Below are positions 1-64,000 of a stretch of 64,000 nucleotides of DNA, piece by piece. The DNA is from Mobula hypostoma (taxonomy: Eukaryota). The notes under the pieces are model-generated. The model saw only the letters and a list, made by a program, of their open reading frames with translations. It was not told the origin of the DNA and ran no database searches. The translations under genes were made by a program, and so were the position numbers. Within the stretch, counting starts at the first letter, position 1; every line of letters begins with the position of its first letter. Location: positions 62,498,001 to 62,562,000 of the forward strand of contig NC_086108.1 in assembly GCF_963921235.1 (NCBI RefSeq). Reading direction: 5' to 3'.

Positions 1-600
1 AGAGTCAGACTTAGTACCACTGTGGCCTTCCTCTGCCAGGTCATTCCCCCCCCCCCACAACAATATCAAAGCAGTACACCTGTTGTTGAGGGAAACAGCC
101 ACAGGAGTACTCTGCACCAGCTGCCTATCTCCTTGCCACTCTTGACGGTCACCCAGTAACCTATGTCCTGCACCTTGGGTATAACTACCTCCCTGTATGT
201 CCTCTCTATCACCCCTTTGACCTCCTGAATGATCTGGAGTTCATCCACTTCCAGCTCCATCTTCTTAATGCAGATCGATAGAAACTGCAGCTGGATGCAC
301 TTCGTGCAAGGGTAGTCATTAGGGACATTGGAGGACTCCCTGCCTTTCCACATCTCGTAAATGGAGCAAGAGGCTGGCCACTCTGCTTAATCCTAATTTA
401 TTTTTATCTGTCCTTGCCAAGTGCCGAATTATGTGCAAGCCAATGCCTCCATGGGAACTGTGGCATGCAAAATGTGCGGACTGCTCCAGCTCACTTCTTT
501 TAAACTCTCTCTCTAAGCAGTCCAATGACTCCTCAGGACTGCGGCACACAAAATGCACTGACAGCTCCCACTTGCTTCTTTTAAACTCTCTCCCTCCCTC
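1..600 (-). mobile_element. CR1 LINE 5' region: ORF1 N-terminal fragment plus probable 5'UTR with two ~75-bp tandem units
   Basis: ORF 66..353 (DYPCTKCIQLQFL...ELEVDELQIIQEVKGVIERTYREVVIPKVQ...WVTVK) resembles the Cys-rich/coiled-coil N-terminus of fish CR1 ORF1. Two related units ending cttcttttaaactctctc lie at ~446-512 and ~527-594. Confidence 0.75.
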
Positions 601-1399
601 TACACAATCTGATGAGGCCCCAAGCCAGAAGATAGAACAAGGCTGGAACATGAAATAAACATCTATTTAATAAAGCCACTCAACTGCAAAAATCTCAAGA
701 CCCATCAGTTCATCCCAAAGCACGACTACTTAAATAGTTTACTCAAGATCGTTCGAGACATTGATAGGATCAGTGACCAGTCCACTGGGATTGGTTGCCA
801 GCTGACCAACAGGCAATCATTGTTTTGGTTTGCCATAAATTGAGCAGGTATCCAAAGAGTTAGTGTGCAGATTTGTGCTCTTTTTGCAAGATGACAGGTC
901 ACAGAGTTCAGATCTGAGAGCAAGCTATTTATGTATGTTGCATGTCATGTCAACACACCACAATAAATACCGATAGATAGATGGATATATATATATTATA
1001 ATAAAAGCTTGATATTTACTATTTGGAGCAGGATTCTGTGATGATAAGAACAGATAGATGTGAAGGATTACAGTATGTCAGATTCTCTCAGATGATTCTG
1101 GCTGAGTTATACTTCATTAAAAAATTTTGTGATGGAAAGAGCCTTTATTTCTACAGGGCAGACCATGGCTTTGCACGCTTATTATGAAAATTATCTATAC
1201 ATAAGAAATCCAAAAGTTGTTTTGAAAATATTGCCTTCCTCATTCACTTCCTTCTTCTTTTGCTTCTGTAGGTCCTTGTTCTGTGCTTGCACTTCATTGT
1301 GCTTTAGAATTGATCTTCTTCCCTCCAACGTTTGCAGCTGTCTCCGAAAGGCAAGGTTATGGTGCTTGCCTCAGATAATGATAAAGTTAATGACAGCGC

Positions 1400-2300
1400 A
1401 TCAACCTGGACCTTTCCATCAACAAAGAAGATAAAGCTTTAGATACTCTATGGAAGTTGTCACTGAGATTTATGGCATTCTGTACAAAGACCTTTTGACC
1501 ACGCCCTTGCAACGGACTTCTCTTACCCTCAGGGTCTAAGTCACATTGACTCTCAACTTTCTTAGCATCAGGTTGCTAAAGTGACCACTATCGATGTCTG
1601 CTTCAGCACAGACATCATGGAGATATTGTATTGAAAAGGAATGACTTCAATTAGAATGTCATCCACTGGGATTTGCTGGTGGTGCTTGTTTCCTATGAGA
1701 ACTGGCAGCTACTAGCAGTCCCTGCGTGCCCAGAAGAGCTCCAATTAGTAATCCAATATTTTCATCAATGGTAGCAAGATCAGAAAATCCTGGAAAAAAA
1801 ATCAAAAGGTCAGTCAATGTCTGTAGAAAGAGCAACAGAGTTCATGTTTCAGGTCAGTGAAATATTGTTGGAACAGTGCTGGTTCTAGCATAGTGTCAGT
1901 ACCACTGTTTCTCTCGCCTCAAATTTTACCTGACCAAATGAGAATTCATGGCATTTTCCACTTCTGTTTCATATTTCCAGCATCTGATGTAGCATGTTGA
2001 TTTTCTTTTCTTCACTTGCATAATGGGCAGATAGTTATGGGATATGAGAAGGTTTTTCTTGGAACTGCAGATCCTTCTTCCTGAGATTCCATTGTCTGCA
2101 TCAGACCAGGACATTCTTCATACAGCCTGAGCAGATGTGGAGAGTTATCACCATGTGTTGCATGCTGCACAATCTAGCAAACTGAAGGCAGCAGCTCATG
2201 CAGAAGAGAAGCATGGAGCCCCAAAATGCAAGGGACATGAGGCAGAGTCTGAAGGGTTGCAGAAAGAGAAGGAAAAGGGGAAGATGAAGGTACTTGGGAG
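1400..2300 (+). pseudogene. Degraded PIF/Harbinger (HARBI1-like) transposase remnant, split by an old repeat at ~1780-1990
   Basis: Manual translation gives RYSMEVVTEIYGILYKDLLTTPLQRTSLTLRV*VTLTLNFL(fs)ASG from 1441 and LRFHCLHQTRTFFIQPEQMWRVITMCCMLHNLA from 2081. These match Harbinger transposase N-terminal and C-terminal (RFxCL...CCxLHN) motifs. Confidence 0.65.
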
Positions 2301-2419
2301 GTGTCTATGCCCAGCATCTGCAATCTCATCTCTTTGCTGGGATGGACAACACTATCAGCACTGGCTATGAGATTCCCATGTAGAACAAAACTTTAAATTC
2401 ATAGCGGCATTGCATCACT

Positions 2420-2727
2420 TGGCGTGGCCAAGTGGTTAAAGCGTTCGTCTAGTGATCTGAAGGTCGCTAGTTCGAGCCTTGGCTGAGACAGCGTGTTGTG
2501 TCCTTGAGCAAGGCACTTAACCACACATTGCTCTGCGATGACACCGGTGCCAAGCTGTATGGGTCCTAATACCCTTCCCTTGGACAACATTGGTGGCATG
2601 GAGAGGGGAAACTTACAGCATGGACAACTGCCGGTCTTCCATACAACCTTGCCCAGGCCTGCGCCCTGGAATCCTTCCAAGGTGGAAATCCATGGTCTCA
2701 CGAGACTAACGGATGCCTAAAAAAAAA
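2420..2727 (+). mobile_element. tRNA-derived SINE with poly(A) tail and 11-bp TSD
   Basis: A box tggccaagtgg, B box gttcgagcc, core-like gtgtccttgagcaaggcacttaacc, A10 tail. TSD attgcatcact at 2409-2419 and 2728-2738. Confidence 0.9.
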
Positions 2728-2989
2728 ATTGCATCACTGACCAAAGAAACAAACCCTATTATGTCATGATGATCTCCAAGTACCTGTCCATACTGATCCT
2801 TTTTATTAGCACTTGGTCCAGATTCCTCTACACATCACTGATTCAAGAGTTCATCAAGATACTTATTAAAAATTGTGGAAGTAATTGCCTCCACCTACTC
2901 AAGCAGTATGTTTGTGATTCTAGATTCATATTTCCGCTGAGTCTTCTTTACTGTATTGTGCTGCTATGTTCGAGGTTTGTTGGTCTTTT

Positions 2990-3230
2990 TTAATGAGGTC
3001 CCTCTGTTCCTTGGTATTCCCCAGGACTCTACCATTCATGTATGTCCTAACCTTATTTGTCATCTCAAAATGCATGATCTCACACTTATCAGGATTAACT
3101 TCTATCTTATCCAATGAAATGATCAATGTCATCCTGTAGTCTACTGACAAACAACACACTGATTTTGTGTCATCTGCTAACTTACTAACCACATCTTCTG
3201 CATTTACATCCAAACAGTAAAGTCCCTGTC
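2990..3230 (-). mobile_element. Old CR1 RT fragment
   Basis: ORF 2926..3351 contains VSKLADDTK...NPDKCEIMHF...MNGRVLGNTKEQRDL. Confidence 0.75.
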
Positions 3231-3699
3231 CTTCAGGCTTCCCATTTCTAAAGGAACTCTCCACTTTATTTGTCCACCTGCACTGCATTTTCTCTATAAT
3301 AGTAACATTACATTCTGTATTCTGTTGTTCCCCGTTGTTCTGCTTTGACATACTTTTGTAAGGAATGTTCTGCCTGAATGGCGTGAGAACAAAAGCTTTT
3401 CACTGTATCTTGGTACCTGTGACAATAATAAACCAACCGATCACCATTAATTAATAGCCACCATCACCCTCTATCACTCCCCTATGTGACATTAGATATA
3501 CTGGCCTGTAACTACCTGGAATATCCCTGCTGTATTTCATGAATAAAGCGACAACACATTTGTTTTCATCCTGTCATCTGCCATTTTACTATGTTGCCTT
3601 CAAAACTTTAAAAAAATCACTGTCAAGTCCCTGGTAATCATTCCCTGGAGTGCCTCATTAGATCCTGGAGATTTATCTCACTAAGACATCTTAGTGAGA

Positions 3700-3792
3700 T
3701 TAGTGGGGTTATATGGGAGGCAGGGTTTAAAGGGTTGGCACAACATTGTGGGCCCAAGGGCCTGTACTGTACTGTACTATTCTATGTTCTAC
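3700..3792 (+). mobile_element. CR1 3' terminal fragment
   Basis: ggcacaacattgtgggcc..aagggcctgtactgt...ttctatgttcta closely matches the CR1 3' end at 47820-47875. Confidence 0.8.
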
Positions 3793-4894
3793 AAGGTCCT
3801 TTTTAATATTTCCCTCCCTGAATTTTCCAACTTTGTACTTCTCCTTAGTAAAAGCAGATGAAAAATATGATCTCTGCCTGAACATCTTGAAGGGAAATTC
3901 AGGAATGATCTAGCTGCTTTTCACAGCATGACAGGTGGATTTGAAATTAATTTTTTATGTACTGACCAGGTTCTTAGCAGCCAAGGGTTAATTTTTCACT
4001 TTGGCAAAGAAGGAATACAGTCAGATCTGACTGACTACCAATTACAAATCCCAGCTGTCACACACCCTGCCCGTTGCACAAATCTAGTCATATACCCCAC
4101 CCATTAATTGACCCAGTATTCTTCGATTAAGCCCACAACATTGCACATCTGGCCTGTTACTCATTGATTATTAAGAGCCCCACCCATCACATGTTTTGCC
4201 TATTCACACTCCTCATTTTACACCCCTATTACACAATATCTTTGATGTATTTCTATTGCTCACGCTGGTGTGGACTATGATACTCTTAAGAATCTCTGTT
4301 CTGGCCTATTACGTGCAGATTATTCTTCACCCTATCCATTGTACACTTATCTTGCTAGTGGTCTATTTCTCACTCTACCCAATACACCACTGTTATATTC
4401 TTCTCTCTCAATGTAGCTGCTACTTATCTCACTTACATAACCTCCACACATACTCCATCATTCAGTTGTATACGCACCTATTATGAAAGCATCCTTTACT
4501 TACTTATGATACAGAGGGTCCAAGCTGGCTCCCAGCGGAGAAATCACACCAGTCACTTCTATTTTTTTTTTAACAAAGGCACCTAGATGTTTATGAATAC
4601 TAATATTTAATTGGCATTAATGTTATTGACAATTAACATTAACATGACTTCAATTAGATGAAAATCTCCCACTCGGCTAAAATCTTTATAGTTTACCAAT
4701 TAATGAATCTTGCGTCCCTCCTAAAAAATGCACTCAGAACCACAAATGATCATATAGTACCATACTGAATACCCCCTGTAAATTTAATTATACATCCACT
4801 GGTTTTTTCTATATCTAGAATGCTAAGTTACATCCTCAAAAAAACTATAATAAATCTGTCCGTGCTGGAAGAAGGGATTATTTCTTCTGGCTCC

Positions 4895-5391
4895 ATGAAA
4901 TGACTATGGGGCTGCACAAGGACATACCTGATCAAATCTTTTCCATGGACGGCTTCCAGACCGTTCAGGCTGACCGGGAGTGCACTGAGAGCAGTAATCG
5001 TAAAGGAGTTGGGTGCTTACTGTTCTGGTTAACAATGGATGGTGCAATCCGGGTCATATTACAATCGAGGAACGTGCTCGTAGACCGGATATTGAACTTT
5101 TTGCTGTTGGACCCCAGCCATATTCCACCGAGATACAACACTGGGCGTCACGGGAGGTTGTTCCTGCCTGTGGCCATCGAACTTTGCAGCTCCTCCCGTG
5201 GAGGGTCAGGCACCCTGAGCTAATAGGCTGGTCCTGGACTTATTTCCATCTGGCATAGTTTGCATTTTGTTGTTTGATTGTTTGTGGTTTTTGTTTTGCT
5301 ATATTTATGCTGTATTCTTGGTTGGTGCGGCTGTAACGAAACCCAATTTCCCTTGGGATCAATAAAGTATATCTATCTATCTATCTATCTA
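4895..5391 (+). mobile_element. Rex1/Babar-like LINE, internally deleted (endonuclease piece joined to 3' end), with (ATCT)n tail
   Basis: DGFQTVQADRECTES...VNNGWC...PDIELFAVG is AP-endonuclease-like. It switches at ~5120 to the ORF C-terminus (RLFLPVAIEL) and ends aataaagta(tatc)n. Confidence 0.7.
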
Positions 5392-5775
5392 TAACTATTC
5401 ATTTGAACCTCCACTCATCCTCCACCCTAACTCATTACCAGACAGACAACTGATGCCAGAGCTACCTGCTCCTCACTTCTCACTTGAGGGCTACAGTTAC
5501 TTGACTAGTTGAAGTTTGACGCCAGGTTTGCCACAGATCTCATATGAGCAAGAAGTTTGGAATAATCACCCAGTGTTCCTCCCACCTGATTCTGCTTCTG
5601 GTTTGATTTTCATCAGAGCTTGTCCCTAAAATGCTCAATTTGATGGCTGGCATGAAATTCCACACTGCCTTGGCTGTCTCTGAAACATGAGCTTTTTTTT
5701 TAGCGCACTCTAGTTGTAAGTTTCACTTCAGTAAAGGGCTTTCTCAAATACTTTCTGAAGTACTGTACACTTGGT

Positions 5776-6490
5776 AATTGAATTGAATTGACTTTTCTTA
5801 CATCCTTCACATACATGAGGAGTAAAAATCTTTGTTACATCTCCAACTAAATGTGCAAAATGTAATTTATCATAATTTGTAATAAATAGTGTGTACAACA
5901 GGACAGTCAATATAGCAGAGAAATACAATTGTATCTGCGTGAATTAATCAATCTGATGGCCTGGTGGAAAAAGCTGTCCCAGAGCCTGTTTGATTTGGCT
6001 TTTATGCTATGGTACCATTTCCCGGATGGTAGCAGCTGGAACAGTTTGTGGTTGGGGTGACTCAGATCCCCAATGATCTTTTGGCCCTTTTTTCACACCT
6101 GTCTCTGTAAATGTCCTGAATAATGGGAAGTTCACATCTACAGATGTGCTGGGCTGTCCACACCACTCTCTGCAGAGTGCTGCGATTGAGGGAAGTACAG
6201 TTCCCATACCAGGCAGTTATGCAGCCAGTCATGATGCTCTCAATTGTGCCCCTGTAGAAAGTCTTTAGGATTTGGGGACTCATGCTAAACTTCCTCAACT
6301 GTCTGAGGTGAAAGGGGTGCTGTTGTGCTTTTTTCACCACACAGCCACTATGTACAGACCATGTGAGATCCTCGCTGATATGGATGCCAATGAACTTAAA
6401 GCTGTTCCCCCTCTCAACCCCAGATCCATTAATGTTAGCCTGTCTCCATTCCTTCTGTAGACCACAACCAGCTCCTTTGTTTTTGCCTGG
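5776..6490 (-). mobile_element. Rex1/Babar-like LINE 3' fragment
   Basis: ORF 6062..6340 KKAQQHPFHLRQLRKF...FYRGTIESIMTGCITAWYGNC. (TTCAA)n tail at ~5776-5790. Confidence 0.85.
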
Positions 6491-7011
6491 TTATACTTCC
6501 CACATAGAAACCTTTCACTCTGACCTGCAGGAAAGCTGACTCTGATTTTCTCCACACCAGCTGGGTGAATTCCATTGCCTCATCATTATTGTGAATGACA
6601 CTTGGTTGCATTCCACAGCAGAACAGTCACTGGCCATTTCAACAGCTGAACATGTGGGACTGGTGAATGATAGAGACAGTGGCACAAAACTGAGTCATAA
6701 ATTGGCTGCCCATTCTACATCTCACAGTTTTCTTTTCCATTATGAATGTAATTGAAAGGAACATTGGATGGGACATATAAAGGGTGCAGGGTGTGTGTAC
6801 TGGCTGGGTGGGGGAACATCTGAGGAGTGAGGGTGGTTGTATGATGGCAAGTATCTGAAGAGCAGATGTGCAGAATGCATGGCACAATAGTGACGTAATC
6901 TATCTGGAATTGCCTCTTCTCCCTGTGGCCTTATGGATTCCCATCAGATTCTCCAGTTTTCCTCATATCCCAGTAGTGCACTGGTAGATTAATTCACTGT
7001 TGTAAGTGATC

Positions 7012-7610
7012 ACAATCAGAACCAGAATCAGGTTTAGTATCACTGGCATATGTCGTGAAATTTGTTCACTTAGTGGCAGCAGTACAATGAAATACATGAT
7101 ACATATAGAAAAAAATAAATGAATTACAGGAAGTATATATATATGTATATTAAATAGGTTATTTAAAAATAGTACAAAAACAAAAATAATTTAAGAAGTG
7201 AGCTAGTAGTCATGAGTTCAATGTCCATTTAGAAATCAGATGACAGATGGAAACAAGCTGTTTCTGAATCGCTGAGTGTGCGCCTTCAGGCTTCTGTACC
7301 TCCTTCCTCACAGTAACAACGAGAAGAGGGCATGTCCTGGGTGATGGTAGTCCTTAATGACGGATGCCAACTTTCTGAGGCCCCGCTCCTTGAAGATGTC
7401 CTGGAAACTGACAGAGGCTAGTACCGTCGATGGAGCTGACTAATTTTACAACTCTCTGCAACTTACTTCAATCCTATGCAGTAGCCCCTTCCCATGTACT
7501 AGACGGTGATGCAGCCTGTCAGAGTGCTCCCCATGGTACATCAGTAAAAGTTTTTGAGTGTTTTAAGTGACAAACCAAATCTCTTCAAGCTCCTAATGAA
7601 ATACAGCCAT
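7012..7610 (-). mobile_element. Rex1/Babar-like LINE 3' fragment
   Basis: Reverse complement of a typical 3' end (aaacctgattctggttctg tail) plus C-terminal coding remnants. Confidence 0.75.
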
Positions 7611-7904
7611 GGGTAAGTGCAAGAGGATCAAGGGGGTTTTATGGGAAGATGAAGAAGAATAAGTGACTGGTGTGATTTCTCCGCTGGGTGCCAGCTTGGA
7701 CCCTCTGTATCTAACAATAGTTAGCACGAGACATGACAGGCTATTGGCAATATTGGCCTTTATTATAGTGAGGAATCGACTGGTACAAGGAGGCCTAATA
7801 ATCTGAAAGGAATGGCTGGTGACTACTAACCAATCATTTTGGTAACTTTGTGTGTGTTCTTTGGAATATTATCAAAATTAAATCTAGCAATATTATTTGA
7901 GTTA

Positions 7905-9670
7905 AATCAACCGCTTATAGGACACAATAGGACTTCGCTCTGAGATGAGCTCAATGCCTTCTATGTTCACTTTGCTGTCAAAATATGGAGGAATCATCAT
8001 GAACTCTCACATCCCCCAATGATCCTATGATTTCAGTCTCTGAAGCTGGCGTGCGAGAATGAACCCATGAACAGCATCTGGCCCAGATGGGGTATGTGGC
8101 CAAGTACTACAGTCCTGTGCTGATCAACTGGCTAATGTGTTCTGCTCACAGAGATCTTTAACCTCTTGCTTCAGCAGTATGTAGTATCTGCCTTCGCAGG
8201 CTTCAATTATACTGGTGCTCAGGAAGAGCATGATGACCTGCCTTAATAACTATCACCAGTAGCACTTACGTTCACAATGATGAAATGTTTTGAGAAAATG
8301 GTGATGAAATATTTACTCCTGCCTCAGAAGTGACTTCGATCTGTTCTAATATGCCTACCGGAGCAAAAGGTCCACAGCAGATGTCATCTCATTGACTCTT
8401 CACTCAACCCTGGAACATCCGGACAGCAAAGGTGCATACATCAGGATGCTCTTTATCAGCTACAGCTCAGCATTCCATACCATCATCCTCTCAAAACTAA
8501 CCAATAAGTTCCAAGACTGTGGCCTCGATAAATCCTTGTGCAATTGAATCCTGGATTTCCTCACTTGTAGACCCCAGTCAGTTCAGATTGACAGCAACAT
8601 CTCCTCCAAGATCTCCATCAGCACAGGCGTTCCACAAGGCTGTGTGCTTAGTCCTGTGTTGAACTCTCTTTGCACTTATGACCGTGAGGCTAAGCACAGC
8701 TCCAATGTCATTTTCAGTTTGCTGATGACACCAGTGTTGTAGGCTGAATCAAAGGTGGTGATGAATCAGCATATAGGAGGGAGATTGAAAATCTGGCTGA
8801 GTGGTGCCATAACAACAACCTCTTACTCAAGGCCAGCAAGACCAAAGAGCTGATTATTCACTTCAGGAGGAGGAAATCAGAGGTCCATGACTCAGTCTTC
8901 AATGGAGGATCAGAGGTGAAGAGGGTCAGCAACTTTAAACTCCTCAGTTTCAGAGGACTCAGCTCATAAGCAGTGCCTCTACTTCCTTAGGAGTTTGCAA
9001 AGATTTGGCATGACATCTCAAACTTTGACAAACTTCTATAGATGTGTGGTGGAGAATGTATTAACTGGCTGCATCACAGCCTGGTATGGAAATACCAATG
9101 CCCTTGAATGGAAAACCTACAAAAAGTAGTGGATACGACCCAGTCCATCACAGGTAAAGTCCTCCCCACCTTTGAGCACCTCTACAGGAAGCGTCACTGG
9201 AAAGCAGCATTCATCATCAGGGTCTCCCATCACCCATGTCATGATCTTTTCTCGTTGTTGCCATCAGAAAGGACAGGAACCTCTGAACTCACGCCACCAG
9301 GTTCAAGAACAGATATTATCCCTCAGCCATCAGGCTCTTGAACTAAGGGGGATAACTTCACTCAGCTTCACTTGCCCCATCATTGAAATGTTCCCACCAC
9401 CAATGGACTCACTTTCAAGGACTCTTCACCTTGTGTTCCAATATTTATTGCTTATATATTTATTATTATTTGTGCTTTTTGTATTTGCACAGTTTGTTGT
9501 CTTCTGCACTCTGGTTGAACGCCCTAGTTGGATGGTTTTTCATTGATTCTGTTGTAGTTATTAGTCTATAGATTTATTGAGTATGCCCACAAGAAAATGA
9601 ATCACAGGATTGTATATGGTGACGTGTATGTACTTCGATAATAACATTTACTTGGAAGTTTGAACTTTGA
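7905..9670 (+). mobile_element. Rex1/Babar-like LINE, decayed RT and 3' end
   Basis: Remnants of [29 protein letters not shown] and GCITAWYG motifs with many frameshifts. Ends with a (TTTGAAC)-type tail. Confidence 0.85.
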
Positions 9671-10985
9671 ACATTAATTATCAATATTTCAAACATACGC
9701 ATTTTAGTTCTATTACCTTTTTTATGCTTTTCAGTTTTTAAAATATTTGATTATATATTGTATCACAAAATAAATAAATATAAATGATTTGCTTTCTTTT
9801 GGAATGATCTTATCAACAGCCTGTTGATAACTTTGATAGGTGGTTGAGCCAGTGAGTCCAAATTAGCCAGTTATCAAAGTTTCTCAACTGACTACCCCTC
9901 AGCACATGAAGCAATTTGCAAAAGGACAACCTGTCCATCTCAGAAGTGATGGATTTTCAATGTCCAGGAAATCCATAACCATGTATTCAGAAAAATTATG
10001 CATGAATTTAGTCCTTAAAGCACAGATGGCTTCCTCCTGACTACAAAATCTTAGCCACAGAGTCCTTTGCCAGGAAGAGTTGTCCTTGCACATTTAGGTT
10101 TTTGATTTTTTGCCAGCTGCTGATAAGGTGAGGTGACAGTATTTCACTATATGAAATAGGAAGAGGAAGTCTTAAGCCTTGGAATATTTTTAATATGTTA
10201 AAGATGCCAGTAATTAATACTGATTGGAAATGAGAAAGGGAAAATGATAGAAAGAAAAACAAATAAGACCTTTAAAGAATTTCCAATTTAATTTCACCCT
10301 GAATCCCTACATTCTTAATGGCTCCTTTTAAGTACCAGAGAACTGAATATCACAATTAGCACTAAACACCCTGAGAAATGGATATCTTTCACTTGTAATG
10401 ACAAGACTTAGCTTGTTTGTTTGTAACTCCTATACATTGTATATCATTGGAAAAGTAGATGACAAGATGCTACTTCTATGAAGTTATCAGCAGAGAGGAA
10501 AAATACTGCTCAGCTACTTTTGGAAATTGACATTTAAATATGCATCTGATCCTCTGCTCATGTTACTGAACCGTATACCCATTACAATAATCATCAACTC
10601 TATGCGTCTCACAGTTATTTTGGTACCGAAGTCTGGCTCCAGAAAATGTACAAATCCTCTTGTTCTGGAAGATATCGATCATTGATTTATTAGAAATAAT
10701 TGAACAAATTCTGGAACTCATTGACTGAATTGTTAAGGTATTATCAACCTCATCTTATTGAGTATTTGGGTTATATATGTGATGTTCAGATTATTTAACA
10801 TTGTGAAGAGCACAGAGCCAAAGGGCATTTCCACAGAAAGAAGTCACAGGATATATGACTATTGTTGTTACCTGTAATATCAATTTTCGATAAAGGAACC
10901 AATAGAGAATCTTCAGAGAGTTATTAAAAGAGCCAAGACCCTTTCAGAATTAAAATTGGAATTCAAAGGTATAGTGTGTGCATCC

Positions 10986-11202
10986 TGCTATGTTTTGTAA
11001 CTTCAATACATTGAGATAATTGACAAGAAAACAAAGAAGTCTGAACTGCGAGTCCAACTTAGTTTTTTTAAGTAAGGTGCCCACAGTAGTGTTATTTTTT
11101 ACATATAACCCGTAATGAATTATTTAAATGAAGAAGAACGCTTAATCAAACAATATATTTGCAGTATTACTCAAATATTAATGAAATACTAGATACACAA
11201 CA
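10986..11202 (-). repeat. 3' LTR
   Basis: Shares catataacc..aatgaattatttaaat...gcttaatcaaacaat...tacacaaca with 13322-14579, 17086-17338 and 56082-56315. Polypurine tract immediately inside. Confidence 0.85.
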
Positions 11203-11359
11203 CTCCTCCCTGCATACTCAACTCAATACAGAATGCAGCTCAGTATTCCATGTAATACAACTACTATACTGCCATTCAGAGCATAGAGTTTTTTATATTG
11301 TCCCATTCAGGCCCAAAGATTTAATCTCTGTGGAGGATTTCTTATTCTTGTGGGATAAC

Positions 11360-11714
11360 CTTTCGTCCCTCTTCCCTCCAGGAGAAGGCTCAGGAGCTTG
11401 AAGACTCATACAGCCAGATTTGGGAACAGCTTCTTTCCAACTGTGATAAGACTGCTGAACGGATCCTGACCTGGATCTGGGCCATACCCTCCAAATATCC
11501 GGACCTGCCTCTCGGTTTTTTTGCACAACCTTACTTTCCATATTTCTATTTTCTATTTATAATTTATAATTTAAATTTTTAACATTTACTAATTTTTAAT
11601 ATTTTTAATATTTAATATTTGAAATTCAGGGAGTGGGAAACACAGAATCAAATATCGCTGTGATGATTGTGCGTTCTAGTACCAGTTGTTTGGAAACAAT
11701 AAAGTATAAAGTAT
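11360..11714 (+). mobile_element. Rex1/Babar-like LINE 3' fragment inserted in the Gypsy 3' internal region
   Basis: aacagcttctttccaactgtgataagactgctgaac (NSFFPTVIRLLN) and aataaagtataaagtata tail. Confidence 0.8.
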
Positions 11715-11851
11715 AATATCTTTCCTGACAAGGGGAGCCACTCTGTTTGACAGGTGAGACTTGTGGCTGTGGAACAATCTCAGGTGATGGGGCCTCCTCT
11801 ATGGTGGTTGACTCTGAGACCGCTGGAGGTGGTTCTGATAGGCCTGGACAC

Positions 11852-12413
11852 CTTTCTTGTCCTTTTTCTTCTTTCTAGAATGCACTTCTTGATCTTGGGA
11901 AAGTGTGTCGAGTTCACTGGAGTATTCTCTTAATAATTCTTCTATTGCTCCTTTTAAGATCTGATCTCTCCTCTTGGTTTCCTCATCTACAAAGCCATCT
12001 GACGAATCCTCTGTTTTTGTATCTCCATTGATTCCTTTATTTCTGGCCTTCCATTTGTCCAGCTTGGTTTTGGTCTTTGCATCTACTTTTACAAGCAGCT
12101 TTTTGTCTCGCGCTTGAAGTTCATACAATAACCTTAATACACACAGAGTAGATTCTGGTTCTTTATATTCACAAAAGCAGAATGCTTGCAACTTTTCTGA
12201 AGCTCCTTGAACTCTCTCCCAGCTTAAAACCTAGCCACATTTTACAAATAACTGCCTGATTAACATATCAGAAGCTTTCTCAGATATGTTGCCTACAAAA
12301 TCTGTTGTGGTCAGATCAGTACTTTCATCACTTTCAGTCTTCCTTTGAGCAGCATAGGCTTTCCTTGCTCTAATATTCTTTCCAGCTGAAGACAGAGAAG
12401 TTGGCCCAAATAC
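11852..12413 (-). pseudogene. RBM25: Intronless RBM25 (RNA-binding motif protein 25) fragment covering the RRM and following acidic/basic region, one in-frame stop
   Basis: One frame reads VFGPTSLSSAGKNIRARK...TTTDFVGNISEKASDMLIRQLFVKCG*VLSWERVQGASEKLQAFCFCEYKEPESTLCVLRLLYELQARDKKLLVKVDAKTK...DEETKRRDQILKGAIEELLREYSSEL...SRKKKKDKK. This is colinear with vertebrate RBM25 as I recall it (TTTVFVGNISEKASDMLIRQLLAKCGLVLSWKRVQGASGKLQAFGFCEYKEPES). TAG at 12231-12233; no introns. Confidence 0.93.
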
Positions 12414-12459
12414 CCATTTCCCCACTGCTGGGCAATGGTTCATGGTGTACAGCATGGAG

Positions 12460-12876
12460 ACAGTTGTGGCATCATCCAGTACCTTTCTTAATTCACTTTC
12501 AGTTGACTCTATTACAGGGGATGTGGCATACAAATGGTGGATGGATTGCCAATTAATGTGTAGTCATCTCAGACAATCATGCCACTCAACAACGCCGGCC
12601 CTCCTGTTTTTACCACATACAAGCCAAATGTGGCTTGTTGATTGTTACGTTTCACGTTTACAAATGTTATTCCCACAGGAGGTATCTTTTCTCCAGTACA
12701 AGTTCTTAGTTGGATATCTGCAGGCTTCCATTCAGTATCTTTGAAATGCCGTACAAATTCATTTTGTGGAATGACTGAAACAGCGGAGCTAGAGTCTAAA
12801 TCCATTTTAATTAATTTGCCGTTCACTTCTGATGTAAGCCATATTGCTTGCCTACTGTTAGTTTACACATTGTAAG
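12460..12876 (-). pseudogene. Gypsy aspartic protease and linker remnant
   Basis: NGKLIKMDLDSSSAVSVIP (decayed LDTG motif) and ATSPVIESTESELRKVLDDA, homologous to 20775-21168. Confidence 0.85.
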
Positions 12877-13550
12877 TCTTAATATTAGCAAAGCTCATTT
12901 CAGCTAGCTTGGTTGGAGCAGTTAAACTTTGAAGCAAACTGCATGCCTTTACATCCAATCCACTCAGCAAAATTGGCACTCACTTCCCATTGGCTATTCC
13001 ATTTAATTTTAAATACTGTCATTTTGTATACTGTACTGTATACAGTAATGGAACATGTCTATCTTTCCAATGAGGTCAGCTAATTCTACTTTTTTTTAAT
13101 GATTATTATCACCCTGCTCTCACTGTTTATGAAATCGTGTATTCTTCTATTTCCTGCCTTTTTTAAACTCGATCATGTCTCCCCTTCTGAAGCACATGTG
13201 TTGTGCTGCTTTTCCTTACTCAACCATTTCCTTGCACTTCTTTTAAAAACTTGTACCTCTTGCTGTGCTTCATCAGGTAGGTGGTATTCCTGGGTTCATT
13301 TTAAAAATACCTCACTTGCATTATTATGTTTTGTGACTCCAAAACATTAAACTAATTGAATGGAAATCAAAGGAGTCCAAAATGTGAGTCTAACTTCATT
13401 TTTTTTTACTTTAAATGAGGTGCGAAAATTTACAGGGTAGTGTCATTTTGTACGCAATTCACTTACTTTTGCATATAACCCAAAATGAATTATTTAAATA
13501 AACAAGAATGCTTAATCAAACAATGTATTTGCAGTATTACTCAAATATTA

Positions 13551-14235
13551 AAATAAGGAGGAGGAGAAGATGGCGGCGTGACGCAGCTTGCCCGGCCACT
13601 CCTGTGAATGATATCTGTAATCTGTCAAGTAGGGTGCCGTGCACAGTCCTGATTTGATGGAGACAGACGTGAGAGAATGGAGGAACATCTGGAGAAACTT
13701 CTGAAATGCCTTTTTCGCTGCCGCTGTTACTGTGTGATCCAGAATCTCCGGAGGGGAAGGCCCCGAGTCCTTGGCTTTGCTTGTTGCTCTGCGGTCGGGA
13801 CAGAGTTGAAGTGCTCAGCAGAGATGGTGCTTGGTGTCGAAGGGCTGGTTGGAGGCTCAAAGTTTTCGGACGGACACAGTGTCGGCTGTGGTCGGGTGCT
13901 TCCAGTGCATCAACAGTTGTCTGTGCCTAGAGGTTTATGGCAGGGAGAGTTTCTCCCTTCTGCCACCTGCTATCGGGGACTATCAGGAATTGATCGGACT
14001 TTGAGACTTTTTTTTACCGTTCCCATGGTCTGCTCTTTATCAAATTATGGTATTATTTTGCACTGCTGTAACTATATGTTATAATTATGTGACTCGTCAG
14101 TGTTAGTCTTTGGTTTGTCCTGTTTTTTTTTGTGATATCACTCTGGAGGAACATTGTATCATTGCTCCATGCATGCATTTCTGAATGACAATAAATGAGG
14201 ACTGAGTGCCCTCATAATCTAACCTAATCTAATCT
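13551..14235 (+). mobile_element. Non-autonomous LINE-derived element (GC-rich 5' end, (TAATC)n tail, no RT)
   Basis: Begins gaggagaagatggcggcg and ends gacaataaa...ctaatctaatct. Apparent TSD aatatta at 13544-13550 and 14236-14242. Confidence 0.65.
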
Positions 14236-14251
14236 AATATTACTGAAATAT

Positions 14252-14551
14252 ATATATTTTTTAATATAATTTTTATTGAGTTTTCAAAAAGAATACATGA
14301 AAAGATAATATCTACCCTCCCTCCTCCCCTTAACCCTCCCCTCCCCATATAAAGTCCTACCTAAAAAAGAAAAGAAGAAAAAAAAGAAGAGCCACCTGGG
14401 TATTGGAAGGTTTCCACATGCTCCATGGAATTCAAAATAAATTTGGTATACTTATTCGTTACTTTCCCCAAGGGACCAAGATCTTTATCAGAGCACTTAA
14501 ATATGCCATCCTATCTTTTGTAAATAAGGGCGCCAAATATTCAAAAATGTT
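14252..14551 (-). mobile_element. L1/Tx1-clade LINE 3' end with 15-bp TSD
   Basis: TSD atattactgaaatat at 14237-14251 and 14552-14566. Minus strand encodes FLNIWRPYL (resembles an L1 ORF2 C-terminus), then a G-rich UTR, aataaa and an A-rich tail. Confidence 0.7.
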
Positions 14552-15809
14552 ATATTACTGAAATATTAAATACACAACACATGTACCCTCCATATAATAC
14601 TAGATATAATGATGCATCACTAAACTTGTTAACAAAACATATACCTTGTTTAATTCACTCTTTTCCACCTCACTGTCAGCATAGGCAAAGGTCAGGCAGG
14701 CATTTACATTCAATATACAGCGTTTCCCTTTTAAAATGAATTGCAAATTCATATTACAAATAGATTTAGTATCTCCTGAGTCTCTTAGATTTTCTGAAAG
14801 GAATTTTCATTGTTGACATTTGATTCTCAACCTCTCTAACATTATTCTGTTCCAATGGCAAGAGAGTATGTTATAGTGGTATGCAAGCAGGATGGACTAT
14901 CCCAGAAAGTCTACAGCTTTGAGATCAGACCCAAAGAAAGCTCAATGCAATTAGTAAAACATAGGCAGGGAATGGTCCTCATTGTTAAAAAAACTGTTGT
15001 CCCTCATGTGATGAATCGGTTCTCCTCCATGCTGAACAACATCTAAAAGAAAGTTATAAAAATTACTCAGGGAAGGGATTTCAATATCCCATCATTGAGT
15101 AGATTGCTTGAGTTGAAATCCTAAAGGACATGACTGCCAGAAAGAATTTTAAGAACACACAAGTTATGAAGGAGCAGGAGCAGGACACACGGCAGCATCA
15201 GAATCATACCGTGCTGTTTAAAATGGCTCTCTCCATGGCTTGAGATATAATTCCATTTTTGCTTCCCTTTCACTCTTTCCTCAAGATTTGACAGAAATAA
15301 ACTGAGTTGTTTTCTGAGTGATCTAAGCATTAATAAGTCAGCAGGACAATAATCCTTTGTGGAATATGCCAGCAAAAATATTTGTTAATTGAGATGCCTT
15401 CATTTTCATTTATATCAATACTTTGTAAACTTGCTTTCCATACTGTTGTTTTAGGAAGGAAACCCCATTGGTAAATAATTCATGTTACAGGAGTTTCTTT
15501 GGTCAACTACCTTTTTTCAGATTGCATAGAATCCTTTTACCATGATAGTTAAAGCACTTTGCCATTTTGAAATGACATGAAATTGATTCAAATTGGCCAT
15601 TACATTTAGACCAGCAATTCGTGCCAGTCCCTCCATTTATTTCATATTCTGTTATAATTATCCTCTCTTGTACTCCACTCCATTCTCATACTAGTGTCAC
15701 AAACTAACCTTTCACTGATTGAATTTCTCTGCCATTCTGGATAACATTTCCACAGGCATTTTAAATGTAAGATTTAATAATCTCATCTGAATATAGATCT
15801 GTAGCATCT

Positions 15810-16265
15810 TATAGCATAGAAATAAGCCCTTCAGACCAACTTATGCTTGTTGGCTGTGTTTCCCAGTGAGCTCGTCCTATTTGCTCATGTTTAGCCCATG
15901 GCACTTTCAACTTCTCCTATACATGTATTTATCCAGATGGCTTTTAAACATTGCTAAAGTGCCTGCCTTGCCCACTGTTTCTGACAGTTCGTTCCAAATA
16001 CGCACCACCCTTTGAATGAAGAAGCTGGCTCTGATTGTCTTTTTAAACCCCCCGCCTCCGATTTTAAGTTTATACCCTCTTGATTTCAGCACCTCCTCCC
16101 AGTGAAAAAGAATATGTGCTTTTACCATGTCTATGTCTATCATAATCTTATATACCTCTATCAGGTCACTTAGCAGTCTCTTACGTTCCAGGGAATTAAG
16201 TCCTGGTCAATGCAACCTTTCTTTGTAACTCGAGTCCCCAAGTCCAGAGAACATCCTGGTCAATG
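15810..16265 (-). mobile_element. Old CR1 3' fragment
   Basis: ORF 15907..16143 SRGYKLKI...FFIQRVVRIWNEL...FKSHLDKYM. Confidence 0.85.
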
Positions 16266-16654
16266 TGATTGATGATTACTTCACTGAAAAGAAATGTCAT
16301 GTAGGATCCGTTCAAGGAAAGTGCCAAAGCTATTGTGGCAAGATGTGTCTTTAAATGAAACTACACTCAAAGACAGCCTCGCTTGACTCACAGTTCCTAG
16401 TTCTTAATATGTAGCTCACCATAACTTATGAGGGTTTTGAATTACGGTGATCCTGTAACTTTTGCACAAAATTGCTAAACACTGTTTCTTTTTATTTGCT
16501 AATATAATATACCTTTATGAAGAGAGTAGTTAATGGACAATAGTTTTCATGTGCTACATTGTTTTGTGCAGGCTCATTCTCACTAGGACCTTCAATTTCC
16601 ACAAAAAAAACATTTACATGGAATCTGAACAAAAACTAAGAAGCTTCGGGAAAC

Positions 16655-16845
16655 ATGGTTGCGTAACTGTTAACATAACGCTGTTACAGCAACAGTGACC
16701 TGGGTTCCATTTTTGGTGCCGTCTGTAAGGATTTTCGATGTTCTCCCTGTGACTGTGTGGGTTTCCTCCCACATTCCAAAGATGTATGGGTTGGTAGAAG
16801 GACCATGCTGTATCTCTAAATAAATGAAATAAAATTATTTTATTT
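16655..16845 (+). mobile_element. V-SINE-like element (degraded)
   Basis: gacctgggttccattt (B-box remnant) followed by ctgtaagga..tgttctccctgtgactgtgtgggtttcctcccacattccaaaga (V-domain-like). Confidence 0.7.
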
Positions 16846-18083
16846 AAACATGCAGATATATATTTCAGTGCTTCATGTATGACAGCTTGAGCCATTTTGT
16901 TTTCCTTGTCTTGGTGCTTTTCCTGCCATGACGTTTGATGTCATACCAAAATATACAGGCTTTCCTATCATTTTTGTGCTCTCTTATCTTAAAGATCTTT
17001 CCTTCGATGCATTAAAATAATCAGTACACCTTTCTCAATGTCATTCCCATGTTGTTGAATCTATCAGAATCTTTGATATCCCAATTGTTGTGTATTTAAC
17101 ATTTCAGTAATTTTTGAGTAACATTGTAAATATATTGACCGATTAGGATTTCTTTGTTTGCTTAAATAATTCATTATGGATTATATGTGAAAGTATGTGA
17201 ATGGCTTATGTCATCACGTCACCATATCATAAGCATGTGCCTCACTAAAGTTAAAAACAAAACTAAATGTACATTAATTATCATCACCTCCATATTTTCT
17301 TTCAATTAGCTTTATACTTTGGAGTTACAAAATTAATAGTGGGAACAAGTAATTCTTAAAAAGAAGCATGACTCTCTTCCTGTTGAAGTGAGCCCTTGTT
17401 TTTTGTTGCAAGGGGAGAAAGACAGTTGCGCTAAAAAAGGGCAGAAAATGGACAAAATTCATGAGTTCATAAAGAATGAAAACCAGGTAAAGATAATAAT
17501 ACATGCTTGAAAAAGCAGAAATGGCTGGCTCATTGAAAAGATAGATGTGTGTAATTGTACGAAAGATAACTGGGGGATGTATACTGAGCAAATTCAGTAG
17601 TATTTTAAAACAAATGGAATGGCCAATGAAATGAGAAATGAGTGTCAGTGTTGCTGAGTATAATAGGTGGAAAAGCATTCAGTTTGCTTAGAGGTTTGAC
17701 TGTTCCAACCAAACCACCTGAAATGAGCTTTGCTGATATCATGCAAGTCATGCAGGAACATTTAGAAGTGAAAAATTTGTTGATTGTGGAATACTTTAGG
17801 TTCCATAAGTGGAATCCATTTCAGCATATATGGCTGATTGAAAAGATGTCTGAGCATTACCAGTTCAGTGATAGGCTTAATGATGCACTGAGAGATCATT
17901 TAGTTTCTTGACACTTACAAAAAAGCTTTCAGAAACAGCTCCAAACTGAAGCACAAGTCACATTTAAAAGAACAGTTGAAATTGCTGACAACAGGAATTC
18001 TGCAGATGCTGGAAATTCAAACAACACACATCAAAGTTGCTGGTGAACGCAACAGGCCAGGCAGCATATCTAGGAAGAGGTGC

Positions 18084-18119
18084 AGTTGACGTTTCAGGCC
18101 GAGACCCTTCGTCAGGACT
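18084..18119 (-). ncRNA. Minimal hammerhead ribozyme-like motif (stem I mismatch)
   Basis: Minus strand: AGTC CTGACGA AGGGTCTCGGCCT GAAA CGTC AACT. Confidence 0.55.
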
Positions 18120-18132
18120 AACTGAAGGAAGA

Positions 18133-19923
18133 AGCATAGAAGCATAGAAAATAGGTGCAGGAGTAGGCCATTCGGCCCTTCGAGCCTGCACCGCCATTTA
18201 TTATGATCATGGCTGATCATCCAACTCAGAAACCCGCCCCAGCCTTCCCTCCATACCCCCTGACCCCCATAGCCACAAGGGCCATATCTAACTCCCTCTT
18301 AAACATAGCCAATGAACTGGCCTCAACAGTTTGCTGTGGCAGAGAATTCCACAGATTCACCACTCTCTGTGTGAAGAAGTTTTTCCTAATCTCGGTCCTA
18401 AAAGGCTTCCCCTCTATCCTCAAACTGTGACCCCTCGTTCTGGACTTCCCCAACATCGGGAACAATCTTCCTGCATCTAGCCTGTCCAATCCCTTTAGGA
18501 TCTTATACGTTTCAATCAGATCCCCCCTCAATCTTCTAAATTCCAACGAGTACAAGCCCAGTTCATCCAGTCTTTCTTCATATGAAAGTCCTGCCATCCC
18601 AGGAATCAATCTGGTGAACCTTCTTTGTACTCCCTCTATGGCAAAGATGTCTTTCCTCAGATTAGGGGACCAAAACTGCACACAATACTCCAGGTGTGGT
18701 CTCACCAAGGCCTTGTACAACTGCAGTAGTACCTCCCTGCTCCTGTACTCGAATCCTCTCGCTATAAATGCCAGCATACCATTCGCCTTTTTCACCGCCT
18801 GCTGTACCTGCATGCCCACTTTCAATGACTGGTGTATAATGACACCCAGGTCTCGTTGCACCTCCCCTTTTCCTAATCGGCCACCATTCAGATAATAATC
18901 TGTTTTCCTATTTTTGCCACCAAAGTGGATAACTTCACATTTATCCACATTAAATTGCATCTGCCATGAGTTTGCCCACTCACCCAACCTATCCAAGTCA
19001 CCCTGCATCCTCTTATCATCCTCCTCACTGCTAACACTGCCACCCAGCTTCGTGTCATCCGCAAACTTGGAGATGCTGCATTTAATTCCCTCATCCAAGT
19101 CATTAATATATATTGTAAACAACTGGGGTCCCAACACTGAGCCTTGCGGTACCCCACTAGTCACCGCCTGCCATTCTGAAAAGGTCCCGTTTATTCCCAC
19201 TCTTTGCTTCCTGTCTGCTAACCAATTCTCCACCCACACCAATACCTTACCCCCAATACCGTGTGCTTTAAGTTTGCACACTAATCTCCTGTGTGGGACC
19301 TTGTCAAAAGGCTTTTGAAAATCCAAATATACCACATCCACTGGTTCTCCCCTATCCACTCTACTAGTTACATCCTCAAAAAATTCTATGAGATTCGTCA
19401 GACATGATTTTCCTTTCACAAATCCATGCTGACTTTGTCCGATCATTTCACTGCTTTCCAAATGTGCTGTTATCACATCCTTGATAACTGACTCCAGCAG
19501 TTTCCCCACCACCGACGTTAGGCTAACCGGTCTATAATTCTCTGGTTTCTCTCTCCCTCCTTTTTTAAAAAGTGGGGTTACATTAGCCACCCTCCAATCC
19601 TCAGGAACTAGTCCAGAATCTAACGAGTTTTGAAAAATTATCACTAATGCATCCACTATTTCTTGGGCTACTTCCTTAAGCACTCTAGGATGCAGACCAT
19701 CTGGCCCTGGGGATTTATCTGCCTTCAATCCCTTCAATTTACCTAACACCACTTCCCTACTAACATGTATTTCACTCACTTCCTCCATCTCACTGGACCC
19801 TCTGTCCCTTACTATTTCTGGAAGATTATTTATGTCCTCCTTAGTGAAGACAGAACCAAAGTAATTATTCAATTGGTCTGCCATGTCCTTGTTCCCCATA
19901 ATCAATTCACCTGTTTCTGTCTG
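18133..19923 (-). mobile_element. Young 5'-truncated CR1 LINE with uninterrupted RT frame
   Basis: [10 protein letters not shown]...[11 protein letters not shown]...SKFADDTK...RPHLEYCVQFWSP to stop at 18226. (TTCTATGC)2 tail. Near-identical to 50280-52057. Confidence 0.97.
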
Positions 19924-20283
19924 AAGAGTGAGTAAGGGATTTGAAAGTTGGAGGGAGAGGGGGAGATCCAAAATGATAGGAGAAGACAGGAGGGGGAGGG
20001 ATGGAGGCAAGAGCTGGACAGGTGATAGGCAAAAGGGATACAAGAGGATCATGAGACAGGAGGTCCGGGAAGAAAGACAAGGAGCGGGGGAGACCCACCC
20101 CTTGCCCATCCTCTGGGTCCCCTCCCCCTGTCTTTCTTCCCGGACCTCCTGTCCCATGATCCTCTCGTATCCCTTTTGCCAATCACCTGTCCAGCTCTTG
20201 GCTCCATCCCTCCCCCTCCTATCATTTCGGATCTCCCCCTCCCCCTTCAACTTTCAAATCCCTTACTAGCTCTTCCTTCAGTT

Positions 20284-20319
20284 AGTCCTGACGAAGGGTC
20301 TCGGCCTGAAACGTCGACT
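20284..20319 (+). ncRNA. Minimal type I hammerhead ribozyme motif
   Basis: AGTC-CTGACGA-AGG(gtctcgg)CCT-GAAA-CG-TC|GACT. Stem I AGTC/GACT, CUGANGA and GAAA cores, palindromic ACGU stem III, predicted GUC cleavage after 20315. Confidence 0.7.
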
Positions 20320-21169
20320 GCACCTCTTCCTAGAGATGCTGCCTGGCCTGCTGCGTTCACCAGTAACTTTGATGTGAGTTGAAATTGCTGTATCAATGGA
20401 AAAAGCAGTTGGAGATGCAATTGAGTTGTAGGCAGGAATGAAAGTGAGGATGAACAAAATTACAGAACAGAAACTGGCCTGGCTGAAAAAACTCTGTTAC
20501 CATTGTGGCAGGAGTTCATACACACCAGAATGCAGGTTTAAAGACAAAACATGCAGAGACTGCAACAAAGGAGGACACATACAAAGAGCATGTCAGGCAG
20601 ACAAATATAAATGCATGGCACAAGGAAGAAATAAAGTTAAAAAATCAAGTTGCAGTTTCAAAAAGGGCACTAATCTGCATGCTGTTGATGAAAAATGGTG
20701 AAATAGGACTGGGTAGCATTGAGGTTTACAATGTGAAAAGTAATAATAGATAAGCAATATGGTATGCATCACAAGTGAACAGCAAGTTAATTAAAATGGA
20801 ATTGGACACTGGCTTGACTGTTTTGATCATTTCACAAAATGAGCGTAAGCACCATTTCAAGGATATTGAACCAAAAGCCTGCAGATCTCCAACCAAGAAA
20901 TTATACTGGAGAAAAGATAACTCCTGTGGAAACAACATCTATACCAGTGACATAGAACAACCAACAAGCCACATTGGGTTTGTATGTGATAAAAACAGCA
21001 GGGCCAGCATTGTGGGGCCGTAATTGGTTGACACAATTACAACTTGATTGGAAAATCATCCACTATTTGCATGCCACATCCCCTGAAATAGAGTCAACTG
21101 AAAGTGAATTGAGAAAGGTACTAGATGATGTCACTGCAGTGTTCAAGGATGGCATTGGAAAACTCTAAC

Positions 21170-23850
21170 ACAATGATTTCCAATGGGGGCGGTTACATAT
21201 CCTGAGCGGGCGGTAGGGAAATAGAAGTTGTTGGGGGGCATTCAAGATTCTTGAGGGGGTGGCAGTAAGCTCCTGACTGACAGAGACATGACTGACCATG
21301 TCAACTCACTGCCATCCTCAACATTGATAGGCATTCCCAGTCTGTGTTAACTTTTTATTTTAATTTAGCCCTGTTACTGATAGGTAAAGATGTAAGGCAC
21401 AGTCCCTGTAAGTCTGAAGGTGGTGAAACCTCAAATTCTAATCCTGCTAAGAAACAAAAACTATGGAAAGTGTGTCAATACAATGTCACATACCTGGAGT
21501 ATAGTTTTATTCCATTCCCGTCAGATCAGCGATGCCCCATGTATCTTATCTGTAATACTGTACTGTCTACTGAAGTCATGAAACCATCAATATTGCAGGA
21601 ACCCTTCTGTAAAAGACACCCTGAAAAGGCTACTTATGATATTGCTCAGTTCCAGGAGATGAAAGAAGCATTTGAAAAACATTGCACACGCGAGTCTTTT
21701 GCCTAGAAAGCTAAAAGTGACTTTGATAGTTGTCTCATAGCTTCTATAACATTCCCAAAATGATAGCAAAGTGTGGAAAATGTCATACAACTGGTAAAAG
21801 ATTAAGTATGCCTGCTGTATCAAGTGGTCACCACTGTTCTTAAAATGGACACCAGTATTTAAAGATCAATTCCACTGAGTAATAACTCTACAGTTCGTAA
21901 TATTGATGAAATCAGTGAAAACATGGAATATCAACAATGCACAGAGCTACAAAAAACAGAATTTGGGATACAACTGGATGAGTCAACTGTGCAAGATGAG
22001 GCATTGCTAATGACATATTTACGGTTAATCAAAAATTGAAAAGTTTATAAAGAGATTCTCTTTTGCAAAAAGTTAAAAACAAATATCAATAGAGAATCAA
22101 TCTATGATGAGCTCAAAATGTACATTCAGTATAAAAGTATTCCAATTAAGAACATGAGTTCCTGTGCAATAGGTGGATGCCCATATACAGTGCCTATAAA
22201 AAGCATTCACTGCCCCCCCCGAGGTTTTCATTTTTATTGTTTTACAACATTGAATCACAGTGGATTTAATTTGGCTTTTTTGTGACTGATCAACAGAAAA
22301 ATACTCTTTTGTGTAAAAGTGAAAGCAGATCTCTACAAAGTGATCTAAATTAATTACAAATATGAAACACAAAATAATTGATTGTATAAGTATTCACCCC
22401 CTTTAATATCATCACTGGTGCAGCCAATTGGCTTTACAAGTCACATAAATAGTTAAATGGAATTCACCTGTGTGCAGTCAAGATGTTTCAATTGATTGTA
22501 GTAAAAATACACCTGTATCTGGAAGGTCCAACAGCTAGTGAGTCAATATCTTGGCAAAAACTATACAATGAAGGTAAAAGAACACTTGAAACAACTCTGT
22601 GACAAGGTTATTGGAAAGCACAAGTCAGGAGATGGATACAAGAAAATTCTGAAGTCACTGAATATCCCTTGGAGTACAGACAAGTCAATCATCAAGAAAT
22701 GGAGGAAATATGACACAGCTGTAGGTCTGTCCACAAAAATTGAGTGACCATGTAAATAGGGGACTAATGTGGGAGGTCACCAAGAGACCTATGACAACCG
22801 TGGAGGAGTTACAAGCTCCAGTGGCTGAGATGGGAGAGACTGTGTGTACAACAACTGTTGTCCAGGTGCTTCACCAGTTGCAGTTTTATGGGATAGTGGT
22901 AAAGAGAAAGCCACTGTTGAAAAACTCGCATGAAATCTCAGCTAGAGTTTGCCAGAAGGCATGTGGGAGACTCTAAAATCAACTGGAAGTAAGTTCTATG
23001 GTCTGATAAACCCAAAATTGAGCTTTTTGGCCATCAGACTAAATGCTATATTTGGCATAAGCCAAACACTGCACATCATCAAAATCACACCTTCCCTACC
23101 GTAAAGCATGGTGGTGGCTGCATCATGCTGTGGGTGTCAGGATATTTCACTGCAGCAGGCCCTGGAAGGCTTGTGAAGGTGGAGGGTAAAATGAATGTAG
23201 CAAAACACAGAGAAATCTTGGAGGAAAACATGATGCAGTCTGCAAGAGAACTGTGACTTGGGAAAAGATTTGTTTTCCAGCAAGACAATGACCCAGAGCA
23301 TAAAGCTAAGGCTACACAGACAGGGTTTGAAAACAACAACAAAGTTAGTGTCTTGGAGTGGCCAAGTCAAGAGTCCAGACCTCAACCCAAATGAGAATTT
23401 GTTGCTGGTCTTGAAAAGTGATGCTCATTCATGATCCCCATACAATTTGACAGAGCTTGAGCAGTTTTGTAAAGAAGAATGAGGGGAAAAATTGTAGTTT
23501 CCAGATATGCAAAGCTGATATAGACCTATCCACACAGACTCGGGCTGTAATTGCTGCCAAAGGTGCATCTACTAAATACTGACTTGAAGGGGGTGAGTAA
23601 TTATGCAATTAATTATTGTGTTTTATATTTGCAATTATTGTGTTTTATATTTGCAGAGATCTGTTTTCACTTTGACACGAGAGCGTCTTTTCTGTTTGTT
23701 CTGTGTCAAACAAGCCAAATTAAATCCAATCTGTTTCAATGTTGTAAAACAATGAAACATAAAAACTTCCAAAGGGTGGGGGGTGAATACCTTTTAAAGG
23801 CACTGTATGACTGGTCATCATGCTGGTTTAGTGACATTTATGTTTAGTGC
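21170..23850 (+). mobile_element. Decayed hAT (Buster/Charlie-like) transposon, interrupted by Tc1 and truncated by CR1
   Basis: TIR-like caatgatttccaa. BED-finger-like QYNVTYLEYSF...LICNTVLSTEVMKPS...KRHP, then PLSNN and FGIQLDEST. SCAIGGCP|MTGHHAGLV continues across the Tc1 insertion. Confidence 0.85.
22188..23805 (+). mobile_element. Full-length (1618 bp) Tc1-like IR/DR transposon with inactivated DD34E transposase
   Basis: TA TSD at 22186-87 and 23806-07, CAGTGCCT...AGGCACTG ends, ~215-bp inverted repeats. Disrupted ORF 22568-23583 with HKSGDGYKKI, WSD, KHGGGCIM, FQQDNDPEH and SPDLNPNENL. Confidence 0.95.
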
Positions 23851-24455
23851 CACTCTCAGTACCCTCTGAGTGAAGAAATTTCTTCCCCTTAAACTTTTCA
23901 CCTTTCACACTTGATCCTCCCAACCTCAGTGGAAAAAGCCTGGTTGCATTTACCCTATTTATACCCCTCATAATTTCATATACTTCCATCAAATCTCCCT
24001 TCAGTCTTCTATGGTCCAAGGAATAAAGTCCAAACCTATTCAATCTTTCTTTATAGCTCAGGTCCTCCAGTCCCGGCAAAATCCTTGTAAATGTTCCCTG
24101 TACTCTTTCAACCTTGTTTACATCTTTCCTGTAGGTAGGTGACCAAAAGTGCACAAAATACTCCAAAGTAGGCAAAACCAATGTCTTGTACAAGTTCAAT
24201 ATAACATCCCATCTCCTGTGCTCAACACTTTGATTTATGAAGGCCAATGTGCTAAAAGCTTTCTTTACAACCCTGCCTACTTGTGCCACCACTTTCAATA
24301 CATTATGGATCTATATTCCCAGATCCCTTTGTTCTACCGCACTCCTCAGTGGCTTATCGTTCACTGTGTAAGACCTACCCTGGTTGGTTGCACTGAAGTG
24401 CAACACCTTGCACTTGTCTGCATTAAATTCCATCTGCCATTTTGCAGCCCATTTA
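23850..24455 (-). mobile_element. CR1 RT C-terminal fragment
   Basis: ORF 23828..24298 VVKKAF...LYKTLVLPTLEYFVHFWSP...LSYKERL. Confidence 0.9.
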
Positions 24456-24514
24456 CCCAGGAGCCTCCGAAACTGTGCCTTTCCTCATTCTCCTGCCTAT
24501 ATTTGCCAGTACTT

Positions 24515-25045
24515 CAAAGTTGCTGGTGAACGCAGCAGGCCAGGCAGCATCTCTAGGAAGAGGTACAGTCGACGTTTTGGGCCAAGACCCTTCATCAGGA
24601 CTAACCGAAGGAAGAGCTGGTAAGAGATTTGAAAGGGGGAGGGGGAGATCCAAAATGATAGGAGAAGACAGGAGGGGGAGGGATGGAGGCAAGAGCTGGA
24701 CAGTTGATTGGCAAAAGGGATATGAGAGGATCATATCCCCCCTCCCCCTTTTCTTTCTCCCTGGTCCTCCTGTCCCATGATCCTCTCATACTCCTTTTGC
24801 CAATCAACTGTCCAGCTCTTGGCTCTATCCTTCCCCCTCCTGTCTTCTCCTATCATTTTGGATCTCCCCCTCCCCCTCTCACTTTCAAATCACTTACTAG
24901 CTCTTCTTTCAGTTAGTCCTGATGAAGGGTCTCGGCCCGAAACGTCGACTGTACCTCTTCCTAGAGATGCTGCCTGGCCTGCTGTGTTCACCAGCAACTT
25001 TGATGTGTGTTGCTTGAATTTCCAGCATCTGCAGAATTCCTCGTG
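24515..25045. mobile_element. Inverted-repeat (Penelope-like pLTR) insertion with 13-bp TSD
   Basis: TSD tttgccagtactt at 24502-24514 and 25046-25058. Arms 24515-24734 and ~24777-25001 are reverse complements; the right arm has ~44 extra terminal nt. Confidence 0.8.
24915..24950 (+). ncRNA. Minimal type I hammerhead ribozyme motif
   Basis: AGTC-CTGATGA-AGGGTCTCGGCCC-GAAA-CG-TC|GACT. Predicted cleavage after 24946. Confidence 0.7.
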
Positions 25046-25249
25046 TTTGCCAGTACTTGCTCAGTGTTAGCAGTCATTTTGCTTAGAAATGCTGCTCGTC
25101 CCTCAAACTGCTGCTGTGGTCACCAATTCCTCAAAGAACAATTTTGGGTTCTTTACATGCAGGGTCTTTCTCTTTTTCTCCACAAAAGGTCTGCCTTTTA
25201 CTCACTTGGAACCAATTTGTAATGTATATGTGTATGCTTATTCTAATCG

Positions 25250-26761
25250 CAAGGGATATCTGAACTATCTTTCAAGAGGGTGAGTTCTTGCAAATCGTCA
25301 GGCTCTGATAGTGCACCTGGCAGGCCATTGGAAACCTGCACCAAACCATTAGCTGGAGTGTTCAAGGACATCTTCAATCTGTTGGTGCTGCTGTCAGAAG
25401 TTCCCACCTGCTTCACAAGGGCAACAATCATACCAGGCAATTTACCCAAGAAGGGAAGTATAAGTTGCTTCCATGACTATTACCCAGTAGCAGTCTTATC
25501 TACTATGATGAAGTGGTTTGAGAAGTTGATCATGGATAGAATTAACTCCTGCCTAAGGAAGGACCTGGACCCACTACAATTTGCCTACAGCATAATAGGT
25601 CTGCAGTGGATGCGATCTCACTGGCTCTCCACACAGCTGTAGACCACCTAGACAAAAGCTATATTTATGTCAGGCTGCTGTTTATTGATTGTAGCTCGGT
25701 GATAATCACCATCATCCCTCAGTATTATTCAACAAGCTCCAAAGCGTGGGTCTCTGTACCTCCCTCTGCAACTGGATCCTTGACTTCCTCATCAGGAGAC
25801 CACAGTCAGTGTGGATCAGAAATAACCTATCCTCCTTACTGACAATCAACACTGGCATACCTCTAGGATGCATGCTTAGCCCACTGCCCTTTTCTCTCTA
25901 CACACCCATCTGTGTCGCTATGCACAGCTCAAATGCCATCTATATATTTGCCAATGACACCAACTATTGTTGGCAGAATTTCAGATGGAAAAGAGGTATA
26001 CAGGAGTGAGATAGTTGGTTCAGCGGTGTCACAGCAATAACCTTGTCAGTAAGATCGAGGAATTGATTGTGGACTTCAGGAAGGGGAGGTCAAGGCAACA
26101 CACACCCTCCCTCATCAAGGGTCAGAACTGGAAAAGGTGAGCGGCTTCAAGTTTCTTGGTGCCATCATCTCTGAAGATCTATCCTTGGCCCAATATATTG
26201 ATGCAATTATGAAGAAGTCATGCCAGCAGCTGTATTCCATTAGGAGTTTGAGGAGATTTGGTATGTTACCAAAGACTTTAACAAATTTCTACAGGTGTAC
26301 TGTGGAGAGCATTCTAACTGGTTGCCATCTAGTTTGGAAATGCTATTGCATAGGATCAGAAAAAGTTGTAGAGGGTTGTAAACTCAGCCAGTTTAATCAT
26401 GGGTACTAGTCTCTCTCTCCCCCCGCCCCCCCCCACACTGAGAACTTCAAAAGGTGATGCTTCCAGAAGGCGGTATCCATTATTAAGGACCCTCCCCATC
26501 CATGACATGCCCTCTTTTCATTATTTCCAGCAGGGACGAGGCATAGGAGCTTAAAAATACACACTTAATATTTACAAACAGCTTCTTCCCCTCCACCACC
26601 CAATTTCTGAATGGTTTATGAACCCATGTACACAATTTTGTTTTCATTTTACATTATTTTTTATATTTAGTATTGTAAATTATAGTAGATTTTTGTGTAT
26701 TTTACTGCTGCATAACAACAAACTTCATGACATATTTCAATGATAGTAAACGTATTTCTGA
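25250..26761 (+). mobile_element. Rex1/Babar-like LINE RT and 3' end, decayed
   Basis: LAGVFKDIFNL...[31 protein letters not shown]...GCMLSP, FYRCTVESILTGC. Confidence 0.9.
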
Positions 26762-26940
26762 TTTTTCTCTCCCCACCTTTTAAATCTGCTCGTCTTTTTT
26801 TCCTCATGCCCTGCTGAAGGGTCTTGGCCTGAAACGTCAACGGTACTCTCTTCCATAGATGCTGCCTGGCCTGCTGAGTTCCTCCAGCATTTTGTGTCTT
26901 ACTTGGACTTCCAGCATCTGCAGATTTTCTCTTGTTTGTG
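26762..26940 (+). mobile_element. Single Penelope-like terminal arm with degenerate hammerhead motif
   Basis: cctgctgaagggtcttggcctgaaacgtcaac...gatgctgcctggcctgctgagttcctccagca...ccagcatctgcagattt. Confidence 0.7.
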
Positions 26941-29900
26941 ATCTGACGATTCTGTTTCTGATTCTATAATGAATAACTCAGCAACAAAGAGAACGGCTAA
27001 TACATGTTCACCTTATTTATTCGATCTCTTCACTTACCCTGAGCATGTGCAAATACACCATGGACACTTTGACAAATGTTACGGAAGGTCAACAGCTAAA
27101 GAAGGTCCATGTCTTCACCTCAATTTCTTTTCAGTTTTTTTCATTGCTACTTCGGGCTCACAAGGCTGGAGTAAAGTAAAATACTTTCCCAACTGGAGTT
27201 AATTTCAAGTAACGCAATGAGGAAAAACTACTGTTAGTAAAATGTTTACAAACTGTGTGAGTGTTCAGAAAGAGGCAACAAAGCTCTTTACTTCACATTT
27301 GCTTTTCTAATGATTTGCTGCTGTTAGCACTTTACTGTTGTGAATAAGCAAGCCCATTTTTGCTGAATCAGGTATTAACCTCATAAAGAAAACCACCTCC
27401 ATGACCACTATCTTTATTTCTTTTCCAGTACTTGCAATTTTATTCTTTCCAGCTGTACCTCCTGTACAAAACACATTTGTTTCTAATTACCTATGCTTAT
27501 TTCTTGCTGGTACATTTTTATTCTCATCTAGGCAAGGAATTTTTATAAGGAAGGCAGAACACTCTCCTGCTTGTGACTCCGAATATCAGCATCAGATGAT
27601 CAGTCTTCAAGTTTTTGTGCAAGTTAGACATAAAGTAATGTTTCCTCTGTGCTGCATTGACAATTGCTCAGTCACACAGAGGAGCTCTGCTAGTGGCCCC
27701 AGTATGTCATCTCCTGTCCTCTGCATCAGACATTCCAAAGGCATCAATGGTCCAGGTTACAAATTTAGTGTCAGTATCAGCAGAGCTGTTGACAATTTAA
27801 TGCTATCAATGTACCTCAGTTTACAAACTGGATAGACACAAGTTGCTGAAGGCAATGAAATTAGTATCAGTCTAATAATAAGTTTATAAGCATGTTCATA
27901 GACATAAACTCAGTGGAAAGAAGCTCCCACTGAGCATGTACTGACAACTAACCATTTATTTGCACTAATTCTAGATTAATCCCATTTTACCCTTTCAGTT
28001 CTGATGTTTTGTTTCAGTTCAGTTCTTCCATTGTTGCCAGTTTATTACAACAGAATATTCACCTTCACGGCTTGGCGCAATGCAGTGTAGTACTTCTCGT
28101 ACAAACATGTTATTTACATTATCAAATTTGACTGCCATTTTGTTAGCAGTTTTCTTTACCCTCCCAGTGGTAGATAGTTTCTGCAATGTGACAAAAAATG
28201 TATTGTGAATTTGCTTATTGGTCTGCTAAAAAGGCCATGGAATGAAATGTCAGCCCTTGTTTGGGTAACCTGCAACATCTATCAAGAAATTGATGATAAC
28301 AGATTAATTCTGATGAAAACAATTGGTTTGAAACATAAACTGTTTCCATCTCTACAAATGCTGCCTGACCTGCTGAGTATTTCCAGAACTTTCTATTCTG
28401 AGCAGCAGCTGTAGATTTTTGATTTTCAAACAAAAAAAATAGGTTGTGTGTTTTACACTGAATCATATGCAAAAGCTTTGTTGGCCTTGTTCCCAACAGC
28501 TGCTTCCTGCAGAGATCACAGCTGTCACATCATTGCCACATGGTCTGCTGGGAAATTAATCAGACCTCAAAGAACACTCTCCTTGGCAGCCACAGCACAG
28601 CAGCATAAATTGCTGTCATGGTAATTTGGTAAAAAGAGAAGAGGATGGCCTTGGGGTTGGGTGGGACTGGGAGCACAGCACTCTGCTGCATATGTGAGCA
28701 CCCTCCATGCAGTGGTCTAGTCTGATCTGCCCTTGTGACCCCACGATACTGCAATTCACAGGTTCTTCAGGAGGTTAGTGTTTGCAGCAGTATGCATTGA
28801 GTGTGTGTGACATAAAAATGCCAAGATCTTTACCTGAGAAACTTACGGACTCAAATGAGCACAAATTAATAGCTTGACAGAGACTCTAGAAAAGCATTGA
28901 TGTTTATGTTGACTACAAAACAACAGTAGACACCCACACTTTAACAGCCATTTTTTGGTCAGTAACTGGTGGAATGGCCAACACCACACCAGATAATGTA
29001 ATTAAATGTGTACCTGACATCATGAAAATATCAGATAGGCCAAGGTGATCCATGCTGAGGCAGCAACCAATCCACAAATAAGTGCTTGCACTAGATATCA
29101 CCTGCAAGGAGTATATAGATGCAAGTTAGAAGCTGGTTTTGTTCCTAATGGAATAACAAGGCCAAACGATGACACCAATAAAAATTTTATTAAAACTTAA
29201 TCTAAAATAATGGGATCAATTGTGATCTTTTATTTATAGAGGTGGTAGAATGTGGTTTAACTTGTTTTCACATCAAAAGGAAACAATTACTACTTGAATG
29301 AAAATAGATTTAATGTAGATGTGGCTTTAATGCACTACTGCATGTGTTAAATATGTGGAGGTACTGAACATATAAAGCAATATATATGTCTAAAGCATCA
29401 TCGTTGGTTCTCTCCGGCATTTCTTTGCACAAAATAATTCATTTCTGTCTTTCATTTAGTTTACTGTAAACAGACTTGTAGGGAATGCCAAATTTTAAAA
29501 CTGTAATCTGCTTAAATCAATTTTGCTTTGTGCTGTGCTATTAAACTTCCACTAAAGATAAATTTAAAACACAAAGCTCCCAGGCTATTTTGGCCTGAAG
29601 GGTGTATGGAGTGTTTTTGTGCATTTTATTAACATTGTGGAAAATATTGCAACAAATAATTGTTTTATGCTGTGGCATAGTTTTTCTTTCTCTCTCTCCA
29701 AATATATTTTGCTACAAAGGCTTGCCTCTGAAGTTACAACAGATGTTTTCAGAAATGATTTTTTTTCCCCTCTCTCTGGGCACTTTTTGCTGAGGTTTTT
29801 CATTGAGGACAAATCACATTTGAAACAGATCATATTCCATGAAAATGTGCTTTGCTTTAGTTACATTTGAACCAGAAGATGACATATTTTAAAATATCAT

Positions 29901-30889
29901 TATTTTTAATTTGTATCAGGATCTCTGGTTTTTAACAGCTTCATGCCATTAAATTCTTGCTTCTTTTCATCCTAGGAGATGACATTCTAAGGGCCTTGCT
30001 GCTTCTTTGCAGCAAAGACATAATATTGATTTCTTTTAATGCCACAAAGTAACTTGATCATTAGTGCAGTCAATTGATTGAGATGTACCTGAAAATGATT
30101 AATGGATGATTTGGATTTTGAAGAATAAATGGGGGGCAATTAGAAGAAAATAATTTGTTCCATCAATTTGGATTACAATGTAAAAAGGGAATTTGGAGCA
30201 GTTTATTTTTTATCTGAACCCTGAGTTGAGATTACATTGTCCTGTAATCATTCCCTCCTAACATCTGTCTTTTGGAAATAGTTAAGTCTGTGATGAGTGA
30301 CAGTGACTGAACACTGACGGTTTTCAGAGAGAATCATAGATTTGTAGAGCACAGTAAAGGGGGTAACACTGAAGGATTGATTTTTTTTCAAGAACCAATG
30401 GTGAGCAAAGGAGCTCTTGTGACTTAACTAATGGAGTGGCTGTTGAGCAAAAGGAAGTGAGCATGGAGAATAGACAGGTTGATAGAATATTACCAGACAT
30501 GAAAGTTGGAACCGCAAACATTTGTATCAGAACTTCAACCCTTCATCTTATTTATAAATGACTGAATTAATGAACTCAACGATAAGTTCAAAAGGATATA
30601 TGTGGATCTTCACGTGACAAATTGGCAGCTCTGGTGACTTTTATCAAGTTAGCACTGTGGCAGAAGCTTAATTGAATACTTTCAATCATGTTCCACTGTT
30701 ATCAATTGATGACATTAATTTTCAAGCAAGAATTCTTTGTGAACATTGCATGGGGAATTGAAATATAATGCACTGAGAGAGATCATTAATCAATAGATAG
30801 TGGTCCAACTTCAAACAATCCAGCTTTATTAATGTTAGGCTGCAAGTTGAAAGCCCCTCCACTGCCTCAACTTCTCAAAGATCCAGTGC

Positions 30890-31430
30890 TGTCACAAGCT
30901 CAGTTCTTCTGATCATCTCTTCAACTCTCCATCTTATTCCCAATTCATTGTCACATCCCTTACTCCTGATTATATTCCAGATTCCCAGTCACATGCCATC
31001 TCTTAGTTACAACACCAACTTCTGATTTTATTCCTAGCTCTTAGTCATATCCCCCAATCTTGATCATGTCCCACTTCCCAATCGGATCCTTGACTCCAAA
31101 TTGAATCTCTGACTGTTGATCTCAACTCCAATTGCTGATCTCATCTTTAATTCACAAGCATATCCTCCATTCTCAGTTACATCTTGGCTCATAATTACAC
31201 TGTGACTTCTGGCTCCTAAACTCTGGATCTACCCCATACTCTTGATATTACCCAATTCCTGATCAAGCCCTGATTTAAGGGCACATATGCAACTCCCAAT
31301 CTCGTCCTTGACCCCCAATCACATCCTGACTTTCAATCTCTGCTCTGGGTTCCCTGTACCTCCACAGCTCCCAATCTCACCCTGACTTCCAATCACACTT
31401 GTTCTCCCAGTGAACTGACACTGACTCTTT
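30890..31430. repeat. Strand-skewed, C/T-rich degenerate low-complexity tract
   Basis: Recurrent cccaatc / tcacatcc / ctgact words and very few G on plus. Confidence 0.55.
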
Positions 31431-33855
31431 CTTTCTATCCATTGTGGAGTCTGTCTGGGCAGCCTTGGACATGGGTGGACTATGAATTATTAGAAGATCT
31501 TTGTGGTAGGGTTATGAACCTTACTAAAACAGAAAATGGTAGAATTCTAGACCTCTCTTTGATAAATGGCCACAATTGTCGGTTGACTCTGGACAGCAAA
31601 TCTAGTATTTGTCCAATTTTGTTCAAACATCTGATTATACGCGGATAAGGCAGGTCACCAATCACCCAGGATCTCACTGAACAGTGCAACAGTCTGTGGG
31701 GGTAAATAATCAACTCCAGTTCCTTTGTTTTCCCTGTTCTAATGTTTATACAGCCATCTTTATCTTGTAAAGTTGTGTGGGTAATTTTGACTCGGAGCTG
31801 GTTTCCAGTGATTTAATTTCCTATCTGCTGGTGATAGCAGGACGATTACAGTGACTTTTATCCAATTGTTTAAAGATGCTGGTCCACCACCTGCCCTGAA
31901 TGAGTCACAGGTCAGTGATGAGGAAGCAAAAAGGTAGTGCTGGTTATCTGCTGGCTGCCAGATAGGTGGTGGGATAGAATTACAGTCACTTTACTGGGAT
32001 TACTGGGTACAGTGAGAGGATGGAGTTCATGGCCTTCCTTTTTGGCTCCTCAAGATCTTGTATTGGTTTCTATAACATTTCTACTCCTGCTGGTCTGCCC
32101 CTGCCCTGAGGATAGACTGCTTCCTTTCTTGGTCTAGATACCAAAGCCACTGATATTCTGTTGACTTCCTGAAATCCAGATCAAGTTCACTCAGGTCCTG
32201 ACTGCTTCAGTAGACAGCTCTCCAACCTGCAAAGTTCTAGAGGTTTACAGCTGGACAAGTTCAAGATCTATGTGATAAGCAATTTGCTCCATTTCAATTC
32301 CTGCGGAACTGGGGATATCCCAGGTGCATCAATGTCAAGCCTACCTTGCAGTTGCAATGTTATGTAATTTGCTGACAAATAACTGCCAAATGTCCTGATC
32401 TTCTTGAGCTCATGCCAGTAACCTCCACATTGAAAGAACACTGAAAGTTTGCAGTGTTACAATGCAAGAGCGCTTAATTTAATTAGCTAAACATGCTGTG
32501 ACTGAAAAGCTTCACCACATTAGAATGAGGGCATTTAACTAGGAAGGATTGTTACCCACCAACTGTTAGCCTCAGCCCACAAGCGACACTCTGTTCATCC
32601 ATTCCTAAACCTTATCAAAGTCTGTGTCAAAGTGGCAATGTAGAACACAGTCAGATCAGTAGCATTTTCAGACAGGATACATGCTCAATTTCTTCACAAC
32701 ACTGGGCTCCCAGTGTTAGCTTTACTCTTGTGGGAAGGAAATTCAACAGGAAACAAAAAGCAGAAGGAAAATTGTTCTTGGATACCAACCACAGACATTC
32801 TTCTGATTGGTTCATTGAAAAGAATAAATTTTCCCTACCCATTTGGATGAGGAATTGATCTAAACGAGGTGCAAACATTTCAGTAAATTTTGGTATTTAT
32901 AAATAAAGATAGGACCTTAGATATAAGAAACCAAATTGTAATGATAGAATGTCTCACCCAAGAATCTACAGAATTATCAACATGTTCACTTCTGAAATCT
33001 CCTCCGTTAATCTTCTATTGATCATTTTTATAGAAAAAGTGATATAAAAATATCAGCACCAATTTTTGCTAGTATATTACCATTAATCATTAGAAAAAAA
33101 GTCTCTAATTTTTGAGTTATAAAATTGAAACCATGTTAAAATTTACTGGGTGTAATGCTTCAATGGAAATAATTATGTTAAATTACACATTGCAATGGAA
33201 AAATGTATTGGTGCTGATGAATTATCCTAATTTGCCTCTAAATATCTTTCTAATAGCATACAGCTTAACGTCCCTTAAATCTTAAAACAAAGGACAGATT
33301 GAACTGAAAAAAATCTGAAAAATCAATCTGCAAATTCTGTTTAAAAACATGCATCTTCTGCAAAATAAATTGGATTTACAAATATTCCTTCAAAACACTT
33401 TGATACTAAGTTACAAAACTATTGGAAATTGAAATGTACAGTTCCATAATAGCTAATTTGAAACAGTAATGTTCTCTGAATTTTAATTAGTTGACCGAGG
33501 ATTTCTAACACCCAGCTGTTAAAGGAAGCTGTGGATTTTGGTTCTCCAGGTTTTGGTTTAGGTTTTGACTAGGTATAGCTCAAATACCATCTATAAATTT
33601 GCTGATCCTACCATTGTTAGTAGAATCTCAGATGGAGAAGAGAGTGAGATATACCAGTTAGTTAAGTGGTGCCATAGCAACAATCTTGCGTTCAATATCA
33701 GTAAGACGGAAAAACTGATTGTGAACTTCAAGAAGGGTAAGATGAGGGAAAATGAAGCAATCCTCATAGAGGGATCAGATGTGGAGAGAGAGAGAGAGCA
33801 ATTTCAAGTCCTTGAATGTCAGATCTCTGAGGATCTAACCTGGTCCCAACATGTT

Positions 33856-34514
33856 AACCATATAACCATATAACAATTACAGCACGGAAACAGGCCATCT
33901 CAGCCCTTCTAGTCCGTTCCGAACTTTTACCCAATCCTATTCCCACTGACTTGCGCTCAGCCCATAACCCTCCATTCCTTTCCTGTCCATATATCTATCC
34001 AATTTAACTTTAAACAACAACATAGAACCTGCCTCAACCACTTCTGCTGGAAGCTCATTCCACACAGCTACCACTCTCTGAGTAAAGAAGTTCCCCCTCA
34101 TGTTACCCCTAAACTTTTGTCCTCTAATTCTCAACCCGTGCCTTCTTGTTTGAATCTTTCCCCACTCTCAATGGAACAACTCTAACCATGTCAACTCTAT
34201 CAATCCCCCTCATAATTTTAAACACCTCTATCAAGTCTCCCCGCAACCTTCTATGCTCCAAAGAATAAAGTCCTAACTTGTTCAACCTTTCTCTGTAACT
34301 TAGGAGATGAAACCAAGGTAACATTTTAGTAAACCTCCTCTGTACTCTCTCAATTTTATTGACATCCTTCCTATAATTCAGTGACCAGAACTGTACACAA
34401 TACTCCAGATTTGGCCTTACCAATATCTTGTACAAATTCAACATTACATCCCAACTCCTATACTCAATGCTCTGATAAATAAAGGCCAGCAAACCAAAAG
34501 CTTTCTTCACCACC
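33856..34514 (-). mobile_element. CR1 3' fragment
   Basis: VVKKAFGLLAFI...RPNLEYCVQFWS...FFTQRVVAVWNELP. (GGTTATAT) tail. Confidence 0.92.
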
Positions 34515-34930
34515 CAAACAAAGAGAAAATCTGCAGACGCTGGAAATCTGAGCAACATACACAAAATGCTGGAGGAACTCAGCAGGCCAGGCAGCATCTA
34601 TAGAAAATAATACAGTTAGCATTTCGGGTCGAAACTCATTTGGCAGGAAATCATGAAAATCTCTTACTTTCTCTCACCAGATTGCTTGTCCACCAATTGC
34701 CTCCCTCTGGTGCTCCTTCCCCCCTCTCTCTTTCTTCCATGGACTTCTGTTTCTTTCACTAATCAACTCCCCAGCTCGTCACTTCACCCCTCCGCACCCC
34801 CCAACTTTTAAATCTACTCCTCAGCTTTTTTTCTCCAGTCCTGCCGAAAGGTTTCGGCTCATAACGTCAACTGTACTCTTTTCCATAGATGCTGCGTGGC
34901 CTGTTGAGTTCCTCCAGCATTTTGTGTGTC
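34515..34930. mobile_element. Older Penelope-like inverted-repeat insertion
   Basis: aaatgctggaggaactcagcaggccaggcagcatctat at ~34565 and its reverse complement at ~34885-34925. Degenerate hammerhead at ~34836-34872. Confidence 0.75.
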
Positions 34931-35739
34931 GCCCAACGTATTGATGCAGCTATAAAGGCAGCAAGACAGTGGCTATATTTCATTATGAGTTTGAAGAGAG
35001 CTGGTTTGTCAACTAAAACACTGAAAAAAATCTCCATAGATGTACCATGGAGAGCATTCTGATAGGCTGCATCACTGTCTGTTGGGGGGGGGGGGGGGGA
35101 AGCTACTGCACAGGACCGAAAGAGCTACAGAAAGTTGTAAAATTAGTCAGCTCCATCTTGGTAATGAGCCTCCATAGTACCCAAGACATCTTCAAAGATC
35201 GGTGCCTCAGAAAGGTGCCACACCATTATTAAGGGCCCCCATCATCCAGGGCATGCCCTCCTCTCATTGTTACTGTTAGGCAGGAGGTACAGAAGCCTGA
35301 AGGCATACACTCAGTGATCCAGGAACAGCTTCTTCCCCTCTGCTATCCGATTCCTAAATGTGCGTTGTAGCCATGAACACTACCTCACTTTTTAAAAATG
35401 TATATTATTTCTGTTTTTGCACTATTTTTAATCTATTCAATATACATACTATAATTTATTTATTTATTTATTCTCTTTCTATATTATCATGTATTGCATT
35501 GAACTGCTGCTGTTAAGTTAACACACTTCACGACACATGCCAGTGATAATAAACCTGAGTCTCATAGTTTTAGAAGGTATGTTGCCATTTTTGACAAAAT
35601 GAACTAAGTAAATACATTTGGGATCACCCCAACTTGAGCAGAGCTAAAATATAGTATGGTAATTATTTGCATGGACCTTCAACTTGTCTCGCGATAAATT
35701 TTCAGGTTCAGGTTGATGAGTATTTGCTGAAGAGTTTAA

Positions 35740-37960
35740 TTGCCTGTTTAAATATCTTTTAAATGTAGTGATTGTATCTGCTCCCTCTCATGAGTTCTTG
35801 ATGTCAACCAGTCTCTATGTTGGGGGAAAAAAAGCTCTCCACTCAAATCCCCCTTCAGATTTCTTCCGTTCACCTTAAATCTATGCACTCCTGATTTTGA
35901 TATTCCCATTAAATATTTGACTATTTAATGTATCTATGGAACTTTGTTTTAGCTCTAATAGGCAACTTTCCAGCCCCTTTCCCTCAAGGGAAAAGAAGCC
36001 CAGCCTATAGTGCTACAATCCAGTTAACGTTCTGGTGGATCTCCTCTGCACTCTCTTCAACATAACCACATTTGGGACAACCAGAATTGCACTCAGCTAC
36101 CACCAGACTCCAAAACAATTACTTTCCCCAAGCAGTAAGGGTGATCAATCCCTCGACACACTAATCCAGCCCATTGTGATCGACCCACAAACACCATTTC
36201 AACATTTCCTATCAGAGTCACTCTTATGTCTATTGTCATTTTCTTGGCGTATAATCAATCTATGTATATAAACTACCTGTGTATTTATTGTGTCTTTCGC
36301 TTATTGGTTCTTTATCTTTAGTGTTTTTTATGCTGCATTGGATCTGGAGTAACAATTATTTTGTTTTCTTTTACACTTGTATGCTGGGAATGACATTAAA
36401 CAGTCTTGATCTTTATCTTGACACAATATTCCAAGTGCAGTCTAACCATTGCTTTGTAAAATTGCAACATAATGTCACAGGTTTATGAAGGCATGCATGC
36501 CATCTGCTTCTTCACTGCTCTATTTGCTTGTGTTGCCACTTTCAATGAACATGAACTTGATCACCAAGGTCCATCCATTCATCAACATTCCTTTGAACCC
36601 TACACTTGTCGTACCCCTATTTCCCATCCCAAAATGCATCAGCTCACACTCCCTAGGAATAAATTTCATCTGGCAATGTTCCACTGAACAATCTGTCTAA
36701 TCTACACTCAGTGGCCAGTTTATTAGGTATACCTGAACACCTGCCCATTAATGCAAATATCTACCAGCCAATCATGTGGCAGCAACTTTATGCAGAAAAG
36801 CATGTAGACATGGTCAAAAGGTTCATTTGTTGTTCAGACCAAACATCAGAATGGGGAAGAAATGTGATTTAAGTGACTTTGAAAAGTGCACTGATTGCAG
36901 GTGCCAGATGAGGTGGTTTGAGTATCTCAGACACTGCTGATCTCCTGGGATTTTTGCACACAACATTATCTAGAGTTTACAGAGAATGCTGTGAAAAGCA
37001 AAAAAAAAAATCCATTGAGTGACAGTTTTGTGGGTGAAACACCGTTACTAATAAGAGAGAGGTCAAAGGAGAATGGCCAGACTGATTCAAACTGAGAGGA
37101 AGGTGATAGTAACTAAAATAATCATGCGTTACAATAGTGGTGTGTAGAAGAGCATCTCTGAATGCACAACATATTGAACCTTGAAGTGGATGTACGACAG
37201 CAGCAGAAGACCACTCAGTTGTCACTTTATTATATACATTAGGTATCCTCACTGTCCACAATACCAACTTCTGTGCCATATACAAGATACTTTTCTCTTA
37301 CATTCATTAACAATGGTCGTAGCACTAATCCGTGTGGTACACCTCTAATTCCTGATCTCGAACTAGAAAAGCACTTACCATCAAGCCAGTTTTGGATGTA
37401 GTTAACCAGCCCACCTTTGATCCCATATGCCTTATCCTCTGGTCCAACCTACCATGCAGGACCTTGTCAAATGCCCTACTAATGAGCATATAGACAATAT
37501 CAACCAACCTGCATTCTTCACCTCCTCAAAAGTACTCAGCCAAATTAGTGAGATAGGATTTCACTTGCATAAAGCCATGCGGAAAATCCTTGATCAGCCC
37601 CTGCTTTACCAATAATGATCGTATCAATGATGTAGGGCTCACCAGCCAGTAGTTACTTGGCTTATCCTCACTGTCATTCTTAAATAAAGGAACACCCTCA
37701 CCTGTGGCTAACAAAGATGCAACCATCTCCCTTGGGGCACCAGCTGTCTCCTCCCTATGTCCCATTGTAGCCTGAGATTCATCTCATCTGGCTTTAGAAA
37801 TCTATCGGCCCTTGTACATTCAATAACATCTAACACATCCTCCCTCTTCTGACTGACCTGCTCTAGATTATCTGCAAACCCCTTCCTGAGCTCACTATCT
37901 TCAGTGTCCTTCTCCTTGGCAAACACAGAGGAGAAGTATTCATTTTGTCCTTGCCCACTC
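35740..37960 (-). mobile_element. Old CR1 fragments interrupted by a Rex1-like 3' end (~36095-36420) and a Tc1 derivative
   Basis: NEYFSSVFAKE, KPSNYWLVSPTS, KSYLTNLAEYF and RAFDKVLHGRL in minus-strand ORFs 37325-37962. Confidence 0.75.
36705..37245 (+). mobile_element. Tc1-derived non-autonomous element holding only the DNA-binding-domain region
   Basis: TA-CACTCAGTGGCCAGTTTATTAGG start. From 36851, MGKKCDLSDF...(fs)...GGLSISDTADLLGF...SRVYRE...RRMARL (paired-like domain). No catalytic domain. Confidence 0.8.
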
Positions 37961-38974
37961 ACCTGATGCCACAGATAGGTTGGACTTTTGCTCAGAGTTA
38001 GTTGTTTCCTTGATTATCTCAGTATTCAGGATGTTTGATGAAGTGACAATCAACCAATCTGCTTGGTGCTGAAGGTGTTCGCCCCTTGAATTCTGGAATT
38101 GTGCTTATCCGGGCAAATGGAGAGTATCCCAGATACTCTTAGTCTGTGCTTTGTGCATGGTAGGAGTGCTTCATTGAGTCACCCACCACACGATAGACAA
38201 TCTCTCAACTACTGCCATAACAGTTTCTGGTAAATTGTGACTTCCCTCACCTCCTCCGCAGAACGTTGGTGATGGGAGATGCAGAGATGCCAATATAACA
38301 GATGTTATTGGGAAATACTCTTGGAAGCTGCCACTGCCTTGTGTTACAAATGATAGCCAGCAATTTACAACCATCAGTCAATATTACCCACTTCTAAACT
38401 AATATGAAAGGAAGGTCACCGGTGAAACAATTGGAGACACCAATCCAACTCCACTTTGGCAAATATCTTGGGATGAGATTCATTGGAAAAGTATTTAGTT
38501 TTAATTCCAAATAGGTTTGTTCACTAACCTTCTGAAGGAGTAGAAACAGCTGCAGCACATGCTACATCCTCCAGCACTGATTCCAACTATTGGTGTGAAC
38601 AAATCTGCCGACAGTACTCCACTGTACTTGAATTAATGTCTTGTTACTACCATCTTGCTTTTCCATTCAATTCTATCAGTGTTTTTTTTGGATTTTAGTA
38701 CAGCTATTCTTCAAAGAGTACTCTCAAATCTCTGTTTCTCCCATCAACTATAAATTTAGAATATTAGAAATTTTCAGTGCAGAAATTAATTCTTTCATCT
38801 ATCTTGTCCATGCCAGTTGTAATGCCTATCCTTGTTAATAATCCCACTTACCTGTCTTAGGCCCATACCCCTCCCTCTACACCTTTCCTATCAATGCACC
38901 TATACAAATTGTAGCTGTTTATAAAACCTGAAAGATGGTCCTCACTCACATCATCCATAGATTACTCTTTTGAC

Positions 38975-39175
38975 AGGGCAATTTACAATGAACAACTGAC
39001 CAACTAACCCGTACATCTTTGGATTGTGGGATGAAACCGGAGCACCTGGAAGGAACCCATGTGATCATGGTGAGAATCCACAAGCTCCTTGCAGACAGCA
39101 CCGGAATTGAAATCCAAACTCCGATGCCCCGAGCTGCAATAACATCATGCTAGATACTGCACTACTGTGGCACCC
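38975..39175 (-). mobile_element. V-SINE-like element
   Basis: Reverse complement of ...gtctgcaaggagcttgtggattctc...gggttccttccaggtgctccggtttcatcccacaatccaaaga. Confidence 0.75.
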
Positions 39176-39209
39176 TTGAATACACTTCCTTAGATTAATT
39201 TTTCTGCTG

Positions 39210-39598
39210 AGGTTCACAGAAAAACAATGAAGTACAATAGGATCAATGATGAACTATACACAAAGATCGACAAGCTACCAATGTGCAAAAGAAGAGAAAC
39301 TGTGCAAATATAAGTAAGTAATACTGAGAACGTGAGCTGTAGAGACCTTGAGCGTGAGTCCATTGGTTGAGGATTAATGTGAATGAAGTTATCCATGTTG
39401 GTTCAGGAATCTGATGGCTGTCAGATAATAACTATTCCTGAACCTGGTGGTGTGGGACCTAAGGCTCATGTGCCTCCTTCCCAATGGCAGCAGTGAGAAG
39501 AAAGCATGGCCTTGATGGTGGGTGTCGTTGAAGATGCTGCTTTCTTGTGGCAGAGATACTTGTCGATGTGCCCAAAGGTGAGGAGGGCTTTGCCTGTA
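39210..39598 (-). mobile_element. Rex1/Babar-like 3' fragment
   Basis: cctgaacctggtggtgtgggacctaaggctc...gcagcagtgagaaga, matching similar fragments at 9250-9330 (plus) and 54310-54380. Confidence 0.75.
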
Positions 39599-39599
39599 A

Positions 39600-40445
39600 T
39601 AAAAGTTTCAATTGGTAGATTTAATGTCAGAAATGTATACAATATACATCCTGAAATTCTTTTTCTTTACAAACATCCATGAAAACAGAGGTGTGCCCCG
39701 AAGAGTGAATGTCGGTTCAATGTTAGAACCCTAAAGCCCTTCCCCAGCTCCCCACTCCCACACTTAAGCAGCAGCAAAGCAACGACCCTCCTCATCAGCA
39801 AAAAAGCAATGACCCTCCCCTCCCCCACCAGCAAAAAAAGCAACGGCAACCCCCACCAAGCACTGAAGCGTGCAGCAAAGCATCAATGAAGACATAGACC
39901 TGCAGTATCCCAAAGACTACTGGTTTATCTGGTATTCAACATAACATAGGCTCTCTCTCTCCCTAATAAGGGAAAAACAGCTGTCCCTGTTTCACAGCGA
40001 GAGGGGAGACAGACATAACAAAACAACTCACTGATTTATGGTGTTAAAAGTCTGTTGCATCGCTTCTTCCAGGCTCTGTGCCCAAAGAACTTGGGTCTCC
40101 GGGCACACAGCCAGCAGCCAGCTTGCTGCTTTTGATCTTCCGTCTCCCACGACACACCAGATTTCTGCGGCGGCACTGACCTCGAGTCTGCCCAACTCCA
40201 GAACCCCAGAACCCCGAAGGTGCGCTAGTCTTCTAGGCTACCTCCTTGGCATATCGAATAGTGGCCAGTCGTGAGACCCCAAGGGTGGGTCTCATTTCCG
40301 CAAAGAGCCAACATCAATGTGTAGCTCCAGGCCAGAGTCTTCAAAAGAACCCTGAAAGGGGAAAATAGAGATATCAAAGATAGATATAGAACTGCTTCTG
40401 AAGATGCAAACAAAGGAGTTGCCATTAGGTGCCATCGTCCTTCTA
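39600..40445 (-). mobile_element. Non-autonomous LINE-derived element without RT
   Basis: Minus strand starts gaaggacgatggcacc and ends ggatgtatattgtatacatttctgacattaaatctacc. Its 3' half matches 58860-59225 (plus). Confidence 0.6.
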
Positions 40446-41679
40446 AGCTTTGCCCTAGTGTAACAGCTGCAGGGAACATGCAGTGCAGCTAAACAATAAG
40501 ATAAATCGTAATGAGGTAGATTGTGAGGTCAAGAATCAATCTCATCATACTAGAGAATCATTCAATAATCTTATAAGAGTGTGTAAAACTCATCTCAATT
40601 TATCCAAAAGTCTTTTGCCTGTGTCCTATTATGCATAAATCAAGCTTGACTGTTGACCCTATCCTTTTGGTCTAATTCAGATCTTTGACTCTACAGTAAC
40701 AATTTAAAATTCTCTTTCTTTTGTTTAAATGCTTCACCACTCTATTTCTCCGTATCTTCAGTCTCAATTTGAATAATTCCATAATTGTAATGGTGCTTTT
40801 TCATGGTCTCTTCACATAACCCTGTGTTCTTGAACACTCTCAACAATATATAACTCAGTACCAAAGTAATTACAGAGACACTTATGCTAAAATTATTATT
40901 TCTAACTGTGAAAAGGTAAACTAAAAGGTAAATTCATAGCTCATTCATTCTACCATATATTCAACTGAAATCATAACAAATTGATGTTATTGTTAATTTT
41001 GTTTGACATTTGGAAAGTCTGTGACAACTTTTGATCCTATTAATTATTATTTTCATTCTCTATTAATTAGTGTTTAGTCTTCAATACTTCCAAACTATTT
41101 TAGTTGCCTGCTCTGCTGGCTTTGGAAGAGGTATAATCATAATGGAGTATAATATATGGAAGAGTCCATTACTCCAATAACTGGATACATTAAGAGTATA
41201 AAAATAATATTGTTTTGGCAAATAAGTGGAGCAGATACATCCAGGCCAATTAAAAGAACTGTCAGTTTTTGCTAAGTACTTTTTTTTGTGTTACGTTCAT
41301 TGCCAGTATAGGGGTGGGTGTTGGGAGGTGAAGATAGGCTGAGATCTGTAATATAACATAGCTTTGAGGTTGCATCCCATAAATCCAGACCTGTTTTGCT
41401 AAGTCTCTAGTTACATGGCAACAATTTTAAAACCGGTCCTAAGCATTAAAATTAGCTTGAACTCTCAAATATAACACCACTCCATATCTTGCATCCGGTT
41501 GGTTTTTGACTTGTTCCAGAAAAGGCTCGATAGTCTTGGGTCCTCTGGGTATAGGGTGTGGTGTTGAACAAATTCACCAAGAAACAGGATCTTCTGCAGA
41601 CAATGTTTATTCCAAAGACTTCCCCAGACTTACTCCAGAACAGTCTACAAACAATGATGCAAGAACACTGTATCATTGA

Positions 41680-42730
41680 GTCATGGAGTCATAGAGTTTG
41701 GAAACATGCCGTTTAGCTCAACTCATCCATGCTAACCAAGGTGCTTAACTGAACAGCCCTACTTGCCTGCATTTGACCCATATCCCCCTAAACTAGTTCT
41801 ATCTATGTAACCATCCAAATGCCATTTTAACATTGTAGTTGTACTCGTGCCCACCATTTCCCCGGCAGCTTATTCAACATACTCACTACCTACCCTCTGT
41901 GTATGGAAAAAAAGGTTGCCCTCGGGTCCCTTTTAAATCATTCTTCTCTCACTTTAAACCTATGCCCTCTAGTTTTCGAATCCCCAACCCTAAGGAAATT
42001 ACTAAGACCATCATGATTTTATAAGACACTATACGGTCACCCTACAGCCTCCTGTACTCCAGGAAAAGAAGTCTTGGCTATCCAGCCTTTCCCTATAACT
42101 CAAGCTCTCCAGTCCCAATTTGTTCTTTGTCAATCTTACTTGTACCCTCTCTAGTTTAATAAATTCCTCCATACAGTGAGGCAACCAGAGCTGCATGCGG
42201 TAATCCAAGTAGGATCTGGGGTGTTATGTTGCAGTTGTACAGGATGTCGGTGAAGCCACATTTGGAGGTGCATGTTCAGTTTTGCTCACTCTATTATAGG
42301 AAAGAATGATCAAAGAAAGAGTACAGAAAGGTATTGTCAGGACTTGATGAACAGAGTTACAGGAACGTTTGGGTGGAGCTGGAACTTTATTCCTGGAGCG
42401 CAAGAAACCGAGCAGTTTATAAAATCTTGAGGAACATAGTGTAAATGCACTCAGTCTTTTTGTCAGGATCGGTGAATCAAGCAGAATCAAGCACCAGAGT
42501 GAGAGGGGCAAGATTTAATAAGAACCCGAGGGACAGTTTTCCACAGAGATGGTGATATGTATATAGAACTAGCTGTCATTGGAAGTTTATGAGGAGGATA
42601 CAATAATAGCATTTAAAAGGCACACAAGCATCTACATGGAAGGATTCAGAGGGACTTTGGCTTCGATGAGCATCTTGGTTGGCATGAACAAGTTGGGCCA
42701 AAGAGCCAATTTCCATTTTGTATAACTCCA
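41680..42730. mobile_element. Two old CR1 3' fragments in divergent orientation (minus 41680-42200, plus 42215-42730)
   Basis: Both carry decayed C-terminal CR1 signatures (ccacatttggag...gttcagtttt; gggccaaagagcc 3' end). Confidence 0.7.
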
Positions 42731-44512
42731 GGATTTAATGTGTGGCCTTATCAATTTCTTGTACATCTATAATGTGATGACCCAAAATGCTGTAACCGAT
42801 AATGTGCTTCATAAATTCATGGTCTTAAAGAAATAATTACCCTTTACAACCAATAATGCATAGTTTGTAGGCTTTAAGACAAGAATTGTAGTTTCATGTT
42901 ATTATTGATTTGCATATTTTTTATAATCAGCCGTTGACATTTTGTCATCTCAAGTTCTGTATTATTATTACTATCTCAAAAACAAATTTGTAAGTAAATA
43001 TTTTTTCATAAAAATACCATGTTTATGAGTTTCTGCTCAGATAGATCTACCTTGATAGGTGAGTATTTGCTTCAATGATTTTTATCCCTTCAGGAATGAG
43101 ATCTTTATTCAAATGCAGTACTAATAATTAGGAGTTGCTGCTTGGGTATGAGCCTTGTAAGTCAGCTGAAAGAACAAATTAAAAGTTTGTGCTCATTAGA
43201 AAAATAGCAGATACCTCTTCAAATGAATGTGAGTCAACTTTCCATTCCTGAATCCTTTGTACTCACTGGATGTTGGCAAGTTTAAAAAAAATTCATACTT
43301 CTCCTGCCATTTTAGTACAAACTGCTGATCATTGGATATTACTTTATACTTGGAAGAATATGGAACATCTCATAAATGGTGTAAGATATTGTCATTAAAA
43401 CTATTGAAGTGGGTTTGGAGCTTCCCCTCAGAGTGACTGCTGTGTAGATTAGTTCTGCTTCAATAACCTTGTGTGTGGGCGTTTGTGTGGTTTGTGAAAA
43501 CAACTCCAGAAAGAGTTAGAAAGAAGGTGGTAGTAAATGTCAATAAAATACGCACAAGCCATGTGCATGGCCCACTGGCAATATGTCACCTCACTTACTG
43601 AAAGGCCAGAACAAAATCCGTGTGGGTTTTCAGTGTTGGGTAGCTCACTGGGGATCCCAGCATGCATGACATCACATTAGCACGCACGTCCTCAGGAAGC
43701 TGAGGTTGACCTCATAGGTCAACACTAAGATTGGATTCTACATTCAAGAATGTGAAGCAGGCATTTAGTAAAATGTTTCATAACTTCTAAGTTCAATTAC
43801 TGTCTCTATGTCTTGAGAGCATATTTATTGTAGTCATCAGAAAGAAAAATAAGCACACAAATCTTCCTAACGTTAGGTAGATTTTCTTTCCTGTTCTGCT
43901 AATTTCTGAAAAAGATGATTGTGGAATTACCTGCAGTCAGCATTGACGGTTGTAATTTCTGTGACTAAGGCAAAACTTAGGTGTTTCCAGCTTTGTTCTT
44001 CTGAAGAAGAAGGAGTCATGCTGACTTACACCTTCACATCTTCCAGCAGAATCTCCAATACTTTGCTCAGGCTGTTGCCTATTTAAATTGATCATCTGGA
44101 TGGTTGCAGTTCTCCAAAGAATGGGCTGTGAAAATCTATATATTGATATAGAGCTCAGAGAGATTTTGTGTCCTTGGCAAAAAAGACACCCATTCAACCC
44201 TCTGATAAGCCACTTGGCAGTGTTTTGTAGATACTCGCGAAGGTCGCTACTCACGCAGATTTCCTGTCCATCTTCCAAAACACAGTGAACTTCTATATTT
44301 AATGGCTTCTGATTATGATTCCCATTTTGATCATAGCATGGGGAATACTCCAAATGTACAAAAATTCAAGAATCAGAAATTCAAAGCACATTTATTATCA
44401 AAGAATGTGTAAATTATACAGCTTGAAATTTGTCTGTTTATAGGCAGCCACAAAGCAAGAAACTCAAATAACCCAATTTAAAAAAAAATACCAAAACCTC
44501 TGCACAGAGGGA

Positions 44513-44513
<1 letters not shown>

Positions 44514-44554
<41 letters not shown>
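44514..44554. repeat. (AC)20 microsatellite inside a LINE 3'UTR remnant
   Basis: Seen directly. Confidence 0.98.
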
Positions 44555-44556
<2 letters not shown>

Positions 44557-44689
44557 GCAAACAATAGAAGCAAGCCACCAACATCCTGAACCAGATGCAC
44601 TCCTGGAACAGCCTACTGTTTAGTTCTGCAACTATATTAAACTCAATATGTTGCCCAATTTTTAAAATCTCTTTGAAGATCTTGCCTAT

Positions 44690-44990
44690 GGGCAGCACAT
44701 GGCATGATTAGCTAAAGTGCTGCCCCTCAACTCTGCTGAACAAGGTTCAATCTGTCCTTAGGTGCTGTGCAGAATTTGAATGCTTTCCCTGTAACTGTGT
44801 GGTTTGCACTGGTGCTCCAGTTTCTTCTCACATCACAAAGACACATAGGTATGGCTGATCAATAGACCATTGCCAATTTCTCTTGGTGCCTCCAGAACCT
44901 GTAGAGAGTTGATGGCAATGAGTGACGTATTGGTTACAGGGAAGATTAGTGACAAGAGATAGCTCTGTTAGCTGACACAGAGTCACTGGA
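44690..44990 (+). mobile_element. Old V-SINE-like element
   Basis: ggttcaatc B-box, then gctttccctgtaactgtgtggttt...ggtgctccagtttcttctcacatcacaaagac. Confidence 0.65.
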
Positions 44991-46764
44991 TTGAAATGTC
45001 TTTTTTTTTCTACATCATGCATAACTACAGAAATACAAATTGTTTGTTCTTTGTTCAGTGGCTGCCAGTTCGTCTTCTATCTCCAAAATGTTTACATTAC
45101 TTCCTTTATATTCCCAACTCCAGAGGCAAAACCTCACCTGCCACTAAGATCAGAAATAGCTATCATCAGCAGGTCAGAGAGAAACTGTAGAAGAAATATT
45201 GGGTTAATTTTACATTACCATCCTTCAATTAATTTTTATCCCTGAGCATCATCTGTTTTATGTTCTTGGGGAAGGGATGTCTGAAATTCTTTGGGGAATT
45301 GACTGGTGTTCAGACTCTATCACCTTGGTACCTGTTCACCTACATTCACCCTTCTGGATATGGAGGGCAAGAGGAGGAACAGCTACAAGAGGTGACCAGG
45401 CTTCAGAAAACACGAAATGAAGATCTGTCCTCTTAGAAAGACAAATAGAAATCATTGAGAAGGATAAACATACTGTATGTTTACACGTTTGTAGGTAACC
45501 CATGTTTAGATTACTAGCAAATAATTTTAAAAAAAGCTCAAATGTTTATATGTAAACATTGAAATATAGAAACGGAGAAAACCTACAGCACAATGCAGGC
45601 CCTTCTGCCCACAATGCTGTGCCAAACATGTACTTAGAAATTACCTATGGCTACCCATAGCCCTCTATTTTTCTAAGCTCCATGTACCTATCCTGGAGTC
45701 TATTAAAAAAACCCTATTGTATCCGCCTCCACCACCATCGCCAGCAGCCCATTCCACATACTCACCACTCTCTGCATAAAAAAACTTACCCCTGACATCT
45801 CCTCTGTACCTACTTCCAAGCACCTGAAAAGTATGCCCTATCGTGCTACCCATTTCAGCCCTGGGAGAAAGCCTCTGACTATCCACACAATCAATGCCTG
45901 TCATTATCTTATACACCTCTATCAGATCACCTCTCATCCTCTATCGCTCTAAGGAGAAAAGGCGGAGTTCACTCAACCTATTTTCATAAGGCTTACTCTC
46001 CATTCCAGGCAACATCCTTGTAAATCTCCTGTGCATGCTTTCTATGGTTTCCACATCCTTCCTGTAGTGAGGAGACCAGAACTGAGCACAGTACTCCAAG
46101 GGGGTCTGACCAGGGTCTTATATAGCTGTAACGTTGTCTCTTGGCTCCTAAGTTCAATTCCACGATTGATGAAGGCCAGTGCACCATATGCCTTCTTAAC
46201 CATAGAGTCAATCTGCGCAGCAGCTTTGAGTATCTTATGGACTCAGACCCCAAGATCCCTCTGATCCTCCACATTGCCAAAAGTCTTACGATTAACCAAC
46301 TCACACTTATCTAGGTTGATCTCCATCTGCCACTTCTCAGCTCAGTTTTACATCCTATCGATGTCCCGCTGTAACCTCTGACAGCCCTCCACACTATCCA
46401 CAACACCTCCAACCTTTGTGTCATCAGCAATTTTACTAACACATCCCTCCACTTCATCATCTAGGTCATTTATAAAAATCACGAAGAGAAGGGGTCCCAG
46501 AACAGATCCCTGAGGCACACCACTGGTCACCAACCTCCATGCAGAAGATGACCCGTCTGCAACCACTCCTTTGCCTTCTGTGGTCAAGCCAGTTCTGGAT
46601 CCACAAAGCAATGTCCCCTTGGATCCCATGCCTCCTTACTTTCTCAATAAGCCTTGCATGGGGTACCTTATCAAATGCCTTGCTGAATTCTATTTATACT
46701 ACATTTACTGGTCTACCTTCATCAATGTGTTTAGTCACACACTCAAAAAATTCAATCAGGCTCG

Positions 46765-47875
46765 GTAGGCTTATTCAGAAAATTAGAAGGCATGGGATCC
46801 AGGGAAGTTTGGCCAGGTGGATTCAGAATTGGCTTGCCTGCAGAAGGCAGAGGGTGGTGGTGGAGGGAGTACATTCAGATTGGAGGATTGTGACTAGTGG
46901 TGTCCCACAAGGATCTGTTCTGTGACCTCTACTTTTCGTGATTTTTATTAACGACCTGGATGTAGGGGTAGAAGGGTGGTTTGGCAAGTTTGCAGACGAC
47001 ACAAAGGTTGGTGGTGTTGTAGATAGTGTAGAGGATTGTCAAAGATTGCAGAGAGACATTGATAGGATGCAGAAGTGGGCTGAGAAGTGGCAGATGGAGT
47101 TCAACCCAGAGAAGTGTGAGGTGGTACACTTTGGAAGGACAAACTCCAAGGCAGAGTACAAAGTAAATGGCAGGATACTTGGTAGTGTGGAGGAGCAGAG
47201 GGATCTCGGGGTACATGTCCACAGATCCCTGAAAGTTGCCTCACAGGTGGATAGGGTAGTTAAGAAAGCTTATGGGGTGTTAGCTTTCATAAGGATAGAG
47301 TTTAAGAGTCGCGATGTAGTGATGCAGCTCTACAAAACTCTGGTTAGGCCACACTTGGAGTACTGTGTCCAGTTCTGGTCGCCTCCCTATAGGAAGGATG
47401 TGGAAGCATTGGAAAGGGTACAGAGGAGATTTACCAGGATGCTGCCTGTTTTAGAGAGTATGCATTATGATCAGAGATTAAGGGAGCTAGGGCTTTACTC
47501 TTTGGAGAGAAGGAGGATGAGAGGAGACATGATAGAGGTGTACAAGATAATAATTGGAATAGGTAAGAGTGGATAGCCAGCACCTCTTCCCCAGGACACC
47601 ACTGCTCAATACTAGAGGACATGGCTTTAAGGTAAGGGGTGGGAAGTTCAAGGGGGATATTAGAGGAAGGTTTTTTACTCAGAGAGTGGTTGGTGCGTGG
47701 AATGCATTGCCTGAGTCAGTGGTGGAGGCAGATACACTAGTGAAGTTTAAGAGACTACTAGACAGGTATATGGAGGAATCTAAGGTGGGGGCTTATATGA
47801 GAGGCAGGGTTTGAGGGTTGGCACAACATTGTGGGCCGAAGGGCCTGTACTGTGCTGTACTATTCTATGTTCTAT
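46765..47875 (+). mobile_element. 5'-truncated CR1
   Basis: ORFs 46938..47576 and 47569..47814 (KFADDTK, RPHLEYCVQFWSP, FFTQRVV). (TTCTATG)2 tail. Confidence 0.95.
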
Positions 47876-48644
47876 GTAAGGCACAACCTGCCTTCCACCA
47901 TGCTGACTATTCCAAATCATATTATGCCTCTCCAAATGTTCATAAATCCTGTCTCTCAGGGTCTTTTCCATCAACTTACCAACCACTGAAGTCAGCCTCA
48001 CTAGTCTATAATTTCCTAGGCTACCTCTACTCCCTTCCTTGAATAGGGGAACAACATCTGCAACACTCCAATCCTCCAGAACCACTCCTGTCCCCAGTGA
48101 TGATGCAAAGATCATTGCCAGAGGCTCAGCAATCTCCTCCCTCGCCTCCCACAGTAGCTTGGGGTACATCTCATCCAGTCCCGGAGACTTATCGAACTTG
48201 ATGCTTTCCAAAAGTTCCAGCACATCCTCTTTCTTAATGTCTATATGCTCAAGCTTTTCAATCCACTATAAATCATCCTTACAATCGCCAAGATCCTTTT
48301 CCACAGAGAATACTGAAGCAAAGTAGTCATTAAATATCTCTGCTATCTCCTCCGGTTCCATACACTCTTTTCCACTGTCACACTTGATTGGTTCTATTTT
48401 CTCACGTCTTATCCTCTTGCTCTTCACATACTTGTAAAAGCCTTGGGGTTTTCTTTAATCCTATTCACCAAGGCCTTCTCATGGCCCCTTCTGGCTCTCC
48501 TAATTTCATTCTTAAGCTCCTTCCTGCTAGCCTTATAATCTTCTAGATCTCTATCATTACCTAGTTTTTTGAACCTTTCATAAGCTTTTCTTTTCTTCTT
48601 GATTAGATTTTCAACAGCCTTTGTACACCATGGTTCCTATACCT

Positions 48645-48939
48645 GAAAGGAGAATATAGGGAGCTAGGAAGGGAGTTGAGAAAAAGGACCGCAAAGGTAG
48701 TAATCTCGGGATTACTGCCTGTGCCACGCGACAGTGAGAGTAGGAATGCGATGAGGTGGAGGATAAATGCGTGGCTGAGGGATTGGAGCAGGGGGCAGGG
48801 ATTCAAGTTTTTGGATCATTGGGACCTTTTTTGGTGCAGGCATGACCTGTACAAAAAGGACGGGTTACACTTGAATCCTAGGGGGACCAATATCCTGGCA
48901 GGGAGATTAGCGGGGGCTACTGAGGTGACTTTAAACTAG
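48645..48939 (+). pseudogene. CR1 ORF1 C-terminus (SGNH esterase-like domain)
   Basis: KVVISGLLPV...INAWLRDW...FLDHWDLF...DGLHLNPRG (DxxH block). Confidence 0.9.
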
Positions 48940-51900
48940 AATGGTTGGGGGGTGGGAATCAAATTAAAGAGGCTAGGCGTGAGGAGGTTAGTTCACAACA
49001 GAGGGATGGGAACCAGTGCAGAGAGACAGAGGGGTGTAAAGTGAGCGTAGAAGCAAAAAGTACAAAGGAGAAAAGTAAAAGTGGCAGGCCGACAAATCCA
49101 GGGCAAGCATTAAAAAGGGCCACTTTTCAACATAATTGTACAAGGGCTAAGAGAGTTGTAAAAGAGCGCCTGAAGGCTTTATGTGTCAATGCAAGGAGCA
49201 TTCGTAATAAGGTGGATGAATTGAAAGTGCAGATTGTTATTAATGATTATGATATAGTTGGGATCACAGAGACATGGCTCCAGGGTGACCAGGGATGGGA
49301 GCTCAACATTCAGGGATATTCAATATTCAGGAGGGATAGACATGAAGGAAGGGGAGGTGGGGTGGCGTTGCTGGTTAAAAAAGAGATTAATGCAATAGAA
49401 AGGAAGGACATAAGCCGGGAAGATGTGGAATCGATATGGGTAGAGCTGCGTAACACTAAGGGGCAGAAGACGCTGGTGGGAGTTGTGTACAGGCCACCTA
49501 ACAGTAGTAGTGAGGTCAGAGATGGTATTAAACAGGAAATTAGAAATGTGTGCAATAAAGGAACAGCAGTTATAATGGGTGACTTCAATCTACATGTAGA
49601 CTGGGTGAACCAAATTGGTAAAGGTGCTGAGGAAGAGGATTTCTTGGAATGTATGCGGGATGGTTTTTTGAACCAACATGTCGAGGAACCAACTAGAGAG
49701 CAGGCTATTCTGGACTGGGTTTTGAGCAATGAGGAAGGGTTAATTAGCGATCTTGTCGTGAGAGGCCCCTTGGGTAAGAGTGACCATAATATGGTGGAAT
49801 TCTTCATTAACATGGAGAGTGACATAGTTAATTCAGAAACAAAGGTTCTGAACTTAAAGAGGGGTAACTTTGAAGGTATGAGACGTGAATTAGCTAAGAT
49901 AGACTGGCAAATGACACTTAAAGGATTGACGGTGGATATGCAATGGCAAGCATTTAAAGGTTGCATGGATGAACTACAACAATTGTTCATCCCAGTTTGG
50001 CAAAAGAATAAATCAAGGAAGGTAGTGCACCCGTGGCTGACGAGAGAAATTAGGGATAGTATCAATTCCAAAGAAGTAGCATACAAATTAGCCAGAGAAA
50101 GTGGCTCACCTGAGGACTGGGAGAAATTCAGAGTTCAGCAGAGGAGGACAAAGGGCTTAATTAGGAAGGGGAAAAAAGATTATGAGAGAAAACTGGCAGA
50201 GAACATAAAAACGGACTGTAAAAGCTTTTATAGATATGTAAAAAGGAAAAGACTGATAAAGACAAATGTAGGTCCCCTGCAGACAGAAACAGGTGAATTG
50301 ATTATGGGGAGCAAGGACATGGCAGACCAATTGAATAATTACTTTGGTTCTGTCTTCACTAAGGAGGACATAAATAATTTTCCAGAAATAGTAAGGGACA
50401 GAGGGTCCAGTGAGATGGAGGAAGTGAGTGAAATACACGTTAGTAGGGAAGTGGTGTTAGGTAAATTGAAGGGATTGAAGGCAGATAAATCCCCAGGGCC
50501 AGATGGTCTGCATCCTAGAGTGCTTAAGGAGGTAGCCCAAGAAATAGTGGATGCATTAGTGATAATTTTTCAAAACTCGTTAGATTCTGGACTAGTTCCT
50601 GAGGATTGGAGGGTGGCTAATGTAACCCCACTTTTTAAAAAAGGAGGGAGAGAGAAACCGGGGAATTATAGGCCGGTTAGCCTAACGTCGGTGGTAGGGA
50701 TACTGCTGGAGTCAGTTATCAAGGATGTGATAACAGCACATTTGGAAAGCGGTGAAATGATCGGACAAAGTCAGCATGAATTTGTGAAAGGAAAATCATG
50801 TCTGACGAATCTCATAGAATTTTTTGAGGATGTAACTAGTAGAGTGGATAGGGGAGAACTAGTGGATGTGGTATATTTGGATTTTCAAAAGCCTTTTGAC
50901 AAGGTCCCACACAGGAGATTAGTGTGCAAACTTAAAGCACACGGTATTGGGGGTAAGGTATTGGTGTGGGTGGAGAATTGGTTAGCAGACAGGAAGCAAA
51001 GAGTGGGAATAAACGGGACCTTTTCAGAATGGCAGGCGGTGACTAGTGGGGTACCGCAAGGCTCAGTGCTGGGACCCCAGTTGTTTACAATATATATTAA
51101 TGACTTGGATGAGGGAATTAAATGCAGCATCTCCAAGTTTGCGGATGACACGAAGCTGGGTGGCAGTGTTAGCAGTGAGTAGGATGCTAAGAGGATGCAG
51201 GGTGACTTGGATAGGTTGGGTGAGTGGGCAAACTCATGGCAGATGCAATTTAATGTGGATAAATGTGAAGTTATCCACTTTGGTGGCAAAAATAGGAAAA
51301 CAGGTTATTATCTGAATGGTGGCCGATTAGGAAAAGGGGAGGTGCAACGAGACCTGGGTGTCATTATACACCAGTCATTGAAAGTGGGCATGCAGGTACA
51401 GCAGGCGGTGAAAAAGGCGAATGGTATGCTGGCATTTATAGCGAGAGGATTCGAGTACAGGAGCAGGGAGGTACTACTGCAGTTGTACAAGGCCTTGGTG
51501 AGACCACACCTGGAGTATTGTGTGCAGTTTTGGTCCCCTAATCTGAGGAAAGACATCTTTGCCATAGAGGGAGTACAAAGAAGGTTCACCAGATTGATTC
51601 CTGGGATGGCAGGTCTTTCATATGAAGAAAGACTGGATGAACTGGGCTTGTACTCATTGGAATTTAGAAGATTGAGGGGGGATCTGATTGAAACGTATAA
51701 GATCCTAAAGGGATTGGACAGGCTAGATGTGGGAAGATTGTTCCCGATGTTGGGGAGGTCCAGAACGAGGGGTCACAGTTTGAGGATAGAGGGGAAGCCT
51801 TTTAGGACCGAGATTAGGAAAAACTTCTTCACACGGAGAGTGGTGAATCTGTGGAATTCTCTGCCACAGCAAACTGTTGAGGCCAGTTCATTGGCTATGC

Positions 51901-51971
51901 TTAAGAGGGAGTTAGATATGGCCCTTGGGGCTACAGGGGTCAGGGGGTATGGAGGGAAGGCTGGGCTCTGA
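48930..51971 (+). pseudogene. CR1 ORF2 (AP endonuclease + reverse transcriptase) with one premature stop
   Basis: NARSI, GITETW, YRPP, GDFN and SDH endonuclease motifs. RT motifs PQGSVLGP and FADD. TAG at 51180-51182 where the copy near 19020 has GAG; the same frame continues to 51971. Confidence 0.95.
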
Positions 51972-53989
51972 GTTGGATGATCAGCCATGATCATAATAAA
52001 TGGCGGTGCAGGCTCGAAGGGCCGAATGGCCTACTCCTGCACCTATTTTCTATGTTTCTATACCTTACCATCCTTTCCCTGTCTCATTGGAACATACCTA
52101 TGCCAAACACCATGCAAGTATCCGCTGGACATTTGCCAAATTTCTGCCTTATATTTCCCTGAGAACATCTGTTCCTAATTTATGTTTCCAAGTTGCTGCC
52201 TGATAGCTTCATATTTCCCCTTACTCTAATTAAATGCTTTCCTAACTTGTCTGTTCCTATCCCTCTCCAATGCTATGGGAAAGGAGATAGTGATCATGAC
52301 TCTATCTCCAAATTGCTCTCTCAATGAGAGACCTGACACCTGACCAAGTTCATTTCCCAATACTAGATCAAGTACAACCTCTCCTCTTGTAGACTTATCT
52401 ACATACTGTGTCAGGAAACCTTCCAGAACACACCTAACAAACTCCACCCCATCTAAACCCCCTGCTCTGGGGCAATGCCAATCAATATTTGGGAAATTTA
52501 AATCACCAACTACAATAACCCGGTTATTATTACTCCTTTCCAGAATCTGTCTCCCTATCTGGTCCTCTATGTCCTTGTTACTATTGGGTGGTCTATAAAA
52601 AACACCCTGTAGAGTTATTGACCCCTTCCTGTTTCTTATCCTTTTCCACTGGATTGCTGACACCATTCAAGAGAGAGGGATTTAACTAATACTTCATTAT
52701 CTCTCCAAGCTGTAAGGTTAAGGGTCAGGTGCAAAGTGCTTCCAAAACCTCACTTCAGGACCTTACTACCCCACCTCAGTTCAAGTGAGACAAGATCAAC
52801 TGTGACTCATTGTTGGTTCCATACAGGCTGGTAGCCATCACTCATCTCTAGTCAAACCATCATCTCTACTTCTCCCTCCAGCTATATTGTTGTGCACTTC
52901 TGACATTTTCTCTTTTTATTTTAGATTTCCAGCATGTGTACTGTGTTTTTGTGTAACTTTTGTGATTCTGGTAACTACAAAACAAAGTTCACCCATCAAA
53001 GCCCCTCTTACTGTTATATCAGAAACACGTTTTACCTAAATCTTGTGGATAAAACAGCAAATTTTCAGTATATTCTCTTCAAGCAATGGTTCTGAGAATC
53101 AGGAAAGTCTTGAATAATAGGGCTCATAATGGGGAATTTTCGTGGCTTCTTTTTGATTGCTGGATCATTTGTTAATTGAATTGGTTCACAGGTTTAAATA
53201 ATGATTCATTCATTAGGTGTTAAAAAGATCTTACAAAGATTCAGCCACCAACTATTTGCATGAATTGCAGTAAAGCAACATTAAAGCACACCTACAAACA
53301 ATTCGTGAGTCCTTTGAGTGTAATTACCCCTTGCAGAAACCATTGAACTTGCATGCCGCAGTCAATATTTCAACAAGAAAATACAGCCTGATTTTCAAAA
53401 ATAATAGAATGCCTTTTGGATTAAAAGACCATATTAAGTAAATAGAAATAACAGGATTTTATTACTAACTAAAATAAAGAAGTGCAATTGCTGAAAATTG
53501 GAATTAAAAGCCAAAAATGAGGGCAACATTCAGTTTCCACTGAGAGACAAGTGGAGTTAGCTTTCCAAAGACCATCTTCAGACTTTTTATCAGAAATGTC
53601 AACTTTGTTTTCCTTTCTCAAATTTTGCCCAATTTTCTGAGTGTTTCCAACATTTTCTGGTTTTATTTTCATTATTATTTTTTCACTTATGGATGACATT
53701 CTTATGTCATAAGCTCTTGCCCTATCCCACCATTTCAACACAGCATCCAGAGTTAGTGGCATAGTGATTTATACTGAAGAGGATTAACCTTTTGAGTCCA
53801 TAACTTCAGGTCCAGATCTTGAATAATGATATGATATCCAGTATCCGATGTTTTAATGCGTTAAGCCAGCACGAGGAAATCTCCTGGTAATTATTCCCCT
53901 CCCTTGGCTGATTAATCAGTATAGATCTATGTTGAATGTGGCCTGGAAGAAGCACTGAGGAGAACAAGACCACTGAGGATAACAAGATG

Positions 53990-55262
53990 TTCAAATTCAA
54001 AGTAAATTTATTATCAAAGTATGTATATGTCAATATATACTACCTTGAGAATCATTTTCTTACAGACATTCACAGTAGAACAAAGAAGTACAACAAAATC
54101 ACTGAAAAAAATATATATAATTAAAGATGGACCAAAAAATCAATGTGCAAAATATAAACAATACAAAAACAAAAAGAAAACAAATAATAAACAAATTAAA
54201 TAAGAGTATTTGCAAGTGAGCCCATAGGTTGTGGAATAACTTCATAATTGAAGTGAATGAAGTTATCCATGCTGATTCAAGAGACAGGTGGATGTAAGCT
54301 AATATCTGTTTCTGAACCTGGTGGTGTGGGACCTAAGGCTCCTGTACCTCCTTCCCAATGGCAGCAGCAAGAAGGGAGTATAGCCTGGATGGTGGCGGTG
54401 ATGATGGATGCTCCTTTTTGTGTGGCAGTTCTGTTATTGATATGCTCAGTAGTGGTGAGGATTTTTCCCGTGATGGAATGGGCAGTGTCCACTACTTTTT
54501 GTTGGCTTTTCTGTTCTTTGGCATTGGTGTTCTCATACCAGGCTGTTATATTGGTGGGTTGACTGCAATGTCCATTAACAAGAATGTCTCAGGAGCTGCA
54601 CTACTGAATGATCTGGTCAGAATAGAAAGGGCCCACAAAATGCTGAAAGGGTCTGGCAGCACCTGTGGAAAGATAAACTAGAGGGAAATTAGAACAAAAA
54701 CCATTTATCAGAACTGGGTAAGAGAGATCATAGGGTGGCATCAAACTGAAGAGAACTTGTTGAGGGATTATAATTGGTAACATGTTTATTTGTGTTATAA
54801 GTACCAAGGCACAGTGTAAAATATATTTTGTATGCTATCAATACAAATAATTTAAAACCTGTAGGGGTAGAACACAGGGATGTGTTATGATTACTGCTAC
54901 AAAGAAAGTGCAATGCAGCTGGACAACAGAGTGAAAAGCCATAAAGAGGTAGACTGTGAGATCAGGAGTTCATCTCTGTCATTCAAGAGGCCTGTATCAC
55001 CATGGTAGAAGTTGTTCTTGAGCCTGGTGGTGCAGGTTTTCAGTCTTTTGTCTCTTCTGCTTGATGGGAGGAAGCAGAAGAGAGAATCTCCAGAGAGGGA
55101 GGAGGGTCTTTGATTACGTTGCCTGTTTTCCCAGGGTAGCAGGAAGTCGACAGAGTCCAGCGTCTAAAGATAGGAGGCTGGTTTTCATGATGGACTGAGC
55201 TGTGTCCACAATTCTCTGCAATTTCTTGCAGTCTCGGGCACAGCAGTTGCCATACCAAAACA
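53990..55262 (-). mobile_element. Two Rex1/Babar-like 3' fragments (~53990-54545 and ~54770-55262)
   Basis: DTAHSITG and VWQLLCP remnants. aataaatttactttgaatttgaa tail on minus. Confidence 0.7.
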
Positions 55263-56081
55263 TAACTGCCAGTCTAGGACCCACAGGAGGTGGTGAACCA
55301 TTACAAAAGTCAAAACATCTTTGATCTCGCTCACTATGTTACAGATACAAATTACAGGATCATAGTCGCAGAGGCTTGCAGCTTGGAAGCAGGCCAATTG
55401 GCCCAGCTTGTCCACATCAACCAGTCAGCAGCCTTCCATGTTAATCCTATTTCCCAGCACTTGCTCCATGACTAAGTATTCCAAGTGCTCATCGAAACCA
55501 TCCTTAAATGCAGCTAACAACCCAGGTTCAGTGACAAGAGATTCTGCAGATGCTGGGAGTCTTGGAGCAGCTCAAACAAAACAATGGAGGAATTCAGCTG
55601 GTCAGGCAGCATCTGTGGAGGGGAATAAATTGTCAGAGTTTTGGGCCAAGACTTATAAGTGCTGATATAATCCTGACATAAGACCAGGAATAAGTGAATG
55701 GCCAGCCTGCTGAATGTCCAAAGCCTTACCACCATTTACAGAGCGTATGTTAAGGCTAATACATTCCAGATGTAATTTTACATGGAAAATGTGAAATGAT
55801 CCTTTTTAGGGGAAAAATAAAAATGTAGATTATTATTTAAAATGTGCTGATCGGCAAATATTGATGCACAACAGAATCAGCCATGTAAAGTAGTTAGGAA
55901 GAAAAATGGTATGCTGGTCTTCATTGAAAAGGATTTTGAGTACAAAATGCCTGGCTATGTTTGTATAGGATCTTGATGAGGTTACACTGGGAGTTTTATA
56001 TACAAGATGGATCAACCAGCCATGTATGCATTAGAGTGTTTTATAAAGTATTTCATCATTCACCAAAATGAAAGGGAATGT

Positions 56082-56315
56082 TGTTAGGTTTTGTAACTCC
56101 AAAAATTAATCGAAAGAAAAACATGGGGAGCATGGGGATAAATGTGTGAACTTTATTTTTATTATTAGTGAGGAGCACACGTATGATGTGGTGACGTGAT
56201 GATATATGCCATTCATGTCCTTTTACATATAACCTCTAATGAATTATGTTAATGAGAAAGAATGCTTAATCAAACAATATATTTACAATATTACTGAAAT
56301 ACTAAATACACAACA
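56082..56315 (-). repeat. Solo LTR of the same Gypsy family, lying within an old CR1 remnant
   Basis: tgttaggttttgtaactcc...gaatgcttaatcaaacaatatatttac...aaatacacaaca, homologous to the LTRs at 10986, 13322 and 17086. Confidence 0.85.
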
Positions 56316-56989
56316 GATCTCACTGAAATACATTCAATTCTATCAGTGATTGACAGACTAGAAATAAAATGAAAGGTGCTTCCTCTGGCTGGGTTCCAAG
56401 GGTCACAGTTTCAAGTTATGGGGTAAGACCAAACCAGTGACCATTTCCATCAAAGGCAAATAATTGTCACCAAGCTCTTCTCTAAGTAGCATGCACTCTA
56501 ACGATGTACCTTCACTTTCACTGAATCTGAATTTTGGAACTTCCCACCCAATGATAATGTGGGTGTGCTTTTACCACAAGGACCCAGCTAATCGCCACCT
56601 CCTTGAGTAATCAGCATGGACAGTATCTTCTGACCTTGCTAGTGACGCCCACATTTCATAAACGAATAAAAAATCCCACTAGTGAAGGATGCTAGTGGAC
56701 GTCTGATTTCTAGAGTTAGTGTGGTTAGTGTGGGATGCTCAAAAGATGTTTCTGACTGGAAGTAAAGAAATGTTCTGAGAGTCAATATATTTCTGCATAA
56801 AATGTTGCAGCATAGATATCATGTTGTTTAAAAAGGGGTGAGTTGGATTTCAGTATCAATTCATGTAGCTGCATTCAGACCAACGATGGTGGCAATCTGC
56901 AGTTGCTGGCATGTGGAATCCGTCTCATAATATATTTTCTCATTCACAAAATGCACTGAAGTTACTCATCTCTGCTGCTCCAACTGCAC

Positions 56990-57845
56990 CTTCCTAACAC
57001 GTAATCTCGACGACCAGGAAAGATGAGGGCAGCCAAAACAGGCCTGCCAACACCTGCAGCTTTCCTTCCAAGCCACGTACCATACTGATCCCGCAGAGGA
57101 ATACTTGCAGGACTGCTCTGAGACGATGGGCTGGGTAATGTTCGGGGATTCATCTTCAGGTCTGAATGAATACACTATAGTTGTCACCGACTTCGTCAAG
57201 ACCTGTGTGGCTGTGTGCGTCCCTTCGAGAACACTCCGGTTCTTACCCAAAACAAAAGTTGTGGATGAACCACTGAGGACTAGATCTGTGGCATTCAAGA
57301 CCAATGATCCAGAGCCATACAAGAAGTCCAGGTAGACCTACAGAAAGCTACTTTAGGGGTGAAAAGTCAATTCCAGTTGAGGTTAGAGACACAATCAGAT
57401 GCATACCAGCTCTGGCAGGGTTTGTAGGCCATTACGTCGGACAGTGTGAAAGCTAACATTATGAATAGTTGTGGTACTTCATTCCGAGAGGAGCTCAATG
57501 CTTCTTATAGACTCTTTGAAAGGGAGTATTAAACTGCATCAGTGTGAATCTCAGCAGCATTAGTAACCCTGTGACCTCTGTCTCGAAAGTCAACATCAGA
57601 ACACCTTTCAAGAGGATGAACCTTTGCATGGTGTCAGGCCCTGATGGTGTACCTGGCAGTGCCCTGAAAACCTTTGCTAACCAGCTGACAGGAGTGTTCA
57701 ATGAACACTACCTCAGTACCTTTTCCTTTCTTTTTGTATTACTTATTTAATTTTATTTTCATTTTTATCCATACTTATTGTAGTTTATAGTTTTTATCAT
57801 TATGCAAAACAGCAAATTTCACAACATGTGCCACTGATTCTGATT
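56990..57845 (+). mobile_element. Rex1/Babar-like internal fragment joined to a 3' end
   Basis: QDCSETMGWVMF..LNEYTIVVTDFVKTCV and SGPDGVPGSALKTFANQLTGVF. Confidence 0.8.
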
Positions 57846-58270
57846 GCCGCTGAAATACCAGAGTAGCAAAATTATCATCAGAAAGGCAAGCACCGACTTT
57901 CTGCAGTATGTCTTTTGGAAATGATGCAATAGGGATTTGGAGAAAGCTACGGGATGAAGTTTAGGCAGGTTATTCCATGCTTGAGTTGCTTGGTATCATT
58001 TATTGCCTTAGCTGGGATGGTTCATTCTACAGCACAGTCAGTACCTCTGGATCCCTCCCCAGTGACTCAAGAAGATAAGAGAAATAAAATTATAAATGTA
58101 AACGCATAGGTGTAGGCACAGGAAGGAGTTGATCTGATATGCTGCACTCACGCAGTGTTAAAAGTATTTGGACATTAGGACATTGAAGGGAAATGCTAAA
58201 GTGCCTTAATTGTGCAATATATTTCACTCCCTGGTCACCCACACCGAGAAGAAAAAGGACCACTTAAGTT

Positions 58271-58465
58271 AAGAGCAACATGTACAAAATCCTGGAGGAA
58301 CTCAGCAGGCCAGGCAGCATCTATGGAGAAAAGTACAGTCGACGTTTCGGGCTGAAACGTGGACTGTTCTTTATTTCATAGATGCTGCTTGGCTTGCTGA
58401 GTTCCACCAGGATTTTGTGTGTGTTGCTGGAATTTCCAACATCTGCAGGTTTCCTCTTGCTTGTG
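58271..58465. mobile_element. Short Penelope-like palindrome with 9-bp TSD
   Basis: TSD acttaagtt at 58262-58270 and 58466-58474. Hairpin centred on cgtttcgggctgaaacg (~58350). Confidence 0.8.
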
Positions 58466-58859
58466 ACTTAAGTTTATGCTAAACAAGAAAGACCAACAGT
58501 CAACAGGTCCAGTTTTTTTTAGTCTCTAACAGTAAAAATTGGAACAATGGTTTGCAGAGGCGTGGTAACAGTAAAGCAAAAGGTATTACTATGGTAAAAT
58601 CCTTCGGGGGTTTCTGGGTTAGGAGATGGTTTTTTTGCTGTTTGTTTCTTCCCCACATTTCTCTCCTTAAGAAGGCTTCCTTATTACTGCATTATCGAAA
58701 ATCCCCACCAGTTATGGTGGAATCAAGGTGTTGAGATGAAGCAAATAATGAGTTGCATAGACCTTCAGTATAATGTGAGTTAAGAGTGAGTTTGCCACCT
58801 TTCATCATTACTCATTCACTAATATGCATTTTCTATCATTTAGGCTAGTGGGAAAATGG

Positions 58860-59225
58860 AGACATCCCTTTCTCCCTCATTAGGGAGAGAGAGAGCCTGT
58901 GGTATGTCGAATACTGGGTGAAACGCGAAGTCTTTGGGATAACCGCAAGTCTGTGTCTTTGCTATTGCTTTGCTCACACTTGAGTGCTCGCTTGGTGGCA
59001 GTGCTGATGTTTTTTTTGCCGGTGGGGGGAGGGGGGATTGTTGCTTGCTACCGCTTAAGCGTGGGGGTGAGCTGTGGCGGGGGGGTGACTTTGGGTTCTA
59101 ACATTTAACTGTCATTCATTCTTTGGAGCACTCCTCTGTTTTCATGGATGGTTGTGAAGAAAAAGCATTTTAGGATGTATATTGTATACCTTTCTCTGAC
59201 ATTAAATTGTACCTTTGGACCTTCG
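58860..59225 (+). mobile_element. 3' half of the non-autonomous element seen at 39600-40445
   Basis: Shared ttagggagagagagagcct...gggttctaacatt...ggatgtatattgtatac. Confidence 0.65.
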
Positions 59226-59459
59226 AAGTTCAATGGCAGTATTTTCAAAATACAAGAGTTGTAATATTAATTTGAATATATAAACAGAACATGCTGGAAG
59301 TAAATAACAGGTCAAACAAAATCTGTAGAGAGCAGCAAATTCTGCTCTCTGACAATATCTCTAACATTTATTGTTCATATTTCAGAATTTTCAGCATTGG
59401 CAATAATTTGTATTTAAATTAAGTTTAATTTCAGGTAAGTAGTGGACCCAGCTAACACT

Positions 59460-59915
59460 AGTGCATTTTCACTAATGGAAAAGCCCTAGCAGAGATATTC
59501 AAAATGTCCTGAGCAACAGGTAAGGTACCGAAGGATTGGAGGATAGCTAATGTTGTTCTGTTGTTTAAGAAAGGTTCAAGGAATAAGCCAGGAAATTATA
59601 GGCTGGTTAACCTCACATCATTAGTGGATAAATTATTCTAAGGACTTACATATATAAGTATTCAGATAGAGTGGGACTGATTAGGGATAGCTTTGTGCAT
59701 GCTAGGTCGTGTCTAACCAATCTTAGAGTTTTTCAAGGAAATTAGCAGAAAAGTTGATGAAGGCAAGGCAGTGGATGATGTCTGCATGGATTTTAGCATG
59801 GTCTTTGACAAGGTTGGTCAAGAAGGTTCAATTACTTGGCATTCAGGATGAGGTAGTAAATTGGATTATGCATTGGTTTTGTAGCAGAAGCTAGAAATTG
59901 CTAGTAGATGGTTGC
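59460..59915 (+). mobile_element. Old CR1 RT fragment
   Basis: Decayed DWRIANVVLLFKKG..KPGNYRLV, RSCLTNL and FDKV motifs. Confidence 0.8.
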
Positions 59916-61439
59916 CTCACAAACACAAGAAAATCTGGAAATCTAGAATTCCAAAGGAACAAGAGTCACATAAATATGCAGCATTTTGACACAACCAGTC
60001 GTTCAAGTCTGGGATGAACTGCCATGGAGTTTCAATTGTAGTGCTTGAAAGAGAGCTGGATAAGTATCTGGAAAGAAAGACATTGTGGGGTTATGAGGAC
60101 AGGACAGATCATGCAATGAGATGAATTGGTCTGATACAAAGCAGGTATGGATGATGCCCTCCTCCTGCAATGTAGTCATTCTCTGATTCTATGAATGTCA
60201 GCAGTTACCTTTACAAGTGTGTGAATATCTGAATCTGGAAAATCCTTTCAAATAGATAATTTATTGTTTGAATGAGAAATTCTCTGATACAATGGACTTT
60301 TGATGCCTTTTATGAGTAAAGTAGAAACAGAACATCGCAATGTTTATAATCTGAATGAGTCAAAATATTCATTTTGGTATCTGAATAAAACCTGGTTCGT
60401 GCACATTTTCTTCAAAACTTTAATCATGTCATGTCTTAGCAAACCCTGGTCATCATGCTTCATTTTAATGTAACTCTCCTGGCTTTGGTTTGTAAAACTT
60501 TGTTCTGGCATTCTTTCCCACACTCAAAATGTCACAAGAGTTAATGCACAGTTTCTTATTTGCTGCATTCATTAAGTGATAACCAGAAGCAAGGGACTAC
60601 CCCAAGCAGCAGTGGTAAACTGCACCCAGGGCTCTCCCACTGTCTAGGCAGTGGGTTGACAAACCAAGTGGTACAGTGAGGTAACTGATTACTGTATTCT
60701 AGAGCTCAGTTCAGATCACTTCTCAGAACCATACTTTTCAGCGCAGTGAAAAAACTTTTTTTTAAATTTTGGGGAGACTGCAAAGCAAAAGAAATGCATT
60801 TTATTTTATTACAATGATGCCAACTGAGACAGTCAGTAAAAACAGTGCTTGTATTACGTTTTCACAGAAATGCTGCAAATATAAAGCTTTTTTTAAAGAA
60901 CAGTTCAAGATTTTCTCCTATCACAGTTTTCATTTACAAAGATTAACTGGAAAATGCAAATTTCTATTATGATGTTTAAGTCAGGAAGTAATATATAGCA
61001 ACTTAAAAATTAACTTCTTTTAATTAAAAAAAAAATAGCAGCAGACGCAGGAAAGGTTTCAATTGCACTGAAGTGCCATTGAGCAAGTTGTAAGATGCTT
61101 AGTACGGGATGCTTAGCAGAGACAAGCTAGCAGATGCTGGTAGTTTGTTCAGCATGCAGTCACTCTGATGCAGCAGAACCATGCTTGGAACACTCTGGTA
61201 AAAATAAATGCCATGGAAAATGCTTCTAAGGAGCAATCAGAGATGGACTGTTCTGGACAAAGCCAGACAGTTGAAGCTGCAGAGAGGAAGAGCGCAGGTG
61301 CATGAGAATCAAATGCTAATGGCACAAATGGGAGTGCAGAGGATGTGTTCCCCAATCGAGAAATGGTTGCATTAAATGTGCAGGTTTCTCCCAAAGGAAC
61401 AAATGCATTTATCAGTGAATATGAATGATGACCAGCCTT

Positions 61440-62175
61440 TGTCAGGGTCCAGTCCGTTGACTCCTCATTTCAGTTAATTTCCTTTTCCCTGTATTCCACT
61501 GGGCTCCTTGATTAGGGCACCTGATCCTCATTCGAACCGGCAGCATAAAACTCCAGCTTACATCTACTCAGGGGTTCAGTTCACCACCTCAGCAGTGCGG
61601 CTATGCTCGTTTTGGGCCGCCAAGAATAAGTCGAGTTGAAAGCCTGTCATCCGCTGTTCCTGGGTCGAGTTGAGAGCCTGCCGTCCAGCTGAGTTTTGCC
61701 GGCCGTTTGTCACTTCACCTGCTACCCAGAGTCAAGATACGAATTGTCTGTCGTTGTTTGTTTTTGTCGTCTTTTGTCCGGCTGAGTGTTGTTGGACGTT
61801 TGCCGCTGCTCCGAGCTGTGATACGAATTGTCTGTCATTGTTTGGTGTTGTCGTCTCCATGTCCAAGTCCAAGTTCCAAGCTCCAGCTCTGTGTTCCAGT
61901 CAAGTCCAAGTCCAGGCTTCGTGTTCCAGTCACGTCCAAGTCCAGGCTTTGTGTTCCAGTCACGTCCAAGTCCAGGCTTCGTGTTCCAGTCACGTCCAAG
62001 TCCAGGCTTCGTGTTCCAGTCAAGTCCAAGTTCCGAGCTCCAGGTCTTTGTTCCAGTCACGTCCAAGTCCTGGCTCCGAGTCCAAGTCAACCTTTAAGTC
62101 CACGTAAGAATCCTAACCTGCTCACCGTGGCTGTGCCCTGCTCTTGGGTCCACTTCCAAACGCCTCATTGCAACA
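61440..62175 (+). mobile_element. Probable solo LTR of a different family, containing a minisatellite
   Basis: TGTCAGG...TGCAACA ends, GC-rich, TATA-like gcataaaa near 61545. Flanks gcctt/tcctg are only a partial TSD. Confidence 0.6.
61861..62090. repeat. 30-bp tandem minisatellite (~6-7 copies)
   Basis: Unit gtgttccagtcacgtccaagtccaggcttc at 61891, 61921, 61951, 61981 and 62011, plus degenerate flanking units. Confidence 0.97.
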
Positions 62176-63159
62176 TCCTGAGGAGTTGCAGGAACATCCT
62201 GAGGGACAGGTCCCTGTAAGCCCGAGAGAAAGCATGACACAGAATCAAAGAGATGTCTAGAGTGGACAGCCCATCATCATTGTCAGCATCCAAAGCAGAT
62301 GTGTGGGAAATGCTGAGCACATCAGCATTGAAGAAAAGATCTCAGAATGTTATGAAACCTGAAATATGCTGATGAGTGTTATTATATATTTCTGTGTACA
62401 TCAATGCTCAAATGTAATTATACATGTGTGTGAAATTAGCCATCTTAATGTACTTATTAATTATATTCTTCACTAATTATCCAATAATTTTTACCTCAGA
62501 AATTGATCATATCATAACTGACAGAAACTGACATTCTCAGACACACTACAGTTGTCCAAGCTTGATGTCATTACAAGTATTCTGGAAAGAGGACTGGGAT
62601 AATTTATTGCTCTGATAATACCACCTGAATTTAAATTGGTCCTGTAACAATGATTGTGTAATTGAATAAGAGAAATATTCTCAGAGATCTAATATAAGGA
62701 ACTGTCACCATTTATTCTTTGATAATATCCACTCTACATATAAAAGGTATCCATTATTAATGAGAAATACCAATGTAGTTTACAATGGTACTTGTAAGGG
62801 TATCCAATATATAAAAATCCTTATGAATTTTGTCATCTTTGCTCAATACTTGTTTTAAAAACTTAGTTTGACCATTCATTGCTTCATCAATGACCTTCCT
62901 TCCATTATATCATCAAAACTGGGGATGTTCACAGTTGAGTGTACAATATTGAGTTCTGCTTGTTACATCTAAACAAATGAGACAGAATACCTGGAGGCAT
63001 CAAGACCAAGGCAACATTCAGACATGAGCTGATAACTAGAAAGCTAACTTTTATCTCACAAATCTCCCTGGCAATGGACATCTCCATATCGATAGACAAA
63101 TCATCTAAATTTGAGTTCCACAGAATAAATTTCGTGGGGGTTAATCAGAAGCTTAAGTG

Positions 63160-63600
63160 GACCATCTATATAAATACCTTGGCTGCATGAGAAGACCAGA
63201 GACTGGGTATTCTGCAGCAAATGTCACACAGGCTGGAGTGTGATAGAAATCTTCTCATTTGTCTGGATGAACGTGATTTCCAACAACACTCAAGAAGCTT
63301 GAGACCATCCAGGACAATACAGCTCAAGTAGACTACTCTGAGATGTTCAGTGACCTCCACCACAAGAAAGGCAAGGACTACAGGCCCTCAAGTACATCAC
63401 CCCCAATAAGTTGCATCCTAAGGCATACGTCATCCTGACTTAGAAATACACTACCCTTTTTGCATCATCAGTAAATCATGGAAGTGCCAGCACAACAACA
63501 CTGTGAGAATACCTTTATCAGAGCACTGCAACTGTTCTACAAAGAATCTTCCTTCCACTTTCTCAAGGGCAATTGGGATGGAAAATAAATGTGCACCGAT
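63160..63600 (+). mobile_element. Ancient CR1/L2-group LINE 3' fragment
   Basis: PTTLKKLETIQD remnant and ttctcaagggcaattgggatgg..aataaatg tail. Related pieces at ~38000-38450 (minus) and ~56520-56675. Confidence 0.6.
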
Positions 63601-63639
63601 CTCAAAGCATTAAAAAAGCTAATTTGGCAGTCTTAGCTA

Positions 63640-63840
63640 CAAGAGAGACTGCAGATACTTGAAATCTTGACAAACGCACATAAAATGCTGAAGGAACTCA
63701 ACGGGCCAGGCAGCATCTATGGAGGGAAATAAACAATCAATATTTCAGGCTGGGTCCTGACGACGGGTCTCAGCCCAGAACATTCACTGTTTATTTCCCT
63801 CTATCAATGCTGGCTGACCAGTGGAGTTCCTTCAGAATTT
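63640..63840. mobile_element. Old Penelope-like palindrome
   Basis: aaatgctgaaggaactcaacgggccaggcagcatctat...gtcctgacgacgggtctcagccc...tgctggctgacc. Confidence 0.7.
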
Positions 63841-64000
63841 ACTTTGAACTTTGCACTTTGAATTTGTCAGGGTTATTGTCAAGAGCAGTAGGGGATGAAT
63901 ATTACACCTCTGTCTCTACTTACACACCACCATGGCCCTGCCGCACCCCCCCCCACCCCCACAATGTTCCAGTATCATTGAAAAGTCGCCTTTATCTGAT

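What the first reader, a model, noticed from the sequence alone, without database searches (positions are those of the whole stretch)
10986..14579. Gypsy LTR retrotransposon that has captured a spliced RBM25 mRNA fragment in place of RT-RNaseH-integrase
Seen on minus: 5'LTR, deleted gag, protease, linker (...ELRKVLDDATTV), ~46 nt of unassigned sequence, ~560 nt of intronless RBM25 (RRM region), element 3' internal tail, PPT, 3'LTR. There is no poly(A) and no TSD around the RBM25 piece, it has the same polarity as the element, and element sequence is missing exactly where it sits. The sister copy at 17086-21168 continues FKDGIGKL at that point, so the RBM25 piece is foreign to the family. Established: vertebrate RBM25 is a multi-exon gene; retroviruses and LTR elements can capture cellular mRNA by template switching during reverse transcription; LINE-made retrocopies usually have poly(A) and TSDs. 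Inference: this is an oncogene-capture-style chimera and may be an amplified non-autonomous subfamily carrying a splicing-factor RRM.
Basis: partly seen in the sequence, partly recalled or inferred. Interest (0 to 1): 0.88.

Follow-up and report, generated by a model that had tools for sequence, protein, structure and literature searches.

The report
Gypsy subfamily multiplied spliced RBM25 cargo
This is one old, dead copy of a jumping-gene family that swapped its own copying enzymes for a spliced piece of the host splicing-factor mRNA RBM25 and then spread with that cargo to probably a few thousand places in this ray-like genome: a known kind of capture, at an unusually large scale.

Summary
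Confirmed and extended. The element (14579-10986, minus strand) is a Ty3/Gypsy LTR element. About 2.5 kb of RT-RNaseH-integrase is replaced by spliced RBM25 mRNA that crosses five exon junctions of the parent gene found in this genome. The 'unassigned 46 nt' is a 48-nt in-frame RBM25 cassette exon, also in a shark record. The 5' junction sits on a 7-nt microhomology inside the preceding exon, in frame with gag-protease. The junction occurs 908 times (25-mer, up to 2 mismatches) against 1934 uninterrupted sisters; I estimate about 3,300 copies (1,900-7,100). The original capture was longer (about 1,070 nt, 9-nt microhomology at the 3' end); this copy's 3' junction is most likely a later deletion scar. 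Elements carry 5-bp target-site duplications. The tree is star-like, decay is neutral (omega 0.9) with fourfold CpG loss, and 0 of 57 frames are open. The same junction is in a Hypanus sabinus record. The mechanism is known (Tan 2016: template switching, then spread in trans); the scale exceeds the 1-5 copies of the precedent given there. No evidence that the cargo was selected. The scan found this family before on other DNA of this genome (four notes).

The parts
14580..14584 (-). Left target-site duplication (5 nt, decayed; 3 of 5 match the right one)
   Evidence: The family-wide 5-nt TSD signal is 41 of 70 matches against 21.1 shuffled.
13322..14579 (-). 5' LTR (about 245 nt of LTR sequence) interrupted by about 1 kb of later insertions (about 13559-14550)
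   Evidence: The TGTTG start and the 13551-13325 part align with the 3' LTR at 16% mismatch. 13559-14229 matches a repeat in other loci at 74-81%.
12882..13321 (-). Decayed primer-binding site, leader and gag start; about 600 nt of gag deleted at 12882/12881 in this copy
   Evidence: (P0156 aa 27-74).
12587..12862 (-). Aspartic protease remnant
   Evidence: P0156 aa 276-367 at 49%; Pfam protease domains at P0156 aa 286-376.
12472..12586 (-). Protease-RT linker up to ...ELRKVLDD
   Evidence: Aligns with 10 of 10 pol-bearing sisters up to 12465-12491.
12465..12471 (-). 5' switch point: 7-nt microhomology TGCCACA shared by pol and the end of RBM25 exon 3 (my numbering); in frame
   Evidence: P(7 nt or more) at random joins is 0.0007.
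12414..12461 (-). 48-nt in-frame RBM25 cassette exon (parent G000:C1:99832633-99832586)
   Evidence: AG/GT flanks in the parent intron. The same peptide starts shark record P0121; 1 of 159 held proteins has it.
11852..12413 (-). RBM25 exons 4-7 spliced (12413-12243, 12242-12185, 12184-12024, 12023-11852), covering the RRM; one stop at 12230-12228; ends 5 nt short of the exon 7 end
   Evidence: About 18.6 kb of parent introns are absent across the five junctions.
11852..11858 (-). AAGAAAG shared by RBM25 exon 7 and the element tail: most likely the scar of a deletion that removed exons 8-10 of the original cargo
   Evidence: Longer copies run to exon 10 and enter the tail at the same point.
11713..11851 (-). 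End of the integrase-coding tail of the element (read out of frame after the cargo)
   Evidence: Matches pol-bearing sister L080 at 5895-6049.
11359..11712 (.). Later insertion of an unrelated repeat, absent from the other copies
   Evidence: about 84% matches in other held loci.
11203..11213 (-). Polypurine tract
10986..11202 (-). 3' LTR (TG...CA)
10981..10985 (-). Right target-site duplication (decayed)
17086..21168 (+). Sister copy of the uninterrupted family (LTR, gag, a 2.4-kb LINE insertion, protease; cut off 30 nt after the switch point). A comparator, not part of the chimera

Best explanation
An active Ty3/Gypsy element co-packaged a spliced RBM25 mRNA (cassette-exon isoform). Its reverse transcriptase switched templates twice at short shared sequences: GAGAAGAAA (integrase tail / exon 10) and TGCCACA (exon 3 end / protease-RT linker). 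The product kept both LTRs, the primer site, PPT, gag and protease, and carried about 1,070 nt of RBM25 in place of about 2.5 kb of RT-RNaseH-integrase. It was then copied in trans by the enzymes of intact sisters in a burst, to roughly 3,000 sites. During the burst it lost purine-rich 3' parts of the cargo in steps, and the shortened forms were copied again. All copies were later methylated and decayed neutrally. The window's copy is one shortened, gag-deleted fossil. Shown: structure, junctions, exon content, copy counts, TSDs, neutral decay. Inferred: co-packaging, template switching, mobilisation in trans, deletion order, methylation.
For: Five parent exon junctions crossed. Both original junctions lie inside exons on 7- and 9-nt microhomologies; random-join P 0.0007 and 0.00007. 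29 of 29 best other matches and 40 of 40 junction-picked loci share the 5' junction. 45 of 56 copies with a tail enter it within 7 nt of one point. 908 junction matches against 0 for the control pattern. Among 68 chimeras with hits to P0156, at most 1 has a hit at any sampled position beyond aa 440, while sister L080 covers aa 63-1243. 5-bp TSD: 41 of 70 matches against 21.1 shuffled, P 0.0002, 14 elements. Chimera-sister distance 0.196, sister-sister 0.196, chimera-chimera 0.187, so they are of the same age and lineage. Star tree, median tip 0.096. Omega 0.91 and 0 of 57 open frames. CpG transitions 40% against 10%.
Against: No read-level check of this copy's junctions was obtained. Only 14 of 70 copies had both ends recognisable for the TSD test, and the window's own TSD matches at 3 of 5. 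The copy samples are biased: 29 by likeness to this copy, 40 by an exact junction. An independent second switch at the AG-rich site cannot be fully excluded for the window's 3' end; Tan et al. describe such a return hotspot. One copy (L089) enters the tail 170 nt earlier. The near-fixed differences from the parent (19 synonymous, 3 nonsynonymous) are read as change in the host gene but could not be polarised at the DNA level.
Confidence: 0.93

Rival explanations
1. Splice capture: elements in or near RBM25 introns made a read-through RNA that was spliced into and out of RBM25 exons, then reverse-transcribed.
For: Both ends of the window's piece lie within 10 nt of exon borders. The commonest deletion resumes at or next to the first base of exon 9.
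Against: The 5' join is 10 nt inside exon 3 and the window's 3' end is 5 nt short of the exon 7 donor. The long forms end about 28 nt inside exon 10. All original joins sit on microhomology, not on GT/AG.
Confidence: 0.03
2. A LINE-made processed RBM25 pseudogene inserted into a Gypsy element, flanking deletions removed pol and the poly(A), and the composite then spread.
For: LINEs are abundant in the window (a 675-aa RT-type ORF), and this family is prone to deletions.
Against: It needs two deletions that both end on microhomology between cargo and pol. No copy among 70 aligns further 5' than position 162 or further 3' than about 1235 of the host reference (exons 2-11 only), and no poly(A) is seen at the printed junctions.
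Confidence: 0.03
3. The cargo helped the element spread. Either the Gag-protease-RRM fusion acted in particles or on splicing, or the RNA of an essential host gene blunted small-RNA silencing.
For: In-frame 5' fusion. No shared frameshift or stop 5' of the deletion scar other than one stop allele at 25-70%. The chimera makes up 908 of 2842 (32%) of junction-region matches. All shared deletions spare the RRM part, and the 8 deletions that start in or before it are private.
Against: In-frame fusion has a 1-in-3 chance. A star-like burst leaves no time for internal mutations. 195 of 278 direct-repeat pairs start 3' of position 745 anyway, so about four shared deletions all falling there is unremarkable (about 0.7^4). 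Non-autonomous forms commonly outnumber autonomous ones without any cargo (PMC10924933, abstract).
Confidence: 0.15
4. The copies arose by DNA-level segmental or tandem duplication of one chimeric locus.
For: One copy (L022) has a tandem repeat of the junction and cargo.
Against: Matches are dispersed over many contigs on both strands (469 forward, 439 reverse), with unrelated flanks and their own 5-bp TSDs.
Confidence: 0.01

Closest known systems
LTR-mediated retrocopies / pseudo-LTR retrotransposons of animals (Tan et al. 2016, PMC5131818; parts 1, 2 and 4 of 8 and 12 passages read; supplements not seen)
   Same: Partial spliced mRNA replaces internal ORFs; microsimilarity at both switch points (median 6 bp there); no poly(A) or TSD at the cargo; both LTRs kept; same polarity; secondary retroposition as a non-autonomous element.
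   Different: Scale and history. [quoted passage not shown] Here there are at least 908 and probably about 3,000 copies, about a third of the family, with stepwise re-amplified deletions, in an old burst that predates a species split.
Maize Bs1 (as described in PMC5131818)
   Same: LTR element with host exons in place of its enzymes; all copies share switch points.
   Different: One to five copies, three donor genes, plant host; discussed there as possibly protein-coding. This family has one donor, thousands of copies, and all tested copies are dead.
HERV-K capture of FAM8A1; mouse IAP-flanked retrocopies (as cited in PMC5131818)
   Same: A vertebrate LTR element captured a spliced mRNA with microsimilarity at the joins.
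   Different: Endogenous retroviruses rather than Ty3/Gypsy; no copy number near this scale is given in the passages read.
Acutely transforming retroviruses with gag-onc fusions (recalled, no call)
   Same: Helper-dependent genome with host coding sequence fused in frame to gag.
   Different: No env in the intact relative, and no sign of selection on the cargo.
Pxyfem retrocopies of Plutella (PMC9674220, abstract and opening text only)
   Same: Multicopy partial cDNAs of a host gene made by retrotransposons.
   Different: Those produce piRNAs that silence the parent gene. Small RNAs were not tested here, and the copies are now about 13% diverged from the parent.

Membership tests
Ty3/Gypsy LTR retrotransposon (non-autonomous derivative) | Two direct LTRs with TG...CA ends | tested here: met
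   about 245-nt LTRs, TGTTG...ACA; 15-25% mismatch in 11 chimeric elements.
Ty3/Gypsy LTR retrotransposon (non-autonomous derivative) | PPT before the 3' LTR and primer-binding site after the 5' LTR | tested here: met
   PPT at 11213-11203. A TGG-type site follows the 5' LTR in several copies and is decayed in the window; the priming tRNA was not identified.
Ty3/Gypsy LTR retrotransposon (non-autonomous derivative) | 4-6 bp target-site duplication | tested here: met
   5 bp: 41 of 70 matches, P 0.0002; no signal at 3, 4, 6 or 7 bp; 14 elements.
Ty3/Gypsy LTR retrotransposon (non-autonomous derivative) | Domain order gag-PR-RT-RNaseH-IN in the autonomous partner | tested here: met
   P0156 has this order; sister L080 aligns colinearly over aa 63-1243; RVT_1 in sister L082 just after the switch point.
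Ty3/Gypsy LTR retrotransposon (non-autonomous derivative) | Clade placement by RT phylogeny | not tested
   No RT tree was built.
LTR-mediated retrocopy (Tan et al. 2016) | Intronless partial mRNA crossing exon junctions | tested here: met
   5 junctions in the window copy, up to 7 in long copies by coverage to exon 10.
LTR-mediated retrocopy (Tan et al. 2016) | Cargo replaces internal ORFs rather than interrupting a continuous element | tested here: met
   L080 3413 to 5895 (about 2.48 kb) is missing.
LTR-mediated retrocopy (Tan et al. 2016) | Microsimilarity at both switch points; no poly(A) or TSD at the cargo | tested here: met
   7 and 9 nt; printed junctions show no poly(A).
LTR-mediated retrocopy (Tan et al. 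2016) | Secondary amplification with shared switch points | tested here: met
   908 matches; 29 of 29 and 40 of 40 share the 5' junction.
LTR-mediated retrocopy (Tan et al. 2016) | Co-transcription from the LTR | not tested
   No reads were laid on the stretch.
Oncogene-capture-type (gag-onc) transducing element | In-frame fusion of cargo to gag, helper-dependent | tested here: met
   The frame runs from the linker into RBM25; RT, RNaseH and integrase are absent.
Oncogene-capture-type (gag-onc) transducing element | Cargo protein active and selected | tested here: inconclusive
   Copies decay neutrally. The star tree leaves too few internal changes to test the burst itself.
Oncogene-capture-type (gag-onc) transducing element | Retrovirus with env and an infectious cycle | tested here: not met
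   The intact relative P0156 is a single gag-pol ORF with no env domain; the tail after integrase is short.

The most novel reading that the evidence does not exclude
The RBM25 cargo was not a passenger. It gave the defective element an edge, either as a Gag-protease-RRM fusion or as RNA of an essential gene that small-RNA defence could not hit hard, and so let it reach a third of its family. Ray Gypsy families may have repeatedly won with fragments of host RNA and chromatin regulators: unchecked notes of this scan list SUDS3, EDC4, 4E-T and USP35 cargos in this genome and CLIP1 in a shark. That would be an anti-silencing-by-capture strategy in a vertebrate germline. The plain alternative is that abundant, purine-rich germline mRNAs are captured by chance.
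Probability: 0.15. Interest if true: 0.85.

Novelty: new variant of a known kind. Interest (0 to 1): 0.57.

Why it matters
It shows that LTR-mediated gene capture in a vertebrate can run to thousands of copies, far above the 1-5 copies given for Bs1. It is a large natural experiment on template switching, deletion and spread in trans. It preserves a spliced RBM25 isoform with a conserved elasmobranch cassette exon, presumably from the germline. It also confounds annotation: a Hypanus gene model starts with this junction, and gene-family or retrocopy counts for RBM25 in rays would be inflated. Shared insertions can date batoid splits. If cargo identity proves non-random across the several captured families noted in this genome, it makes the question 'do transposons gain from captured host genes?' testable in an animal.

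Tried and rejected
PF01480 search for the parent gene gave SRRM1-like and PRPF3-like exons, not RBM25; the 120 kb fetched on C2 were irrelevant. Pfam named none of 10 window frames at its cut-offs, and the PDB search found nothing. My first idea that both ends are exact exon borders was rejected. Linkage among 73 intermediate-frequency alleles found no pair at P<1e-4, so there are no point-mutation subfamilies. Retention of the RRM part is not distinguishable from chance. Sequencing runs: no RNA holder listed; 20 of 24 rows hold part of the stretch, none half or more; shares of 0.43-0.48 and 0.23-0.34 in two organism codes and 0.20 in two more hint at orthologous copies, but no reads were laid, so junction support and expression stay open. 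The neighbouring EDC4-type element noted earlier is a different family: no DNA match to this family's LTR element, gag-like match only. I could not confirm its cargo. Literature: RBM25 + LTR retrotransposon gave 6 papers, none on this by title or abstract start; RBM25 + cartilaginous fish + retrotransposon gave 0; none of the 25 listed of 1,398 ray papers held RBM25; some searches listed reviews and plant cases only. The main text of bioRxiv 10.64898/2026.10.27.761883 has 0 hits for RBM25 or retrocop (supplements closed). Supplements of that paper and of PMC5131818, Repbase/Dfam and retrocopy databases were not seen and may list this family. No paper on RBM25's cassette exon was found among the 12 listed.
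Full report
Verdict. The element is one fossil copy of a large non-autonomous Ty3/Gypsy subfamily that carries spliced RBM25 mRNA in place of RT-RNaseH-integrase. The mechanism is known; the scale is unusual. The host is inferred to be a ray from protein relatives; it was not told.

Anatomy of the window copy. On the minus strand the element runs from TGTTG at 14579 to the LTR end at 10986, 3594 nt. The 5' LTR is split by about 1 kb of later insertions. Its 13551-13325 part matches the 3' LTR with 31 mismatches in 193 aligned bases. An intact relative, P0156, has the order zinc knuckle, protease, RT, RNaseH, integrase. It matches the window at aa 27-74 and 276-367 only. The gap is a 600-nt gag deletion that no other examined copy shares; all 11 large gag-protease deletions seen among the 70 copies were different. 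After the cargo come the end of the integrase-coding tail, a 354-nt foreign insertion, the PPT (11213-11203) and the 3' LTR.

The cargo is spliced RBM25. The translated piece hits RBM25 proteins at up to 67% identity. The parent gene was found with the C-terminal part of a gar RBM25 at G000:C1, minus strand. The window piece aligns to five separate parent segments at 84-90%. These are a 48-nt exon and exons of 171, 58, 161 and 172 (of 177) nt, preceded by the last 10 nt of the exon before; about 18.6 kb of intron is missing. It has a pyrimidine tract, AG and GT in the parent and keeps the frame. Its peptide is identical over 14 residues to the start of a Heptranchias perlo record, and 1 of 159 held proteins carries it. 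So the captured RNA was a cassette-inclusion isoform.

Junctions. Pol-bearing sisters read ...GATGATGCCACA|GCAGTG; 10 were examined. The parent mRNA reads ...CCTGCCACA|ACTGTC. The chimera takes pol up to the shared TGCCACA and RBM25 after it, in frame. Longer copies continue through exons 8-10 and enter the element tail at a shared GAGAAGAAA. Random joins of pol and this mRNA give 7 nt or more in 0.07% and 9 nt or more in 0.007% of 200,000 trials. In sister L080 the two points are 2.48 kb apart, and L080 aligns to P0156 over aa 63-1243. Of 56 copies with a tail match, 45 enter within 7 nt of the same point (14 of 70 had no tail match). The window's 3' junction (AAGAAAG, 11858-11852) is therefore most simply a later deletion from the long form. 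An independent return at an AG-rich hotspot is not excluded.

Amplification. The cargo found 2805 first-look candidates in the 3.48-Gb genome; 40 were scored and 30 loci fetched. All 29 other loci cross the same 5' junction. A 25-nt junction pattern with up to 2 mismatches matches 908 places, 469 forward and 439 reverse, with 0 for the control. The matching pattern for uninterrupted pol gives 1934. Only 8 of the 29 body-picked copies pass that filter, which scales to about 3,300 copies (95% range 1,900-7,100). I fetched 40 of the first 100 listed junction matches. All 40 carry the cargo: 15 short, 7 mid, 7 long and 11 truncated. One deletion scar near the end of exon 7 is shared by 8 of 8 mid and 30-32 of 33 short copies, so shortened forms were themselves re-copied. 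In the 14 of 70 elements with both ends recognisable, 5-nt flanks match at 41 of 70 positions against 21.1 when shuffled (P 0.0002); other lengths show nothing. These are integrase-made insertions, not segmental duplications.

Age and state. I used the 57 of 70 copies that cover the cargo to position 700 or beyond. They differ from the parent by 13.0% and from each other by 17.2%. None is free of both stops and frameshifts, and omega for non-shared changes is 0.91. CpG sites show 40% transitions against 10% elsewhere, which points to methylation. The tree is a star: median tip 0.096, host branch 0.042, 6 of 55 inner branches supported, bootstrap not fully settled. Near-fixed differences from the parent are 19 synonymous and 3 nonsynonymous. 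One of the three restores the shark residue and two lie at the deletion scar, so these fit host-gene change since capture. Upstream of the junction, chimeras are as far from sisters (0.196) as sisters are from each other (0.196), so helpers were of the same age. A Hypanus sabinus gene model begins with the same junction. Locus L145 shares 7 of its 19 rare residues, against at most 3 for 72 other copies, yet differs at many others. That suggests an orthologous insertion older than the split of the two species. L145 was picked as the best of 1350 candidates, so this is probable, not proven. No calendar date is given because no rate was tested.

Mechanism, most likely (0.93). Co-packaging of spliced RBM25 mRNA, two microhomology-guided template switches, spread in trans by intact sisters, stepwise loss of the purine-rich 3' cargo, then silencing and neutral decay. 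The structure, counts and decay are shown; the enzymology is inferred from Tan et al. 2016. Splice capture (0.03), a LINE retrocopy with flanking deletions (0.03) and segmental duplication (0.01) fit worse. A benefit of the cargo (0.15) is compatible with the main account but unsupported. The fusion is in frame and shared deletions spare the RRM, but 70% of direct-repeat pairs start 3' of it anyway.

Comparison with what is known. Tan et al. (PMC5131818; parts 1, 2 and 4 of 8 and 12 passages read) describe this structure in flies, fish, chicken and mammals and predict secondary spread. They give one to five copies for maize Bs1 and more than one site for two fly cases. The element meets the four structural features I could test; co-transcription was not tested. 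It works like a gag-onc capture in layout but is not a retrovirus, and selection on the cargo is not shown. Non-autonomous forms dominating a family is known without cargo (PMC10924933, abstract). Retrocopy-derived silencing of a parent gene is known in a moth (PMC9674220, abstract and opening text). My searches found no paper on this family, but repeat libraries and supplements were not seen.

Earlier notes of this scan. I stated my reading before opening them. Four notes describe the same family at other places in this genome and agree. Others list SUDS3, EDC4, 4E-T and USP35 cargos here and CLIP1 in a shark. I checked only the EDC4-type neighbour: it is a different family with a gag-like and protease-like start, and I could not confirm its cargo. 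These notes shape the novel case but are not evidence.

Score. Interest 0.57: clean, well evidenced and far larger than the precedents I read, but mechanistically known and dead. New variant of a known kind.

Noticed in passing
G000:C1:99832633-99832586 (parent RBM25); P0121: A 48-nt in-frame RBM25 cassette exon whose peptide is identical between this genome and a sevengill shark record but absent from the other held RBM25 proteins; its regulation is unknown.
   Followed up: partly
P0123 (Hypanus sabinus); L145:1507-1750: A predicted 'GTF2IRD2-like' protein starts with 80 aa from this chimera's junction; probably an annotation artefact or exonisation of an orthologous copy.
   Followed up: partly
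window 18238-19926 and 50277-51965: Two LINE copies 98% identical in inverted orientation, one with a 675-aa RT-type ORF, inserted in the sister Gypsy element: a young LINE family.
   Followed up: no
window 56152-56306: A third LTR-like piece of the same Gypsy family (79-80% identity), perhaps a solo LTR.
   Followed up: no
L022 (G000:C96:22.42 Mb): Tandem duplication of the pol-RBM25 junction and part of the cargo within one copy.
   Followed up: partly
L089 (G000:C67:49.97 Mb): A chimera that enters the element tail about 170 nt earlier than the rest, suggesting recombination with a pol-bearing sister.
   Followed up: no
   Followed up: partly
window 22222-23767: 118-nt inverted arms around frames that look like a Tc1-type transposase (label recalled, not tested).
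   Followed up: no
window 45894-47560: Nested long inverted repeats (207, 272 and 87 nt arms, 77-78%), a decayed palindromic element.
   Followed up: no
window 61864-62089: Tandem array with a 30-nt period.
   Followed up: no

Follow-up and report, generated by a model that had tools for sequence, protein, structure and literature searches.

Penelope-like elements and their hammerheads

Minimal hammerhead ribozymes (min-HHRs) reside in the pLTRs of metazoan Penelope-like elements (PLEs), including the fish elements Xena, Poseidon, and Neptune, and have been described as thousands of dispersed single motifs per genome, as well as opposite-strand pairs 100-700 bp apart (Cervera and De la Pena 2014, PMC4209133). 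The min-HHR monomer in that study did not cleave, and dimers cleaved weakly. PLE insertions are 5'-truncated, are often joined by an inverted 5'-truncated copy, and have one end extended by a 30-40-bp tail (Craig et al. 2021, PMC8557442); rotifer examples show inverted pLTRs, target duplications of 8-10 bp, and junction palindromes (Arkhipova et al. 2013, PMC3846280). For PAc, a Poseidon element of the green anole, Frangieh et al. (2024, PMC11167929) reported that (i) both target strands are cut and extended in vitro, (ii) reverse transcription begins at two sites that bound the tail, and (iii) insertion is independent of the hammerhead, which cuts only with the protein; in the RNA-seq data described there, no ends were found at the ribozyme cut site.

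Here, we analyzed one window, namely a whole stretch of 64,000 nucleotides (64 kb) of Mobula hypostoma DNA, for which an earlier note had placed hammerhead motifs in the arms of palindromic repeats, taken these repeats for Penelope-like termini, and suggested that they put self-cleavage sites into transcripts of either strand. The repeats are, in our assessment, very probably stumps left by the 3' ends of a Penelope-like retrotransposon that is very abundant and bears an endonuclease. Both the kind of motif and the layout of the insertions are already published.

Hammerhead motifs in the window

The motif at 20284-20319 (+), which reads AGTC-CTGACGA-A-GGGT-CTCG-GCCT-GAAA-CG-TC-GACT, and the motif at 24915-24950 (+), which differs from it by N7=T and by a G10.1-C11.1 pair, both contain all 11 core letters and a GUC cleavage triplet. 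Helix I and helix II are completely paired in each (4/4 and 4/4 pairs), an extra A follows A9, and the palindrome ACGU replaces stem III; the 20284 copy has a G.U wobble at 10.1-11.1. The cuts that the earlier note had predicted, after 20315 and 24946, fall at the C17 positions. The two mirror copies likewise lie where they had been read from the sequence, at 18084-18119 (-) and 24567-24602 (-), and the latter does carry AAAA in place of GAAA (G12>A), which breaks its core. The core of the former is intact, although its first stem I pair is a C.A mismatch, which the note had overlooked. Decayed versions reported near 26810, 34840, and 63755 were recovered at 26807 (A6>C), 34837 (A6>C, G12>A, and A13>T), and 63753 (G12>A and A13>G), that is, with one to three core changes each. 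The core is intact at 20284, 24915, and 18119 and broken in 4 of the 7 ungapped window copies, the ACGU palindrome (the 15.1-16.1 segment, with loop 3 absent) is present in 6 of these 7, and the full motif is kept in 2 of 13 well-scoring arms.

A descriptor of the loop-less min-HHR matched three window sites (20288+, 24919+, and a weak 53581-), compared with a chance level of 0.005 per window on average and 1 at most in 200 order-2 Markov simulations, while an Rfam scan of the window returned 43 matches at E<=5, among which the hammerhead family was absent. These Rfam matches are below threshold, belong mostly to miRNA families, and have their source in the long hairpins of the palindromes; a miss would be expected for a motif that lacks an intramolecular stem III. 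The fold z-scores of four 46-nt motifs ranged from -0.26 to -1.75, and the stem covariation across copies that the note had looked to did not appear within the family, with no compensatory changes among the 7 ungapped window copies. The motifs are real, being type I minimal hammerheads with a palindromic, dimer-type stem III; in the tailed arms they lie ~100 nt short of the 3' end.

Position 24938 (motif position 11.1) carries T in 45% of the contig depth of a DNA run, far above CpG decay, and this T marks a large G10.1.U11.1 subfamily, like the copies at 20284 and 18119. Judged by eye, a possible very old palindrome of a related subfamily spans 53480-53680 and contains the descriptor match at 53581-; the arm profile described below did not detect it at E<10.

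Anatomy of the insertions

From 12 of the arms we built an arm profile, which recovers 13 arms at E<1e-20, distributed over 8 insertions, and in addition some weaker remnants; on the reversed window its best match has E=1.8. The features are as follows.

1781-1987: probable sixth, very old pair, weak; short arm 1781-1855 (-) at E=7.6e-5 and tailed arm 1904-1987 (+) at E=0.057
17974-17987: left target-site duplication of insertion A, 14 bp, exact repeat at 20377-20390
17988-18132 (-): left arm of insertion A, 3' part, with full tail
18084-18119 (-): min-HHR in the left arm of insertion A; core intact, C.A mismatch
18133-19922 (-): 5'-truncated LINE inside the left arm of A, not PLE; RVT_1 at E=2.8e-32, RT only
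19923-20094 (-): left arm of insertion A, 5' part, polypyrimidine region upstream of the HHR
20095-20376 (+): right arm of insertion A, tail absent
20284-20319 (+): min-HHR in the right arm of insertion A; intact, predicted cut after 20315
20377-20390: right target-site duplication of insertion A
24502-24514: left target-site duplication of insertion B, 13 bp, exact repeat at 25046-25058
24515-24734 (-): left arm of insertion B, tail absent, short fold-back at the centre
24567-24602 (-): min-HHR in the left arm of insertion B; G12>A
24735-25045 (+): right arm of insertion B, tail at ~25008-25045
24915-24950 (+): min-HHR in the right arm of insertion B; intact, predicted cut after 24946
25046-25058: right target-site duplication of insertion B
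26807-26938 (+): solo tailed arm of an older subfamily, A6>C
28304-28423 (+): solo old arm with strong decay, from the profile
34515-34930: palindrome C; tailed left arm 34515-34647 (-), tail-less right arm (+), HHR relic at 34837
55534-55656 (-): solo old tailed arm, from the profile
58262-58474: palindrome D, 9-bp target duplication at 58262 and 58466, tail on the right arm
63639-63850: palindrome E; tailed left arm 63639-63752 (-), tail-less right arm (+), HHR relic at 63753

Each palindrome is one PLE insertion, in which two 5'-truncated copies stand head to head with their 3' ends outward. An extra tail of 30-40 nt is present on exactly one arm in all five pairs (A to E): the tailed arms end at profile position 134-135, whereas in the short arms the end falls at 93-105 for B, C, D, and E and at ~101 for A, the last judged by eye up to the target duplication. 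Insertions A, B, and D are bordered by target duplications of 14, 13, and 9 bp, respectively, and no clear duplication was found around palindrome C or palindrome E. Contig loose ends accumulate behind 25048-25049, just past the tail of insertion B. The tail on one arm, the inverted 5'-truncated partner, and the 9-14-bp duplications match the published structure of PLE insertions, which supports the reading of these repeats as Penelope-like termini.

The motifs at 18084 and 20284 lie in opposite arms of one insertion, A (17988-20376), and are partners despite their distance because a LINE later landed in the left arm. This LINE (18133-19922), which we take to be of the CR1 type from its features, is 96-98% complementary to 50277-52061, and GAAGA is found at both of its junctions. 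On either side of insertion A, the sequence matches neighboring portions of a single older repeat at 12466-13017. In the same region, a 675-codon open frame at 18229-20253 (-) runs from the centre region of palindrome A into the truncated LINE RT and is a chance fusion.

The centres and the arm lengths differ in all five pairs. Among the informative sites of the A and B arms, 5 are shared within an insertion, 1 is shared by side, and 0 are crossed, besides which there are 24 singleton sites; 3 of the 5 arm-shared sites are C/T changes, 2 of them at CpG, and could reflect parallel decay. The variable centres, together with the sharing within insertions, indicate that the mirror half of each palindrome was built at insertion and was not inherited as a unit. 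In palindrome D (58271-58465), both arms break in the 3' strand of stem II, with an overlap of 3 nt.

The 5' breakpoints of many short arms (34647, 58350-58352, 63745-63753, 55656, and 28304) lie inside or at the edge of the hammerhead, whose self-complementarity may stall reverse transcription or supply the microhomology that joins two cDNAs. All 13 arms extend at least ~12 nt beyond the cut site in the 5' direction, and none begins at the cut; their template RNAs were therefore uncut there.

Link to a coding element and abundance

The window contains neither a PLE-type RT nor a GIY-YIG domain by Pfam in any of its 218 stop-to-stop ORFs of at least 70 aa, and a tblastn search of it with 68 PLE-like proteins gave no match. 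Nor does it hold any direct partial tandem of the pLTR-ORF-pLTR kind. Exact patterns at the family level found nothing in viral, prokaryote-genome, or metagenome contigs. A relaxed core pattern matched 71 metagenome loci and 0 viral ones; none of the 71 resembles the window arm beyond the core, and they exemplify the motif class rather than the window family. By tblastn, 14 of these 71 loci contain PLE-like coding sequence and 57 do not. In 13 of the 14, this sequence lies on the motif's strand and ends between 56 nt into the motif and 1493 nt before it; 5 of these 13 loci had supplied tblastn queries, 4 of which have independent Pfam matches to GIY-YIG. GIY-YIG was found in 4 of the 51 ORFs tested (from 59 of at least 150 aa), each on the same strand as, and directly upstream of, a motif. 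These relatives, from other animals, carry a Neptune-type cysteine (zinc) linker; the stump family itself is probably of the Neptune type.

Further, stem I covaries across 52 distinct contexts of the core, in which Watson-Crick pairing holds at 2.2-1.2 in 42 and at 2.3-1.3 in 32, compared with shuffle means of 16.7 and 13.0 and shuffle maxima of 30 and 25; the contexts are kin, so that the shuffle test overstates the effect, and pair 1 is partly fixed by the pattern. No covariation was seen at pairs 4 and 5. One contig of an RNA run, a single record from another sample that is joined across a gap, has a loose end encoding E-E-Q-H-L-I beside the motif, which resembles the endonuclease end motif K-E-Q-R-L-I-F. 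A search with the arm open frame for a protein fused to RT or GIY-YIG returned only two Mobula host-gene models, and queries with PLE endonucleases returned no named shark or ray protein among 48 and 20 matches, most of which are unnamed. A coding master element for this family is inferred from indirect evidence, since the window holds no PLE ORF.

Two min-HHR cores lie head to head within ~80 bases in L044 (660-738) and L060 (1942-2018), loci from other organisms that thereby repeat the layout of the stump palindromes, and in L024 (870-900) and L062 (202-232) the core pattern is downstream of 4Fe-4S protein genes; the latter two are probably prokaryotic hammerheads unrelated to PLEs.

The arm open frame matches only gene models of Mobula hypostoma and Mobula birostris (81-94% identity over ~35 residues), which places the arm family in devil rays. 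In one DNA run, 141,494 contigs align to a 305-base arm, a figure that is not a copy number. At least half of the window's words occur in nine of the runs listed, which bear two organism labels between them; runs with a small share (X19, X23, and X24) were set aside. Our literature search found no paper on this PLE family in rays; motifs from sharks or rays may be listed in the supplements of PMC4209133 and of the preprint bioRxiv 10.64898/2026.07.22.740005.

Repeats abound in the window, among them fragments of LINE RT and endonuclease and a transposase of the Tc1 type. A nearly complete young LINE at 48607-52061 (+) encodes a GDSL/SGNH esterase domain followed by endonuclease and RT, has one in-frame stop near 51180, and matches the LINE inside insertion A at 96-98%. 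Inverted LINE fragments form 45894-47560 (arms 45894-46566 and 46854-47560, 78% complementary), a Tc1/Sleeping Beauty-type transposon relic with 118-nt inverted ends lies at 22222-23767, and a short array with a 30-bp period lies at 61864-62089. The frame at 11802-12230 (-), which had no Pfam or PDB match, looks like a processed RBM25-like pseudogene.

Folding, decay, and RNA of the dispersed copies

The head-to-head layout means that a transcript of either strand meets an antisense arm before it meets the motif. Insertion B is predicted to fold as one near-perfect hairpin of ~230 bp (-442.8 kcal/mol, z -32), in which the pairing probabilities of both stem I and stem II are 0.000000 on both strands; in insertion A, the motif is predicted to pair with its mirror across the LINE. 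The earlier note was right to expect the long hairpin to compete with the ribozyme fold. For the isolated monomer, a rod-like fold that pairs the core with ACGUC has -11.7 kcal/mol, as opposed to -6.8 and -8.7 kcal/mol for the open form, and the active dimers that we modeled, at -11.1 and -16.3 kcal/mol, lie above two rods (-23.4), all of these energies covering secondary structure apart from tertiary contacts and proteins.

In the family's contigs in run X1, the CpG-change shares at G12, 15.2, 16.2, C17, and 1.1 are 12.7, 12.3, 13.7, 10.0, and 11.6%, respectively, and those outside the core are 9.0, 11.9, and 13.5%; these figures are weighted by contig depth, mix subfamilies, and are among the 40 of 78 rows listed, with G8 outside those. 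The core CpGs thus decay like the non-core ones, that is, neutrally, and the excess conservation of the core that the note had asked about is not seen at CpGs (10-14% core, 9-13.5% non-core). In a run that we guess to be RNA, these shares are about halved at core and non-core positions alike, and intact motifs are accordingly not depleted in it.

The repeat aligns to 11,501 contigs of this presumed RNA run. A 2939-nt contig of run X9, at a depth of 73, ends in an arm and could represent a PLE transcript or a host 3' end. Also in run X9, the tail region is 2-2.5x higher than the HHR region, relative to DNA. We considered this excess as a sign of cleavage and rejected it, because the increase starts at ~24965, the point at which sister subfamilies rejoin the query, and because RNA ends are not visible in contigs. 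On the basis of the modeled folds and the neutral decay, the dispersed copies probably do not cleave host transcripts, and the earlier suggestion of working cleavage sites in transcripts of either strand is not supported, given the antisense arm that comes first, the stem I and stem II probabilities of 0.000000, and the neutral decay of the core CpGs.

Alternative readings

The reading in which the dispersed copies are working ribozymes, cutting host transcripts of either strand as monomers or trans-dimers, could draw on the intact motif in 2 of 13 arms, on solo arms that have no antisense partner, on the repeat-containing contigs of the presumed RNA run, and on the arm's sense translation inside two predicted Mobula proteins. 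We nevertheless consider it very improbable, because both intact motifs sit behind an antisense arm and the fold leaves them wholly paired, the monomer prefers the rod and the active dimer lies above two rods in energy, and the core CpGs lack excess conservation. Moreover, the published min-HHR monomer remained uncleaved and its dimers were weak (PMC4209133), and the PAc ribozyme depends on protein, with RNA-seq ends absent at its cut site in the data reported (PMC11167929). A variant in which splicing removes the upstream antisense arm with an intron, and so frees the hammerhead for cleavage in the mRNA, is a long shot. If it held, the very large number of copies could allow trans-dimers, or protein help, to cut such mRNAs, and exonized PLE ends would act as a self-destruct signal in rays. 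The following features bear on it.

20262-20285 and 24893-24916: polypyrimidine tracts, each with sites resembling splice acceptors (CAG and TAG)

The acceptor-like CAG (20281) and TAG (20285) stand with this tract at the 5' strand of helix I, and in P0055 and P0006 (STARD3 N-terminal-like isoform), which are NCBI-predicted Mobula gene models known here as proteins, the sense translation of the arm starts at, or two residues before, the acceptor-like point. The intron of Drosophila virilis Penelope also ends at the 5' end of helix I (PMC4209133). Loose ends at 24917 relative to 24915 number 75/263 in the presumed RNA run and 536/1642 in DNA and are not commoner in RNA; this lack of enrichment, together with the neutral decay of the core, weakens the splicing idea.

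A different possibility is that the palindromes are a non-autonomous unit, either a MITE-like foldback or a non-LTR retrozyme that spreads via RNA circles. They are short, non-coding, and of high copy number, with long inverted arms; rare head-to-tail joints, from 25050 back to 24915, occur in 11 DNA contigs; and retrozymes have been reported from one chondrichthyan genome (bioRxiv 10.64898/2026.07.22.740005). The chance of this reading is slighter still, given that centres and arm lengths vary from pair to pair throughout the five, that the tail makes the arms unequal, and that the duplications range from 9 to 14 bp, so that equal inverted repeats, a shared interior, and a fixed duplication length, as in a MITE or foldback, are not found. 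As for retrozymes, that preprint defines non-LTR retrozymes as tandem, whereas the copies here are not tandem and have start-to-start spacings of 1.9-23 kb. Finally, the likeness to a hammerhead could be accidental, with CUGANGA and GAAA occurring by coincidence in a self-complementary repeat end. The missing Rfam hammerhead match, the modest z-scores of the motif folds, and the missing compensatory stem changes in the 7 ungapped window copies would fit such an accident, to which we assign a negligible probability: 11 core letters, GUC, and both stems are in place against a chance level of 0.005 per window, and the core recurs with a covarying stem I behind PLE endonuclease genes of other animals.

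Proposed route of insertion

Returning to the Penelope-like reading, we take the in vitro work on anole PAc as a model and propose that the element's protein would cut the two DNA strands at points separated by 9-14 bp. Each nick would prime reverse transcription, with two starts ~30-40 nt apart on the pLTR RNA, and two such starts would yield one tailed and one tail-less arm. Both cDNAs would stop early and be joined at microhomologies, giving a head-to-head palindrome between target duplications. The hammerhead would be carried along because it sits ~100 nt upstream of the RT start. A catalytic role, if any, would be confined to tandem master transcripts, with the assistance of a dimer or of protein, and in the dispersed stumps the hammerhead would be a mere passenger, decaying neutrally and kept from folding by the antisense arm. 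Self-priming on an antisense template has been proposed for inverted junctions (Arkhipova et al. 2013, PMC3846280); the fold-back at the centre of insertion B fits self-priming too, and our data do not separate the two mechanisms.

Because its copies are so numerous, the family lends itself to the study of PLE integration, in particular of the two RT starts, the stagger of the cuts, and the joining of the centres, and the same copies are useful for asking whether PLE hammerheads ever cut in vivo. As double-stranded RNA, the long hairpins, like inverted Alus, may have more impact on the host than the ribozymes do.

Comparison with known systems

The window motifs share with the min-HHRs of PMC4209133 (i) the type I architecture with no loop 3 and a palindromic 15.2-16.2, as well as (ii) the extra nucleotide after A9, the G10.1-C11.1 pair, and a helix I of 4-5 bp. 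Their helix II has 4 bp, whereas that of the Schistosoma families in the same report has 7-8 bp. The window holds ~13 arms per 64 kb, and cartilaginous fish are apparently not among the hosts named in that report.

Non-LTR retrozymes (bioRxiv 10.64898/2026.07.22.740005) are likewise non-coding, carry a type I HHR, and have a proposed origin in PLE pLTRs; they are, however, tandem with one HHR per unit, whereas the window copies are dispersed and inverted.

Among the PLEs of PMC3846280 and PMC8557442, the common features are the inverted head-to-head copy, the tail at one end, the duplication around the whole unit, and a central fold-back or microhomology. The window arms differ in being ORF-less stumps of ~80-330 bp and in having duplications of up to 13-14 bp, as compared with 8-10 bp in the rotifer examples (PMC3846280). 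With PAc, the window family would have in common an HHR ~100 nt upstream of two RT starts that bound the tail, the cutting and extension of both target strands, and uncut RNA as the main template (PMC11167929). PAc belongs to the Poseidon clade, and its ORF starts in stem II, whereas the relatives of the window motif carry the Neptune-type zinc linker.
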